A stretch of DNA of 64,000 bases from Selaginella moellendorffii. Its lineage: Eukaryota > Plantae > Lycopodiophyta. Positions 1 to 64,000 of the stretch are shown here, in pieces. The notes below the pieces were generated by a model. The model did no database searches. It worked only from the letters and a program-made list of their open reading frames with translations, and had not been told where the DNA came from. The position numbers and the translations under genes were made by a program. How positions within the stretch are numbered: position 1 is the first letter of the stretch; each line of letters begins with the position of its first letter. Location: contig NW_003314359.1 of NCBI RefSeq assembly GCF_000143415.4, positions 525,250-589,249 on the forward strand. The letters are read 5' to 3'.

Positions 1-13
1 AAAATCATTTTAC

Positions 14-1095
14 CTGTAGCTGGTCTCCCACGTTTACAACGAAGGCACCGGGGAGTGGCTTGACAGGAATCCATTGACCGTCGTTGAGCACTTGGAGGCC
101 CGAGGTTGCGTCCTGGAGCAGAATTGTGATCCCTCCCACGTCGGAATGGCTGCTCAGGCCGAGAGCCAGCGCCGGGTCGGGACAAGGCGGATAGTAATTG
201 AGCAGGAGGAAGCGCTCGTTTGGTGTGCCGAATGCCGCGTCCAGGAACTCGGGAGAGAGGCCGAGGCTTTCCGAGAGAGCCCGCAATAGTGACTTGCAGA
301 GAGAGCCCACTGCCTCGCTGTAGTTAACTGCAGTTTCCCTGGATGTGCAGACAGAAACAGAGTAAGCCTTGGAGCTTTTGTAGAAATGGAGAGAAGCAAA
401 ACGGAGGAAAGTGTGGGTGGAGTGAGTGGCTTGCCTGTAGGAGGGAGGATTCGCCGGCCACGACGAGACGTTTTCTTCCGAGAGAGGATTGCAGGAGTGG
501 CGGAGGTAGTCGCGCCAGTCGAAGGTTTTGTCCTCGTAAGGATTGAAGCTCGTCCCGTACATTGTCATCTTGGAAGACATGCTGGTGGCGTGATACGCCA
601 TCTTCTCCTCCACCGGCAATTCAAAGAACTCATAGGCCACTTCTTTCATCTTCTCCGTCGTCGCCACCGGGACTCCGTGATTTGTCACCTGAGAAACAGA
701 CAAAAGGTGATTTTGGAGGAAGAGTTAGATCGGCGGACTGAAAACAACACATGTATATCCTAGCTGGAAGAAACATACAAAACTTTAGATCGCAGACAGC
801 AAGAAAAAACAAGCCTTGGAAGAAAGATCCAAACCTGGAAAAATCCCCACTTTTGGCAGGCTTGTCCGATAGCCGCGATGGCCTTGGGCCTGTTGCCACT
901 GTTGCTGAGTTCCCGGAGGTCGATCACTGGAATGTCTTGTGTGTCGGGGCAAACTTTGGACTTGCACAAGCGCTGGTGCTCGGGCTGGATATAAATATCC
1001 GGGACGATATCCATACCACCATCCACCAGCACCTTAACACCTCTCAGATATGGACGCTTGTGCTCTACTGTACTGCTCGCGCTCAAAACTCCCAT
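14..1095 (-). CDS. 2-oxoglutarate/Fe(II)-dependent dioxygenase (plant DOXC class, DMR6/F3H-like); 3' end runs off the window
   Basis: Exons 1095-835, 688-435, 338-14. DIOX_N motifs IPVIDL and WGFFQVTNHGV, DWRD, NYYPPCP, HxD (HSDVG), GLQV, FVVNVGDQLQ. Confidence 0.92.
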
Positions 1096-1414
1096 GGCTA
1101 GCCTCTTTTACCCTTAACCCTCAACTTCACACACTCATGCAAGGCTTTGCTCGAACTGCATTTCTGCTTTATAGGCAGGAGAGGCAGGACAAGTCAAAGT
1201 ATCAGGCCGTATGTCATGTACAGGGAGACGTAAAATAAGCGTATAGATATCACTAGAACGTAGAAAACACATAAAAGGAAGAAACTAAATGCATTTGGTA
1301 AGAAAGAGAGCGGGCTTACACTGACATGTTGATATCCCCTCTCCTTCTCGCCGCAGAAAAGCTATCTTGCGTGGTCTTCTGTGAGCCAGTAGTACACAAT
1401 CCTGAAAAAAATAC

Positions 1415-1440
1415 AGAGAGAGAGAGGGAGAGAGGGAGGG

Positions 1441-1471
<31 letters not shown>

Positions 1472-1476
1472 AGGGG
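1415..1476. repeat. GA/GAGG-rich microsatellite
   Basis: Imperfect (GA)n run read directly. Confidence 0.9.
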
Positions 1477-2049
1477 ATTAGTTTAATTCTTCGAGGCAAG
1501 AGAAGAGTGATCTACTTAAAACTCCACTTTCTGTAATCAGCTGTCAGCTCCTCCGGAATCCATGAGATCACCGCTGAGGCAGTGCATGACCCCACCCTGT
1601 GAGATCATCCTTGAAAGACCATCCGCTCGCTCTACACCGTCCAATTGTCTTTCTGGAAAACGAGCAGCGAGAGGATTGGTCTCTCCCGCGAAGAAAATGC
1701 GGCACATAGAAAAAGCCTCGACACTTGAATTTCAAAACCCGGAGAGCGTCCCACCTTTTCTCCATCGATGTAGAAAGGACTGCCTTGACAATGCCGTGCC
1801 AACCATCCTTAAAAACCCGAGACCCCCGAGCTCTCCATTCCAACTAAACTTCCAAAGCTTGCTTCTTCTTCCTTGTTGCTACTATGTCTTTTTCACCAGA
1901 TCAGCCCCGCTGACAAACTGGGCAACCATGGATATGACTCGGATTGAAGCTCCCATCAATGGAGCATCAGAGAATGGAACTGCGGCCATGGAAGTGGCCT
2001 CCTCCTTCCTCCCGTCTCCTTCATCACCCTGTTTTTCTTCTCCGGCAAG

Positions 2050-3023
2050 TGGGTGTGACTGATAACGATGAAACACGAGGGAACTTAAAGACGAATCAGG
2101 CCATGGCAGTGTCATCAAGGGGGTGGTGAATGGTGGAGGGGAAGCAGCAGCAGTAATAGCAGGAAAAGTGGAAGGCGGATATTTTTCCGCACATTGTTGT
2201 AATTGTCATCCACAGCCACTTGCTCCATCCCTTTTCGAGCGGTGGTGGTGGTCTGCATGTCAACTTCATCTTCTGGGGATGCGCTCGTCATCTTCCGAGC
2301 AGCCGGAGCCAATCCGATTGATCCGACACTGTGGCCATTTGTCAGCTGACTGATAACCAAGCTTTGGTCGTTCAACTGCAAAAGAAAACAGAAAGCATGA
2401 CACGAAAAACAACTTACCTACAGAATCGAAGAAAAAAGAACAAGAGACTTTTCTCGCAGGCCTTTGAAGTTAGCTTGCCATTCTCGGCAACGAGATTCTC
2501 CAGCACCGAAGCCGCTGCTGCTTGCTGGAGTTTTAAATCATCCACCACTGTAGGCTCCTCCTCACAAATGCCGTCCTGGATTGAAAGTCTTGATACACAG
2601 AATCCATCACATTTTTTATGCCAACCTGGGCGTGATCATTTCGATGAGCGCGAGCTTCCAGGTCCAGCAAGCGAGCAGCAACATTGTCTCTTTCCTGTAT
2701 CAAACTATCCACGCGACCTTGCAAGAACTCAATCTTGCATGGCATCCGAGACATATAAAAGAGAGAAAGGACAAATAGACTCCATATCTTTGTGACGAGG
2801 CCTTGGATCTCTCCTCGAATGGCCTGCATTTCTTGCTGCCAACCATTCTACTAGCACACAGGTGTCGTCGATCCAGGCGCGCCTCCTGGATATTAGCTTG
2901 TTTGAGCTCATCAACGCCCGACAGATCGATCTCATGGCCTGGCTCCTTCTGCACCAGATCCTCGTTAGCATTGCCAGATTTGCCCCCCTGTCTCTCTTTC
3001 TTCCATGTATCTAGCTCTAGCAT
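2050..3023 (-). pseudogene. Degenerate coiled-coil gene fragment (weak resemblance to the C-terminus of TNO1-like golgins)
   Basis: Heptad-like segments (LQGRVDSLIQERDNVAARLLDLEARA) in shifting frames, a GTAAGT..TTGCAG intron near 2376-2418, and RKGMEQVAVD..DDTA/HG-like remnants. No continuous ORF. Confidence 0.3.
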
Positions 3024-4398
3024 CGTTTAAATGGAAACATATACTATGTTCATTATGATATTAAATTTATTTACCTAGATAAACTAAATTATAAGCGCCT
3101 GGAATTAGTATTAGTTTCATTAGTATAGATCTTAATTATTTCTCTTCTATTTCTAAACAGGAAAGATGAATCTTCCACCACCGAAATCCAACAAGCATAA
3201 AAATTACAATATAATAGTTGAATATAATAATCCTCTAAACTCTAGCTAGTTGGCGAATGAAAATCTTTGTGGATTTCTCAGCTGGGTTGTATGATAGAGC
3301 AGATATTCTCTGCTTTCTTGTGCGGAACTTTACTGTAAATCCTTGAAATTAGGCATATATAAAAATCCTTTCACCACCGACCTCTGCGTTGCAGCAGCAG
3401 CAGATAAGCTCCACTCCCAAGGCTTCCACTCCACTGAAGGCCTTGCATTGTAGTGGAGAGTAGTGCGTGGCAATGTCTCTCAGCGTGGGGGAGCTGACAC
3501 AGTCTTTCTTGGCTGCCTACAGATTGACACTTAGGCCGCGTTGTCATCGCCTTGAGCCATTGTCATGCTAGCTCTTTTCCAGCTAGTCTCTTAGCCATTT
3601 ATCACTTTATGGCTGCATGGAAACTCTGTGCGCTTATCAGTACGAAGAACTTGACGAGCGAACCAGCCTTTTTCATGCGCCACGAGTGCCTGTTGAGTTC
3701 TTCTGGCCATGATGTACGGGTATGACTTCCTAGTGCTTGTGCACTTTCTCGCGATGCGTGATTCCAGGTAGCAAAGAGGGAGGAAAGATTAATCTATACG
3801 GGAGGAAGATCGCTGCAGCATTGCGGGGATAGATCCCTAGCGGGCAGCAGCTGCGGCTGGATTTTGCCATGAGCAGCGTCAGAGGAGGTATCAATAGTAC
3901 TCTCACTTGGTGCTTTAATTCTATCCAATTTTCCCATTGTTGTACTTTGGAAAGCTCTAGCTGGTGTTGCTCTCTCCTTCTTCACCAAGGAAGCTCTAGA
4001 TGATAACTAGAACAGCTATAGCCAAGCCAGCTCAAAAGAAATCGCCTACTAACATATTATTTATTATTATGTCATTTATCTAAATGTGATCTTTTTCTCA
4101 TGTTATTTTTATTAACTTATGTTATTTTTTTGGGACTAACATTTCAGACATTGGTTTTGGTATAATAATTTGTTGAGGAACTTCATGAGCATTCTTTTGC
4201 ACCATTTTTTAATACTTCCTCACTTAATATTTTTTAAATATATGTAATATTGCATTACTTATATCTAAATGTTTATTTTTTGTGAATTCTTAATTTTTAT
4301 GAAGATTTTTCATTTCTGCTGGTTGGGGATGGCTTTTCCAGATTCATACTCTTGGATGACCTGAGGCTTCTCGTTGATTTATACATTATTAAAAAATA

Positions 4399-4402
<4 letters not shown>

Positions 4403-4472
<70 letters not shown>
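4403..4472. repeat. (AT)n microsatellite
   Basis: About 35 perfect TA units. Confidence 0.97.
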
Positions 4473-4475
<3 letters not shown>

Positions 4476-4694
4476 CTTATTATATCTGTTATTAAAAATT
4501 ATGAATCACTCTGTGAGGTACAACACATGTACTTCGGGTGGAGGTTGTCCCAAAACATTGAATTATACTATAAGATATATGAATTTCAAATATATATGTG
4601 CTTCAATTGTTTAATGACTCACAAAAACATGTTTAGATATGGTTTTTTTTTTCAAGAATGTATGAATTCTTAATATGCCATAATCATACTAGCA

Positions 4695-5290
4695 GGATTG
4701 AGCTTTTTGAATCTTGCCCCAAATTCTCTAACAAGGAGGATAGATCTTTACACATTGCTAGGTGCAGCTCAAGAAGCTCAACCTCTCCACAAATTTCTTA
4801 TTGAGTTTTGACTAGCAACTATATACTAGGCAAGATCATTGTTTAGAGGAGCTTGTTCGCCTCTCCAGCCACATCCTTCCATTAATTTTCTCCCTAACAG
4901 CATTGTGGCAACTGGATTTGAGCAGCAATCTTTTGTCCAGCCACATTCTTAGTGAGGCTTAATTGTTCAGAAGGTCAAGGATCTAGAGTGAGTGTGGGTG
5001 CTCACTCTAGATCCTTGACTTTGTAAACAATTCCCTCTTCAGTGAGATCCCAACCAGCATCGGTAATCTCTCCAACCTCACTGAGCTCTTGCTCGGCCTT
5101 AACACTACACTACTTAGGTCCTTGGTTGACAGTGTGCTATGGTAGTGTGGCAATCTCACAAAGCTTGACATCATTGGCAATTGGCTCACAAGTGAAATCC
5201 TGAGCTACCTTGCAGATCTCCCCAAGTTTATGATCTTAGACATCAGCATGAAGTTCTCTGTGGGATCCATCCTTGACAAACTGTGGCATG
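4695..5290 (+). pseudogene. Plant extracellular LRR (RLK/RLP) pseudogene fragment
   Basis: Broken frames translate to LSFLNLAPNSLT, ILDFVNNSLFSEIPTSIGNLSNLTELLL and GNLTKLDIIGNWLTSEILSYLADLPKFMILDIS, matching the plant LxxLxLxxNxLxGxIP consensus, with stops and frameshifts. Confidence 0.75.
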
Positions 5291-5955
5291 TGACATATGA
5301 CTTGTATTATAATATTTATATGGGACATCCCACATTCATGAGTGCACAGGTGCACAGACACTTCATCCACATGTGCAGCAATGTCATGTCCTCTTTTTTG
5401 CGTGATTCAATTTTTATGGAAATGTAAAGCATTATAAAATCTTGTTGTGAGTGATTAGTGATTGATTTTTGTATGGTTTTCTTGGCTCCTCGAGATTTTG
5501 GGGTACTTAACACTGGAAATACAAACTGATTGTACAATTATGTTTAAATTGCTATATAATAATTTCATGTGCAATTCAAAAAAATAAATAAATTGTGCAT
5601 GAGTTATACTATCAGATATTATTTATCATAGTTATGTCTTATTGAATGATGTTTGTATAATTTCTGTTTTGTTTTTTAAAAATTCTTTGGTACCTTACGA
5701 TAGATTGAGAAATATCCTAGAATATATTCCTAATTAAAACTTTTGTTAATAGCCTTATAAAGTAATTGTCTTGGAATTTAAAATAGTAAAATTGGTCAGA
5801 CGTGACGACCAACGAACCTTCCATTGAACTTTGGCAACCAGAAAAGACAAAATACACATTGATTTTGCTATTCAACATTGTAGGCTTGTACTTACTCGGC
5901 TTTCAAATTCTCCCTAGGAGTGCCACACGCGAAAAGCAACACCGTATTCCTTGGC

Positions 5956-5963
5956 ATATATAA
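5956..5963 (+). promoter_or_regulatory. TATA box of germin-like gene
   Basis: ATATATAA about 90 nt upstream of the ATG at 6048. Confidence 0.6.
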
Positions 5964-6047
5964 TCCCACAAATCTCCCCAGCACCAATCCATTCCATCTC
6001 ATTCATTCGATCAAAGCAATACAAGAGCTTGTGTGTCTATCGTAGCC

Positions 6048-6695
6048 ATGGCTGTATCTAAATCCATAATCTTCGTGTTCTTCACATTCTTGGCCGTTTC
6101 CTTGGTTTCATCTGACCCAGATCCACTTCAAGACTTTTGCATTGGAGATCTAAGCGCCAGGCCGAGCATCAATGGCTTCCCATGCAGGAACGCGTCGCTC
6201 GTCACGGTGGACGACTTCATCTACAGCGGGCTCGTGAACTCCTCCAACACCACAAACATTGATCGCGCTGGCGCGACCTTTGGAACAGCACTGAGATTTC
6301 CGGGCCTCAACACTCTGGGACTCTCCATCGCCAGGCTCGATTTCCTTCCCGAGGGGATCATCCCTCCACACACCCATCCCAGAGCCTCGGAGATGGTGTA
6401 CGTCGAGGAGGGGAGCGTCTACGCCGCCATTGTCACCGCGGACAACCGCTTGTTCGCTCGTGTGATGAGCAGGGGCGAGGTGATGGTGATCCCGCGCGGA
6501 TTGATCCACTGGCAGATGAATGTCGGCCGGACGAACGCCAAGATCATCGCCACACTCAACTCCCAGTTCCCCGGAATCCAGTTTGTGGCGAGGTCCATGT
6601 TTGGGTCGCGGCCGGCGGTCCCTGACGAGGTGCTCGAGAAGACTTTCTTCTTGGACGCGGCTGCAATCGATCAAGTCCGATCCAACTTCTTGTGA
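6048..6695 (+). CDS. Germin-like protein (cupin), secreted, intronless
   Basis: Signal peptide, DPDPLQDFC, PGLNTLG, germin box GIIPPHTHPRASE and VIPRGLIHWQMNVG; Mn ligands His/His/Glu/His intact. Confidence 0.96.
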   Translation: MAVSKSIIFVFFTFLAVSLVSSDPDPLQDFCIGDLSARPSINGFPCRNASLVTVDDFIYSGLVNSSNTTNIDRAGATFGTALRFPGLNTLGLSIARLDFLPEGIIPPHTHPRASEMVYVEEGSVYAAIVTADNRLFARVMSRGEVMVIPRGLIHWQMNVGRTNAKIIATLNSQFPGIQFVARSMFGSRPAVPDEVLEKTFFLDAAAIDQVRSNFL

Positions 6696-7575
6696 TCCAA
6701 CATTTTCTTGTTCTTTGTTCCGATATTCTTTTCGAAAACAATAAGAGATTGATTTAGGGTTCCTGGCCAGGGAGCTTTATCGTCTAAGAAGCAAGCCTTA
6801 GGGCCAATCGGCCACAACTGCTACGCGGCTAACAACGAAGGTAGTAGAAGAAAATTTCTCTCATTTTTTAATTTCCAGAAGCGGCGGGGAGTCGCATACG
6901 GATCATTTTCTTCTGAATGATTGTTTCTGATTCTTTTTCTTCCATTTATTTTGTGAATTTTGGCAAGAAGATGCTGTTGACATGAACTGGGATGTTCGCC
7001 AGTGAGCCCCACGCACTTGGGTGGGAAATTTAGCAATCATGATGTGTGGTTTCTGGTCTACTTACGAAACCATCGCCTCTGGGTGATACTGGATTCGGCA
7101 AGAATTTGAAAATGTCCAGGATAACAACGTTTCTGGCATATCATTCTGCAACCCCAATGATTTGTGATTCCTTTTGTGACTTAATTCTTCCCTTTTGTCT
7201 ATAAAAGTCCGTTGAAGAACTCGATTGAGAATCAGTGGAGCAAAGTGGATGCCACATTGTATCTATACTATAGACGGCGCCCTGGATAAGGTATGAAGCA
7301 AGTGTATCCTCAAACAAAGCTAATGTACTTATTAAATGTTTATGTTTTGATTACATCCAATTTTGCTAAGAGCTTCCTTCCAGGCTTGGAGACGTTTTAT
7401 TACACCAGAAGTTCAAGGAACGATTTTCAAGCAGGCAAGTTCCACTGTGTGTCGGTAGTTTGCTATTTAATGAGCTTTTGCAATCACAGGAAACCATGCG
7501 TTCTCAAGTGGAATATCCGAACGCGTTGGGCAACGCGTGAGCGACATTTATGTTGAAGTAAGGCGACGAGATAGC

Positions 7576-8909
7576 ATGTCTTCCAGGGTATCATCAGAAG
7601 AGGGAGCTATGGAAGGACTTCTCAAGGGACTTATCAACATTGGCATTGAAGCAGTGCAAGATTTTGCCGCTGGAAACCAAAATGCGGACAATTCGCAGTC
7701 AAACGATCCAGATTCGAGAAAGGAGGAAGAGGCGCAACCGAGATCCAGGTGGGATAAGCACCCTCATACCAAGCATCAGCAGGTGAGATTTATCTTTAGA
7801 CTACATAGATCTAGCGAGTGCTCTTCTCTTCTTTTCGTTTCCAGGCACCAGATGAATACAAGCAAGCTTTCAAGAGGAATGCAAGCGATCAGGACTATTC
7901 CGAAGGTGTAGACTCTTCGTCTATAAACCTCGAACCAACGGACGAGGAACTTAGTGACTACCGCGTTGCTTGCAGCCGGCTTTGGGATCTCGACATCGAC
8001 CGCCTTGTTCCTGGCCGTGACTACGAGATCGACTGCGGAGATGGGAAGAGAGTCTACAGCAAGGAGGATATGGCTTCCAACGAGCTCTTCAGATTTGTCA
8101 GCCAGGACGTTTTCAAAAGTCCAACTTACGCCAGGTTCTACGCGCTGCTGGACAACTATCACGCAGATCAGGATGTTGCAGAGGAGTTCTCGTCGAGGGA
8201 AGAGCAAGAACAGATAGCTTTCGTGGAAGAGATAAGCAGGACGGCTCCAATCCAGTACCTGTTCAAGTACCTGGTTGCAAGCCGGGCCATCCAGTCGGAC
8301 AACTGGGAGGAGTTCAAGCGGATGCTCCAGCGGCTATGGTTCGATCTCTACAGGCGAGATAACACGAGAAACTCCTCTTCGGCGTTTGAGCACGTTTTTG
8401 TGGGAGAGATCAAAGACCGGGAGAACAACGATGAAGAAGTCTCCGGCCTCCACAACTGGATCCAGGTAGGCATTGTTCTTCTCAACTTCGTGACGGTCGT
8501 GATGGCTTTTTTTCCTCTCCTTGTAGTTCTACATTGAAGAAGCAAAGGGGAGCCTGGATTATCAAGGCTATATACTACCAAGGAGGCGCGGTGGTGACGA
8601 GGTAGAAAATGGTCCCAGAGTGTTCTTGTTTTAACAAACATCTCCACCTTTCTTTTTTTTGGAATTGTGCAGCCTGACTCGCATACCCGACTTGTCACAG
8701 TCCAGTTCACTTGGAATGGTGCTCGCAAGCCAGCGTCAAGCTCTTTCATTGGAGTGAGTCCCGAGTTTGAGCTAGCGCTCTATACTCTTTGCTTCTTCTG
8801 TGGTGACGAAGACAATCATTTGGTTCTGGGATCCTATGCTGTAAACGTGAAGTGCTACAGGTATGGAAGAAATCGAATTGGTTCAGTATTTCCTATAGCT
8901 GAGGAATGA
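7576..8909 (+). CDS. Poly(U)-specific endoribonuclease, EndoU/XendoU family
   Basis: Exons 7576(or 7609)-7782, 7845-8465, 8527-8601, 8673-8909, all GT-AG. Motifs SSSAFEHVFVGEIK, GLHNWIQFYIEE, LDYQGY, FIGVSPEFELALYTLCF. Confidence 0.93.
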
Positions 8910-8959
8910 AAAGTTTCGTTTCTAAGTTTCTTCACACTTTTCTTTTTCGCGAGAAAAGA

Positions 8960-9610
8960 TCAATCTCTTATTGTTTTTGAAAAAAGAATAATTGAAAGAA
9001 ATAATTATTGTTGGCTCGTACAAAGTTGGATCGGACTTGATCGATCGCAACCGCGTCCAAGAAGGAAGTCTTATCGAGCACCTCGTCAGGAACTGCCGGC
9101 CGCAACCCAAACATGGACCTCGCCGAGTTGAGAGTGGCGATGGTCTTGGCATTTGTCCAGCCGACATTTATCTGCCAGTGGATCAATCTGTGCAGGATCA
9201 CCATCACCTCGCCCCTGTTCATCACCACTTCATCACACTAGCGAACAACGGTTGTCCGCGGTGACAATGGCGTCGTAGACGCTCCCCTCCTCGACGTACA
9301 CCATCTCCGAGGCTCTGGGATGGGTGTGTGGAGCCTGGAGGGGATGATCCCCTCGGGAAGGAAATCGAGATGCAGAGTATTGAGGCCGGGATGTGCGAAA
9401 GGAAGATCGCGCCGGAGCGATCCATGTTTGTGGTGTTGGAGGAGTTCACGAGAGATGAAGTCGATGCTCGTGGCGAAGAATATAATTTTGGATACAGCCA
9501 TATCGTTTGGCTACGATAGGGATAGAATTGATCACACAGGCTTTGATTGAATGAATGAGATGGAATGGAGTGGTGCTTGGGAGATTAGTTCTTTATACAT
9601 ACCAAGGAGT
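8960..9610 (-). pseudogene. Inverted germin-like pseudogene (copy of 5945-6755 including promoter and 3' UTR)
   Basis: MAVSKII.., NSSNTTN, PGLNTL, ARSMFGLRPAVPDEVL in several frames with deletions (QDFC region lost) and frameshifts. Upstream CCATTCCATCTCATTCATTC(A/G)ATCAAAGC is shared with the intact gene. Confidence 0.93.
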
Positions 9611-10049
9611 TTCGTAGAAGAGTTCAAAGTTAATTTTGTCTCTTCTTGGTTCTTTATACCTTAAAATAAATTGGTGTGTTCAACATTTATTTTATGAGTT
9701 AAAACATCTTAGTCAGCCAACATTTTTATTCGACAGAATCTATTGAAAATAAAATTTGTATGTTAAAATGCTTAAGACTATAAAAAAAAAGTTTGTGTTG
9801 CATGTTGATTTCACATGCGTATGAATGCAAAGCAACATAACTCTGGATGCTCACTTATTTTTCATTGGAGACAATGATCTTGCTGATAGATTTTAATTAT
9901 CTTATATTCCCCGATAAGTAGTGTCATAGAAGTACCCATGAAAACAAGTTGGTAAAGCCACGTCAATTTATTTGTCATATTAGCATTTTATTTTTTGTTT
10001 TATAAATTTGATTTATCCACTGATAGCTAAACCAAATATTGTTCCAAAA

Positions 10050-10450
10050 GAGCACTAGCCATGAACCTCCACACACTGGCCACTGCTCACTACCAGCTAT
10101 GCCAATACAGCAACACCATTGCCACATTAGAGCACTTAAATTACAGCTTTTGACATTGCCATGGCAATCAAGTTCTTCACAAAGAACAAAGGTTTGATTC
10201 AGAGGAGTAGAATCCTAAAGTAACAATAAGTGCTTGAAGAGATTATCAACATTTTGATAAAGATTGTGTGATCCTACTGCTAGGCAGTGTGCTTGATACA
10301 ATTGAGCTAAAAACACAGTATAACCTTGAGCAGTAAAGTGTTGTGGCCATGATTGAGGCATTGACTCTTGGGAAGTTTAGGGAGGTGCTTGTCACTTTCA
10401 AGAGTGTGGTGATGAAAGTCAAGGTGGTGTTGCCTCTTGCCTATGTTTTG
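10050..10450 (+). pseudogene. Possible decayed TPR (kinesin-light-chain-related) gene fragment
   Basis: LHTLATAHYQLCQYSNTIATLEH and LGKFREVLVTFKSVVMKV resemble KLCR-type TPR helices; many stops. Confidence 0.3.
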
Positions 10451-11803
10451 CACATTTTTGTATATGTCAAATTTCATGGATCGTGAATTGAATTGAATCA
10501 TTCAAAGTAGATGACATGGTTTCATATATGTAAAAAGTGTTTGTCTTATTCAAATTTTATAATGCACCATTTTGATTAATATTATAGTAATCAATTCTGA
10601 TTTTGTGCATAATATTTTATGTGCAATTGAAAACAAAAAAAAAGGAATCTGCACATATATAAATAAAAGATGCACCCATGTGCAATTACACATTTGTTGC
10701 CATACTTTAGTACTACTCTTGAAACTCCAAAAAGCACTTTTATAGATTTTATACATCAATATGAAATTAAAATGCTTTAGGGTATCATCTCATCTCTTTA
10801 AAAACTGTGATAGAAAAAATAATATAAAAGAACCTATATTACCTAGATATACACACAAATCCAACTGGCAATAAGAAAAGAATTTTTTTCAAACATTGTG
10901 TTCTTGTCATATCCTTGATTTACTTACTGGTGCTAAGGATCTCTATTACTTCATCTGCACTTATGTACTAAATATTCTTAGAATATCTCTAAATTCCATC
11001 TTTTATCTAATTCTTTTATAATCAAGGTTTAATGCTAAAAATTATGTTTATGTTTGTAAATCCAAATTGACTGATAGATGTGCTCAAATGATCTTGCACT
11101 CCTCCACCTTTAGCCAACATTGCTACAAATAGATTTAATCACTGCCATGTGAGGTAAATGTCATACTATGGATTAAAGCATTTTATTTGTAACAACTTTT
11201 CTTTGACTGCAAAGCTCAATAAGTCCAAGCTAGATAATTTGAAGCTAGATTATTTGATCTTGCTGAGATCAATAGAATGCACTGAGGTTTGAAATTTCTT
11301 GTTCTCCCTAATTGTTTACATACTTGTGCTTGAGTGTTCTACAATTAATAACAAATAAAAATTATTATAGCCTAGAATTATTTTTTCAAATAGGAATAGT
11401 TCATCTATTTAGAATACAAATAAATACTAGTGCAATATAATTTTAAAATAAATAATAAAAATAATTAACTACATATAATCTATCCTTTCAAACCATTCTA
11501 ACTTATAAAAAAATTGTTATATCAAAATATCTATAGTATCCTTAATTCTAATGAAAAAGAGAAAATTAATTTCTTGTAGGAACACTTTAAAAAAGGCTTT
11601 TAAGGGTAATAAACATTAATATTGAAAAAAAAGTCGAACCAATTAAAAGTTTTTGGATATGAATTTTAAATAACAAAAATAAATTATATAACAAAACTTG
11701 CTAATCCTCTTAAATTATTTTCAGATAGAAAAAAATAATTAAAAAGGAGAAACAAAACCGAGTTTGAATGTGCATTCAGTTTGGAAGATCAAAGAAGATT
11801 AAA

Positions 11804-12463
11804 TCAAGCAAACACGGATCGGACCTGAGTGATGGTAGTGTTGTCGATAAAAAAGGTCTTTTCTAGCACCTCGTCGGGCACTTGGGGGCTCGATCCAAAC
11901 ATGGACCTCCCTATAAATTGCGTCCCCGCGAGCTGAGAGTTGAGCGCAGCAATGACCTTGGCATTGTTCCTGCCGACATTCATCTGCCAGTGGATCAATC
12001 CACGCGGAATTACCATCACCTCGCCTCTGCTCAGCACCTGTGCAAACAAGCGGTTGTCCGCGGTGACAATGGCGGCGTATACGCTCCCCTCCTCGACGTA
12101 CACCATCTCCGTGGCCCTGGGATGGGTGTGTGGCGCGATAATCCCCTCGGGTAGCAAGTCGAGCCTGGCCATGGAGAGGCCAAGGGTGTTGATCCCGGGG
12201 AACCTCAGCACGGTTCCAAACACTGCGCCCGCGCGATTCATGGCGGTGATGTTGGCCGGATTCACCATTTCCCTGTAGATGAAGTCCTCCACCGTGACGC
12301 TGGACGCGTTCCTGCATGGGAAGCCATTGACGCCCGGTGATGCGGTGAGATCCGCGACGCAAAAGTCTTGGAGTGGATCTGGGTCGGAGACCACTGCGCT
12401 GGCCAAGAATGCGATGATCATGGTGCTCAGAAGCAGGATTGACGAAGCGGGCGCCATGGCCAT
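11804..12463 (-). CDS. Germin-like protein (cupin), secreted, intronless
   Basis: MAMAPASS signal peptide, DPDPLQDFCVAD, GIIAPHTHPRATE, VIPRGLIHWQMNVG; TATAAAA on the minus strand at 12608-12614. Confidence 0.96.
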   Translation of the reverse strand: MAMAPASSILLLSTMIIAFLASAVVSDPDPLQDFCVADLTASPGVNGFPCRNASSVTVEDFIYREMVNPANITAMNRAGAVFGTVLRFPGINTLGLSMARLDLLPEGIIAPHTHPRATEMVYVEEGSVYAAIVTADNRLFAQVLSRGEVMVIPRGLIHWQMNVGRNNAKVIAALNSQLAGTQFIGRSMFGSSPQVPDEVLEKTFFIDNTTITQVRSVFA

Positions 12464-12911
12464 GGATCTAAAACTCGAGCTCCCTGGAACGAGGATTCTC
12501 AAAGCAAGCTCGATAAGCTCTGGAACAATTGGGACGAGATCAAATGATATGAGGATGGATGAATGAAATTGGAAGAATGAATGAAAATTGTGGTGAGAAG
12601 GATAGGCTTTTATACTGAGCAATTGGGATGCTACCATACAACACGCAAGGGAGAAATTCAGTGAAGTGAGCCTACATTTTTGTTTTATCTTGTGTAGCAA
12701 TTTTGAGGAGAACTCTTCTCCTCTGACCATATCACTGTCAAATTTAACTGCATGGAGTCCACACTCTTCAATGACTTTGACATGGTCTTATACACTGTGT
12801 TTGTTTATGTTTGGTCGTTGTTGTCTAATCTCCCTATACAATAGTTAAGATCTGAAATATCTTTTCTAATCAATCTTGTTTTCTTTAATGCCAGAACATC
12901 AAACAATATAG

Positions 12912-13600
12912 TCATCTTTGCCAGCACCATTTCCTCCTCCTTTGGAATCTCCTCACCTGGTACGCGTAGCCAAGCACGCCAAACACAATCGCGGCCACGA
13001 AGATGAATCTCAGCACCTTTCTCCTGCTGAGCCCCACGCCTAGAAATCCCAACAGCGGCCTCCCCGGGAGATAGGATCGCAACCGGCTTAGGTGGGAGGA
13101 GCGGGAAGGATGAGGCGACTTGGATCTTCGCCTCGGCCTCCCTCTCTACAAGTTTCTTTCGTTATGCAAACAATGTGTCGAGGTTTTCTCTTCTTACCCT
13201 TTTCCTCTCGGGAGCTGGCTTGGGTGGCGTCTCGGTGGCGACTTGGACATGCCGGTGGCCTCCTCCGAGCTCTGCGTGTTTTTGCAGAGCCATGCCCAGA
13301 TAGTACTCCTTGAGCTGGTTCTGCAAGTTAGACATGGCAATGGGGGATCATACATCGATTGAATCTCAATGCTTGACGAAAGAGGAAGGATTTGAAAGCT
13401 TGGAGTGGATTCTAGGAAAAAGAAGAGGAGGACAAGAGCGAGGGAGAGATTTACGCTACCTTTGGAGGCAATTCCACCTTGTGTTGCTGGAGCCATCGAA
13501 TCAAGTCCGTCTTCTTCATGCTCATGAGGCGCTTCTCGGTCACGGCCGACGGAGAGGTGAGCTTCTCCTCCCCAGCGGATCGATTTGGAACAATCCTCAT
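12912..13600 (-). CDS. Small 165-aa protein: LEM-like/HeH helix pair, basic region, C-terminal transmembrane helix (candidate inner nuclear membrane protein)
   Basis: Three in-frame exons 13600-13460, 13320-13198, 13145-12912 with phase-0 GT-AG introns of 139 and 52 nt. Translation MRIVPN..MKKTDLIRWLQQHKVELPPK/NQLKEYYLGMALQKHAEL..RKR/RGRPRRRSKS..VLRFIFVAAIVFGVLGYAYQVRRF..WQR*. Confidence 0.75.
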
Positions 13601-13789
13601 CGCCCTTCGCTTTTTTTTCCCCTCTTCCCGGGAAAAAGAAAATCAAACAGTTACGAAAGTTAGCCTCGCACCACAAGAGTCTCGAACCCAAATCCAGTTT
13701 CAAAAAGAAAAAAAATAAAATTTGGCAGAGCACAAAAATTTGGTTCAGTCAGGAAGATCGTGAAGATGGTCACTGGATGATCGTGATCG

Positions 13790-16298
13790 CTATGCTGGAT
13801 AGTTCTCGGCGGAGGTAACCAGGGGGCAAAACATGTTGAGAGAGTCGCAGCCCAGGACGTCCTTGTACTCCCTGTGGATCCAAAACTGGTCATAGACTTC
13901 GCCATCGCGGCTCTTCTTGTACTCGAACAGCAGCGACGAGCGATTGAACGAGGTGAGCTTGGTGTAGCCAAAGTCGCAGTCCTGATTCAAGCTCCACGAT
14001 GGCTTGCTCTCCGGGAACTGGCTCAGCCAAAACCCGCCGCCTCCCGCAACTACGTGAATGGTCCCGTTGAAAGTCCCGGAGTAGAAATCTTTCTCGTCAC
14101 TGGCAAGAACTTGCTGCACGATGGAGAAGCGCCAAGTATGAGAGAAGATCCAGCTATGGACAAAAACACGAAAGCACTCACGTTATAGAGTGGATAGGTG
14201 CGCTCGTAGTTGTGGATGTGGCCGTAGAAGGCGAGGTCCACCTTGTGCTTTTGCCACAGCTTCTCCAAGCTGTCCCTGCCGAATGGCTCGCCGGTGGTGT
14301 TCTCGGGAGCGTAGCACGACGAGTAGCCGAGGACGCGGTGAGAGATGAATACCAGCCACGGCTGCTTCTGCCTGTCCGCGCTCCGGAAGCAATTCTCGAG
14401 GAACTCGTACTGCTCCGTGCCGTCGCGCCAGTCGTGCTCCGAGTCGGCGATGCAGAAGCGGAAGAGACCATAGTCGGTTTTATACCTTGCAAGGAAAAAA
14501 AAAAACAACAAAACTGTGAATCAGCTAGCTTTCTCTCGACTTTAGAACTACAAACCAGAATTTGTCCCTGTTTTGCACGGGCATGTTGAACACGGTTGAT
14601 GAAACAACACCACACTCGCCTCCCGAGTCGGTGCTGTTGTAGAAAGAGCCAGTGTTTGGCCAATCTCGCTCATGGTTTCCACTGATTTGAGCAAACTTTA
14701 GATCGACAAAAGAGAAAGAAGAATGTAAAATACCTGACTGTCATGTAAGGAACTTTGGAAGACAAATTCTCAATCTGCTCCGTGAACTGATCCCACTCGG
14801 AGAGATATCCAGTTGCGTAGGATATGTCGCCAATGTGGAAGACAATGTCGATGTCGTTTATTTCGTTGTTAAGTGCGTCAGTTGTGTTCAAAGACCCCGG
14901 CTCAAAATCGAAGTACGTTCTCGATCCATCTCGCTGGTGCTGTTGAATTCGCACAAGTTGGTTTTGTAAGGATTTTTTTACAAAAAAAAAAGGAAGAAAG
15001 AGAAAACAAAAAACTTGTACCGTGCCCATATCACCGAATATCACAACTCGTTGCAAGGATTCTTGGCCAGGAAATGGGGGTGAATGAAAGTACATCTTTG
15101 GGCTCATGACAAACGAGGCATCCTGCAGCCTGTGACCAACTTGGAAGCTATACCTGCAGCGAAAAAAGAAAACACAAGAATGTTAAACTCGATGCATGTG
15201 ATAAACTTACCTTGTGGTTGGCCATAAGTCCGTCATAATCCCAGTATGGATCTGCCCAGGGTCTCGCCATCCGATTGTGGATGCCGGAGCTCCTTCAAAA
15301 CAACTGTTGGTTAAAAACAAAAAAAGAACTCCATAGCTAAACCAACATACCACACATATCTCCACGACTCACTGACAGCGTGGTGGCCGGATGAGCAACA
15401 AAGGAATACTTGTCATCGTACACCTGCCATGTTATAAATGGAGCTGCCTCGCTGGGAAGGTAATTGCTCGTCCAAGTCACAGTCATCTGTGAGATCCTAG
15501 AGCTTCTTTGTTTGATATAACAGGATCAAGCGATGACAATTTACCTCGTTCCAAGCCCTTCCCTGAGCTAGCCTCGGGTACAAAGGCATCTTCAAGTCGT
15601 CAAAGGTGACCACGTTAGACACGGCGATCAGCACCGGCTGCTCAGTCGGAGGAGTTACAGATGTTAGATAGAGAGCTGCGATCATCTTACCTCCGCAAAG
15701 CCGGAGAACAAACCAAAAGAAAAGTTTGCGCGCTGGTTGATGAGACGGAACGTGAGCTGTCCACTGCCGCTGCTCACGTAGTCTTGCGACTGGTTTGCGT
15801 ACTGAAACTGAAAGGACAAAACCGAAAGGTATTACGTCTAATGAGTGACACCAAGAAGTAGTAGTACCTTGATGGGAGCGCTGCAGATGTAAGGTCCCCA
15901 AGCGGGTATTCTTGTCTTGACCACGCAGACGGAGGAGCTGCGAGCGATCAAAACCAAAGTAGAAGAAAACTCTTTTCAGTGTGAAGATCATACTTGAATA
16001 CTGGTGGTGAGAAGACACCGATCCAGTCCTGGTCGCTCGCTCCAGAGGCCCTCTGGAATTGCACAAGGACGTTTCCAGCATGTTCTTTCTGAGGGACAGT
16101 AAAAGGAAGAATCAGTGTCCGTGAAACCACAAATTTTGCTACCTCCTTGCCAAGCACATCGGGAGAAGCTCGCACAGACGAAGAGTTGTCAATGTTTATC
16201 ACGGCGCGATCAATCGGCAGTCTCGAAGGCAAAGAATGCTGCTGCGAGAGCAACACCAAGGAGCAAAAGTTAACAACAATGAAGAATATGATTTTCAT
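13790..16298 (-). CDS. Purple acid phosphatase, large nucleotide pyrophosphatase/phosphodiesterase type (PAP1/24/27-like)
   Basis: Signal peptide MKIIFF, DWIGVFSP, PLYPRLAQG, GWRDPG; metal motifs GDMG, GDISY, GNHE, HRVLGYS, GHIHNYER; multiple short GT-AG introns. Confidence 0.93.
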
Positions 16299-17041
16299 TG
16301 TCGCGCAATTCCTACTGCAGCAATGCCCTGATATATATTTACGATGAAATGCCTTAGAATGCATATTTCCTGTCTAGATTAGAAAATGCGCTTTCTTCTA
16401 ATAATAACTCGTAAGAAACCTGTTTGTAGATTTTCCAACGCTTGAAACACTAGCTCTTACGAGCCACTTTTGCAATTCTGAGAAATAAAAACGGTTACCA
16501 GGCAATTGACCCAGCAAAACACAAACCATTACAAGTTTTGCGCTCCGAGAAAACGATGCTAGCTAGCAAGAAAAAAGAAAAGCAAAGAAACAGAACCAAT
16601 CCAGAAACAACGAGGGAAACCTTAGGTACATTTCTACGGATATGAGGCATCACCCTGTTTTCTAGCAGAGACCGCTATGCCCGTGTTGTCGACTTTTCTC
16701 GATTGTGTCAGCTCCAAAGGTCGAGGATCGCTTCCGGAGGTCTACGGCTGCGTGAGAGGTGAGCTCGCAGACGAAGCCACAAGCGAACTAAGAACGAAGA
16801 CAACCAGCGCGCAAGAAGCGCATTCAAGCTGCAGAACCTTGCGTTTCGTGAGATCCCAGAAAACACGAAGAAACTTACAAACACTGGATGGACAATTCGG
16901 GTACGAGCTCTCGCCTAGTTGATCATGAGCACGTAAAACGCGAGGTCCACCCTGTGCCATTTGCCAGAGCTTCTCACGAGAAAGGAGAAAAAAAGAAAGA
17001 ATCCAAAGCAGTGCTAACCAACAAGCAAATAGTAGGCTTTG

Positions 17042-19243
17042 CTAGATGCTAGACAACAAAACGTAAGGCGACGTAGTACCTGGTCCCAAGCGCACGGCAT
17101 TCTGTGCGATGCTAGCGGCGAGCTCCTTGTTGCCATGGATCCGGCACGCTCCCAGCAATCCCACCCAGTCGTGGAGATCCGGCTCCAAAGGCATGCTCTC
17201 CATCAAATCCCTGGCATCCGCCAGGTACCCGGCGCGGCCGAGCACTCCGATCACGCATCCATACTGCTGCTTCTTGGGCCTCCAGCCGTGATCCACGCTC
17301 ATCGCGCGCAAGCATCGCACAGCCGATTGGAGATTCCCGCCGTGGGCGTGCGCCGCCAGCACGCACGCGAACGTCGTCTCGTCCGCCCCGGCGCCCGCCA
17401 TCGCCATTCCCAGGAAATAGGGCGCAAGAAGCTCCACGCTGGAAGAATGTGCCGCCAGCATGGCGTTCCACGAGACCACGTTCCGCGCTGGCATCGCGTG
17501 GAACGTCCGCGTGGCGGACGCCAGGTGCCCGTTTCGGGCATATGCGCACAGCATGGCATTCCACGCCACCATTTCTCTTCCTGGCATTGAGTGGAACAAC
17601 GCCACCGCGCTTCCCAGGTCGCTGTTTTGGGAAAACCCAGTCAGCATGGCTGTCCATGCGACAACGTCCACGTCAGGCATTGCGTGGAAGAGTTCCACGG
17701 CCTTGTCAAGATGCCCTGTCCCGGCATATGCTGCGAGCATCATTGTCCACGCGACGCGATCGCGCGGTCCGGGAATCTTCTCAAAGAGGTCTTGGGCTTG
17801 GGCGATTTGGGATGCCTGGATCATCGCGGAAAGCACCGTGGTCCACGACGCGAGATCTTTGCTGGGCATTTTAGAGAACAATCTCTTCGCCTCTTGAAAT
17901 TTCCCTTCTTGGGCACTTGCCGCTAGGAGCGCATTCCAGGAGAAAAGATTGTGGGCTTTCATTCGATCAAAGAGAGATTTCGTTTCTTCGATCCCCCGCA
18001 CCGCCGCCGCCGCCGCCGTGAGCATTGCATTAAACGAGATCATGTTGTGACAGGGCATCGCGTCCTCGAAGAACTCCCTGGCGCGATCGTAGCCCCCATT
18101 TTGAGCAATCGCCGAGAGCATCGCGTTCCATGACACAATGTCCCTCTCCTCCATGGAATCAAAGAGCCTCTGCGCGTCATCCAGGCGCTCTTCCTGCGCG
18201 ATTGCCGAGAGGAGCGAGTTCCACAAGATGAGATCGCGCTGGGGGGCGGATTCGAACACCCGCCTGGCCTCGTCCACATGCCCACTGGCGGCGATCACTG
18301 CCGTCCACGTGCCAAGATCCCGCTCGGGCATCCGCTCAAAGAGCTCGCGCGCTCGCTCGGCAGTCCCACGGCGTGCGTACGCATTGAGCAGCGTGTTGTA
18401 GGTAATTAGGTTTCGCGCATTCATTCCACGGAAGAGGGCGAGCTCGTGATCGATCCACCCGGCCTCGCCCAGCGCTCCGAGCATGACGTTGCCCGTCACG
18501 AGATTTCTCTCGGGCATGGCGTCAAAGAGCGCGATTGCGGATTTGAGGCGGTCGTTCTGCGCTAGCGCCGAGAGCATCGAGTTCCAGGATACGAGATCTT
18601 GCAGCGGCATAGCGGTAAAGATTCTCACGGATTCGTGCAAATGCCTGTTATCGGCATATGCAGCTAGCATTGCGTTCCAGGTCGCGATGTCCCTGTGAAG
18701 CATAAGATTAAATATATCTCTTGCTTCCTTCACGTTTCCATATCTCCCAAGAACTGCGATGATTGCTGTGCTAGAGAAAGAGTCCGTGAAAGGCATCTGG
18801 AAATATATTCTTATTGCCCCGTCAAGATCCCCTATTCGGGTATATGCCGCAAGCATAGTGGTCAGTGAAATGATTCCCTGTTCGGGCATAGCATCAAACA
18901 CCATTTTCGCATCATCCATTCTTGCAAACTTGAGAAACGCGGTGAGAATGCTAGTCCAAGAGACAAGATCACGGTCTGGCATGGAATCAAACACCAGCTT
19001 GGCCTCGCGAATATACCCGTTTCCGGCATATGCCGAGAGCATCAAGTTCCACGAGAAGATGTCCTTGGCGTCAATGGCATCAAACACGCGCCGAGCGTGA
19101 TCGATGCCGCCGCACCTTCCATACATTTGGATGAGGAGGTTAGAAACAAAGACGCTTGGGGGCGAGTCCGCAAGAGAGCAATGTAGTTTCTTCGCATCCG
19201 CTAGAGTTTTACATGACTTAATATTTGAGATCAAAGTGCTCAT
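17042..19243 (-). CDS. PLS-class PPR protein dominated by short ~31-aa repeats, ending in an E domain (no DYW)
   Basis: 733-aa intronless ORF with repeated FxxMPxRDxVSWNAML motifs and an E domain LLGACRIHG..PYVLLSSI. Confidence 0.93.
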   Translation of the reverse strand: MSTLISNIKSCKTLADAKKLHCSLADSPPSVFVSNLLIQMYGRCGGIDHARRVFDAIDAKDIFSWNLMLSAYAGNGYIREAKLVFDSMPDRDLVSWTSILTAFLKFARMDDAKMVFDAMPEQGIISLTTMLAAYTRIGDLDGAIRIYFQMPFTDSFSSTAIIAVLGRYGNVKEARDIFNLMLHRDIATWNAMLAAYADNRHLHESVRIFTAMPLQDLVSWNSMLSALAQNDRLKSAIALFDAMPERNLVTGNVMLGALGEAGWIDHELALFRGMNARNLITYNTLLNAYARRGTAERARELFERMPERDLGTWTAVIAASGHVDEARRVFESAPQRDLILWNSLLSAIAQEERLDDAQRLFDSMEERDIVSWNAMLSAIAQNGGYDRAREFFEDAMPCHNMISFNAMLTAAAAAVRGIEETKSLFDRMKAHNLFSWNALLAASAQEGKFQEAKRLFSKMPSKDLASWTTVLSAMIQASQIAQAQDLFEKIPGPRDRVAWTMMLAAYAGTGHLDKAVELFHAMPDVDVVAWTAMLTGFSQNSDLGSAVALFHSMPGREMVAWNAMLCAYARNGHLASATRTFHAMPARNVVSWNAMLAAHSSSVELLAPYFLGMAMAGAGADETTFACVLAAHAHGGNLQSAVRCLRAMSVDHGWRPKKQQYGCVIGVLGRAGYLADARDLMESMPLEPDLHDWVGLLGACRIHGNKELAASIAQNAVRLGPGTTSPYVLLSSI

Positions 19244-19329
19244 ATTCTAACATGGTAGGAATGTCCAAAGTGTTCATATTCTAACATGGCTTTGCTTATG
19301 ACTTTCAGCGAAAAGAAAAGAATTAGATG

Positions 19330-21360
19330 TTACCTCAAGTCGACTATATCGAATCTTAAGCTGGGATTCATGTAGACATGGGAACAGTGATCGTATATGG
19401 AGCCTCCGTTGGCCGGCTCGTCGTGTGGATGAAATCCTCGTTGGTCGCACTGCTGGATAGCTTCCATGCCGCCAGGCTCGGACAGCCGAAAAATGCCGAA
19501 GGACCTGGACGCGAAGGAAGGTAAGAAACAGGTAGAAAAAACGAGAGGAAAACCAAGACCTTTCTTCGTCGGTGGGAGCCATGACGATCGCAATTGCCTC
19601 CTGCAGCATTACCTGCGCAAAAGAGCTTGCGATGAGCAGCCCGAAAACGCGAGTGTCTAGTACCTGGTAGGAGTAGTGCGTGTGAAGATCTATTGACGAC
19701 ATAAAACACGTTTGCGTTGGATGCGTCTGCGAAATGAAACATGGTTACAATCGTACATTCTAATCTCTGGCGCACTTACGTGTATCCATCCAAGCTGGAA
19801 TAGATTCCGTTTGTCTTGAACTTCGAATAGTTCCTCCTCGTTGACCGTTTGGCACTGCCAAGAAAAGCTCTAAACGAGTAGCCACAAAATCGTGAAGGCA
19901 TACCGAATCTGACGTCGCTTCCTGCTTCGGGATAATCAGAGTTGTCACAGAGAACATACCCTTTTCCTGTAAAGTTACGGGTTCAAGTTAGCCACCACAA
20001 AGAAAAATTGGAGATCTTACAAGAAAACCGGCCAGGACTCCGCAGGTTTCCAAATTCTTTTGCGTATTGTGACGAGCTAGTGCAAGGAACTCCTCCATCA
20101 TAGTTGGAGACTGCAAATATATGGTTTAGTCCCCACACTAAAAATGAAAAAGTAAAAAGAATACTCACAACGTATAAGTGCTTTGGTCCCTTTTCATTGG
20201 AAACCTTGGGAGACCCTGGTCTTGGATCAGCCACTGTAGTGGGCGGCAAGCATTGAACGTTTTGTACAGGAACCGGAACGGGAGGAGGAGCGAGCTGATT
20301 AACAAGACTGTACTGAGGTGGTAAGGCTGTTGGTTCTGACGAAGACACAGAGAAGGAGTTCTGGTCAAAACTTTGCAAAAAGAATGAAAAAATATCAGTA
20401 TACAAGAACGGTGCCGACCGAAAGCTACAGACCTTGGGATCTCGATATGCGATACATCAATATAGCTTGGATACGTCACCTTGTAGAAACAGATAAGAAT
20501 GATTCAGCGTCGTGACCTCGAATTTACTAAATGCTTACTTTGATAGGTTGCTCCATCGGTTTCCTGCTCGGCAACGTAAAATAAGAATGTCTAGAGAGTG
20601 TCTCATCTCTTGGCCTCGCAGTTCTGAAAATTCAAAGCTTGGAAGATCGTCCCTACATTAGCTTAGCTTACCCTTGCCATGTGTTTTGCCAGTTAGTCTG
20701 GGGACTGGTTTGCCATCTATTCTTTGCAGGATTGGGATCGTACTTATTGTACTCAAGAGACGCATTTCTCTGCACATAAAGTTCGTAGACAAATCAAACT
20801 CTCAGAACTACGCACAGTCGTACCTTCACCGGGAAAGGAGCTTCCAAAGCTTTCTTGACAAGAGGCTTCAAGCTTTCCAGCTCGGCCAGCGCTTCCAAAA
20901 CCCTCTGCAAAGAAAAAAGAAATCAACTTCGCATAGAGTCGCCTCAACAAAAAAGCAAAGCAGCAGCAGGAGCTGCAAGACGCAATCGCTCAGTACCTGC
21001 CGGAGAAGAGCCTTCTGTGAATCCGAAAAGCGCTTGTACTCATTGTGAGCTGGGATCGTGTCGATCACCAAGCTGAAACCAATGACATCTGGAGTATGCG
21101 TAAAGCGAGCCTTTAAAAAGAATCAAGAGGAGGCGCAAACCTTGTGAATCTCAGCAGGAGGATGTAGAGCTCGAGCACATTCTTCTCGCTCCTATAGATT
21201 CTCGCCTAGAAAGAACCAAATCCAATCGATCCCTTACTGCCCGATTAGACGAACCCTACCAGCATACCTGGCGCAGCAGATTATCGGCGATCCTGTAGTA
21301 GTGCCGCAGCGGCAGGCGCTGATTCACCTCCAGCTTGGGCGCGCTCTCCGCGATATTCAT
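19330..21360 (-). CDS. AMSH: AMSH-like JAMM/MPN+ deubiquitinase
   Basis: N-terminal USP8/MIT-like [14 protein letters not shown]; [10 protein letters not shown]; [13 protein letters not shown]; JAMM motif [25 protein letters not shown]; multi-exon with short introns. Confidence 0.93.
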
Positions 21361-21480
21361 CGCTCTCCCCCCTCAAACCTTAGGGCTACCCTGTTCTTTT
21401 TGCCCTTGATAGACCGTTGACCAAAAGCGTGGACCGTTGACGTTGACCTCCTCGTTGACCGTGTTCTGTCTTTGTTTTTT

Positions 21481-21507
21481 TGTGTGTGTATGTGTGTGTG
21501 TGTGTGC
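21481..21507. repeat. (TG)n microsatellite
   Basis: Interrupted TG run read directly. Confidence 0.85.
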
Positions 21508-23389
21508 CTTCTGCCACACAAGTCCTCGAAGCGTGTGTTTGGCTATGGTGTGGACCTGAGCTCCACCACCACTGCTGCGCCACTGCCACCACCTCCACCA
21601 ACGCATGACATCAACCATCCAACCACAGCCCTCAAGCCAAGGGATAGCACAGATCCAAATCCAACCATGGAGGTAAGAATTCTTTTAGGAAATTTTTTTT
21701 GGGGGAATCTCTCCTCCAGTCTTCGTCTTGCCTTGCCTAGAGCAGAGTGATTTCATGGGCAAAAGTTTGAATTTGATTCCATAAAAGAATAATACTTGAA
21801 AATATGGAATAACTTTTGCTGTTGAGATTCAAGAGAGGTGGCTGGTTTCTAGCCTTCCACAAGCGGCCAAGCGACTTGACATCTTCGAATTTCAATCAGG
21901 TTGCAAACAAGTACCTTGTCTCAGTGGAGAGGCGTGGTGGCCTGCGATTTCATCCATCTCTTCAGTTAAGCTACTATATGATCAAGAAGATTTCAATATT
22001 AGTTTGGACTTGGCTATCACCTCTCGCACTCCCCACCTTTTCTCTTCTGGTAGTTGGGAGAAGCAGGAGAGATTTTTCGATTTTGAGATTCATCACCCAT
22101 CTTTTGAGCTGGTTTTGCTTGTCTCCTTATAACAACATGCTGTCAAAGGCGTACTGGCAGCTTATGTATATTTTAAAATCCATTTGACGCGTAGATTTTA
22201 TATACACGTATATATAATTGATATATATAGTATCTCTGTACCCAAGCAGCAGCAGCAGCAGCACGATGCTACACACAAAAGCCTCGATACATTTCATCGG
22301 CATAGGATGCCAAAAGAGAATTTTTCTAAAAGGAGAGCCAGCGCTGGCTGGCGGAGCAGCGAAGATTGCAATGTCTTTTGATCTCTTATCCGGAGATAGA
22401 AGAGGATCAAAGAGATCCTCCGCTATATACTTGGCCTGACGCAGCTTGGCTGGCCCAATTTTTACCTGGACCCATATTCTCCCTCCTAACTATCACATAT
22501 GATGCACCGAAAATATATTATACAATATATAGCCAGACAAAACCATATGATTTGCTTTGCGATTGCTCTGTCTTAAGCTTTGCATGCACGCACAAATGCC
22601 AAAGGCTAGACTCCAAACTCTGGATGCCTCAGTTGTTATCACAACTTACAACTTGTGCCATGCGTTTTCCTCTCTGGAGGGCGATGGAGCTATACAGACA
22701 AGCATGACGTGACCAAGGGACGCAAGGTGTGTGCGTCTTGTGTTCTTGTTCTTAATCCCGAAGAAAGTGACACCCTGCTGATTAACTGCCTCCTGATCCA
22801 CACGCTGATCCCACGCTGGTGGTGTCTGGCCCCTGTGGGGATCCCTGGTGTTTCTGGGATCTCTGATTCCTGTTGATCTCTCGCTCTCTCCGCCAGTCTC
22901 TCTTTGGCCTCCTCCTCGCTGATCATAACTTTTGTTTCAGCTGTGCCCAGTCTGCAGCGGGGGCGGTGGTGGTGCTGGTGTTTGTTGTTAACAGCCTGCC
23001 AAGATCGCATTAACTCGAGGAGATCGTTGTTTGCATCTCGGCTCTCACAGCTCCATGCCGCTGTCCGGGGCCATCGCGGCCGTCGAGCATCCGACGCCCA
23101 GAATGGCCTCCGGCCCCTGCGTGTAGCCCTGTCCGCCTCACGAGAAAAAGCTGCAGCGCTTGCATATAATACATGTAGCACCTGATCAAAGCTGGAAGTA
23201 AATGAAAACCGAGTGGCCATGCTCTATAGTGTGGAATATTTGCAGGCAAGCGTACCGCACGGTGAAGTCGCGAAGTAAATAGGCTCTTGATCGTGATTGA
23301 TTTGCTCTTTTCTACCAGCTAGAATGTACATCAACTCTCTCCATAATCAAACAAAAGAAAGGGGATTCTTTTTTTTTTCCTTCTCTCTT

Positions 23390-25576
23390 TCACCTCGACG
23401 ACGCCATGGGCTGCAAGCTCTTGGACAAGCCCGCGATTCGCATGGTCGCGCAGCCCAGGCAGCCCAGCAGGCCCTGCTTGTATGGGAGGAAGGTTTTGCG
23501 GCGCATCTCCTCGGAATTTACCCGCTGCTGGGACTTGTAGTGGAGCTCGTGGAGGGATATGCCTCCGCCACCTTGCGCCGCCGCCGCCGCCGACGACGAC
23601 GAGGAGGAAACGTTGGTGGTGCCGCCGAGGATGTTGCCGCTGCTGCTGCTGTTGATGCTGTTGTTGCGGCTCCGCCGGGGGCTGACGTTCCGGGACGAGC
23701 ATGCACTGGACGCTGCCGAGTTTGAGTAGTAGAACTGATCGCCGCCACCTTTGCTGTGGAGATTGAGATCGGTGAATCTCGCGGATTGGAAGTCCATACC
23801 ACCACCGCCAAGTTTGCCACCCACGATCGGCCCACTGTGAAACATTGATCCCCCGCGACCGCCACCTTGCCCTCCTCGCCGGTGCGCTACGTGATAGTTG
23901 AGCCGCTTGTTCTTGATCGTCGCGTCCGGCAGCCGGCCCTTGTGCGGCCTTGCGGCCATGGCGGGGAACTCCGCCTCGGGGACGATGGATCCGCTGTGCA
24001 ATCGCCTCGCGGAGCTGTAGTAGCCGCCGGTGGATCCTCCACTGTGCTGGAGGTCGAGGCTGTGGAGTCTCTTCTTGTGGATGGCGATTCCCTGGAGATT
24101 CCCCGATGCCGAGGACGAGGACGGCGTCTTCCGTGCGGCGCTCGCGGCGGTGAATCGCTTGCTGTGATCGCCCACCAAGGATTTCTCCACCAGCCTCTTG
24201 GTGAGAGCCGAGGAGTCGAGCTTCTTGCCGAGGGGCTTGCTCGGAGGAACCGGCAAAGATGGCGGAGGTGGTGGCGGAGTCGAATCCTTGGCCTCCTTGG
24301 ACTCCTTCGCTGTGGATTCTGCGCCTTGGATGGTTTTCTTGCCCTCCTCTGCCTTGGAAGAGCTCGGCCCCGGCTTGTTCTTCTTGTGCATGCTACTCAG
24401 GTGGAGCAATTCCCTCAGCGTCCGACCTTTGGAGGAAGTTCTCGCGGGCCGGGGGATCTGGTGATCGCCGGAGGAGGACGAAGAGGAATTGGAGGTGGCG
24501 AGCGATGGCGAGGAGGAATTGGAGGAGGCGGGCCGGCCCATCATGAGCATCATGGACTGGTACTTCTTGAGCAGCTGGAGCGGCGAGAGGGACCGCGGGG
24601 GTCCCCGGCTGGCCGTGGAGTCCGACGTGGCGGAGGCCGAGATGGAGGAGGAGTCCGAGATGGAGCCCGACTTGATCATGGTGGCGCCGCACAGGCTGCC
24701 CATCACCGCGGATTTCATCCGCCCGGGCGACGCGGATCCGCCGGCCTTGCGCGCGGATCTGGGCGACGGCGGCGCCGCGGCGGAGGAGGAGGAGCAGTGG
24801 TCGCTGGAATCCGTGGAGGCGATGGTGTTGGAGGAGCCGCTCGAGTCCGAGGAGGTGAGCTGGGGCGGCGGGATCTTCATGGGCAGGAGCTGGCCCTTGA
24901 AGAAGAGCTCGTCGGCGGAGGACATCTGGGCGGAGATCGTGGAGTCGGAGTCGGACATCCGGCTGGACGAGAACTCGAAATCCGAGTCGGCATTGAAGAA
25001 CCCTAGCGCTGGCGATGGATCCCGCGACGCCGCCGCATTGGCTCCAAAGATCATCTTGGGCGTGCCCGGCATCTCGTCCCAGATCCCGCCGCCCTTGCCC
25101 GACCGATCCTTGTTCCGCCGGTCCGGGCTCGTGGGCGCGCTGAAGTAGAAGCCCGCCACGCCCCCCATCTCCGCGTCCTCCATCATCGCCTCCTCCTCCT
25201 CCTCTTCCTCGCGGCGGCGCTCTCCGACAAGAACACTGGGCAGCGCCGCCACCACGCCGCCGCCGGATCCGCCACCGCCGCCGCCGCCGCCGCCGCCATC
25301 GAATCGCGAGTGGAACTGGAACTCACATTCCGTGAAGCTGAATCCGCGCTGGTGGTGGTGCTCCGGATTGGCGGCAGCGTGGAGCTTGTGATCGCGCGGC
25401 GGGCTGGACGGCGCCGAGAAGTAGTAGTAGAGGCTGTTCTTGCTCGTTGTCCCGGTGTTCTTGGCGGTGGTGATCTTGAGCGCGCTGGTGGTGCCACTCC
25501 TGCTGGGGCTGGATGGCGCGCTCACGAATGGAGTGGAGCAAGAGCTCCCGGCCTCGCTCTCGCAGTGATAGAACAT
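23390..25576 (-). CDS. Ser-rich DUF1645-type plant protein, intronless
   Basis: [39 protein letters not shown] and C-terminal [25 protein letters not shown]. Confidence 0.82.
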
Positions 25577-28059
25577 GATGATCGCCTCCCTCGCCTGCGA
25601 TGATCCCAGCTCCAGCTAGAATCATACACGGGACCACCAAGACAAGAAGAAGAGGAGAGAACAAAGGAGAAATCGATGGAGTGCCAGTGACGTGCAGCAA
25701 ACCAGATCTCCGCGACAAAGGACGATCACCCCCGACAAGCAATTAAGCCGCCAAGCAAGAGCGCCCCTTCGCCGCGAAGTTGTGTTCCTCGCATCTCTCT
25801 CGCGTAGGCGTATGGAGGAGATCGTTCTTCTTTTTCTTGCTTCTCGCTCTTATACGGTACGTGATACTTGATACATTGCCTGTCTTTCTACCTGTGCTGC
25901 CTGCCTGTCTTTACTACGCTATACCCTCTCGGATCCACATAGAAAGCTAGAAAGAAAGAGATATACCAGCGCTACTACTACTCTACTATAACTCTACGGC
26001 CTTTGGACCCACAAATACAGAGGGGATAGACAGATAAGAGTTAAAAGAGATTGCCAGACAGAAGCTTCTCCTTCCTCCTTTATCACTCCGGATGATATAA
26101 TCTCTCCCGTGGTGGTCGACGAGTTCTTTGTCAAGATCTCTAGACGAGTTCTTCGTCTAGATCTCCCGTCGTCTCTATAGCTGTGGAGGGATCAAACTAC
26201 AAACATCGACACTGCCAAGAGCTCTGGAGCAATGCCGCTGGACGTTTGCGGATGGATGGATCAATCTCTCGGCCTAGATCTACGAAACTTCAGCGGTGAA
26301 TCGAGCATGGAAACGAAGATTCAAATGAGAAGATCCGAGAGAGAAGAAGAATCCAGCACCAAGAACGCGCATTGATTCAAATAGACCACTCCCGACTCGC
26401 GCGACCACTCTAGGCCTACTCTCGAGATATCATCAAATGGATGGATGGAATGGAGGAATTCGTGAGCTCTACACAATACTCCCACCGTACCTAGGGTCTT
26501 TTGTTCTCTCGTCGTCGTCGTCGTCATCATCATCAGCCACTATGATCCCGTACTCATGGCCGAATATGCCTGGTACCCCATGGTGGCATATTCCGGCATG
26601 GATCACCACTATAATCAATTCGCCAAGGGAATGAATGTTCCTTTCAAATCAAAGCTGCAGAGCATTGCAGTTCCTCCAATTTGCAAAAATTGTTTGCAAG
26701 CAACCAAGCAAACAAAGCTTGGTTTAATTTTTCTTTTTTTGCCCAGTTTTTTGGGCAGAAGACTTTTTTTTTTTTGGTTACTGCTTGTTTGTCATTCCTC
26801 ATGTGAGGAGCATTGAATTTGATTGATATTTCAGGAGTTAATAACAATATTCTAGACATGAGGCCACCACCTTGGAAGTGAAATTCCTTGGCCCTGTGAT
26901 TATCCGATTAGAGTAAGCATGGGGGCCTGCGTTTGCGCATGTGGGCAGCACTAGAAAGTTTGGTGCACATATTAAACTCGTAAAGGTGGCACACAACATC
27001 TGAGCATGTGCAAACTTACATCAATATACATTGCCGAGAAAAAATCCCGCCGTGCATATGAGCTATCAAATCAGATACCATGGACTTTGGCTTGTTTACT
27101 ATAGAATTTGTTTGATGAGTGGGGCAATGATCAAAACTCCACCCCGAGCGAGCGGCCAATACTTCTCTCTCTCTCTCTCTCTCTTTTTTCTGTAACTTGA
27201 TTCGTGGTTCTCGCCGGTTGGGTTCTCAAGGAGATGCTAGTTCTTTGCTAGTTCTTGTAAGTTGTAAACATCGAGAGCAAATAGACTGATTGGATGGATT
27301 GGATTGATCGGCTCCTGTAACGGCTAAGTTAAAAGAGTCGTGGATCTTACCATTTGGTCTTGAAAAACGATTTGAATGGTTTGACATCCAGTTCAACTCC
27401 ATGATCTTGATTGACAACTAAACTCCCACGATTTCGATGGATGTGCCGTGCCTCCCTCCTTGTTAAAAGTCTTTGTATTAGATTACCACTTCCAACGCAG
27501 TGCTTTGATATGAATTCCCAAACAATATGGTCGTCGTGGCTCATTGAAATCTCATCCGGGTTCATTCAAATCATGTTGTTGTGGCGGTGTGAATGAATTC
27601 CCTTCAGTGCCTGTCAAGGAAGAAAAAAGAATCCTATGTGAGAGAGAGAGAGAGAGAGTAAATGGCTATGTGATAGTTACTTTGGGACGAACGAGTCCAG
27701 TTATTTGAAGTTGTTATGTCCTGTGTTTCAAGCATCTGGAGAAGAACATGGTGATTTAAAACAGCTGCGAAATATAAACGAGCCATTTTACCTTCTTGCA
27801 GAGAGCGCCAAAGCGAGGGAATTATCGGTTCTTCCGAAACTTGAAAGCAATATAGAAATAACTGTCAGGAGTAATAAGTTTCGAAGTCAGAAACATGGAA
27901 TCGAATCAAAAACTAAGAGCAATGAATGACTGAAATTTTTTACCTCCAGACGAAGTGCTATGGCTGGTCACAGGCGATAAAAAGAAAAGAAACTCCATCA
28001 CCTGTCAAGCGTACTAAAACGTCAGGACCGAGAAACAAACTAACGAAAACCAGATTACC

Positions 28060-31000
28060 TCACCAATAGTCTTTGCAAGAGCATGAACCGTTCTCGAAGT
28101 GATGAAAGCGAGTGGAGTCCCTGACCACGATTTTCCGGCCCACGATCCTGGAGATAAACTTGGCGGCCGCGTGACAGTCGACGCAAGCTCGCAAGTTCTT
28201 GACGATGTGGAGCGGCGTCCCAGGCGGTGTGGATATCAAGCCGTAAGCAATCGCCAGCTTCTCGCTGTGGTAGCACAGCATTTGCTCCTTTTCTTCCTCC
28301 TTGACGTTGTGCAGCACCATCCTCATGTCCGGGACGTAGCCAGCGTCCTTCATCTGCTTGCTCAGCCTCTTTATCTCCGCGGCGATGAGCTCCTCCTCGG
28401 GATGAGACTTGTCCCCGGCCACAAACTCGTGCACCGTGTCGTTGATCTCGATATAACTGCAGCCTGGGTTCTTCCTAGCGGCTCTCCGGTTCCTCGTCTT
28501 TCGAACGTCGTCCCATCTCCCAGCCTCCGCGTAAACGTTGGACAGAAGCGTCACGGTCGAGTGCTCATCCTCCGATTCCAGCTCGAAGAGCTTGTCCGCT
28601 ACTCGAGCCGCTCGCTTCGTGTCGTTGTGTAGCTTGCAGCCGCTTAGTAGGCTCGTCCAGGCAACCGCGTCCGGCAAGAACGGCATGTCGTGGATGAGGT
28701 TCTCGGCAGCCTCCAGCCTCCCTGCTCGGCTCAGGAGGTCTACCATGCAGAGAAAGTGCCGGTAGTCTGGAGCGAGGCCGTGGTCCCCGACCATGGAGAG
28801 GAAAGTCTGGACGCCTTCCTTGAGCATCCCTCCATGGCTGCAGGCCGAGAGAGTGCTCACCATAGTCACGTCATCGGCTGCCAAGCCTTCCTGTAAGAGC
28901 TCCCAGAAGTGCTCCAGCCCCGTCCTCGAGTGACCGTGCTGAGCATAGGCGGCGATGAGAGTGCTCCAGGATACCAAGCTCTTGTCACGGATAGCCGCGA
29001 AGACCCCCACTGTATCGTCGAGGCTGCCGCACCGGTTATACATGTTCATGAGCGAGTTCTCCAGGACGACGTCGGCCTTGCACCTTCCGGAAGCGATGAG
29101 CGCGTGGACTGCCTTGCCTTGACGCTTGGCACCGAGAACAGCACAGGCGCTGAGGACGTTGCTGAGCGTGATCTCGTTTGGAGCGACGTTTTCTAGCTGC
29201 ATTTGCTTGAAGATGTCGAGAGCGTCCTTGGCCTGTCCATACTGCACGTATGCCACGATCAGTATGTTCCAAGTTATCACGTCCCTCGTACGCATTCTCT
29301 CGAAGACCTGCCTTGCCTCCTCCAAGCTGCTGCTACACTTGGTATACATGTTGAGAAGGACGTTGCCGATCACCAAGTCCGACTCGTAGCCGTCCTCTCT
29401 CACTTTCCTGTGGATGGCTCTTCCCTGCTCCAAGTCCTCCAAGTTGGTGCAAGCGGTGAGGAGGCCAATGAAAGTCACCACGTTTGGCTTTGGATCGTTC
29501 GGTCCCATCCGTTGGAAAAGCTCGAGAGCCTGTGTAGCGGCACCCTGCTTGGCATACCCGGAGATCATCGTGTTCCAGGCTATCACGTCCCTGTTCTTGA
29601 GCCGATCGAAAACTTTCCTGGCCGACTCCAAGCTTCCACACTTGGAGTACATGTTGATGAGCGCATTCTGGACAATCGAGTCCGAGGCATAGCCGCTTGC
29701 TACCGTGCGAGCCTCGATTTCCCTGCCTTGAGAGATGTCTCCGACGACCGTGCACGCGTACAAAGCACTGGAGAAGGTGATTGCATCCGGCTTCATTCCT
29801 TCGGGCTCCATGGCGTGGTATAGCTCGAGAGCTTTCCTGGGAGACCCGAGCTGTGCATAGGCCGTGATCATCGTTGTCCATGCACACGTTGTCTTGGTCG
29901 CCATCTTGTCGAACGCTCTGCGGGCGTCTTGCAAGCTCCCACACTTCGCGTACATGTTTACCACCGTGCCGGTGACGAAAGAGTTTAGATCAAAGCCGCT
30001 GCCCTCGAGCGCTGCGTGGACGAGCCTTCCCTGCTGGAGCGACTTCATAGTAGCGCAAGCTTCGAGCACGGACATGAAAGTGGTAGCGTCCCTCTTCACC
30101 TCCTGCGGCTCCATCTCGTGGAAGAGCTCGAGCGATTTCTCGGGACGGCCATTGTGGCAGTAGGCCGAGATCATCGCGTTCCACGACACGACGTTTTTCG
30201 TGGCGAGCGAGCTGAAGGCCGCCTCAGCATCCTTGAGGCTCCGGCACTTCCCATAGGCGCTGACGAGAGTAGTCCCGATGATCAAGTCGGCCGCCATCTT
30301 TTGCTCGAGTATGTCGAGATGGAGCATCCGCAACTCCGAAAGAGATCCAAGCTTCGAGCAAGCGTCGAGAACAGCCAGGAAAGTTGGCTTGTCCGGCTTG
30401 ACAGACTTGGAAACCATGTCCTGGTAGATCTTGAGAGCACCCCTGTGATCCCCGTTTCGCGAGTAGCCAGCGATCAGTGCGTTCCAGGTGACCAAAGTTT
30501 TCTTTCCCATCTCATCGAAGGTCTTCCGGGCGAGCTCGAGATCCCGGCACCTGGCATACATGGTGATGAGCGCGGTGCCGAGGATGATATCAAACTCCAG
30601 CAGCCGGGTCTCGAGGATCATCGCGTGGAGGAGCTGGCCTTGCTTGAGATCTTTGGAGCTGGAGCACACCCCGATCGCCACCACAAACATCGCTCCATCC
30701 GGCCTCAATCCTTCCAGCACCATCCTCCGGTAGTAGCCAAGCGCCTCCCGGTAATGCCCATTCCGGGCAAATGCCGCGACGATGAGCGTCCAGGAGACCG
30801 AGTTTGGATGCTCGATCGCGTGGAAAACCGCGAGAGCATCGGCGACGCTGCCGCATTTGCCATACATCTGGACGAGCAGATTCTCGACGTAGATGTGCAT
30901 CCGGCGCTGCTCGAGGATGTGGGAGTGGACGAGCTTACCCTGGGCGAGCGATCGGCGATGGCCGCATTCTTGGAGGAGAGAGCTGTAGGATGCGCCCGCG

Positions 31001-31176
31001 CTTAGGGCTCGCGAGACGCCGTCGAGGTCGGCGAATTTGCGGGCGTAGCTCTTGCTGGAGATCCTCTCGGGATCATCCTCGCTCGATCCCGCGAACGCTG
31101 CGAGGGAATGGAGACCCCGGCGCTGGAGCTGTGAGGACGCTGCTGCTCGTTTGCTCGCCAAGAGCAAGAGGAGCAT
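28060..31176 (-). CDS. PLS-E1-E2-DYW PPR protein (organellar C-to-U RNA editing factor)
   Basis: P-L-S triplets, PG box (KNPGCSYIE), HSEKLA, CVDCH and terminal CSCKDYW; transit-peptide-like N-terminus. First in-frame ATG is at 31176. Confidence 0.96.
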   Translation of the reverse strand: MLLLLLASKRAAASSQLQRRGLHSLAAFAGSSEDDPERISSKSYARKFADLDGVSRALSAGASYSSLLQECGHRRSLAQGKLVHSHILEQRRMHIYVENLLVQMYGKCGSVADALAVFHAIEHPNSVSWTLIVAAFARNGHYREALGYYRRMVLEGLRPDGAMFVVAIGVCSSSKDLKQGQLLHAMILETRLLEFDIILGTALITMYARCRDLELARKTFDEMGKKTLVTWNALIAGYSRNGDHRGALKIYQDMVSKSVKPDKPTFLAVLDACSKLGSLSELRMLHLDILEQKMAADLIIGTTLVSAYGKCRSLKDAEAAFSSLATKNVVSWNAMISAYCHNGRPEKSLELFHEMEPQEVKRDATTFMSVLEACATMKSLQQGRLVHAALEGSGFDLNSFVTGTVVNMYAKCGSLQDARRAFDKMATKTTCAWTTMITAYAQLGSPRKALELYHAMEPEGMKPDAITFSSALYACTVVGDISQGREIEARTVASGYASDSIVQNALINMYSKCGSLESARKVFDRLKNRDVIAWNTMISGYAKQGAATQALELFQRMGPNDPKPNVVTFIGLLTACTNLEDLEQGRAIHRKVREDGYESDLVIGNVLLNMYTKCSSSLEEARQVFERMRTRDVITWNILIVAYVQYGQAKDALDIFKQMQLENVAPNEITLSNVLSACAVLGAKRQGKAVHALIASGRCKADVVLENSLMNMYNRCGSLDDTVGVFAAIRDKSLVSWSTLIAAYAQHGHSRTGLEHFWELLQEGLAADDVTMVSTLSACSHGGMLKEGVQTFLSMVGDHGLAPDYRHFLCMVDLLSRAGRLEAAENLIHDMPFLPDAVAWTSLLSGCKLHNDTKRAARVADKLFELESEDEHSTVTLLSNVYAEAGRWDDVRKTRNRRAARKNPGCSYIEINDTVHEFVAGDKSHPEEELIAAEIKRLSKQMKDAGYVPDMRMVLHNVKEEEKEQMLCYHSEKLAIAYGLISTPPGTPLHIVKNLRACVDCHAAAKFISRIVGRKIVVRDSTRFHHFENGSCSCKDYW

Positions 31177-31242
31177 ATTCTGCCCTGGCAAGGAGAATAT
31201 GCCATTCGTCGTTTGCCCCTTTTTGCCGCTTGAGAAAGATAT

Positions 31243-31252
31243 TTTAGGGTTT
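31243..31252 (-). promoter_or_regulatory. Telo-box (AAACCCTAA) in a short bidirectional promoter
   Basis: TTTAGGGTTT between divergent ATGs at 31176 and 31279. Confidence 0.6.
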
Positions 31253-31278
31253 TAAGGAGGGATCGATCGGATCGATCG

Positions 31279-34200
31279 ATGGGAGTGCCCGCATTCTATC
31301 GCTGGCTCACGCGGCGCTATCCCTTGATCATTGCCGATGCTGTGGAGGATGATTTGGCGGCCCTTTCTGGCGGATTGGAGTATGACAATTTCTATCTTGA
31401 CATGAATGGGATCGTGCATTTGTGTTTTCATCCAGAAGGCAAGGTAAGGAATTGAATCGATTGTAGCTAGTGGATTATTTCAACTCTTTCTTGCGAGCGC
31501 AGCCAGCTCCTTTGTCGTATGATGAAGTGTTCCATTGCATTTTCCAGTGCATCGATCGTCTTGTCGCAATCGTGCGGCCCAGGAAACTTTTGTACATGGC
31601 AATTGGTATCGGTTTCTTTCCTTTTTGTATTTTCCTTTTCTGGTTTGTTCATTGATGGAAAAATAAAACTTTTAGATGGTGTTGCTCCGCGGGCTAAGAT
31701 GAATCAACAACGATCGAGGCGGTTTAGAGCTGCAAAAGAAGCTCTTGAGGTAAGAAGTTTTTTGTGTTTCCTGTTTCATTTGTTGGAGCTCAGCTGTTAC
31801 CATTTCCAGGTCCAGAAGAGAGGAGAAACGTCAGATTCGAATGTTATCACACCTGGGACGGAATTCATGGCCTTACTTTCCGATGCATTGAGTCAATATG
31901 TGCAACTGCGTTTAAGCGAAAGTCCTGGTTGGCAAAGGATGAAAGTAAGTTATTTTTCTTCTTTTCCCTTTTGTAGTTTTTAATATTTTGAGTGAAACTT
32001 TGTCTTTCTACAGGTTATATTATCCGATGCTAATGTTCCGGGTGAAGGCGAACATAAAATATTTTATTTCATTCGCATGCAAAGAAATCTTCCTGGCTTT
32101 GACCCAAACACTCGGCACTGCCTCTATGGCCTGGTATCGTCTTTGCGAGAATGGATTTTATGCCGTGCTTCTTTTAGAGTTTCTAAGTATCTGTCGCTGG
32201 GGCCTTTTAGGACGCTGACTTGGTTATGCTAGCACTTGCTACACATGAAGTGCACTTCTCTATTTTACGCGAGGTACACTTTAGCTAAACGTCTAATCTC
32301 TTCTGATACTCGATTTTAAGGTGCCATGTCCTAGAAAGTGCTACCTCTGTGGCGAAGTTGGACATATTGCTAAACATTGTGATGGAACACAGAAAAGTAC
32401 ACTTGAAGAGACGGAAGATGTTTCGTATCAAGTAAGCACTGTACTTTGCGGCGTTGTGTTCATTTGTTCTGCACAGTTCCTTCACATTTGGCTCCTTCGA
32501 GAGTATTTGGAACTTGAACTCAAGATAGCAGATGCAGATTTTGAGCGCATAGTGGACGATTTTGTTTTTATTTGTTTTTTTGTTGGCAACGATTTTCTTC
32601 CGGGTTTACCAACACTAGACATTCGACAAGTAAGTGGTTTTCTCGTCTGAAATTAGGAATTTTTCTTACTTGCTACTTTACAAATCTGTCAGGGAGCAAT
32701 CGGCATGCTTTTAAGTGTTTACAAGCAAGAATTCAGTAATATGAGCGGGTATTTGACGGAAACTGGCGAGGTGAGTGGCCTGTTCGTTCTCTATTTAAGT
32801 TGTATTGAAAGCGATGAAAATTTCAGGTGAACTTGAGAAGCCTTGAGTACTTTCTTGAGATGGTCGGCCAGATTGAGGACGGTATAATCCAAAAGCAGTT
32901 TCAGAAAGTAATGCTTTTTTTTTTTCAATTATAATCTCGTGGTTGTCCAACATTTTTCCCGCTTGACGAGAAGAAGAATGCTTCAAGCGTCACTTGTCCT
33001 GCGGACTCAGCTGTAAGTGTATGCATCCAAAGGTTTTATTCATTAAAAACTAAACTCGTCATTTGCAGAGCTGGAAGGCAACGTACTACGAAGAGAAGTT
33101 TGGCTCTGAGTACTCTGAGGAGCTTAAAAAGGGCCTGGTAGTAAGACAGTTTTAGCAGTATCTTAGAGAACTCTCATTTTGCGCTTTCCGTGTTCAGGCG
33201 CAAAAGTACACCGAGGGATTATGCTGGATATTGCATTATTATTACAGAGGAGTGAGCTCGTGGCAATGGTGATTTTTAATCCTGTGTTGGAAGTGTAGCA
33301 AAAGTCGAATCGTTCTCATGCTTGTACGTAATTCCTTTGCCATTTTCTAACATGCAAGTAAAATGATGGTGACGACGTGCAGGTACTACCCCTACCATTA
33401 TGCTCCTTTTGCATCGGATTTAGCAGGACTTGGTGCTATAGAAGTCCGTTTTGAGGCTGGCAAGCCATTGAAACCTTTTGATATGCTTATGGGCGTTTTA
33501 CCCGCATCAAGGTAACATCTTACTTCTAGCATACTGCTTTATGCTTCGTTGTTTCCTCGGATACAGTGCATGGGCTTTACCGGAGTATTACCGGTTGTTG
33601 ATGACAAATCCAGCGTCACCTTTGATAGATTTTTATCCTGAAGGTAAAGCAGACTATGAACTTAACGATTTCACCTGATCTGCAAGTACTACGTGCAGAA
33701 TTTGTTGTTGATATGAACGGAAAACAATACCCATGGCAGGTATTATAACGATCTCATTACAGTTTTGCATCTGGTTGAGCTCTTACTTTTGCAGGGTGTT
33801 GTAAAACTACCATTCATCAACGTAGAGCGTCTTCTTGTAGAAACGAGAAAGCTAGAAGGGACGCTTTCGGTGAGTTCTCTAGACTTCGATATGTAGCGTT
33901 TGTTCTCATCTTCGCTGTCACAGGCGTCAGAGATCAAACGAAACAGCATAGACCAGGAGTTATTGTTTCTCTGCTGTCACCAACCTCTTGCGAGATACAT
34001 ATACGCTTGTGTCGAGGACACGGAGGGAATCTGCGCAATAAATCCAATAATCAGGTACCTATGAAGAGAATTGACGTGCTCATTTTAAAATCGTGGTCGT
34101 GGATGATTCCAGCGAAGGCTTAAATGGATTCCTCACTTTGAATCGAGGGGCTCTGGAAGCTGCTGTACCACATAACGTTCTGTAAGTGAAAGTGCAAGCT

Positions 34201-34674
34201 TTTACTGCCAGGGAGCTAAACGAAATTCCATATAATTCTCAACAGCTGCGTAAACTACATATGCCCCTCAAATCATCCTCATATTCCAAGCCTTCCCGAC
34301 GGGGTTATACTCCCTGCAAAGGTAACCTATGACGTGATCACATCCAGAACCAAAGCAAACCTTTCTACTCGCCTTTACAGAGCATTGTTGATCGAGACTT
34401 TCGAAGGCATTCTCATCGCGGGCGACAAAGAAGGTTCGGGAAGGATTTAAGAAAACACAAATCCTGACAGATTGTTTGCAGCACCTCGAGCGGAAGCTCC
34501 GATCCATACCGCGAACACGGTAGTCCCTCTGGTTAGTGATTTCTCGCTTTTACTTCGTTTCTTCCTCTCTGGATCTTTGTTCCATCTCAGTTTCTCTCCT
34601 GTGTCTCAGGAAGGTGGAGAGGGAGACGAAGTAGTCACAGCAGAACTAGGAGCGTCGATAGTCACGAGAGTTAG
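31279..34674 (+). CDS. XRN-family 5'-3' exoribonuclease (plant XRN2/3/4 type), compact
   Basis: [66 protein letters not shown] knuckle [33 protein letters not shown]; about 23 small exons. The last exons are less certain. Confidence 0.9.
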
Positions 34675-34743
34675 TAGACGACACTGGGCCAACGGTTGGG
34701 ATTGCTTTAATGTTATGGATAGTTATCGGAATCCAACGGTTTA
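34516..34743 (+). repeat. ~230-bp direct repeat, copy 1 (XRN 3' end + PWP2 promoter)
   Basis: Closely matches 38281-38501. Confidence 0.93.
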
Positions 34744-34772
34744 GCTGGGACTAAGATTTAGGGTTTATACCG

Positions 34773-37700
34773 ATGAACGCTTACAGGTTTAGCAATCTCG
34801 TGGGCGCCCCGTATCGCGGGGGCAATGTCGCCTTTGCCGGTGGGAGCGCCGCGCTGGTGTCGCCAGTAGGCAATCGCATCTCTGTCACGGAGCTGCGCAA
34901 ATCCGAGTGCTGGACGCTGCCTGTGGAGAATGGCGGCGATGTGTCTAGGGTTGCCGTCTCCCCCAATGGCGCGCTGTTGCTCTCCATCGACGCCAGCGGC
35001 CGCTGCATTCTCGTCAGCCTTGCGCGCCGCATTCTCCTCCACCGAATGTCCTTCAAGGCGCCCGTCACGGCGCTCGGATTTAGCCCCGATGGATCGCTCT
35101 TTGCCGTGGCCATGGGCAGGCTGCTCCAGGTGTGGAGGACGCCCGGGTGCCGCAAGGAGTTCATGGCGTTCCAGCTGCTCCACACTTTCTCCAGCAGCCA
35201 CGACACGATCACTTGCCTCGGCTGGAGCCCCGACGGCAATTGGATCATCTGCGGCTGCAAGGACTTCGCGGTGAGGATCTTCACGCTCCAGAGCAATGCG
35301 GAGGGCTACAGGCCAGTCGTGCTCTCTGCGCACCGCAACGTTGTCAATGGCGTCTTCTTCACTGAGAACACCGAGAGCGGGATTGGCGCTTATAGTTTCT
35401 CCAAGGATGGCGCGCTGTGTCACTGGGTGTTCCACCCGGCTCAAGAGCTTCCAGCTCCCGCGCTCGATGGAGCTGACGATCAAGGAAAGTCGAGGAAGCG
35501 CCGGAAGGAGGACGTAGCTTTGCAAGGTATTTGCTTGGATCACTTGACTCCTCGGTTTCACACGTTTACCAATCAGCTCTCGAGGAGGAGGACTTGGAAG
35601 AATCCGATGGCCTTGTTCGAAAGGAGGAGGGAAAGCTACCTGTTCTACGTCCCGATAAAGGCCAGTGGGAGCTCATGAAGAAGCACTTGTTCCACCAGCA
35701 TGGAAGGCTCTCGGCGTGCGACTACCACAGTGGCCTCAACATCGTGGTTGCCGGGTTCTCATCTGGAGTGTTTGGGATCTACCAGATGCCCGACTTTACG
35801 TGCATACATCTGCTATCCATCTCCAAAGAGAAGATAACCACCGCAGTGTTCGACAGGACCGGAAACTGGGTAGCTTTCGGCTGTGCAAAACTGGGCCAGC
35901 TACTGGTGTGGGACTGGCGCTCGGAGACTTACATACTCAAGCAGCAAGGTCACTACTTCGACGTCAACTGTGTTGCATATTCACCGGATTCGCAGCTGAT
36001 TGCCACCGGCGCTGATGACAACAAAGTAAAGGTCTGGCTTTGATCAGTCTCTTCTTTCGCCGTCGCTTATGCCTTTGTGGTGTGTTGCAGTTGTGGAATG
36101 CTGCGTCTGGATTCTGTTTCGTCACTTTTGCCGAGCACACAAATGCAGTGACCGCAGTGTTGTTCTTGGCCGGAAGTAATGCCGTGCTGAGCGCATCTCT
36201 CGATGGCACTGTACGTGCATGGGATCTGATGCGCTATCGAAACTTCCGGACCTTCACCACGCCAGCACCCACGCAGTTTGTGTCATTGGCTGCAGACCAA
36301 AGTGGAGAGATCATATGTGCTGGAACGCTGGACACATTCCAGGTATCTTCTCGCTTTCCTTTTTCTCGATTCATTTCAAGCTTTACTGCTCTTGCTAGAT
36401 ATACGTTTGGTCCATGAAAACAGCGCGGCTAGTGGACGTCCTCAGTGGTCACGAGGGACCGGTTCATGGTTTGGCCTTTTCTCCTACAGACGTGCGTACT
36501 CCTACGCGACAATGCTTTCCACTTTCTAACACGTCTTGACAGGAATTCTTGGCTTCCTCGTCATGGGACAAAACCGTGCGCTTGTGGGATGTGTTTGAAG
36601 GCAAGGGTGGGGTTGAAGCCTTCACTCATACGCATGACGTGCTCACCGTGGTTTACCGTCCGGACGGAAAGCAACTGGCCTGCTCAACACTTGATGGTCA
36701 GATCCACTTCTGGGACCCGATTGACGGCTTGCTTATGGGTACGATAGAAGGCAGGCGTGACGTTGCAGGAGGGAGATTGATGAGCGACAGAAGAACGGCC
36801 GCTAACTCGAGCTCGGGGAAATGCTTTACGACCATGTCTTACTCAGCCGACGGGAGCCTACTGCTTGCTGGAGGAACCAGCAAGTACATTTGCATGTACG
36901 ACGTCGCGGACCAGGTATTTATCACTCACAAGCTCGCTTGGCTTTCATGCTTACGATATATCGTCTGTGCAGGTTTTGCTACGAAGGTTTCAGATATCTC
37001 ACAACTATTCGTTGGATGGTATTCTGGACTTTCTAAACTCGAAGAGAATGACTGCAGCAGGTCCTATAGATCTGATCGATGACTATGACAGCGACAACGA
37101 GGCCGGTGTTGATGGTCAAGTTAGAGGGAAGTTGGGGCAGGGACTACCAGGGGCACAGACCAATGCTGCGAGGCCAATTATACGCACCAAGTGTCTCAGG
37201 ATCTCTCCAACTGGCAGGTCTTGGGCAGCTGCAACAACGGAAGGCCTGCTCATCTACTCAATGGACAACCTTGTTTTTGATCCCACCGATCTCGATGTGG
37301 ATGTCACACCGGAGGTACAATTGTTGTTTAGGAGCTCACTGGGTGAAGCTTTTTTGTTGTTGCCTTTTTGTGTAGGCAATCAACGATGCACTGGAAAGCA
37401 AGCGCTATTCACGAGCATTGTTGCTAGCACTCCGGCTGAACGAGCCACTTTTGATTCAAAAATGTGTCGAGGCCGTAGATATCTCTGCGATTAGTGATGT
37501 TGTCTCGAACGTCTCACTTTCGTACCTTGGAACACTCATTGATGCACTTGCGCAGTACCTGGAGAAGACACCTCATTTGGAGTTCTTACTTAGATGGTGC
37601 CTGGTATGTATCAAGTTAGAAGTCCAGTTTTTAGTGCTAACTTGGATTTCTTACAGGAACTTTGCACTGTGCATGGCAGAACAATCCAGTCGAAGAACAG

Positions 37701-37860
37701 GGAACTCATGCCTGCTCTCAAGTCCCTGCTTAAATCCATTGCCAGCTTGCAGGAACAACTTGCAACAGCCGCTTCCAAAAACGACTACCTTCTCCATTAC
37801 CTGTGCTCGGCCCCCACTAAGAGCAAGAGCGTGGAACAAAGCTTGGACTTATGCTCATAA
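34773..37860 (+). CDS. PWP2: Periodic tryptophan protein 2 (Utp1), WD40 SSU processome component
   Basis: YRFSNLVGAPYRGGN, SPVGNR, KLGQLLVWDWRSETYILKQQGHY, RNFRTFT, WAAATTEGLLIYS, LALRLNE (Utp12 domain); telo-box TTTAGGGTTT at 34757-34766. Confidence 0.95.
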
Positions 37861-38280
37861 TGGACGCTTGAGAACTGAGGTGAAGTTATTTTTTCTTTTA
37901 TTTGAATGTGAACTAAACAATTCCTTAGGTGATTGGAATGGAGATAGTTGCTGGCGGCATAACTCAGAAAACGAATAACAGCAGTACGTTTTACAGTAGT
38001 GCTGCTTTAATTTGCTCCTTGCGTGCTTTCCTAGCGGCAGGATCCATCTGACACAAGCAAGACGAAGAGGAGATCAGAGCTGCACCGAGCTAAACAGTAG
38101 ACAAAACTTACCTGATCGACAAGGTTCTGTAACTTGTGGCAGCACCTCGAGATGTTGCTTCGATTTTGACAATCACTGAGCATCTGCCTCGAAACTTTCT
38201 GCACTCTCAGCTACTCTGGTTAGTGACTCATTGCTGGCCAGCCACTCCACAACCAGAGTATCGTCGGCCCAACCATCGGG

Positions 38281-38501
38281 CACGATAGTCCCTCTTGTTA
38301 GTGATTTCTCTGTTTTACTTCGTTTCTCCCTCTCTGGATCTTTGTTCCATCTCAGTTTCTCTCCTGTGTCTCAGGAAGGTGGAGCGAGAGACGAAGCAGT
38401 CACCGCAGAACTAGGAGCGTCGAGTTAGTACACTGGGTGTCAAATTCCAACGGTTGGGATTGCTTTAATCTTATGGATGGTTATCGCAATCCAACGGTTT
38501 A
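38281..38501 (+). repeat. ~230-bp direct repeat, copy 2 (upstream of PRP39)
   Basis: Closely matches 34516-34743; followed by AAACCCTAG at 38519-38527. Confidence 0.93.
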
Positions 38502-38702
38502 TTTCGTTTCTGCCCAACAAACCCTAGAAATAAAAATGCTATGTGTTTGGGATCGAGCAATCGCTGCATGAGAGCATTGGGGGCGGGCGGCGCGCTCTAG
38601 GATTTCCAGGTATTGCGAGGATTTCTGCGAGTCCTAGTTCTGGAGAGAATTCCTAGCCGCGCTTGATTGAGCTCGCTTGTTCTTACGTCTAGAAGCTCGG
38701 CT

Positions 38703-41700
38703 ATGGATGGTCAGGAGTACGCTGGGACTCGAATGCAGGATTATGGCGCCGCGGCCGCTGACAAGGCCGTGGAGTATGATCACCGGAGCGTGGCTGTGGA
38801 TCAAAACGGCGAGGAAGTCCTAGGTATGTGTTCCAGGTCTTTTTAGAGCTTTTAGCCTGAGAGGATTGGTTTTTCCAGCTCCAAGCAACGAGGAAGAGAG
38901 GCTGTGGGGCATCGTGAATGCCAATCCAGCGGACTTTAATTCATGGACGCAGCTGATTCAAGAGACTGAGAAGCTCGTGCGTTTTTTTTTTTTTTTTTTC
39001 TTTTTTGGAGTTCTTGAGTCTCTCAAAACGTGCTAAAGCTTTCGTTTCTTCTTTTCTCTTCCAGGATGATATAGTCAAGTTTCGCCAGTGCTATGATACG
39101 TTCCTGGCCGAGTTTCCTCTGTGCTATGGCTACTGGAAAAAATACGCGGACCATGAGAACCGGCTGGCAACGCCCGAGAAGACCATCGAGGTTTACGAGA
39201 GGGCTGTGAAAGCCGTGACGCACTCAGTCGACATATGGGTGCACTACTGCTCCTTTGTTTCGGCGGCCAAGCCCGAAGATCCAGAAGCGCTGAGGAGGTA
39301 AACTTTAGCACGCCGGTGGCATTTTTCTTTATCCTGACTGGGCAGTGTTTTGCTTTGTCAATCCCTGAGCTGTCTAGCTTCTTTGTTTCCTTCTAACCGT
39401 TGGCTGGTATTTCTGCAGCTTTCATCCTACTTTAAATGTTTTTCTCCAGAGGGAAGGTTGGCGAAACGGTTTGAGCATGGTTTTCCTTTTTTAGTTCGTC
39501 CTCGCATTCAGTCTTTTCGTTTTTCTCATGTTCTTAGTGGGCTGGTTGCTTTTCTCTTTGCTTCTTGGCAACATACCTTCAAACTGGTGCCGTCGGCAAT
39601 CGCGGTGAACACCACTGGTGTTGTAGGAAGGTAACTTTAGCTGTTTAAGAGCAAGGTCCCTGCCTTCTGCTGGAAGATATGCCTTCTTTGATGGGGTCAG
39701 GCTCATGCTACGTTTACGTTTTTTTTTCTTCCTTTATCAACTTCGATGGGATAACAACTATCTTTTTCATTTTTATTTTTTTTTCAGGTTGTTTGAGCGT
39801 GGACTCTCGCACGTCGGCACCGACTACCTGGCGCATCAGCTTTGGGACAAGTACATTGATTTTGAGTATTCTCATTCGAACTGGGTAGGCATCACTCAGT
39901 TGTATACACGGATTTTACAGATAGCCCTTCAAGCTTTGGATCGCTACTTCTCACAGTAAGAAAATTCTTAAAACAGTTTGCATGCTAATGCTTTCTTTCA
40001 GCTTCAAGGAGTTAGCCAACAATCGACCCATAGCGGAACTGAAAGGTCCTGAAGATAGCGCAGAAGCCGATAATACTGTTCCCGAGCAAATAGATAAAGC
40101 AGGAGCTGATGAAACTGCAGAAGCCCCAAAGGATCCAGAAGTTGAAAGGTTTATTAGAAGAAGAGAGGAGCTATATAAATCGACGAAGGAGTGGGATGCA
40201 AAAGTTCGAGAGTATGAAACCGCTATAAGAAGGCCGTATTTTCATGTCAAGCCTCTAGATGACTTGCAACTACTCAACTGGCATCGCTACCTGGATTTTC
40301 TGGAAAAAGAAGGTGACTTTGACAAGGTAATGCTGTCTTTTCCCTACTTGACGCTGAAACTAATGTATTTTAATTGCAGATAGTGAAGGCATACGAGAGA
40401 TGTGTGATCGCCTGTGCAAATTATCCGGAGTATTGGATTCGCTATATTCATACAATGGAAGCAAAATCTCGATCTGAGATAGCTGATGATGCTTTGGATC
40501 GCGCACTACACATTTTTGTCAAGGTTTATCGAAGAGTTCTACGTTCTTTTCTGACATCTTCTGTATTGCAGAGACGACCCGAGATACATATCTACGCTGC
40601 TAGATTTAAAGAACGCAGGGAAGATGCTGCAGGCGCTCGAAAAGAGTATAGCGTTCTCAGCTCTGAAATAGCTCCCGGGCTTCTTGAGGTTATTTCTAAG
40701 CACGCAAATTTTGAGAAAAGACAGGTACATGGATTTGTCCCATTTTTCATACGATGCTAAGCGTATTTTTGTAATCTAGGGGAATATTGACGGCGCTTGT
40801 GCCATCTATGAATCTGCTTTGGAAGTGGAAAAAGCGAAGGAGGAATCGAGAGTTTTGTCTTTCTTGTATATTCAATATATCCGGTTCCTTTCTGAGGTGA
40901 GAACTTCTGATGCTTTCCTTTCTGACAGTGTGTGTTCTAGGCCGGACTCTCAGGTAAATCGAAGGAGATCTTGGCCCTTGCATTGGAGAAACTACCGAAC
41001 TCCAAAGTTATCTTGGAGGTAAGTTTCTTTCTCCTTTTCTTTTTCTTCTCATTTGCTATACTCGCTGAAATCTCTTTACAGGCTGCGATCCATTTTGAGA
41101 CTCTCTCTCCCGAGAAGGACATACCAAAACTCGAGGCTATCATTGAACGTGCTATACTCAGCAGCGGCTCGGACGCTGCTTTGCAATCATCTGATCGTGA
41201 GGAGATATCGAGTTTATTTCTTGAGGTTGTGACTTCTTACTCCTTTATCGTAAGCACTCACATTTGTAGTATGGTTTTTGCGGCAGTTTCTGGATTCTTA
41301 TGGGACTGTAGAAGACTGTAAGAGGGCTGAGCTGCGGCATCGACAGGCATTCTTGTACTCGAGGTCCAGCGATTCCAAGAAGCGCTCGTCACTGGACAGC
41401 GCCGTCTCTGATCGGAGCAAGCTCGTCAAGACCGGTTCCAACGCCGTCGCTGGTTATACCAATGGACAAGCGCAGTGGAGCTACCAAAACTGGCAGCAAC
41501 CTCAACAACAATGGAACCAAGCATACCCGGTAAGAACGTTTTGGTTTCAATGTCACGCATCTTACAAATCATAGAAACTCTTCGCAGGCTACGGACTATA
41601 ACTATAGCAGCTATCCCCAGCAGCCGCAAACGGCACAAAGCTACGCTGGGTACCCTCAAGCTTATCAGCAACAAGTACTGTGAAAGCTCCTCTCAAGTTT

Positions 41701-41772
41701 ATTGCTGAAAATTCTCTCATTTTTTTTTTCTTGGCTGTTTAGGATGGAAATTGGACTGCTTCAGCGTGGTAA
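38703..41772 (+). CDS. PRP39: Pre-mRNA processing factor 39 (HAT-repeat U1 snRNP protein)
   Basis: [66 protein letters not shown]; Q/Y-rich C-terminal tail. Confidence 0.94.
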
Positions 41773-42052
41773 TAGAGAACTACTTAGGAGTGGGAAGACG
41801 ATCTTATTGTTCTCTCTTTTGGAGGACCCTTGAAAGCACGTAAAATGTAACGAAAACGTTTTGAGGTTAGCTTCATATATATTAAGTGCTTACTATCGTT
41901 TGAATCGAGAATATCCAGTAGCAATAATTTTGTTTAGGGTTTAAACGATTCTTTAGGGGATTTTAGAGGGAGCGAGGGAGAGTTCCTAGAATCTAAGACG
42001 ATCGAGCAGCATCGGGGCATTCTTGCAATACGCGCGCGATCGCTCTGGAAGA

Positions 42053-43711
42053 ATGCAGGCAAGGTATGATTCTGGATTCTTCTCTTGCTTGAGATCGATC
42101 GATCGATCGATCTCGCTGCTTCCTCTCGAACAGCTACGGCGCGGACAAGCTCATCGTGTGGCCGCCGTGCGTGCTGCTGGAACATACGGGGCTGGGGCAT
42201 GATCCGGAGACTGGGAAGAGCATCGGCCTCAATGCCGCGGAGGTGAGGAGTGCTGTGAGCGCAGTGGCGCCCAAGATCGCGATCCGCAGGGTTGTTCCCG
42301 TGTACAAGGAGGAAGGGCACAAGGGCCGCTACCTCGTCGTCTTCCCGGATTGCGACGCTGGGTACATCGACGCGGTGGCTCTCCATGATGCGTTCAAGGA
42401 TCGCAAGAGGGGGCGTGACGAGTGGGGGCGTGACGAGCGGCAGGAGGTCCGCTATGGCGAGAAGAAGAAGGAGCTCTATGGATACTTGGTGGAGCCGCAC
42501 GAGATGAAGAAGCTAGACAGGAAGAAAAGACTGGTGAGGAACTGGAAGGAGGAGAGTTTCCAAGAGAAAGTGATGAAGTCGCAGCGAGAGAAGATGAAGG
42601 TGAGGAAGGCCGCTTCTTTTCTTCTCTTCAAGTATGAGCTTGATCAAAGGATTTCTTTTGCAGGCTAGCGAGGAGAACCAGAAGATTGAAGCCGAGCTGC
42701 TAGCATCGGTGAACGAGCAAAAGAGAAAACTGGCGGCCGATGAGGCCGCCATGGACAAGCGCAAGGCAGAGATTATGGCCGTGGACGAGGAGTATGCTGC
42801 CGAGGAGCGCCGGCAGGAGGAGAATAGGAAAAAGCACGAAGAACAAGTAGGCAGTGCTTTGTCCATTCCATTTCTTTCGTTTCTTCTCGTATTCTGATGC
42901 GGTCGTATGTTTCTCTGTGACAGAAAAAGCGGATGATAGACCAGTTTGAAGCGGAGAAGGCCGAGCGATTGAGGCAATTCACCGAGAAAGAGATGAATAT
43001 GCGCGCCGAAATCAACAAGAACCTCAAAGACGAAGAAGATGAGATGGCTCGCATTCGTCGAGACAACTCGTCTCTGGAGAGTAATATTAGAGTGCAGCAA
43101 GCTTTGGCCATGGCGTAAGAAGCATTCTCTGGTCTATTCCATCTTTCTCGCTCACTGTCAATGTTTCGTATCCTTGCAGGGACATGCGCGCTAGAACTCA
43201 AGTGGCTATCGCTACCGAAGCGCAGAAGGGCCTTGACGAAATCAAGACAAGGCATGAGTTCAAGTTGCGGGAGATGAAAGAGCGGCATTTGGAGGAGAGG
43301 AAGAAGGTAAGCAAGTTTGTATTTCTCCTTTTTTCCTAAAGCAGGTTTTTCTTTGTGCGTTGCAAAGCTCCTGGAGGAGCGCGCTGCAAAGAAGGAGGCA
43401 GCGTGGAACAGCTACAACGTCGGCCAGGAAGCTCTGGACAAGGAGATGGAGACCGTCCTTGGGCTTGTAAGTCTCTTCATCTTGTGATCCAAGCAGAGCT
43501 TTGTTCTAATGCTTCTTTATCCAAACTTTTTTTCCAGGAGTGCCAGGTTTGTTTCGAAGAGTTTGGCCCCGAAAGGCCCAAGGTGTTTTACATCGCCTGC
43601 AAGCATGCCAAGTCATGCCAGCCGTGTGCGGACGAGCTGTGGAAGAAGAACCACGAGTGTCCCCACTGCCGGACCGTCCAGAACAAGAAGCCTATCAAGC
43701 TCTTTGACTGA
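42053..43711 (+). CDS. SGS3-like XS domain + coiled coil + C-terminal C3HC4 RING protein
   Basis: Seven exons (42053-42063, 42134-42599, 42664-42846, 42924-43114, 43180-43306, 43368-43466, 43538-43711). XS motifs IVWPPCVLL, GHKGRYLVVF..GY..A..LH..F, LYGYL; RING CQVC..CKHAKSCQPC..CPHC. Confidence 0.85.
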
Positions 43712-44122
43712 TATTTATCTACCATACGTACATTATACTCCGGTAAGTTGGAGCTTTTCTGAATCAAGGCTCTTTTCAGGATCAACAAGAACTTGGAACT
43801 ATGCATAGTGGCTTTAACTTTTGGAGCAAAGTATTTGGGGGATCTTCCACGGTTTTATAAGCTAGAGAATAGTAGTGTTGGGAGTGTACAAAATTTGTCG
43901 GGGGACCGACCAGACTATATATCATATACCTCTGCTAAACTTCTCTAAGTTCCGAAAGTTGTCTCGCTAGAATTTTCCTGTTCTTGCTTGACTTGTGTAA
44001 GTTCCGATAGTTGTCTCGCTAGACTTTTCCTGCTTAAATGAAAGAGAGGCTTAGCTCAATAGTGAAGAAGATGCTCCGCTCTGGAAAAGAGGCTTATACC
44101 CGACCTTGACGTTGTACGTTGC

Positions 44123-45909
44123 TCACTCGTAGGTGACCTCGGGCTTGAGCTCGATCACCATACGACAGACGGGACACTTTGCGGGGCACTTTGGCTTGCG
44201 GAGGTTCCAGATTCCCGAGCAGCATTCGATGCACATCGTGTAGTGGCCGCATGGGACGAGAACTGCCCTCCTTAGCTCCGATGAAAACTGCCTCGTGCAA
44301 ACAATGCATTCCTGCGAAGGAACCACACGGAAAATGAGAGAGAAAAAAGACATCAAATGTTGGCAAGCGACTCACTTTTGGAGAGTTTTGTTGCTCTTGC
44401 TTGGCCCGCTTTTGTTTCTCCAGCAGCTCGTCCAGTGCCATTTTCGTCTCTTTCTCCACCGCCTCTTGGAGCTGAAAAAGAAAAGCAATCAAATCTCGGC
44501 AAGCTACGAAGTCAATTCACCTGCTTGAGCTCACTTTCGTGTTGTGTGATAAGCATTAACTCCTCACCCCGAAAGTCCGATTCAATTTTCTCCAGACACT
44601 TGCGCTGCTCTTCCTCATCCCTTTGTTGCTTGCCTTTCAGCTGCTCCATTTTCTCCGAGCTGCGGCAGATGGTGATCGCGAATCGAGAGAAAGAGAGAGA
44701 AAACAAAACTCACGTTTGTTTGGCTTGCTTCCGCAGCAATCGCTCCAGATGTTGTTTCTGCTTGAGAGCTTCGTTTCTTTGCCTAACCATCTTGGCTCTC
44801 CTCAAAACCATTTGATGCGCGGTTTGCTTTTCCTTGTGGTTCAGCTGCTCCTCAAAGAGCTGCATTTTTCGCTGGATGTCGAGCTACAAGACAACAACAA
44901 AGTAAGAAAACCAAAGAGAGAGTCTCTGTCACCTTAAGAGCCTCCGAATTATCAGCGGGCTGGTGTCTCTGTCGTAGCTCCGTCAGCTTGTCCTCCCGGA
45001 GCTTCAGCATGCTCGCTAGATTCGAATTCAGCAAAGTTGTCTTCCCCTGGGCGACCTCGAGCTTCCAGCTTTGAAGCTTTTGAGCCTTCACGTTGTCAGC
45101 AAGTTTTTCCTCATCCTGACACAGAAAACAAAAGGAGCTATAAAAGCAGAAACAAGAAGAAAGTGAAGCTCGCACCATGTTGAGATCCTTCATGTAGCTA
45201 GCAGCTTCATCCAAACTCATAGCGCACCAGTCTACCAGTTTTCTCTCCGGATCAATCCGCGCCATGTCTTCCGGCTGGAGCACCTTACACGGCTCCATCA
45301 AGCAGCGCAGCAGCGTCAAAGCGAGGGGGATCTTCTTGCAGACAACGAGAAATCCTTCGCAGACCCTCTCAACTAAAGCAAGAACACCAGTTACGAATCA
45401 AAAGAGAAAAGAAAACACTGGCACTTACTTTGATCGATCACACTCTCCTCGATCAAGCTCCGAGCCTGCTCCACGCTGGAGCAATCCACAAGCACCACCG
45501 GCGGCCAGACCACTTTCTTGTGATCCTCGAGCAAGACCCTGGAGCTCACCCGGGCCTCGGCGAGCTCCACTTTCTTCCCGCGATCTTGCGGCTTGGGATC
45601 GATCACCTCCACAAGGGCCTTGTGGTAGCCGCGATGCTGAGCCACGTACTTCTTCTTGAAGGCCTTGGCGTGAGCCATAAGACCCACCCAACCAGTGACC
45701 CTGGCGCGGCACACGCAGCAAATCTTGATCTCCATGTCCTTGAGGCTGGGCTTGGCATCTCCTACTTGATCCCTGGCCTCTGGAAGGAGCTTCTCATACG
45801 CGGCCCTTCCAGCCATCTCCTCGTCATCACTGTCCAGATCGTCGTCCTCCTCGGAAGCGCCTTCGTCTCCGGAGAGATCGTCCCTCTTCCGCTTGCTATC
45901 GTCCTCCAT
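44123..45909 (-). CDS. zf-XS-like + shortened XS + coiled coil + C3HC4 RING protein (paralogue of the neighbour)
   Basis: Acidic N-terminus; CCVC..GLMAHAK..QHRGYHKAL (zf-XS-like); VVWPPVVLV; coiled-coil exons; RING CIVC..PCGHYTMCIEC..CPVC; 5'-UTR intron with donor GTATGT near 45997. Confidence 0.82.
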
Positions 45910-46062
45910 CTGCTGGCAAAGAATGCGAGCAAGCGATCAATAGGATGCGATCGATCGAGGCGAGGATCGGCGCCAGGGCGCGGAAGAACATACATACCTT
46001 TGGGCGCGCTTCCTCTTCCAGCTCAAAATCCAAGACTTTAGGTTTTTAGGGGGGTTTTGAAA

Positions 46063-47776
46063 ATGAGAGGTGCGGTGGTTCTTTGCTGCTCCCAGGCGAT
46101 GGCGCCAGGCGCTAGGGCGAGAATGCCGGTCCACGGCGCCAGGCGCTGGAGCTCCGCGGCCTCGGCCGTCGCTGCCAGTGTGGATCTCCGGGGCTGGGTG
46201 AAGAATCAGGGGGGATTTGTGTGGAGCGGCCTCCATGTCGTTCACAGTGGATCTTCTCACGGTATGGGGCTTGTGGCGACTCAGGATTTGCCTCAGGGTT
46301 CCACGATAATCACTCTGCCGCGAAGAATTCCAATGCCGATGCCTGATCCCGAGAATGCTGCGGTTTTAGCGCCATCGGAGGGAGTGATTTGCGAGATTGC
46401 TAATCGAGTTCCAGGTAGTCGACTTGAAAGTTCTTTTTTTCCTTTCCTGTTTCGCTGGTACTGACCTCGTCTTGCCAGGAACTGATAGAGGAGCTTTGGG
46501 CAATGAGGCTGGGCCTCAAGCTTTTGTATGAAAGAGCTCAGAAAGGATCTTACTGGTGGCCATATATCAGCATGCTTCCACACTCTTTCACCCTTCCGAT
46601 TTTTTTCTCTGGAGTAGACATTGAGAGCATCGACTACGCACCTGTTACACATCAAGTGAGTCAACTTTGCTATCTGGATTTAAATCTCAATCGCATTTTT
46701 GCTTTTCTCTTTCAGGTGAAAAAGAGGTGCCGATTTCTCTTGCAGTTCTCCTCCGAGTTGGCCAAGCTAGAATCACTGCCGGAAGAAATTCATCCTTTTG
46801 CCGGTCAGTTTGTTGATTCGGGAGCGCTCGGCTGGGCAATGGCTGCTGTCTCGAGCCGGGCTTTCCGGATTCACGGTGTCACCAACAAGCTTTGCTCGGC
46901 AATGATGCTTCCTCTGATTGATATGTGCAATCATAGCTTCCAGCCGAATGCTCACATCGAGGAGGACCTGTCGAGGGATGCTCAGGATGTCAGCTTCTTG
47001 AAGGTTCGTTGTTCGTTGTTCTCTACCTTTCAAACACATCAATCACTTGACTCGTGTTTTTCTTTCAGGTGGTGACTAAACGTAACTTGGAGAAGGGATC
47101 AGCGATCACTCTAAACTATGGCCCGCTCAGCAATGATCTGCTTTTGCTAGACTACGGTTTTGTCATCCCTGACAATCCACACGATCGCATCGAGCTGAGG
47201 TACGATGGGAGCTTGATGGAGAACGCCAGGATGATAGCGGGCTTGAGTCGTACGGGCTCGCCACCATTTTCATCTCCGGCTTCTTGGCAAGTGGACCGGC
47301 TCAAACAACTTGGTCTCGCTGATAGTGGAGAATCACAAAAGGTTCACAGTTACTCTCTGCGAGAAAAAGAAGTAGCGAGAACTCATTGTTTTGATGTGTA
47401 GGTGACGCTTGGAGGTCCGGAGGAGGTTGATGGGCGGTTGCTAGCAGCGTTGAGAATCCTCCACGCTGAGAGCCAGGAGCCACTCGAGCGCAGAGAGCTC
47501 GTCTCGTTACAAGCTTGGGGGGTGGAGAGCATGGTGAGCAGTGACAACGAGGAGCGAGTGCTGCGAACGCTCTGTGGCCTGGGAGCAATCGTTTTCAACC
47601 AGTTCAAGACGACCATCGAGGAGGACGAGGCGAAGCTCTCGGACAAATCCCTGGCGGAGACGAGCAGGATCGCGGTACAGTTCAGGCTGACGAAGAAGAG
47701 ACTGGTGGTGCGCGTCCTGGAATCGCTTAAGAAGAGATTGATGGATCTCAGAGCCGTCCGAGCAGAGTTCCAATAG
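46063..47776 (+). CDS. SET-domain methyltransferase, Rubisco LSMT/SETD3-like, probable organellar transit peptide
   Basis: GMGLVATQD, ELWAMRLGLKLL, WWPYISMLP, SSRAF, LPLIDMCNHSF, NYGPLSNDLLLLDYGF; LSMT substrate-binding tail TTIEED. Confidence 0.92.
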
Positions 47777-48210
47777 GTAATTTATTTTTGTTCTGCTCAA
47801 ATGCTTTCGAAAGGCTTCTAAAAGGTCGTCTCCACGAATCTGAAATGCAAAACTCACATCAAATAACCTTGTAACGAAACACGCCAAGTCCTTTGGACAA
47901 CAACTGTCAGATAACTTCGGTTGGACTCCTTGGTCTCGCACGAGCGTTTCAACGCGCGTGAAAGTGCAGCGCATGTTGTTTTCTAGGTTCTCGTTGACTT
48001 GGTTTTCTTTGAACATCAGTCGGTCCAGTCCAACTGGTGAAGTCATGGTCCGAATCAAAAGAAGTTCCAAGGCCACATTCTATATTCCTGAGCGTTCATC
48101 TTTGATGATAGCTTGTGGAGTTTCCTGGTCTTTCATCGACGACTGCACTCTGGATGAATGGATTACTAGAACATGAAAGAATAAGTTGGTTTGAATAAGA
48201 AGTATCGGCC

Positions 48211-50367
48211 ATGTATCTCTCCAATTTGCTGCTGGGTTTGTTTCTACTCGTCTTTCTCCCAACATCTCGGTCGCAGTGCCCCACGAATCCATCCGGGATC
48301 GCCAACGACACACAGACTCTGCTCTCTCTCGGTGACAGGCTTGGCATCAAAGTGTGGAACGAGACCGCCAATCCAAGAGCATGGCGCGGTGTGGAGTGGA
48401 GCTCGGACAACCGAGTGGAGGGCCTCGCTATGTCCAGGTTAAATCTCTCGGGAGTTCTTCCTTCCATCTGGGCCAAGCTTCCATCGCTGGCTCGCTTGGA
48501 CCTCTCACAAAATAACATCTCCTCGCTGGAGGTGGCTGGTTGCAAGAACACGCAGCTCAAGCTCCTCAACTTGAGCTCCAATTCTCTGCGAGAGGTCCCG
48601 GCAAGCCTCTCCAGCCTCGAGAGCGTGGAAAGCTTGGACCTCAGTGGGAACTTCTTGGGAGTGGCTGGAGTTCCAAAGTTTAGCTTCACGCTGCAATCGC
48701 TCAACCTGTCCATCAACAACTTGACTGGGAGCGTTTCCATGGGAGGTAATCTGGGACTGGAGGCACTGGAGCTCTCGCACAACGAACTCAGCGGCTCCAT
48801 TCCAGAGATTTTCGGGGAGATGACGAACTTGACGCGCCTGGACATATCGTATAACAGGTTTAGTGGAGATCTACCTGATATCTGGAGCAAGAACTTGGAG
48901 CTCAGGTACTTGGATATCTCCAACAATTCGCTCCAGGGTGGTTTGCCACCGAGCTTGCGAAGGCTACACAAGCTCTCGGTTTTAAGCGCTGGAATCAACT
49001 TTTTCTCCGGGCCACTGGAGCTGGAAGATGGCGACTTTGCGAGCATCGAGACTTTGCACCTCTCGCAAAACTTGTTTAACGGGACAGTGCCAGCGAGGGT
49101 GGGAAGCTTGACGAACTTGAGGCTGCTGGTTCTCTTGAGGAATCATTTCAGTGGCTCTATACCTCCGGAGCTTGGAAACTGCTCGAACATCAGAGAGATA
49201 TGGCTCAACGGCAATGACTTGACTGGAACCATCCCAGGCGAGCTCTCGAAGCTCTCGCATCTCCAGCAGCTAGTTCTCAATGGCAACGACATCGGTGGGG
49301 AGCTCCCTTCCGGACTCTCCAACTGCACGGAGCTGGTCGTTCTCTGGCTGGAGCAGAACAAGTTTTCTGGAAATCTCCCGGACAGCTTCGGGAACTTGAG
49401 CCGCCTGCTCATTCTCTCGCTCTCCGGCAATGAGCTTGTCGGTCCCATCCCGGCCTCCTACGGCAAGATGAGCTCGCTGATCGGCCTCGACGTTGGATCG
49501 AACAACCTCTCTGGAAAAGTCCCGGCCATGCTGCAAAACGTCTCGACTTTGCAGTTCCTCTTCCTCTCGAACAACAGCTTCAGCGGCTCCATCCCGGACT
49601 GGCTTCCCCGGCTCAGGAACTTACGAGCCATGGACTTCTCGCTTAACAGGTTCTCGGGCGAGATATCGGCAAGCATCGGCCGACTGTTTGCCAACGTCCA
49701 GCTCTACAACATGAGCACCACCTACCCGCTGGTTCACGCGCAAAGCCTCGTCTATGCTGGCTTCGCCTTGCCAACAACCATAGACTTCTCCTCCAACCAG
49801 CTGAGTGGAAGCATTCCGGCGGCCATCGGCGACCTCTACAATCTCCAGGTGCTGGACCTGAGCCACAACCAGTTAACCGGCCCCATTCCCGAGTCCCTGG
49901 GAAACGCAAGGAATCTCTCCAGGTTGGCGCTCGCGAGCAATCTTCTGAATGGCTCCATACCATCGTCCATGGCGGACCTCTCGTTCCTCACCATCCTCGA
50001 CGTCTCCAACAACAGCCTGGTGGGACGGATACCTGACAGCCCGCAACTCTCGTCCATGGACGCGGCTCTCTTCGCTGGGAACCAGCTCTGTGGGTTGCCA
50101 CTGATCAACACCTGTTCGAGCACTGCTACGCCGCCGCATAGGCCTAGAAGAGACGGAGAAGGTGGTAGCGAACAGGACCAAGGAGGCGTGACAACACTTG
50201 TCAGCGTCGCCATCTTCGTGGCAGCCTTCTTCTACGCGTTCTTCTGGACTTTCCTGTGTACTTTGCGGCAACCCACAAAGCTGGTTCCCAGCTCTGTGGA
50301 TGCTGGCAATCGAATCTCTAGCTCGTCCACCATGTTGCTGCCGTCCTTTCTAGCTTCCAGTTCGTAA
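48211..50367 (+). CDS. LRR receptor-like protein (no kinase), intronless
   Basis: Signal peptide, WRGV cap, about 20 plant eLRRs with an island before the last four, GNQLCG C-cap, TM LVSVAIFVAAFFYAFFWTFLC, short cytoplasmic tail. Confidence 0.93.
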   Translation: MYLSNLLLGLFLLVFLPTSRSQCPTNPSGIANDTQTLLSLGDRLGIKVWNETANPRAWRGVEWSSDNRVEGLAMSRLNLSGVLPSIWAKLPSLARLDLSQNNISSLEVAGCKNTQLKLLNLSSNSLREVPASLSSLESVESLDLSGNFLGVAGVPKFSFTLQSLNLSINNLTGSVSMGGNLGLEALELSHNELSGSIPEIFGEMTNLTRLDISYNRFSGDLPDIWSKNLELRYLDISNNSLQGGLPPSLRRLHKLSVLSAGINFFSGPLELEDGDFASIETLHLSQNLFNGTVPARVGSLTNLRLLVLLRNHFSGSIPPELGNCSNIREIWLNGNDLTGTIPGELSKLSHLQQLVLNGNDIGGELPSGLSNCTELVVLWLEQNKFSGNLPDSFGNLSRLLILSLSGNELVGPIPASYGKMSSLIGLDVGSNNLSGKVPAMLQNVSTLQFLFLSNNSFSGSIPDWLPRLRNLRAMDFSLNRFSGEISASIGRLFANVQLYNMSTTYPLVHAQSLVYAGFALPTTIDFSSNQLSGSIPAAIGDLYNLQVLDLSHNQLTGPIPESLGNARNLSRLALASNLLNGSIPSSMADLSFLTILDVSNNSLVGRIPDSPQLSSMDAALFAGNQLCGLPLINTCSSTATPPHRPRRDGEGGSEQDQGGVTTLVSVAIFVAAFFYAFFWTFLCTLRQPTKLVPSSVDAGNRISSSSTMLLPSFLASSS

Positions 50368-50403
50368 TCCATCACCATCGAGCGTGTGACCGCTTGATGA
50401 AGA

Positions 50404-52953
50404 TCAATCTGCTCGTAGATGAATCCTTAAACTCTTCCTATCCGCTTTCAAGGCCGCCTCCTGTATAGTCTTGAGCTTATCATGATCCTCCCACAGCCCC
50501 GCGCTCCGGTAGATGCTCGCCATCAGAACGTACGCAGCCGAGTCTTTCTCGTCGATCTTAGTCAGTGCCTCGAACGCAATCCTCCCCACTTCCACGTTCT
50601 TCCACTTACGGCAGGCCCCGAGGACGCTCCTCCAAACCACAGCGTCCGCTCTCAAAGGCATGTTCTCGAGGACTTTCACGGCCTCTTCTAGTCGGTTTGC
50701 ACGCCCGAAGAGATCCACCAAGCTGCTGTAGTGATGAATCCCACAAACAATGCCAGAGTCCGGGTCCATTGCGTGGAAAAACTCCCTGCCTCGTTCAACC
50801 AGGCCGCCGTGGCTGCAAGCAGTGATGACCGAGACAAACGTGATCGCGTTTGCTCGCACGCCATCTTCTCGCATCTCGCAAAAGGCTTCGAACACGCGCG
50901 ACGTGTCACCCTGTTGGCCGAATCCTGTGATCAGTGCATTCCAGGCGACGATATCTCGGACTGCCAGAGATCCAAACAAGTGCTCGGCCGCACTCATAAC
51001 TCCGCACTTCCCGTAGAAGTTTACCATGCACGTCCCCACAACTTGGTCGTCTTCCAGCCCACGCTTGTAAAGCTCAGCCTGGATTTTCCTTCCAGCTTCA
51101 CTGGACCCAACGTTCCCACAGGCCGTAAGTCCCGCTACAAGAGTCCGAGAGTTTGGAGCACAGTCCATGCTCTCCAAGAGTTCCAACCCGAGCTCGCTCT
51201 CACCGTTGTCCACATATCCCTGGATCAAGCTCGTCCAAACGACAACGTCCCGGCTAGGCATGCGTTTGAAAACTGCTCGAGCTTTCACCATATCTCCACA
51301 CTTGGCATACATGTCCACCAAGCTGCTCCCGACAAATCTGTGCTCACAGCATCCAAACTTCGTGGCGAGAGAATGAATCTCCATCCCCTTTTCTAAGCTC
51401 TGGATTCGCAGTAGCTTTCCATCTTCTCGCGGAACAGGTTGTTCGGACGCTGAAAGATGGACACAGGCCATGAGCGCAGCAATAAACGTTCTCTCGTCCG
51501 GATCGTTCTCCCGAACCATGCCGAAGAACAGCTCCAAGGCCAGCTTGCTGTCTCCACTTCCAACAGATCCCTGGATCATTGCGTTCCACGAAACCACGTC
51601 TCGGCCAGCCATGCCATCGAAGACCTTGCGAGCTTCCTCTAGCTTCCCACACTTGGCGTACATATCGATCAATGTGTTCCCCACGAACACGTCCTCACAG
51701 CACCTCTTGTTTGAAGCTTCACCCTGGATAGCCACCCCAGTTTCCAAGCTCTTTCTCTTCACGAGTTTCCCGTCGACATCCACCGCTTCTTCTCGCAATG
51801 CCGAGCTCGCACAGGCAGCAAGCGCAGCAACATACGTTCGAGAGTTTGGACAGCACCCGGATAGCTTCATATCTTCGAAGAACACGAGAGCCAGCTCGCT
51901 TTCCCCGTTGTCCACAAAGCCTTGCATCAGGCTCGTCCAGAGCACGACATCGCGACGAGGCATGCTCTCGAAAACCATCCGCGCGTCGGCCATGCTCCCA
52001 CACTTCGAGTACATGTCCACGAGGCTGCTCCCCACGAAAATATCTCCACAGCAATGGCTTTCCATAGCTCCAGCGTGAACAGCGAGCCCCTTCTCCAGGC
52101 TCCTCGTCTTCACCATCTTTCCATCTTCTTGAGTGGCCTCCTCTTTCACTGCTAGATTCGCACAGGCCTTGGCAGCAGCAACGAAAGTCCGAGAGTTTGG
52201 CGAGCAGTCCATCTTCCCAAAGAACTCGAGGGCGACCTCGCTTTCTCCATTCTCTACGTAGCCCAGTATCAAAGCATTCCAGGAGACCACGTCTCGCCGC
52301 GGCATCCCATCAAAGACCGATCGAGCATCGAGCATGCTGCCGCACTTGGAGTACATATCGATCAGCGAGCTCGAGAGGAAAACGTCTTCGCTGCAAGACG
52401 GTCCCATCTGCTTGGCTTGAGAATGGATGCCTCTGCCGGTCCCGAGACTTGCCTCCTTGACGAGCTTCCCATCGACCAAAACAGCGTCCTCCTTCGCCGC
52501 GAGGCTGCTACAAGCCTTCGACGCGGCCATGAAGCTCCTGGAGTTTGGCTTGCAGCCCGACCGCCTGGCTTGCATCCTCTCGAAGAGATCCAGAGCCACA
52601 TCGCTCTCGCCATTGGAGACGTAGCCCAGCATCAAAACGTTCCAGGACATCACGTTTGGGTGAAGAATGCTGTCGAACACGCGGCGGGAATCCTCCATGC
52701 TGCCGCATTTCGCGTACATGTCCACCAGCGCATTAACGACATGGATCCCCAGCTGCTTGCTCTCCGCCACCTGGGCGTGGATCGCCTTGCCCTTGCGCAA
52801 ATCCCTTATGCTGCCACATACCTTCAGCGCCGACACCAGCGCGGCCGCCTGCTGATCGGGCGCCCGCGGCGGCGCTGCCGAAGGAGCGAATGCTGGTGCG
52901 GCCCCTCGAACCGCTGCCGTCGCCAAGCCGCGGAACAAGCGAGCTCTTCCCAT
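50404..52953 (-). CDS. PLS-class PPR-E protein with inserted L motifs, probable mitochondrial presequence
   Basis: MGRARLFRGLATAA start, LVDMYAKCGSM..A..VF repeats, E domain VLGACRKWKN..AYVLMASIY; no DYW. Confidence 0.93.
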   Translation of the reverse strand: MGRARLFRGLATAAVRGAAPAFAPSAAPPRAPDQQAAALVSALKVCGSIRDLRKGKAIHAQVAESKQLGIHVVNALVDMYAKCGSMEDSRRVFDSILHPNVMSWNVLMLGYVSNGESDVALDLFERMQARRSGCKPNSRSFMAASKACSSLAAKEDAVLVDGKLVKEASLGTGRGIHSQAKQMGPSCSEDVFLSSSLIDMYSKCGSMLDARSVFDGMPRRDVVSWNALILGYVENGESEVALEFFGKMDCSPNSRTFVAAAKACANLAVKEEATQEDGKMVKTRSLEKGLAVHAGAMESHCCGDIFVGSSLVDMYSKCGSMADARMVFESMPRRDVVLWTSLMQGFVDNGESELALVFFEDMKLSGCCPNSRTYVAALAACASSALREEAVDVDGKLVKRKSLETGVAIQGEASNKRCCEDVFVGNTLIDMYAKCGKLEEARKVFDGMAGRDVVSWNAMIQGSVGSGDSKLALELFFGMVRENDPDERTFIAALMACVHLSASEQPVPREDGKLLRIQSLEKGMEIHSLATKFGCCEHRFVGSSLVDMYAKCGDMVKARAVFKRMPSRDVVVWTSLIQGYVDNGESELGLELLESMDCAPNSRTLVAGLTACGNVGSSEAGRKIQAELYKRGLEDDQVVGTCMVNFYGKCGVMSAAEHLFGSLAVRDIVAWNALITGFGQQGDTSRVFEAFCEMREDGVRANAITFVSVITACSHGGLVERGREFFHAMDPDSGIVCGIHHYSSLVDLFGRANRLEEAVKVLENMPLRADAVVWRSVLGACRKWKNVEVGRIAFEALTKIDEKDSAAYVLMASIYRSAGLWEDHDKLKTIQEAALKADRKSLRIHLRAD

Positions 52954-53058
52954 CCATCGCAAGAACCCTAGATAATTGCTAGCAACATGGAAATTCAACG
53001 AAGGCCGTCGATTCAAGAATATCTGACGGTTGGAAATGAATCGGGGACCATTTACATT

Positions 53059-53850
53059 CACCTCTTCTCCCTCGTGACGCTAATGTTCTTCATCACTTCA
53101 CACACCATGAAGGCAACCCCCACGCCCGTAAAAACCTTGAGGTACTCGGGCAAAATCCCCCTGTACAACCCAGCGTAGCCTCGGTTGAGAACAATGTGCC
53201 TCGCAATCCCAGGCTTGTAAGCCGGTGTCTATCTCCGATCGCCCTCGAGTTGAATCCTTCTCTTTACCGAATCGATCGGAAACACCGCTGAAAACAGGAA
53301 CGATGGCGATCAAACGTAATCGATCTTAAGACGCTTACCTGTTGAGGCAGCAATTCCTGCTACTCCACCGGAGATTGGACGACTCGGGCCTTAAAGTAAA
53401 CATGCTCCGAGGGCTCGAAACTAAGAAAAAATCCACCTTTAAGCGTTCCAGTAGTTGTAGAGAGTATCATACATGCAGAAGTTTATCACAATCGTTTGGG
53501 CCTACGGACTGGCAGGACTCAAGTCTATGGCGTTTTGCAGGGATAAAAAAACAATAAGCTCTTGAAGAACGTACCCCCTTTGGTACGTCCTTCGGGCATC
53601 TACCACGCACTTTCCACAATCCATCAACAAGAGAGCTTTCTTGGCCTTTACAAGGGGCTCTGGCTGACGCTTTGTAATCCTCTATATTCGAAACTCCACG
53701 CTTCCACTATTGGCCTTTACAAAGCGTTGGCCAGAGCCCCTGTAAGCTAAGGGGCTCTGGCCGACGCTTTGTAAAGGCCAAGAAAGCTCTTTTGTTGATG
53801 GATTGTGGAAGTTCCGTGTAGTGCTTTGAGGTTGTCTGCAAATCGGTCAT
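53059..53850 (-). pseudogene. Mitochondrial substrate carrier (SLC25) pseudogene, C-terminal part, internally inverted and duplicated
   Basis: Minus strand: IVINFCMYDTL, SGGVAGIAAST, AVFPIDSVKRRIQLEG (PxDxxKxR signature), GLYRGILPEYLKVFTGVGVAFMVCE with in-frame stops. The segment GIYHALSTIHQQESFLGLYKGL lies on the plus strand. Confidence 0.8.
53612..53810. repeat. Nested inverted repeats forming a long hairpin
   Basis: 53710-53741 pairs with 53750-53781 (one G-U, 8-nt loop); 53612-53653 pairs with 53769-53810. Confidence 0.92.
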
Positions 53851-53959
53851 TTCACCTGCGAGGTGAAGACCAAGGCGCAAAATAAGTCCCAAGAAACTCT
53901 CTGTCAAATCCATACTTCAGCTAAGAGCTTCTGTTGATGATTGTGGAAAGCGCATGATA

Positions 53960-54220
53960 GATGCCCGTGGGGGCACCCACCATCCCGTCCACGACACCAC
54001 GTCTCGCTCTGCCATGTTGTTGTGCCGTTGTGTGATGTTCCAGAGAAGACGTTTGGCTGCCGGATGCTGGATCTCTTGGTGGCACTCAGACATCCGGCAT
54101 GATTTCAGGCGCTTGGCTGCCATTTCAATCTGCTGGAGCCACAAGCTCGTGGAGCGTGATTGCTTGATCCAAGCTGATGGGTGCCATCCTGCATTGTTGC
54201 GTGTGATTTCGAAAGACTAC
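53960..54220 (-). pseudogene. PPR gene fragment
   Basis: NMAERDVVSWTG resembles the local PPR motif; no extended ORF. Confidence 0.35.
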
Positions 54221-54402
54221 ACTTAAAGTCATATCGAGGATAGGTGATTTGTATTTCTTCCAGTTTTGCGCTTCAAAGTGATCTATTGTTGACTGGTTTT
54301 CTTTGAACATCAGTCCAACTGGTGGACTAGATAGTCATGGTCCTAAAGGAGATTTACTTTACTATGTTCCATGGGAAGTTCCAAGGCCACATTCTATATT
54401 CC

Positions 54403-56480
54403 TGATATAAAGTCACAATTGAAGTGATATACTAGCTTTGACCACGTGGTCAACGTGAGTCAAAGGGAAACTCAAAAGTATATTAAGGCATGTTAGGGTA
54501 AGGAATTTAATTTACCCCAAGGCTAAAGCTTTTGAGGTAGTTCAAGGGTGGTTAAGTGGTGAGGAACTTTAAGAGGAAGTATACAATAATTTAAAGAGAC
54601 TAAATCTTTATTTATTAGTACTAGATTTTAACATTGGTATTAAAGGAAGTTGATTGTTATAGTCAACTAAGATGAAAGTTGGAATCCTATAGTGATGCTA
54701 ATGATGGTGTCAAGGAGGTTTGAAATGTTATTCATGATTTACAAGCCTTTAATCAAAATTAACAAAAGATGTAAGACGAGATGCATGGCATGATAGATAC
54801 CATATATGGGTATGTTGAGGTACTCAAGGCTGGATATAGTAAGTACTAGCTCAAAGGGCTTTATTGAATTTTATGAGTTGGTGGATCGACTTAAGATTTT
54901 AATTGTTTTTAGTGATGGTGGTGTGGACGAATGTTTGGTTTAACTAGCCAATGTGAAGAAGTTTTTGGCTGCTAAAGGAACTTTAGATATAAAGGTTTTA
55001 ATGGCTATTTTAATAGTTTTGAGTGATGTAAATCTTCGGTGGTGGAATTAATTTGAGGAATCTTATGTTGTGAATAAAAAACCATTAGTGTCTACCATGG
55101 ATGAGTTTGAGACTACTTTTTATTTACATTTTGCCCCTCACTACAATGTAGAGAATGCTTGCACAAAACTTTGACATTTCCAACAAGGGAAAATGTTGCT
55201 CGAAGACTATATTGAGAAGTTTACTCACTTGATTAGTTGTGTTTTAATGAAGAATTCATATTAAAATAAATCCTACTTCATGATATCCATTCCTTAGATC
55301 AATCTTGGTAAACACTTGTGTTTCACTAAGCTTGTCTAAAATATCATCTACACGTAGCATTAGCATTTTATCCTTCATTATATTTTTATTCAAGGCACAA
55401 TAATCCATACACATCTATATTAAACCATCCTTCTTCATGACCAAACGAAAACTTACTTGGCTAAATAAGTCTAAGCTTAAGTAACTCCTTGATTTAGTGT
55501 TGAATTTCTTACTCTTCCACATAACTCAACCGAAATGGATACTAGTAAATTGGCCATGTCTCTATAATCCTATGCTTCACATCTTGTAATAGAGGCAATT
55601 TAGGAAGAAATTCAAATGGAAAAACATTAGAAAACTCTTTGAGTATAATCCATACTGTTGCTTCTCCCCCACATGTGGCTTAGTCCCCCAAGTCATGAAT
55701 AAACAATAAGTAACCCAAAGTGTTTTTCCATTACGATAAGTCCACTTCAAAGATGTAGCAAAAAGCATAACAACTAAAGACTGAACTCCCTCTCCAAACC
55801 ACACATCTTTAATGTTGCCATACTCTAGCAAGACATGCTTAATACTCCACTTTATTTCCAAGTTCACCTTCACCACCATAATATCCTAAAAATGAAATCC
55901 ACACAATAGATATCCCTGAGATAAAAAGTCTCCATAAATATGATTTTGCCAACCAACACTTCTAGCCTCTATATATAAGCATCAAAATACTAAACAAAGG
56001 TATCTACACCTTCCACCATGTATAAAAAAACTCCTTGTATCACTAGGTTGTGCTTTTTAACAAACTTTGCCGAAACAGTTTTGAGTTTGGTCGGAAAGAG
56101 AGTGGCATGAGCTTGTCCATGTTGTAAATAAAAGTTAGTGGTATTTGGTGTTATAAAGCTCTATCGGTGGAGTGTGGCATTTATGTTACATTTTGTCGAA
56201 TTGAGTTGACACTTGATACCCACATAAACCTTTGAAGTAGTGACATTATATCTCCATGTGATAATGAGTAATATGTTTACGAAGTTGCTTGGTTAAATGA
56301 TGATCAGCCCCAAAGTGGTTGATGGTGAAGCTAGTCTACTTGCACAAAGTAGCATTGTAGTAGCTTTAACTGGATTCTTGATGGTGATCCATTGTTGTGA
56401 AATTTGATTTGGTTAGGCTTGACCAAGGGGTAGAGTGTCAAGAGAGTAATACTCTTGGGAGAGTTGTGGCTCTCAGCTTT
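54403..56480. mobile_element. Decayed LTR retrotransposon remnants (Ty3/gypsy-like)
   Basis: Putative LTR TG(54403)..CA(54633) followed by a degenerate iMet PBS TGGTATTAAAGG; gag-like WW and FQQGKMLLEDYIEKFTHL near 55040-55230; possible pol-like remnants on the minus strand at 55300-56040; many stops. Confidence 0.65.
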
Positions 56481-57905
56481 TGTTCACAAGGGCGTGAACT
56501 TTATAAAAATAAATACTAAATTATAAAAAAAACAAGAAAAAAAAGATTTAAAAGATGATCCATAAAGTTAAAGTATAAAGGGAAGAAGGCTATAAACAAA
56601 AATGCACCTCTTTTTTCAATTAATTAAGAGTCTTGGGATACTTAGGGTTAAATGTTTTTGAGTTTGAGTAGTATTGAGTGGGTGACCTCCCATGAAGTCC
56701 AAATTAAAGAGCTTACAAGGGCTCAAGATTTTCAACTCTTGTTTTATTCTCGAAATCTTGGATCTCAATTTGAACATTTTACATACCATTTTTTCTATTA
56801 AATGGAGCTCTTGCACAACAATTTAATGGCTCCACTCTAGAGACTTTCACAATGATCATGAACATAATACACTTGGGTCTTTTGTATAACAAGTGGAGAG
56901 CTACCCAATATTTGGAGTAAGAACATTTGTGGAATGTCTTGAATAATTCCAGGACCAAGCTTGTGTTTGTAGGCCCTCTCTCAGTCATAATTTCAATTTT
57001 CAATATTTGGATATATGTTTAGTTTGCTTAAGTATGGTAATGGATATATCTAGAATATAGTTGGATATTTTTATCTTATGTATTTAAATTAATATTGTAT
57101 TTATAATTTAGAAATTTTCTTAAGTACCTCCAAGTATATTTTAGCATATTCTACAATATAATGGTGTATATACATTTAAATTAATAATATATTTTTAATG
57201 TATAGTAATCTTAGCTTATATTAACTTTTTTTTATATATAATGAAATGATTTTAGTTGTAGGTAGCACACCCTGTTCGAGAGTGCCTATCAGAATATCCA
57301 TAATATATTCTTACCCATAGTATCAATTGTTTTGTACTATAAGATGATTACAATAAATAAGGTATTATAAGTGTAGTATTCAATTTAGAAATGGCTTATA
57401 AAAAGAAAATGTATAAGCTCTTTTGCCAGCCTCTAACTTCACATAATAGTCATCCTTCACATTCCTATTTTTCCATTGGTACTATTGAGGTATCAATTTT
57501 ATCCCTTCATAGAAATAAATTGCTTAATTGATTATATTTTAGATATGGAAGACAAAATCAATGATAAGGAGTTTCCTCAAGTTGAGGACTTTTACACCCA
57601 ATTCATAATAAAGGCTCATTTTTTATTTAGTGGGAACTAATGAATATATTGAGAATTTGATTCTAAGGTGCCTAATATACCTTTTGTCTTAGGTTAGGAA
57701 TTCATTTTTATGAGTTTGTGAAGGTTTCTTGAGCACTGCTACAATTACTGTACATTATTTCATATATAATTGTTTACAAGATGTTGAAGGACAAGATGCC
57801 AACACACAACCACTACAAAGTGATGGTTGCATGTGAGAATATTAATTTACAATTATGATATTTGACACTTATATTGACAGTTGACACTGATACTATCACC
57901 AAAAT

Positions 57906-57955
57906 TTGATATATAACAAACTTTTCTAACCATTTGATATATAACAAACTTTTCT
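57906..57955 (+). repeat. Tandem duplication of a 23-mer
   Basis: TTTGATATATAACAAACTTTTCT occurs twice. Confidence 0.85.
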
Positions 57956-58194
57956 TTCCTAATGAACTCTAACTCCTAAAAGTAATCTATCTTTCGTGCC
58001 TTTAGAACTCTTTTAAATATTGTCGTATACATTTCTCCATCCTTTACACCCTTTGAAACAAATTGAGTATAAACTGATGCCTCAAATGGCACACCTTTAT
58101 ATCAAAAATATCTATAGACAATATATTTCAGAAAGATCTTAAAAATCATAGTATACTTAGTAAGCTATATCATATAAAATAAAAATGGTCATGT

Positions 58195-58960
58195 TAGCAA
58201 ACCTCAACCCCTTGGGTTGTAAAACTACTTGATGTGGCTAACCCAAGCTTAACCTTGGGCAATTTAGTAGCCTGAGGGCCTAAGGTTATTTGAATAAATT
58301 CAACCCCCCAATTTGCCAAACTATCTAAGGTGGTTGGCTCTACCTCAACCTCAGGAAGTTCTATGGCCCAAGTGGCTAAGGTTATTTGAGTAACCTTGAC
58401 ACACACACCCTCTGAGGTGGCCGGCCTAAGCTCAACTTTGGGTAGTTCCACAACCTAAGGGCCAAGGTTAATCAAATAACCTTAGTTCTCTAGTCCATAA
58501 AATTGCCTATGCCCCAAGCTCAACCTTAACCTGTTTAGTGGTCTTTAAAGTTATTCAAATAACCTTGGCCCCTAGACCACAAAAATGTGTAAGGTGACTA
58601 ACCTAAGCTCAACCTTCGGCAATCTTGCAACCTAGCGAGCCAAGATTATTTGAATAACCTCAAACCCTTAGGTTGCCAAATTACTTAAGGTGGTTGTCCA
58701 AGAACAACAGGAAGAAAATAAACAAAAAAAGCAAGAAGAAAAAACAATTAAAAAAATGGAAGAAAAGGTTGTTGGAAGAAATTTACCCTTGGTAGCATTG
58801 TTGCTCTTGCTGCACTCACACTTTGCTTTGTGCCCTCCACAGTGTTCAATCTCTCATACACTTAATCTCTCGTGGCACTGAACTCTCTTAACACTCAATT
58901 TCTCATGCACTCAATCTCTCCCATACTCATCTCTCAATGGTGCTCAATTCTCTACTTAAT
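58195..58960. repeat. Degenerate minisatellite (AAGCTCAACCTT / AAGGTTATTTGAATAACC units) plus A-rich and CTCAATCTCT tail; TE-associated
   Basis: Alternating units repeat about 4-5 times; a related copy lies at about 61530-61860. Confidence 0.7.
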
Positions 58961-59723
58961 CTTTTGCATGCTCATCTACTAGTGCTACCTTCTAATGTTC
59001 TTTTAAATAAAAAAAAATCCAAACTATCCTCTATTTTTATAAGAGAATATGATATTATGTAAATATATTTATATTATTAGTATAGTCAAATTGGGTTTAT
59101 TTGACTACTCATTTCCATATCTAAACTATAATACAAATAATATACATATTTCTATATTTTGAGCTTTAATTTATAGCAACAACAATAATATAATCTAATA
59201 GGATGTAATTTAGTCAAATATTCACATAATTCATTTAGAAGTTTATACTCTACAAGATTTTTGGAACACAGAAAACAATTTTGCAATACAGACTAATAAT
59301 GGGAAATGAAAGGAATGATCTAGATTCTTAATGAATTAGGTTAAAAATAAGAAAAATTCTATTGTGCAGAAGTATATAAAAAGTGTGGTCTTGTTTATGT
59401 TCTACTCATATAAAACTATTTTTAAAAAATGTAACTTTAGATGCTATAATACTGTAGTTTATTCAAACTAAATTCATTCCACAGTATTAAAAATGTATAT
59501 ATTTATGCCTATCTTCGTATACTATTCATAAGGTTTACAATAGTACAAGTTTAAATATTTATATATCCTTCTATTCAAATTATTAAAGAAATCATTGTAA
59601 CTAAACAATGCCAAATGCCATTATACATATAAATATTTAAAACCTCTTAAATTGTATCAATACATAATAACTTAAAAAGCTATAGTATAAATTTCGTTCA
59701 ATTTATTTTTTGAGCTAGATAAA

Positions 59724-60653
59724 ATGAATACTAGAATAAGTTTTCTAGTTGTATTTATAACTTTTTGCTATGCTCAACCACCTCAAACAAGATGGATTGG
59801 TGGTGTTGGTCATTTTGGTAATAACCATGTAGTAAGAATTATAAATAAAATTAGGGATCTTATTGCAACTATAGGTGATAATAATCAATTTATTAGAGGT
59901 GAGTTTGGATTTTATCTTCAGAATGTTATTAATGCTGGTTATCAAGAAGTTTTAATTAGAATTCATATTGTACCTGCTGGTTTTACAAATTTTAATTGTC
60001 CTCATCTTCCCAGAAGTTTCATGTTTAGTGTTGATTATATGAGAAATACCTTCATAGATATTTTAAGACTTTTAGAATATCATGCACGTATTACTGGTGC
60101 ACAATTAATTGGAACAGTTTATAGATATTTTGCAATTGATTTTGGTGGATTAGGAAATTCAGTAAGAGATTTACAACAACCTTATCCATCTCTAGAATAT
60201 CCAAAAGGTTTGCCAGAGGATAGTGATCCACCTCCTAATCTTTTAAATGTTGATGTTGATAATTCACATTGCTGGCCATATAGAACACACCTAATAAATG
60301 GTCCTCTCTATCTTACTGGAACATATATAATTAATGGAAATAGTTTAATATCATTTAATAATAAATTTAAAGCAACATTAAATGATTGCAATTTAATTGT
60401 GGAAGATTTAAATAAAAAAGAAAGTGTATGGTCTACAAAATCTATAAAAATTGGTATATTTTGTTTTCTTCACCGTCAACTTGATGGTCATTTACTTATA
60501 AAAGATGATAATGAAAATATAATATGGAAAAACAACATATATTGTAAAAGTTGTTTCCTTTTTGCTATATTTACAGTTGAAGATAATGGATATTTAACTG
60601 TATCATCTTATATAAAAACTACAAAAAAAATAATTTGGAAGAACAAGTTTTAG
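59724..60653 (+). CDS. Secreted protein: unknown ~180-aa N-terminal domain + C-terminal bulb-type (GNA-like) lectin domain
   Basis: Uninterrupted 309-codon ORF in very AT-rich DNA; signal peptide; three B-lectin subdomains (LNDCNLIV..VWST, QLDGHLLIKD..IIWK, EDNGYLTV..IIWK); Pro-rich linker. Confidence 0.75.
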   Translation: MNTRISFLVVFITFCYAQPPQTRWIGGVGHFGNNHVVRIINKIRDLIATIGDNNQFIRGEFGFYLQNVINAGYQEVLIRIHIVPAGFTNFNCPHLPRSFMFSVDYMRNTFIDILRLLEYHARITGAQLIGTVYRYFAIDFGGLGNSVRDLQQPYPSLEYPKGLPEDSDPPPNLLNVDVDNSHCWPYRTHLINGPLYLTGTYIINGNSLISFNNKFKATLNDCNLIVEDLNKKESVWSTKSIKIGIFCFLHRQLDGHLLIKDDNENIIWKNNIYCKSCFLFAIFTVEDNGYLTVSSYIKTTKKIIWKNKF

Positions 60654-60759
60654 TTTCCTTCCTAAATTTCTGATGAAGTTCATATATATGAAAAAGCTGA
60701 GTATAAGTCTAAGCTTATATCTTGTGAAGCTTTGAAAAAGATTCATATATTAATTAAGA

Positions 60760-61340
60760 TTAATGAATAATATGATTCAATAAGTGTCATGTATAGTAGC
60801 ACTTCAAGAGTTTGATGATTTTCTTTCCACTTGTTTGCATCACAATTTCTTGGAAGAATTTGTCCACCACATTGTCAGGAAGTTTTGTAACTCTTTTGGC
60901 TCCAAGCTATTTATTAGGTTCTTTATCATGAATACCACTAGATTGGCCACATTTGGGGTTTTATGCTAGTGGTGGACTTGTGAGGGGTAAAGATGGAGAT
61001 GGCAGTTATTAGTGGTGGCAGTGGTGGCCATAGTGGTGGTGGAGGATGTGTGTCTTGATCTGGTTCTAGTGTGTCTTGATTTTGTGTCAATAGCGTTGTG
61101 TTCTAATCTAGTGTTAGGAGTAAAGTTGGAGGTGATAGTTGTGCTACTGATTTAGTTCTTGTGTATCTTGATTTGGAGTGGCATTGGATCCTGATCTACT
61201 GGTGGGGAGTGGTACCTCCTGATATGGTGGTAAGTCTTAATTTGGTGATAGTGGCAGTATATTCAAGTGTGTAGGAGATGGCTGTAGTATTGTGCAAGTG
61301 AGATTTCCAAGCAATCACATCTTCATTGATATACCAATGG
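60760..61340 (-). mobile_element. Possible decayed retroelement gag/leader remnant
   Basis: PBS-like TGGTATATCA near 61335 on the minus strand, a Pro-rich stretch and a MWWT motif; heavily mutated. Confidence 0.3.
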
Positions 61341-63814
61341 ATAAATCAATAATAAGATCTTCATTGGTGCCAATTTCAACATTTAATGCTCTTTGGCTTC
61401 AACAGCTTTTTTAGGTGGTACCATTTTCCTTTTTTTCAAGAAAATAAAATTAGTTAGTCAAACTAAACAAAGAGAATAATAAAATCACACAATACAAAAA
61501 CGATGAACACCCACTCCATGGGGTTACTTGAGGTGGTCAGCCCAAGATGGCCAGCCAGCCTGAGGTGGCCAGCCCAAAATGACTGGCCTAAGCTGGATCA
61601 TGGGCCCAAGGTGGCCAACCTTGCCAACAATCTCTACCTAAGTTGGCCCCTATTGCATTTGATGTTGGTGAGAAATTTTAGAAACAATAAGAAAAGAAAA
61701 AGAGACAATAACAAACAAATGAAAGAAAAAGCTATCAAAAGAAGCACTGTTTGTGGCATTATTGCTTAACTCTCCACTCTCTATGCTACACTTCACTTTG
61801 TCTTCGTATGATGCTCAACTCTTGTAACACTCAATCTCTAGCAATGCTCAATCTATCTCTTGTGTAGTGATAACCCTAATCTTGGCAGCTAACCCTAACC
61901 TTAACTAATAATTCATGCCTCCATTAGGGCGAGAAATGGGAAGGGAAAATTTAGAGAAAAAAGACATAGATAAATCCCAGCTACTCATTCCAAATGGTAG
62001 AAATCTCAGCTGGCTATCACCATATCACTTTTTATTATTGTATCTTATAAATAAAAAAGATAGAATCTTATTGTATGCAAATCTATGGTTTTTTTATTTT
62101 TTATATAAATTAATGACACTATAACTACAAACTTGCAAAACATTCAGAAATTTTTGGGAGATACCATTTTGCTAGAAGATAGCAACAATCATACTATATC
62201 TAGTGTGATGGCAGCCACTAAAATTGTACAACCCTTTCTGTGACATTGATATCTTAGCGAGTGATCCTAAACCCTGAAAATTAAAAACCTTCATTACTGA
62301 TTAGATTCAAAGCACTATATTTAAAACACTTGTCAAATTGGAGATATGATATTATTTTCTCCCAATGATATAGAAAGGATGCATTCTCATCAAGATTCAA
62401 TACATGTTTTGGATTTGGGCTTCATATATATAAAATATATGAAGAATTTTACCATCTCTTACATTGCAAGTTGTTATTATGTATTTCTTATCTACAAAAA
62501 CTTTAAGAGTATTAAAAAGGCATATTTCATTATCATATTAAATATGTTGTACTATATTAATTTATAAATGGATGAATCCTCATCCATAAATTTATTTATG
62601 TTGTGTAAGAACCCTAAATTATAGTTAAATGCTCTAAATATCATTGAGCAATGTTCACACTTATGGATAAGACTTGACTTATACTGACAATTGAATCTAC
62701 ATCATTGAAGAATTATCATTACTAACATCACTTAACACTAAAGATTTGACAAGATAATGGCACTTCACATGTGTTGATAATCAAATCGGATATCTTGGAT
62801 TTCCCACAAAATGTACAACCCTCAAATGTACAACCCAAGGAGTGAAGGGATAAAAGTATGACATGACATTTAAACAATCCTAGAGCATCCAACATCCTAA
62901 ATCTAGGGCCAACACACAAAATAGAGCCAAATAGAATTTGCCATTATTTCAGCACACTGGTGGCCTAACATCAGGGTATAAGACATATACATAGGCAAAA
63001 GTTAGATTATACCTTAAATTAATCAATTATACTCGACTTACCCCACTATCCATACTATACTTTTGGAACCCATAACATCTCCCCCCCACCCCCTACCCTA
63101 GAGGAATGCATGGTTTGGGTTTTCACCTTAGTCCTAGGAGTTAATTTTTAGGATAATTACGAAAACTTAGTAAATATTGAATGGCATTAGATTGTGAATT
63201 TGGATGTAGAAATAATACCATCCTATTTAGAACAATTTCTACATTCCATAGATATATTCATTAGTAAATCTAGACACTTTCTATAAATAGTTAATAGAAC
63301 CAAATAGAACCAACATAAGGGGTATAATAGTGAGAGTGTTTTAATAGACACAGTTAGCTATTATTTAGTGAATACTGAGAGACCAAACTTAATATCATAG
63401 GGGTTTCCAATACTAGTAAGTGCAAATTAACAAATAAGTTTCTCTAACCAGATCAAGTATGCATGATTAATAACACTTAAGAATTTCATCCTTATGTTCC
63501 TCTAGCCAAATGCATATGTGAGGAGTAATTTTGCAACTAACTCGAACAAATACTAATAAAGGGGGTAGCAATATTGACCTCTAACCATCATGGCAGTAAA
63601 GAAAAAATATTCAAAAGGAATTGTTAATAACAATATTTTATATGGATAAATGTTTGTTTGTACTATGGCATTTATTCTATTATATTGATTATTGTTGAAA
63701 TGTTATTTCCTTTGGGTGATATATTTATGAATATTGTCATCAATAATACTTATGTTATTTAAACTATTTTTTGTAAATTGTTTGGCATGCTTGCAAAGGT
63801 TAACTCAATTATAC

Positions 63815-64000
<186 letters not shown>

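Follow-up and report, generated by a model that had tools for sequence, protein, structure and literature searches.

Does a lycophyte encode a small membrane protein built like the chromatin tethers emerin and LAP2? Plant nuclear-envelope proteins are described as being without an N-terminal LEM or HeH chromatin-binding module (PMC9980628). A preliminary description of a 64-kb stretch of DNA, here called the window, proposed that it hides a gene combining such a module with a basic patch and a single transmembrane (TM) helix, and read the product as an ancestral nuclear-envelope tether. The DNA is indeed from a lycophyte, Selaginella moellendorffii (scaffold GL377663.1). The locus raises three questions: whether the gene is real, what its product resembles, and whether the resemblance reflects descent.

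Gene structure, sister copies and selection

Reading the minus strand, on which all features described here lie, joins three exons (13600-13460, 13320-13198 and 13145-12912) into a spliced open reading frame of 498 nt, that is, 165 codons and a stop. Both introns are GT-AG and in phase 0, as the preliminary description had it. Exon 1 (13460..13600, 141 nt, codons 1-47) is the same in the JGI models of sister copies; it holds ATG1 (13600-13598) and two alternative in-frame starts, Met26 (13525-13523) and Met28 (13519-13517). Intron 1 (13321..13459, 139 nt, GTAGCG...TTGCAG) is followed by exon 2 (13198..13320, 123 nt, codons 48-88), from which come the second helix of an N-terminal module, a linker rich in Gly, His and Pro, and the first residues of the basic patch. 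Beyond intron 2 (13146..13197, 52 nt, GTAAGA...TTGTAG, 36.5% G+C) lies exon 3 (12912..13145, 234 nt), with codons 89-165 and the TGA stop (12914-12912), encoding the AT-hook, a Ser/Pro/Arg-rich linker, the TM helix and a basic tail. Exons have a G+C content of 55-60%, compared with 37-45% for introns.

The CTAAC reported just before the first acceptor is present in intron 1 (13331-13327). It weighs little, because its branch A would lie about 7 nt from the acceptor, nearer than a usual branch point, and because the sister copy L004 has TTAAC at the same position. The stop codon of the upstream phosphatase is only 189 nt from ATG1. The first 25 codons may be no part of the protein, which is 165 residues long if it begins at ATG1 and 140 if it begins at Met26.

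A tblastn search found a single copy of exon 3 in the window. Four copies exist in the assembly, namely the window copy and three sisters (including L001, L002 and L004), the fourth locus having been reached through record P0010. The gene is hidden, as proposed, on GL377663.1, where nothing is called between the phosphatase and a germin, but not at all of its sister loci: two of the three sisters are annotated as hypothetical proteins (EFJ34564.1 and EFJ25236.1), in JGI models with identical introns 1 and 2. L004, like the window copy, carries no annotation. The sister models have GenBank (EFJ) accessions and no RefSeq XP accession, which the adjacent germin does have; they may therefore have been dropped when evidence was used for a later annotation. 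Logan/transcriptome membership was discarded as evidence of expression, the neighbouring germin, taken as a control, being likewise without such members. A literature search found no mention of the locus tags and accessions.

The reading frame is under purifying selection. Substitutions across the four copies number 12 synonymous versus 9 non-synonymous (dN/dS 0.24, P=0.0012), and the part from Met26 to the end gives a dN/dS of 0.21 (P=0.003); overall, estimates are about 0.2 with P of about 0.001-0.006. Between the two intact copies, that of the window and L001, there are 5 synonymous changes, a single non-synonymous one and an indel that keeps the frame, a 9-nt deletion in exon 2 of L001 (TPP). 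All four copies keep the GT and AG dinucleotides of both introns. Two of the four are damaged. In L002 a 1-nt deletion at codon 77 in exon 2 shifts the frame; in L004, 34 nt are inserted behind ATG1 and codon 22 is a stop, but from Met26 onward this copy is intact. L004 has also lost 84 nt entirely within intron 1 and 12 nt inside intron 2.

The damage in two copies and the doubtful status of the first 25 codons, together with the AT-hook core considered below, are points that the preliminary description overlooked.

Could the locus be a young or decaying orphan reading frame without maintained function, its likeness to DNA-binding modules accidental? Two disabled copies would suit this, as would two copies left uncalled, annotated models without an XP accession, the failure of a search of 1.84 billion representative proteins to find relatives beyond Selaginella, and family and fold matches that are all non-significant. 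Counter to this are the low dN/dS, the excess of synonymous changes in the intact pair and the retention of splice sites in every copy. Exonic indels of the intact copies stay in frame, whereas intronic indels show no such constraint, and the N-terminal module is modelled by AlphaFold2 from a single sequence as a confident, compact unit, which is unusual among random reading frames. We regard an orphan frame as unlikely, and the gene as very likely real and coding.

The N-terminal module and the question of descent

The N-terminal string quoted in the preliminary description, the basic stretch RKRRGRPRRRSKS and one hydrophobic helix near the C-terminus are all found in the product. The N-terminal helix-loop-helix module (13264..13519) covers residues of about 28-66 and is split by intron 1. 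For modelling and for the exhaustive search, the sister allele P0001, which is 97% identical with the same exons 1-3, stood in for the window product. In P0001, whose numbering is the same, AlphaFold2 predicts helices at residues 30-39 and 51-64(67), joined by the 11-residue loop HKVELPPKNQL and preceded by a short helix. The single-sequence pLDDT over the module is 81-89, with a mean of 80.7 when residues 16-72 are modelled alone. The layout that had been proposed is right: an N-terminal module, modelled as a helix, a long loop and a helix, comes first, then a basic patch and one predicted TM helix close to the C-terminus.

Foldseek searches of the PDB with both models are led by the Rho N-terminal domain, with a query-normalised TM of 0.59-0.64 and an rmsd of 1.8-2.0 across 45-46 columns; the emerin LEM domain, with a target-normalised TM of 0.69-0.72; SAP domains (MKL1, PIAS1 and Tho1); and the C-terminal domains of MANF/CDNF. 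No structural match in the PDB was significant for either model, every E-value being at least 0.85. As modelled, a short N-terminal turn and two helices with an 11-residue loop form a LEM-like layout, in which a loop of 11-12 residues is expected, with no significant Foldseek E-value. From this we infer the fold class: the predicted structure fits the HeH/SAP/LEM superfold.

That the module belongs to the LEM-like family, as the preliminary description implied, is not supported by the family profiles. Pfam scans were run on the product of every exon, on the joined module, and on the basic and C-terminal parts. The sole family match on the module was Thymopoietin (LEM-like, PF08198), which scored 14.5 bits (E=0.028) for the module alone and 10.5 bits for the whole protein against a cut-off of 28.6, over profile positions 19-42 of 48 only. 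LEM (PF03020), HeH (PF12949), SAP (PF02037) and Rho_N gave no Pfam match at E<=10. A FeoB_associated match on the TM helix was discarded as chance.

The LAP2 string used in the preliminary description is exact and corresponds to residues 10-43 of 1H9E chain A. Its ungapped alignment with the module yields 11/34 identities, including the common pattern V-x-L-P ... K-x-x-Y, and a local score of 38 (shuffle P about 1e-3, with a single comparison chosen beforehand). A TPR consensus reaches the same level (local score 39, P about 1e-3; indicative only). Moreover, phmmer with the module against PDB sequences did not recover LAP2 at E<=10, returning only methylglyoxal synthase and the designed protein CTPR3 with E about 1.

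These scores admit the idea that the N-terminal similarity is what remains of a helical repeat of TPR type and not an HeH-type module. Besides the consensus score and CTPR3, HMMER returned two bacterial TPR proteins, P0004 (E=1.7e-5) and P0005 (E=3.5e-4); we rejected both, since their E-values arise from summing five target repeats. TPR proteins have tandem 34-residue hairpins, usually at least three, whereas the module has one partial, consensus-like match of 26 residues that straddles two repeat units, with no hairpin in the model. Its 11-residue loop contrasts with the tight TPR turn, a single TPR unit is no stable domain, and no TPR protein is among the top Foldseek matches. A TPR origin is therefore extremely improbable.

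Another possibility is that the module is a true but divergent LEM-like/HeH descendant and the protein an inner-nuclear-membrane tether, kept since the early eukaryotes but lost by seed plants. Arguing for this case are the sub-threshold Thymopoietin match, the ungapped LAP2 alignment, the agreement of a helix, 11-residue loop and helix with published LEM and LEM-like folds, and the place of emerin LEM among the best structural neighbours. The last eukaryotic common ancestor is held to have had LEM-like and MSC domains already (PMC5630835). In plants, MAN1 keeps its TM helices and MSC domain, and its N-terminal module is absent (PMC9980628); it is for this protein that the literature confirms the earlier statement that flowering plants lack an N-terminal LEM/HeH module. 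Counter to descent, the Thymopoietin score falls 14 bits under the gathering score, the LAP2 LEM-like structures 1H9E and 1GJJ are absent from the top 50 Foldseek matches, phmmer misses LAP2, and the TPR consensus matches equally well. Unlike ancient HeH-MSC proteins, the protein also lacks an MSC domain and a second TM helix.

When P0001 was run by HMMER exhaustively against 1.84 billion representative proteins, no relative outside Selaginella came up, and so no intermediate homologue in another plant, alga or other eukaryote. Besides allele P0002, the search returned a Ser/Pro-rich repeat protein, rejected as a homologue because the match was one of low complexity. A word-index protein search with the first 100 spliced residues matched only two sister alleles. 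The gene is so far seen in Selaginella only, and a gene of one genus is not to be called retained without outgroup copies. The earlier reading of a retained ancestral tether is thus unsupported, and we consider LEM-like descent very unlikely. The protein is best read as a lineage-restricted analogue of nuclear-envelope tethers and not as a demonstrated homologue.

AT-hook, predicted membrane anchor and basic tail

The basic patch ERKRRGRPRRRSKS (13116..13209, residues 85-98), read from the sequence across intron 2, has identical DNA in all four copies. It contains the AT-hook core R-G-R-P with Arg/Lys flanks and is also NLS-like. The putative AT-hook stretch RKRRGRPRRRSK (residues 86-97) has a pLDDT of about 50, which places RGRP and its basic flanks in a non-globular region. 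The assignment is a motif-level call: the short Pfam AT_hook model did not match the basic region, as is common for a 13-residue model, nor was there an MSC match in the scanned C-terminal part. AT-hook motifs are minor-groove binders of AT-rich DNA, and the core, as a motif, fits membrane-tethered DNA binding.

The predicted TM helix VLRFIFVAAIVFGVLGYAYQ (12957..13016, residues about 132-151) has a mean Kyte-Doolittle value of 1.79 over 20 residues and 2.07 in the best 19-residue window, and corresponds to an AlphaFold2 helix at 126-147 (P0001 numbering) with pLDDT up to 91. It ends 14 residues before the C-terminus, and the N-terminus is polar and acidic, without a hydrophobic stretch. Tail-anchored proteins are marked by one TM helix no further than about 30 residues from the C-terminus and by the lack of an N-terminal signal peptide, and the sequence shows both features. 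The helix would then be the membrane anchor, presumably inserted post-translationally with the N-terminus facing the cytosol or nucleoplasm.

The end of the protein depends on splicing. Read through, exon 3 gives a C-terminal tail of 14 residues, VRRFQRRRKWCWQR (12915..12956), with a net charge of +7 and zero substitutions in the four copies. However, the GT at 12956-12955 is a strong alternative donor (CAG/GTGAGG), at which the JGI model of L001 splices. The candidate fourth exon GGAGATTAG (12825..12833, 9 nt, GD and a stop), after the acceptor TGTATAG, is the counterpart of the last exon in SELMODRAFT_406014 (P0001, L001), and the spliced JGI form ends '..YQGD' with the basic tail removed. 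In L002 the acceptor AG of the fourth exon is altered.

In mammalian tail-anchored proteins, high tail charge leads to peroxisomes and moderate charge to mitochondria, and removal or neutralisation of the tail leads to the ER (PMC5450235). Plant tail-anchored proteins of the mitochondrial outer membrane have a dibasic tail motif in a tail of 3-8 residues (PMC4154396). The +7 tail argues against ER or nuclear-envelope targeting, unless the further annotated splice is used. It may instead send the protein to an organelle surface, such as the peroxisome, the mitochondrial outer membrane or the plastid outer envelope, where the module and AT-hook would face the cytosol and act, for example, in RNA binding or as a general basic adaptor. 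The charge of the tail, the hydrophobicity of the preceding helix (1.79-2.07), the unsubstituted state of the tail in all copies and both sets of targeting rules speak for such a location, and the nearest structural neighbour, the Rho N-terminal domain, comes from an RNA-binding protein. Yet those rules come from mammals and angiosperms and not from lycophytes, and the plant dibasic motif is set for tails of 3-8 residues, here 14. The AT-hook and NLS-like patch fit the nucleus better, and the JGI model splices the tail off. On balance, an organelle-surface protein seems rather unlikely.

By analogy with plant NTL/bZIP factors, the protein might also be a membrane-stored regulator, held in the ER or elsewhere until proteolysis frees the AT-hook part for the nucleus. 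In keeping with this, the protein joins motifs of DNA-binding type and an NLS-like patch to a putative C-terminal anchor, and AlphaFold2 predicts that about 35 disordered residues separate the basic patch from the TM helix, but we recognised no transcription-factor domain or protease site. The idea is an analogy alone, and would require the same expression and localisation as our preferred explanation; we think it very unlikely.

A candidate link between membrane and chromatin

Looking across the entire analysis, we tentatively favour, at somewhat less than an even chance, a Selaginella-restricted tail-anchored protein with an HeH-shaped module and an AT-hook that works as a membrane-tethered binder of DNA or chromatin. 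Its exposed part would consist of a helix-extended loop-helix of about 40 residues, shaped like HeH/SAP/LEM/Rho-N nucleic-acid-binding domains, and a disordered Pro-, Arg- and Ser-rich linker, inside which the AT-hook would double as a basic NLS. Helped by the module, the AT-hook would bind the minor groove of AT-rich DNA. The site may be the ER and inner nuclear membrane, provided that the short-tailed splice form is made. The narrower reading as an inner-nuclear-membrane tether with a much-diverged LEM-like/HeH module, either surviving in a lycophyte or rebuilt with an AT-hook, we give very little credence; under it, the protein would be the first known from a plant to join an N-terminal HeH-type module to a membrane anchor.

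On our preferred explanation the protein is an architectural analogue of emerin/LAP2-beta and of plant NEAPs, but it cannot be shown to be a homologue of any of them. With emerin/LAP2-beta it shares an N-terminal helix-long loop-helix, a long disordered basic region and a single TM helix near the C-terminus. It differs in being far smaller, in having an AT-hook in place of a second LEM domain, in the strongly basic read-through tail, and in the lack of a homologue chain to animals. The LEM-like domain of LAP2 binds DNA directly, and the canonical, BAF-binding LEM domain is reported to be restricted to Holozoa (PMC5630835); unlike LEM proteins, the Selaginella protein has no Pfam LEM match at E<=10. 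As in Heh1/Heh2, Src1 and MAN1/LEMD2, an N-terminal HeH/LEM-like module stands beside an NLS-type basic stretch. Membrane anchorage and a proposed role in chromatin tethering are further likenesses to these HeH-MSC proteins (PMC5630835, PMC3337167), which however have two TM helices and an MSC (Man1-Src1p C-terminal) winged-helix domain where the Selaginella protein has a lone TM helix and lacks an MSC.

Among plant proteins, NEAPs are inner-nuclear-membrane proteins linked to chromatin, with a nucleoplasmic part, an NLS and a TM helix at the C-terminus (PMC9980628). The Selaginella protein resembles them only in its NLS-like patch and predicted TM helix. In contrast, NEAPs, which are known from angiosperms and gymnosperms, have long coiled coils, none of which AlphaFold2 predicts here, and the two show no sequence relation, the HeH-like module and AT-hook being found only in the Selaginella protein. 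The nearest folds, SAP and the Rho N-terminal domain (Pfam HeH clan), are nucleic-acid-binding helix-extended loop-helix domains (E-values all >0.8). Unlike SAP and Rho_N, the module has no corresponding Pfam match and carries Pro-Pro in its loop; it also lacks the conserved loop glycine of the SAP motif. HMGA and plant AHL proteins likewise have R-G-R-P among Arg/Lys within a disordered region, but unlike AHLs the Selaginella protein has a single hook, no PPC/DUF296 domain and a membrane anchor. A literature search for plant SAP or HeH proteins tail-anchored at the nuclear envelope found nothing relevant.

For Selaginella, the annotation needs correction at this locus, given that it omits the gene in two of four copies and that neither the start codon nor the last exon is certain. 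Were the protein organelle-targeted or unexpressed, it would merely be another lineage-specific small reading frame. If our preferred explanation is true, it would show that the emerin/LAP2 layout has arisen or survived in a lineage other than animals. An HeH-shaped module, an AT-hook and a tail anchor would make it a simple, testable candidate for a link between chromatin and envelope in an early-diverging vascular plant.

A probable three-exon gene and its sister copies

Joining the three exons proposed in the preliminary description, by script and on the minus strand (13600-13460, 13320-13198 and 13145-12912), gives an open reading frame without interruption, 498 nt long or 165 codons plus TGA. 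Its introns, 139 nt and 52 nt, are each GT-AG and phase 0, and G+C content is 55-60% in the exons, 37-45% in the introns and 46% on average in the window, which holds one copy of the gene only. The product contains the N-terminal string as quoted, together with the basic stretch and a single, strongly hydrophobic helix (residues about 132-151). The CTAAC reported before acceptor 1 is present at 13331-13327, but its distance to the AG is a mere 7 nt or so, and one sister copy has TTAAC instead, so we do not count it as evidence. The phosphatase gene upstream ends with its stop codon at 13790-13792, with just 189 nt between it and ATG1 of the small gene, whose promoter and 5' UTR would therefore share sequence with the 3' UTR of the phosphatase.

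Elsewhere in the window are three long, intron-less pentatricopeptide-repeat genes on the minus strand (17045-19243, 28063-31191 and 50407-53061), one with E and DYW deaminase domains and one with an E motif, typical of Selaginella's large RNA-editing gene set. Long ORFs on the plus strand comprise an XendoU endoribonuclease exon (7818-8534), a WD40 segment (34773-35675) and a 718-aa leucine-rich-repeat protein (48211-50364). There are also a 309-aa ORF lacking a Pfam match (59724-60650, plus) and a 728-aa ORF with a weak DUF1645 match (23393-25576, minus).

When the first 100 residues of the product were used in a word search, two S. moellendorffii hypothetical proteins matched and no others: SELMODRAFT_406014 (P0001, 150 aa, 97% identical; locus L001 on GL377569.1) and SELMODRAFT_414039 (P0002, 106 aa; locus L002 on GL377587.1). 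Both loci share the neighbours seen in the window, namely a purple acid phosphatase, the small gene and then a germin-like protein. The window corresponds to GL377663.1 of the same assembly, where the copy L003 is identical to window 6804-17457 and no gene is called between phosphatase and germin. The gene described as hidden is unannotated in the window copy but annotated at other loci, and the JGI models, when rebuilt, have introns 1 and 2 exactly as proposed. With a fourth, unannotated copy (L004, GL377569.1 at 1.33 Mb), the block occurs four times in the assembly (GL377663.1; GL377569.1 twice; GL377587.1). At L002 and L004 the upstream phosphatase is truncated or missing and the small gene is damaged; their block looks like a partial segmental duplicate, in both haplotypes and decaying. 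We infer two paralogous loci with two haplotypes each: the window copy and L001 would represent an intact locus, L002 and L004 one in decay. A RefSeq XP accession exists for germin but for neither annotated model, a weak hint that later annotation dropped the small gene. Protein clusters contain no transcriptome-derived members of it, which tells us nothing, since the same is true of germin, used as the control.

Both introns retain their GT and AG dinucleotides in every one of the four copies. Exonic substitutions among the copies number 12 synonymous and 9 non-synonymous, for a dN/dS of 0.24 (binomial test against the site ratio expected under neutrality, P=0.0012); when only the part that begins at Met26 is counted, there are 9 and 6 (dN/dS 0.21, P=0.003). 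Three of the non-synonymous changes fall in L002, where a 1-nt deletion at codon 77 yields a product without the basic patch and transmembrane (TM) helix. The two intact copies differ by five synonymous changes, one non-synonymous change and one 9-nt in-frame indel. In L004, ATG1 is followed at once by 34 inserted nt, and codon 22 is a stop, but the frame is open from Met26 on; the deletions in the introns of this copy (84 nt and 12 nt) do not reach the exons. The first 25 codons (13523-13600) hold three synonymous and three non-synonymous changes, including the L004 stop, and the frame is kept from Met26; translation may begin at Met26 or Met28, and the protein would then have about 140 residues. 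The L004 insertion (L004:3891-3924) is the exact reverse complement of window 12872-12905, 7-40 nt downstream of the stop codon: a short piece of the 3' flank, duplicated in inverted orientation at the 5' end of the gene. The substitution counts, small but consistent, show purifying selection on the frame in the intact copies, and the gene is probably real. Set against these counts and beside the two damaged copies, a functionless or decaying orphan ORF is an unlikely reading.

The N-terminal module

AlphaFold2 was run without an alignment, since there were no homologues to build one, and predicted helices at residues 22-27, 30-39 and, after an 11-residue loop, 51-64. Module pLDDT was 81-89 in the full-length model and averaged 80.7 in a module-only model. 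Foldseek against the PDB gave no significant match for either model (best E-values 0.85-1.7), and both lists were topped mostly by one structural class: the Rho N-terminal domain (TM 0.59-0.64 normalised to query, rmsd 1.8-2.0), emerin LEM (TM 0.69-0.72 normalised to target, rmsd 2.1-2.4), SAP domains of MKL1, PIAS1 and Tho1, MANF/CDNF C-terminal domains and the 3'hExo SAP region. No TPR structures were among the top matches, and no LAP2 LEM-like structures among the top 50. A helix-extended loop-helix shape of HeH/SAP/LEM type is plausible from these models, and we lean slightly towards it; assignment to the LEM-like family specifically is not justified.

The LAP2 string given in the preliminary description is exact (1H9E_A 10-43). 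Ungapped, the module matches it at 11/34 positions (local score 38, shuffle P about 1e-3); a TPR consensus, as an indicative comparison only, scores 39 with the same P. The single Pfam match, to Thymopoietin, the LAP2 LEM-like family (E=0.028, 14.5 bits against a gathering score of 28.6), spans only profile positions 19-42 of 48. The Pfam scan found no LEM, HeH, SAP or Rho_N match, and phmmer against the PDB did not recover LAP2 at E<=10. Sequence alone therefore cannot place the module. The canonical LEM domain is confined to Holozoa, the LEM-like and MSC domains have an ancient origin (PMC5630835), and plants retain MAN1 in an MSC-type form from which the N-terminal module is lost (PMC9980628, PMC7285967). 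That the module is a true descendant of the ancient LEM-like domain, as the partial Thymopoietin match might suggest, is very improbable.

The segment QHKVELPPKNQLKEYYLGMALQKH (window 13466-13264, residues about 38-63) is similar to the TPR consensus (..ALELDPNNAEAWYNLGNAY..). Because of this closeness, with scores summed over repeats, bacterial TPR proteins were matched in an exhaustive search of 1.84 billion proteins, a caution to users of such hits. A TPR relic, which these matches might bring to mind, is the most remote of the readings weighed here.

AT-hook, predicted membrane anchor and alternative tails

The stretch of residues 67-128, with much Arg, Pro, Ser and Gly, is predicted to be disordered. 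Within the protein, the segment first named an NLS, RKRRGRPRRRSK, has an Arg-Gly-Arg-Pro core with basic residues on both sides. Such a core with basic flanks defines the AT-hook motif of HMGA and AHL proteins, and by that definition the protein carries one; the short Pfam AT-hook model did not score the segment. At the DNA level the four copies do not differ in this segment. Combined with an HeH-type module, the AT-hook core would point to DNA binding as the simplest guess at function.

Only 14 residues follow the TM helix, and the N-terminus lacks a hydrophobic signal, a predicted layout that is by definition tail-anchored. The read-through tail VRRFQRRRKWCWQR has a net charge of +7. In mammalian tail-anchored proteins, tails this charged direct to peroxisomes, intermediate charge to mitochondria, and removal of the charge to the ER (PMC5450235); plant mitochondrial outer-membrane anchors have dibasic motifs in tails of 3-8 residues (PMC4154396). 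By these published rules, the ER or nuclear envelope does not seem to be the destination of the read-through form. Directly after the TM helix stands CAG|GTGAGG, a strong alternative donor. In the JGI model of P0001, a third intron runs from this donor (window 12956) to a 9-nt last exon, 'GD*' (window 12833-12825). Splicing here would replace the +7 tail with 'GD' and so probably change the target membrane; the default for the spliced form would be the ER, hence the nuclear envelope. Different locations are thus predicted for the two forms. Residence on an organelle surface, the direction in which the +7 tail points and the 'GD' tail does not, is an unlikely reading. A membrane-bound regulator that is released, sharing the anchor and the putative DNA-binding parts, is quite improbable.

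A candidate membrane-tethered chromatin binder

HMMER with P0001 against 1.84 billion representative proteins returned only the sister allele and three spurious matches. Such a search would not bring a 40-residue module to significance at some 30% identity, so ancestry at the level of the domain may have escaped it; orthologues over the full length, in other annotated plants, would have come up. The gene is known from one genus, so "retained" does not apply, and the proposed retained ancestral tether has no positive support. Our searches of the literature found no plant HeH- or SAP-type module described on a tail anchor and no paper naming these loci.

In layout the protein resembles emerin and LAP2-beta, and also the plant NEAPs, which have a coiled coil, an NLS and a C-terminal TM helix (PMC9980628). 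By the membership criteria tested, it falls outside the LEM, LEM-like, HeH-MSC, TPR and NEAP families; for SAP there is no Pfam match, and SAP domains are near it in fold without reaching significance. The original observation thus holds and its interpretation does in part, without the LEM-like family and ancestral retention. The best explanation is a real, Selaginella-restricted, tail-anchored protein with an HeH-shaped module and an AT-hook, which may act as a membrane-tethered DNA or chromatin binder; this functional reading is tentative. The protein is an analogue, not a shown homologue, of animal nuclear-envelope tethers. The small gene is an attractive candidate and cheap to test, but it is known from a single genus and has no significant family match.

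What the first reader, a model, noticed from the sequence alone, without database searches (positions are those of the whole stretch)
42053..45909. Convergent pair of SGS3-like XS - coiled coil - RING genes: candidate RNA-binding E3 ligases
Seen: two tail-to-tail, multi-exon, open genes each carry the XS hallmark (I/V)VWPP, a long coiled coil and a C-terminal C3HC4 RING with Cx2C..CxHx3Cx2C..Cx2C spacing. Gene A has a full XS but no zf-XS; gene B has a zf-XS-like finger but a shortened XS. Established: SGS3 and IDN2/FDM XS proteins bind dsRNA with 5' overhangs in RDR6 and RdDM silencing and, as I recall them, end in a coiled coil or XH domain rather than a RING. Inference: a lineage-specific family coupling dsRNA recognition to ubiquitination, possibly as a complementary heterodimer through the coiled coils.
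Basis: partly seen in the sequence, partly recalled or inferred. Interest (0 to 1): 0.85.

Follow-up and report, generated by a model that had tools for sequence, protein, structure and literature searches.

The report
Paired XS–coiled-coil–RING genes in Selaginella
Two expressed neighbouring Selaginella genes join an SGS3/IDN2-type RNA-binding XS domain to a long coiled coil and a ubiquitin-ligase RING finger; they belong to an old, uncharacterised family of non-flowering green plants that probably tags proteins sitting on particular RNAs.

Summary
RNA contigs and reads confirm 12 of the 13 coding introns as joints, the last by exon boundaries. They also place the XS and RING exons on one transcript.

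- **Gene A** (416 aa, 42053-43711, +) has a Pfam-significant XS domain, about 210 helical residues and a C-terminal C3HC4 RING.
- **Gene B** (484 aa, 45909-44123, -) has a finger homologous to the SGS3 zf-XS (hhalign 96%), a cut-down XS, a coiled coil and a RING.
- **Paralogy:** the two share intron phases and one exon length, so they are old paralogues.

The organism is Selaginella moellendorffii. RefSeq calls these genes "SGS3 homolog" or "vicilin-like" (A) and "BRE1B" or "RING finger protein B" (B).

The family is not lineage-specific. XS–coiled-coil–RING proteins occur in Chara, Diphasiastrum and Ceratopteris, and in a probably gymnosperm transcript. None was seen in flowering plants. One 2018 paper mentions the Selaginella XS+RING protein in a single sentence, and I found no functional study.

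Most likely these are dimeric RNA-binding RING E3 ligases. RNA binding, ligase activity and the A/B heterodimer idea are all untested. This scan had already noted the same pair on another piece of the genome (the other haplotype), and a possible third copy.

The parts
42053..43711 (+). Gene A, 416 aa, 7 coding exons: 42053-42063, 42134-42599, 42664-42846, 42924-43114, 43180-43306, 43368-43466, 43538-43711 (stop included). Identical to RefSeq XP_024519004.1 (P0141).
   Evidence: Gene model. Five introns seen as GT..AG joints in RNA contigs or reads; the last (43467-43537) is implied by the X5 contig's exon boundaries. Identity to P0141; RefSeq names.
42144..42506 (+). XS domain of gene A (residues about 8-128), inside exon 2
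   Evidence: Pfam PF03468 61-62 bits against cutoff 25. AF2 model's best Foldseek match is 4E8U, the IDN2 XS domain: E 4.8e-7, TM 0.63 by target.
42558..43457 (+). Helical, coiled-coil region of gene A (residues 146-356, hinge at 278-289), spread over exons 2-6
   Evidence: AF2 helices 146-278 and 290-356. 46% charged residues, no proline.
43541..43669 (+). C3HC4 RING of gene A (C361-C403), followed by a conserved C-terminal tail up to the stop at 43709-43711
   Evidence: Pfam zf-C3HC4_3 34.9 bits against cutoff 27. Eight ligands invariant across the family. Structural matches to RNF8, IDOL, cIAP and RNF4 RINGs.
44123..45909 (-). Gene B, 484 aa, 7 coding exons: 45909-45429, 45372-45176, 45115-44933, 44883-44714, 44659-44521, 44471-44376, 44311-44123 (stop included). 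Allele of SELMODRAFT_406008 / XP_002964226 (P0093, 11 residue differences).
   Evidence: Gene model. All six coding introns seen as CT..AC joints. P0093 recovered; residue differences.
45625..45720 (-). zf-XS-like C2H2 finger of gene B (C64, C67, H80, H92 and following helix, residues 64-95)
   Evidence: hhalign of B-type finger against SGS3 zf-XS: probability 96%, E 3.4e-9. The four ligands are invariant in alignment A3. pLDDT above 90. Pfam zf-XS itself gave no hit.
45218..45519 (-). Reduced XS-like domain of gene B (residues about 131-212), split by the intron at 45373-45428
   Evidence: VVWPP at the start and a P-x-D-M...D-P-x-R-K-x-V-x-W motif at the end align to XS family profiles; the middle is missing. 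AF2 gives a beta-alpha-beta-beta-alpha-beta fold. Best VIA match is 4E8U_C at Z 5.9, not clearly above ordinary RRMs. B-type orthologues score 43 bits on Pfam XS.
44379..45178 (-). Putative coiled-coil region of gene B (residues about 226-421), exons 2-6; inferred, not folded here
   Evidence: Collinear alignment with A's helical region and with the rest of the family. Composition. Exon structure matches gene A. Only residues 1-240 of B were modelled.
44165..44308 (-). C3HC4 RING of gene B (C424-C471)
   Evidence: Pfam zf-C3HC4_3 31.9 bits on the exon. No difference between the two haplotypes in this exon.
45998..46029 (-). 5' UTR exon of gene B, joined to the ATG exon by the intron at 45910-45997. 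It holds no ATG, so 45909 is the first start codon.
   Evidence: Joint 45909/45998 in the X1 contig, which ends in sequencing adapter at 46029. Sequence read.
44029..44103 (-). Optional 3' UTR intron of gene B. It is spliced in run X1 and retained in run X5.
   Evidence: Joint 44028/44104 in X1 only.

Best explanation
Genes A and B are ancient paralogues of one streptophyte family of XS–coiled-coil–RING proteins.

**Shown here**
- Each is a spliced, expressed gene. Gene A is clearly under purifying selection between haplotypes; for gene B the signal is weaker and the counts are small.
- Each starts with an XS-type, RRM-like domain. It is full in A; in B it is reduced and preceded by a zf-XS-type finger.
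- A has about 210 residues of predicted continuous helix in the middle. B aligns collinearly with that region.
- Each ends in a C-terminal RING with all zinc ligands and the usual E2-contact positions: a hydrophobic residue after Cys1, an aromatic residue in the helix, Pro after Cys7 and Arg after Cys8.
- A conserved tail, P-x-K-[ILV]-[YF]-x, follows the RING in most family members. Gene B has a variant of it (P-E-V-T-Y-E).

**Inferred**
- The helices form a dimeric coiled coil, as in IDN2.
- The dimer pairs two RINGs into an active RING dimer of the RNF4, cIAP, IDOL or RNF8 kind.
- The XS heads bind RNA. By analogy with SGS3 and IDN2, this would be duplex RNA with a 5' overhang.
- The ligase is thereby brought to proteins sitting on that RNA and ubiquitinates them.

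Substrates and pathway are unknown. These are not SGS3 or IDN2 orthologues.
For: - **Transcripts:** gene models and RNA joints, with XS and RING on one contig for each gene.
- **Domains:** Pfam XS and RING in A. RING in B. zf-XS homology of the B finger.
- **Structure of A:** the model matches the IDN2 XS plus adjacent coiled coil (4E8U, E 4.8e-7). Its RING matches dimeric RINGs: RNF8, IDOL, cIAP1/2 and RNF4.
- **Family conservation:** invariant VWPP, all RING ligands and Pro after Cys7 across ten representatives. Named members span Chara to ferns; two unnamed members, P0023 and P0027, look like a seed plant's.
- **Shared gene structure:** the last five introns of both genes have phases 0,0,2,0,0. 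Exon lengths are 183/183, 191/170, 127/139 and 99/96.
- **Selection between haplotypes:** dN/dS is 0.10 for A and 0.31 for B, and introns diverge 4-7% against about 1% in exons.
- **Tree:** XS domains of land-plant RING proteins lie outside the clade that holds the SGS3-type and other finger-bearing XS proteins (96/96 support).
Against: - No experiment shows RNA binding or ligase activity for any member.
- B's XS has lost about half its length and may not bind RNA. The Ceratopteris orthologue is also degenerate.
- B's full-length RING score (25.9 bits) is just under Pfam's cutoff.
- Chara's RING is too divergent for Pfam, and its XS falls elsewhere in the tree on a long branch.
- Dimerisation is inferred only from monomer models and from analogy.
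- Expression is low compared with the neighbouring genes.
- The branch that groups the RING proteins together is weak (68/76).
Confidence: 0.6

Rival explanations
1. A and B form an obligate heterodimer. The coiled coils pair A with B, so that A supplies the working XS RNA-binding head, B supplies the zf-XS finger, and the two RINGs form a heterodimer.
For: - The domain losses are complementary: A has no finger and B has a reduced XS.
- Both types are kept in Selaginella and Diphasiastrum. A-type P0023 and B-type P0027 occur in the same run, SRR10915551.
- There is a precedent in the family: IDN2 forms complexes with its paralogues (Zhang et al. 2012, cited in PMC6624907).
- Within the resolution of the data, both are expressed at similarly low levels from adjacent genes.
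Against:
- B-types of Diphasiastrum, P0031 and P0027 keep a full XS (43, 43 and 23 bits), so complementarity is not a family rule.
- The two genes are on different chromosomes in Diphasiastrum, so adjacency is not conserved.
- Only a B-type was found for Ceratopteris and only an A-type for Chara, although the searches were not exhaustive.
Confidence: 0.2
2. These are coiled-coil RING ligases in which the XS-like head is a protein-binding or structural module. They would then have no RNA role; the XS fold is merely inherited.
For: - B's XS is heavily reduced and evolves fast, with a long branch and odd composition. B's dN/dS of 0.31 is higher than A's.
- RRM-like folds often bind proteins. This rests on general knowledge and was not tested here.
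- RefSeq's automatic name 'BRE1B' reflects similarity to coiled-coil RING ligases.
Against: - A's XS keeps the family's conserved positions and scores 61 bits on Pfam XS.
- A's model superposes on the IDN2 XS plus coiled-coil segment.
- No Pfam family other than XS and RING types passed its cutoff in either protein, so there is no BRE1 domain.
Confidence: 0.15
3. These are annotation artefacts or decaying genes: the XS and RING exons belong to different transcripts, or the genes are pseudogenes.
For: Low read depth. Inconsistent RefSeq models for B on the other haplotype: 299, 484 and 511 aa.
Against: - Single RNA contigs span the XS exon to the RING exon in both genes.
- Both haplotypes have open frames, and dN/dS is below 1.
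- Orthologues with the same architecture exist in distant plants.
Confidence: 0.02

Closest known systems
SGS3 (SUPPRESSOR OF GENE SILENCING 3)
   Same: XS domain followed directly by a coiled coil. Gene B also has a homologous zf-XS-type C2H2 finger about 40 residues before the VWPP motif. RefSeq calls this allele of gene A an 'SGS3 homolog'.
   Different: SGS3 has no RING. Gene A has no zf-XS. In the tree, the XS domains of A, B and their land-plant relatives lie outside the SGS3 clade. PMC5907777 treats the Selaginella XS+RING protein as not being a functional SGS3.
IDN2 / FDM (XH/XS) proteins of RNA-directed DNA methylation
   Same: XS plus an adjacent dimerising coiled coil. The solved IDN2 fragment 4E8U is the best structural match of gene A's model (E 4.8e-7) and nominally the top match of gene B's reduced domain (Z 5.9).
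   Different: IDN2 and FDM proteins end in an XH domain. Here the C-terminus is a RING, and no XH hit appeared in any family member.
Dimeric RING E3 ligases at the end of a helix or coiled coil, or with an active C-terminal tail (RNF8, Rad18, IDOL, cIAP1/2, RNF4)
   Same: C-terminal zf-C3HC4_3-type RING preceded by a long helix. Conserved E2-contact positions and an aromatic residue near the extreme C-terminus. These are the best RING structural matches.
   Different: None of them carries an XS domain. Sequence identity is only 22-30% over about 60-130 aligned columns. Dimerisation and activity here are inferred.
Animal RNA-binding RING ligases (for example MEX3 with KH domains plus C-terminal RING, or TRIM25/TRIM71); named from general knowledge
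   Same: Same logic: an RNA-binding module and a RING in one, often dimeric, polypeptide.
   Different: Unrelated RNA-binding domains and a different domain order. This is analogy only, and no homology was tested or claimed.
BRE1 and vicilin (RefSeq automatic names for B and for the other allele of A)
   Same: Charged, helical, low-complexity middle region. For BRE1, also a C-terminal RING.
   Different: Neither a BRE1 domain nor a cupin domain was detected by Pfam. These names are artefacts of compositional similarity.

Membership tests
XS domain family (Pfam PF03468) | Significant match to the XS profile (gene A) | tested here: met
   61.2 bits on exon 2 and 61.9 on P0001, against a cutoff of 25. 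The fold matches 4E8U.
XS domain family (Pfam PF03468) | Significant match to the XS profile (gene B) | tested here: inconclusive
   No Pfam hit. Only the VWPP start and the P-x-D-M...D-P end align, with hhalign probability 54-78%. The RRM-like model has 4E8U as top VIA match at Z 5.9, but ordinary RRMs follow at Z 5.0-5.7. B-type orthologues P0031 and P0029 do pass Pfam XS at 43 bits.
zf-XS finger (Pfam PF03470) | C-x2-C...H...H finger just upstream of the XS domain, homologous to that of SGS3 | tested here: met
   Gene B: Pfam itself is silent. The profile-profile match to the SGS3 zf-XS region has probability 96%, E 3.4e-9, and the four ligands are invariant. Gene A has no finger, because its XS begins at residue 8.
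SGS3 orthologues | zf-XS + XS + coiled coil with no other catalytic domain, and placement inside the SGS3 clade | tested here: not met
   A lacks zf-XS and both genes carry a RING. The SGS3-type clade (99/95) and the larger clade containing it (96/96) exclude P0001, P0093 and the other land-plant RING proteins.
IDN2/FDM (XH/XS) proteins | C-terminal XH domain (PF03469) | tested here: not met
   No XH hit in P0001, P0093 or any related RING protein.
RING-type E3 ligases (C3HC4, zf-C3HC4_3) | Eight zinc ligands with canonical spacing and a profile match | tested here: met
   A: 34.9 and 31.7 bits. B: 31.9 bits on the exon and 25.9 on the full protein, against a cutoff of 27. The ligands are invariant in the family alignment.
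RING-type E3 ligases (C3HC4, zf-C3HC4_3) | Ubiquitin-ligase activity with an E2 | not testable with these tools
   Only the conserved E2-contact positions can be read from the sequence.
BRE1 family (RefSeq name of gene B) | BRE1 family domain in the coiled-coil region | tested here: not met
   Pfam scan at E up to 10 lists no BRE1 family.

The most novel reading that the evidence does not exclude
XS–coiled-coil–RING proteins are RNA-structure-guided ubiquitin ligases of an RNA-silencing or RNA-surveillance pathway. The pathway would have arisen in an ancestor shared by stoneworts and land plants and been lost in flowering plants. In Selaginella, which is reported to lack SGS3 and the tasiRNA machinery (PMC5907777), the A/B pair would work as a heterodimer. 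It would recognise duplex RNA with a 5' overhang and ubiquitinate the proteins bound to it.
Probability: 0.12. Interest if true: 0.8.

Novelty: new variant of a known kind. Interest (0 to 1): 0.5.

Why it matters
XS proteins (SGS3, IDN2/FDM) are known as RNA-binding scaffolds of plant silencing pathways. None has been shown to carry an enzymatic output.

This family joins the same RNA-binding head and coiled coil to a ubiquitin-ligase RING. It is conserved from Chara to ferns, and probably to gymnosperms. That points to a direct link between RNA recognition and protein ubiquitination in early-diverging plants. It may also help explain what XS proteins do in Selaginella, a lineage reported to lack SGS3.

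The hypothesis is cheap to test with EMSA, auto-ubiquitination assays and a knock-out in the transformable fern Ceratopteris.

The work also corrects misleading database names: "vicilin-like", "BRE1B" and "SGS3 homolog". It shows too that the B-type proteins, annotated only as RING proteins, carry a zf-XS finger and an XS remnant.

Tried and rejected
- **Pfam on gene B.** Exon pieces and the full protein gave no XS or zf-XS hit. This was resolved only by profile-profile comparison with orthologues.
- **Foldseek on B's N-terminal model against the PDB.** Nothing below E 0.09, only generic ferredoxin-like and RRM folds. The VIA wide search put 4E8U first but not clearly above other RRMs.
- **Word-indexed homologue search with P0001 alone.** It found only two SGS3-like proteins. 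Gene B's database entry was reached only through an alignment that included its exon translations.
- **PDB sequence search with P0001.** No hit.
- **ESM Atlas.** No cluster of 50 or more members combines XS and RING.
- **Literature.** Searches for an XS-RING ligase found one passing sentence (PMC5907777) and no functional work.
- **Naming the unnamed organisms.** The organisms behind transcripts P0006, P0023, P0027 and P0031 could not be named from run accessions.
- **Pseudogene or mis-join explanation.** Rejected on the RNA evidence.
- **dN/dS scripts.** Two alignment scripts failed on intron indels. Ungapped exon matching worked.
- **Heterodimer.** It could not be tested, because structure prediction here takes single chains only.
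- None occurred.
Full report
**Gene models and transcription**

The stretch 42053-45909 holds two convergent genes with short GT..AG introns of 49-77 nt.

- Gene A is on the plus strand, with coding exons 42053-42063, 42134-42599, 42664-42846, 42924-43114, 43180-43306, 43368-43466 and 43538-43711. It encodes 416 residues.
- Gene B is on the minus strand, with coding exons 45909-45429, 45372-45176, 45115-44933, 44883-44714, 44659-44521, 44471-44376 and 44311-44123. It encodes 484 residues.

I laid two assembled transcriptome runs and two raw stranded RNA-seq runs on 41600-46400. Five of A's six coding introns and all six of B's came back as joints. A's last intron (43467-43537) was not in the listed joints, but the X5 contig's pieces fix both of its exon boundaries. 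That X5 contig carries A from the XS exon to the RING exon, and one X1 contig carries B from its first exon to beyond its stop.

Three extra details came from the same call:
- B has a 5' UTR exon at about 46029-45998 without an ATG, so 45909 is the first start codon.
- B has an optional 3' UTR intron at 44029-44103.
- B's X1 contig runs down to 43596, inside A's last coding exon.

Expression of both genes is low compared with their neighbours.

**Organism and database status**

The exhaustive profile search with A's XS exon returned a 416-residue protein at 99% identity. Its cluster members are both from Selaginella moellendorffii:
- XP_024525141, "vicilin-like seed storage protein At2g18540".
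- XP_024519004, "protein SUPPRESSOR OF GENE SILENCING 3 homolog". This one is identical to my translation of gene A.

Gene B is an allele of SELMODRAFT_406008 / XP_002964226, "E3 ubiquitin-protein ligase BRE1B". The other haplotype carries inconsistent models of 511 and 299 residues.

The window is 97.5% identical over 17.7 kb to scaffold GL377569.1, so it is the second haplotype or another assembly. The pair has the same neighbours there: XRN, WD40, PRP39-like, A, B, SET/Rubisco-substrate-binding, LRR and PPR.

**Domains of gene A**

- Pfam gives XS at 61 bits (cutoff 25) and zf-C3HC4_3 at 34.9 bits on the exon and 31.7 on the full protein (cutoff 27).
- An AlphaFold2 model built on a ten-sequence family alignment has mean pLDDT 80. 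It shows an RRM-like XS at residues 10-145, helices at 146-278 and 290-356 with a low-confidence hinge between them, and a RING at about 360-410.
- Foldseek's best match is 4E8U, the Arabidopsis IDN2 XS domain with its adjacent coiled-coil segment (E 4.8e-7, TM 0.63 by target).
- The next matches are RINGs that work as dimers at the end of a helix or with a C-terminal tail: RNF8, IDOL, cIAP1/2, RNF4 and Rad18.

**Domains of gene B**

- Pfam sees only the RING: 31.9 bits on the exon and 25.9 on the full protein. The precomputed annotation of the reference gene agrees.
- Orthologues bridge the gap. B-type proteins from Diphasiastrum (P0029), Ceratopteris (P0094) and unnamed transcriptomes (P0031, P0027) share an N-terminal module: a helix with K-A-Y..L-L-P, then a finger, about 40 residues of linker, and then IVWPP.
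- A profile of this finger matches a profile of the SGS3 zf-XS region with hhalign probability 96%, E 3.4e-9.
- In a 39-sequence alignment with SGS3-type proteins, C64, C67, H80, H92, W135, P136 and P137 of gene B are invariant.
- P0029 and P0031 pass Pfam XS at 43 bits. P0027 scores 23.5 bits, just under the cutoff of 25.
- In Selaginella B only the first strand (VVWPP) and the closing P-x-D-M...D-P-x-R-K-x-V-x-W motif still align. The segment holding the family's G-R-G-R-E and L-Y-G-Y-L-A motifs is gone. The Ceratopteris protein is partly degenerate too.
- The model of B residues 1-240 still predicts a compact beta-alpha-beta-beta-alpha-beta unit at 133-191 with pLDDT 80-94.
- Foldseek found nothing convincing for it. 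The wide VIA search ranked 4E8U first (Z 5.9, 94 residues), but ordinary RRMs follow at Z 5.0-5.7.

XS membership of B rests on orthology rather than on its own sequence.

**A and B are paralogues**

- Their proteins align collinearly from the end of XS to the C-terminus at 20% identity.
- The last five introns of both genes have phases 0,0,2,0,0.
- The exons between those introns are 183/183, 191/170, 127/139 and 99/96 nt.
- The last intron sits immediately before the first RING cysteine codon pair in both genes.

**The family**

- Of 84 representative clusters (50% identity) that match A's XS at E of 0.001 or better, all carry Pfam XS, 26 carry zf-XS and 7 carry a Pfam RING. A ligand-pattern scan finds eight RING-bearing clusters.
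- Gene B (P0093) and Ceratopteris P0094 came from later searches. That makes ten RING-bearing family representatives in all.
- A-type (no finger): Selaginella, Diphasiastrum complanatum (P0002), Chara braunii (P0067), P0006 and P0023.
- B-type (with finger): Selaginella, Diphasiastrum (P0029 and P0125), Ceratopteris richardii (P0094), P0031 and P0027.
- P0023 is 58% identical overall to a truncated Ginkgo XS model, and much higher across the XS domain, so it is probably from a gymnosperm. It occurs in the same sequencing run as B-type P0027.
- Coleochaete has the finger, XS and coiled coil without a RING.
- No RING-bearing representative carried an angiosperm name. This is absence of evidence only.
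- In a maximum-likelihood tree of XS domains, the land-plant RING proteins lie outside a well-supported clade (96/96) holding the SGS3-type and other finger-bearing XS proteins. The B-type forms a 100/99 clade whose internal order follows plant phylogeny.
- The branch uniting all the RING proteins is weak (68/76). Chara and Selaginella B sit on long branches.
- The family alignment shows invariant VWPP, all RING ligands and Pro after Cys7. It also shows a hydrophobic residue after Cys1, a mostly aromatic residue in the RING helix, mostly Arg or Lys after Cys8, and a terminal P-x-K-[ILV]-[YF]-x tail.

**Selection**

Between the two haplotypes, gene A has 10 synonymous and 4 non-synonymous differences (dN/dS 0.10). 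Gene B has 9 and 11 (dN/dS 0.31), with none in its RING exon. Introns differ by 4-7%. The counts are small, so this is a weak test. Gene A looks clearly constrained; for gene B the signal is weaker.

**Literature**

- Xie et al. 2012 (PMC3378875) describe SGS3-like proteins as combinations of XS, zf-XS, coiled coil and XH.
- Morozov et al. 2018 (PMC5907777) note in one sentence that the S. moellendorffii XS protein (XP_002979112) lacks zf-XS and instead has a C-terminal RING. They use this as an argument that the species lacks a functional SGS3. I could not tell whether that accession is gene A or a paralogue.
- I found no functional study of any XS-RING protein.

**Interpretation**

Shown: the architecture, its transcription, its conservation and its paralogy.

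Inferred from established knowledge:
- SGS3 and IDN2 XS domains bind duplex RNA with 5' overhangs.
- IDN2 dimerises through the coiled coil next to its XS domain.
- C-terminal RINGs of the RNF4, cIAP, IDOL and MDM2 kind act as dimers, in which a C-terminal aromatic residue helps hold the donor ubiquitin.

On that basis the coiled coil would make a dimer with XS heads at one end and a RING pair at the other. Such a dimer could ubiquitinate proteins on the bound RNA. I put this at about 0.6.

The rivals are:
- An obligate A/B heterodimer, about 0.2. It is compatible with the main model.
- A ligase whose XS is no longer an RNA binder, about 0.15.
- An artefact or pseudogene reading, which one search excludes.

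**Verdict**

This is a new, uncharacterised variant of the XS (SGS3-like) family. It is already present in databases under misleading names and has been mentioned once in passing. It is not specific to Selaginella.

The scan had already noted the same pair on another piece of this genome (s1-411655, presumably the other haplotype). It had also noted a further XS–coiled-coil–RING gene (s1-431269, s1-374962), which I did not check.

Noticed in passing
window 43596-44123: The X1 transcript contig of gene B continues through the 411-bp spacer to 43596, which is 116 nt into gene A's last coding exon. The two convergent mRNAs may therefore overlap at their 3' ends and form a natural antisense pair. 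The few stranded raw reads neither confirm nor exclude this, and the contig could be an assembly merge of the two transcripts.
   Followed up: partly
window 46029-46074: Gene B's 5' end (about 46029) and the start of the neighbouring plus-strand SET/Rubisco-substrate-binding gene (contigs begin at 46060-46074) are only about 30-45 bp apart. This looks like a bidirectional promoter.
   Followed up: no
window 34526-34741 and 38281-38501: Two copies of a repeat of about 220-240 bp, 86-87% alike, lie on either side of the WD40 gene (seen as secondary BLAST matches of L001 to the window). It may be a small dispersed element.
   Followed up: no
window about 34024-34670 (L001:1-642): An XRN-type 5'-3' exoribonuclease gene (XRN_N, XRN_M) lies about 8 kb upstream of the XS-RING pair. 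XRN enzymes affect RNA silencing in other plants, but linkage in a eukaryote is weak evidence, and I did not test it.
   Followed up: no
window 41675-41742: The last intron of the upstream PRP39-like gene is confirmed by many reads (word depth about 400 in X1). A G/T polymorphism at 41809 is seen in about half of the RNA reads.
   Followed up: no
window 44123-44125 and the other-haplotype model P0137: The older 511-residue model of gene B on the other haplotype (EFJ09464) reads past the stop through a different 3' splice. The RNA here shows a 3' UTR intron that begins after the stop. The current RefSeq model on that haplotype (299 residues) lacks the N-terminal finger and XS remnant. The RNA-supported product is 484 residues.
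   Followed up: partly
P0009 (Coleochaete scutata transcript): A charophyte protein with the B-type finger, a full XS and a coiled coil but no RING. It is either an ancestral state or an incomplete transcript.
   Followed up: no
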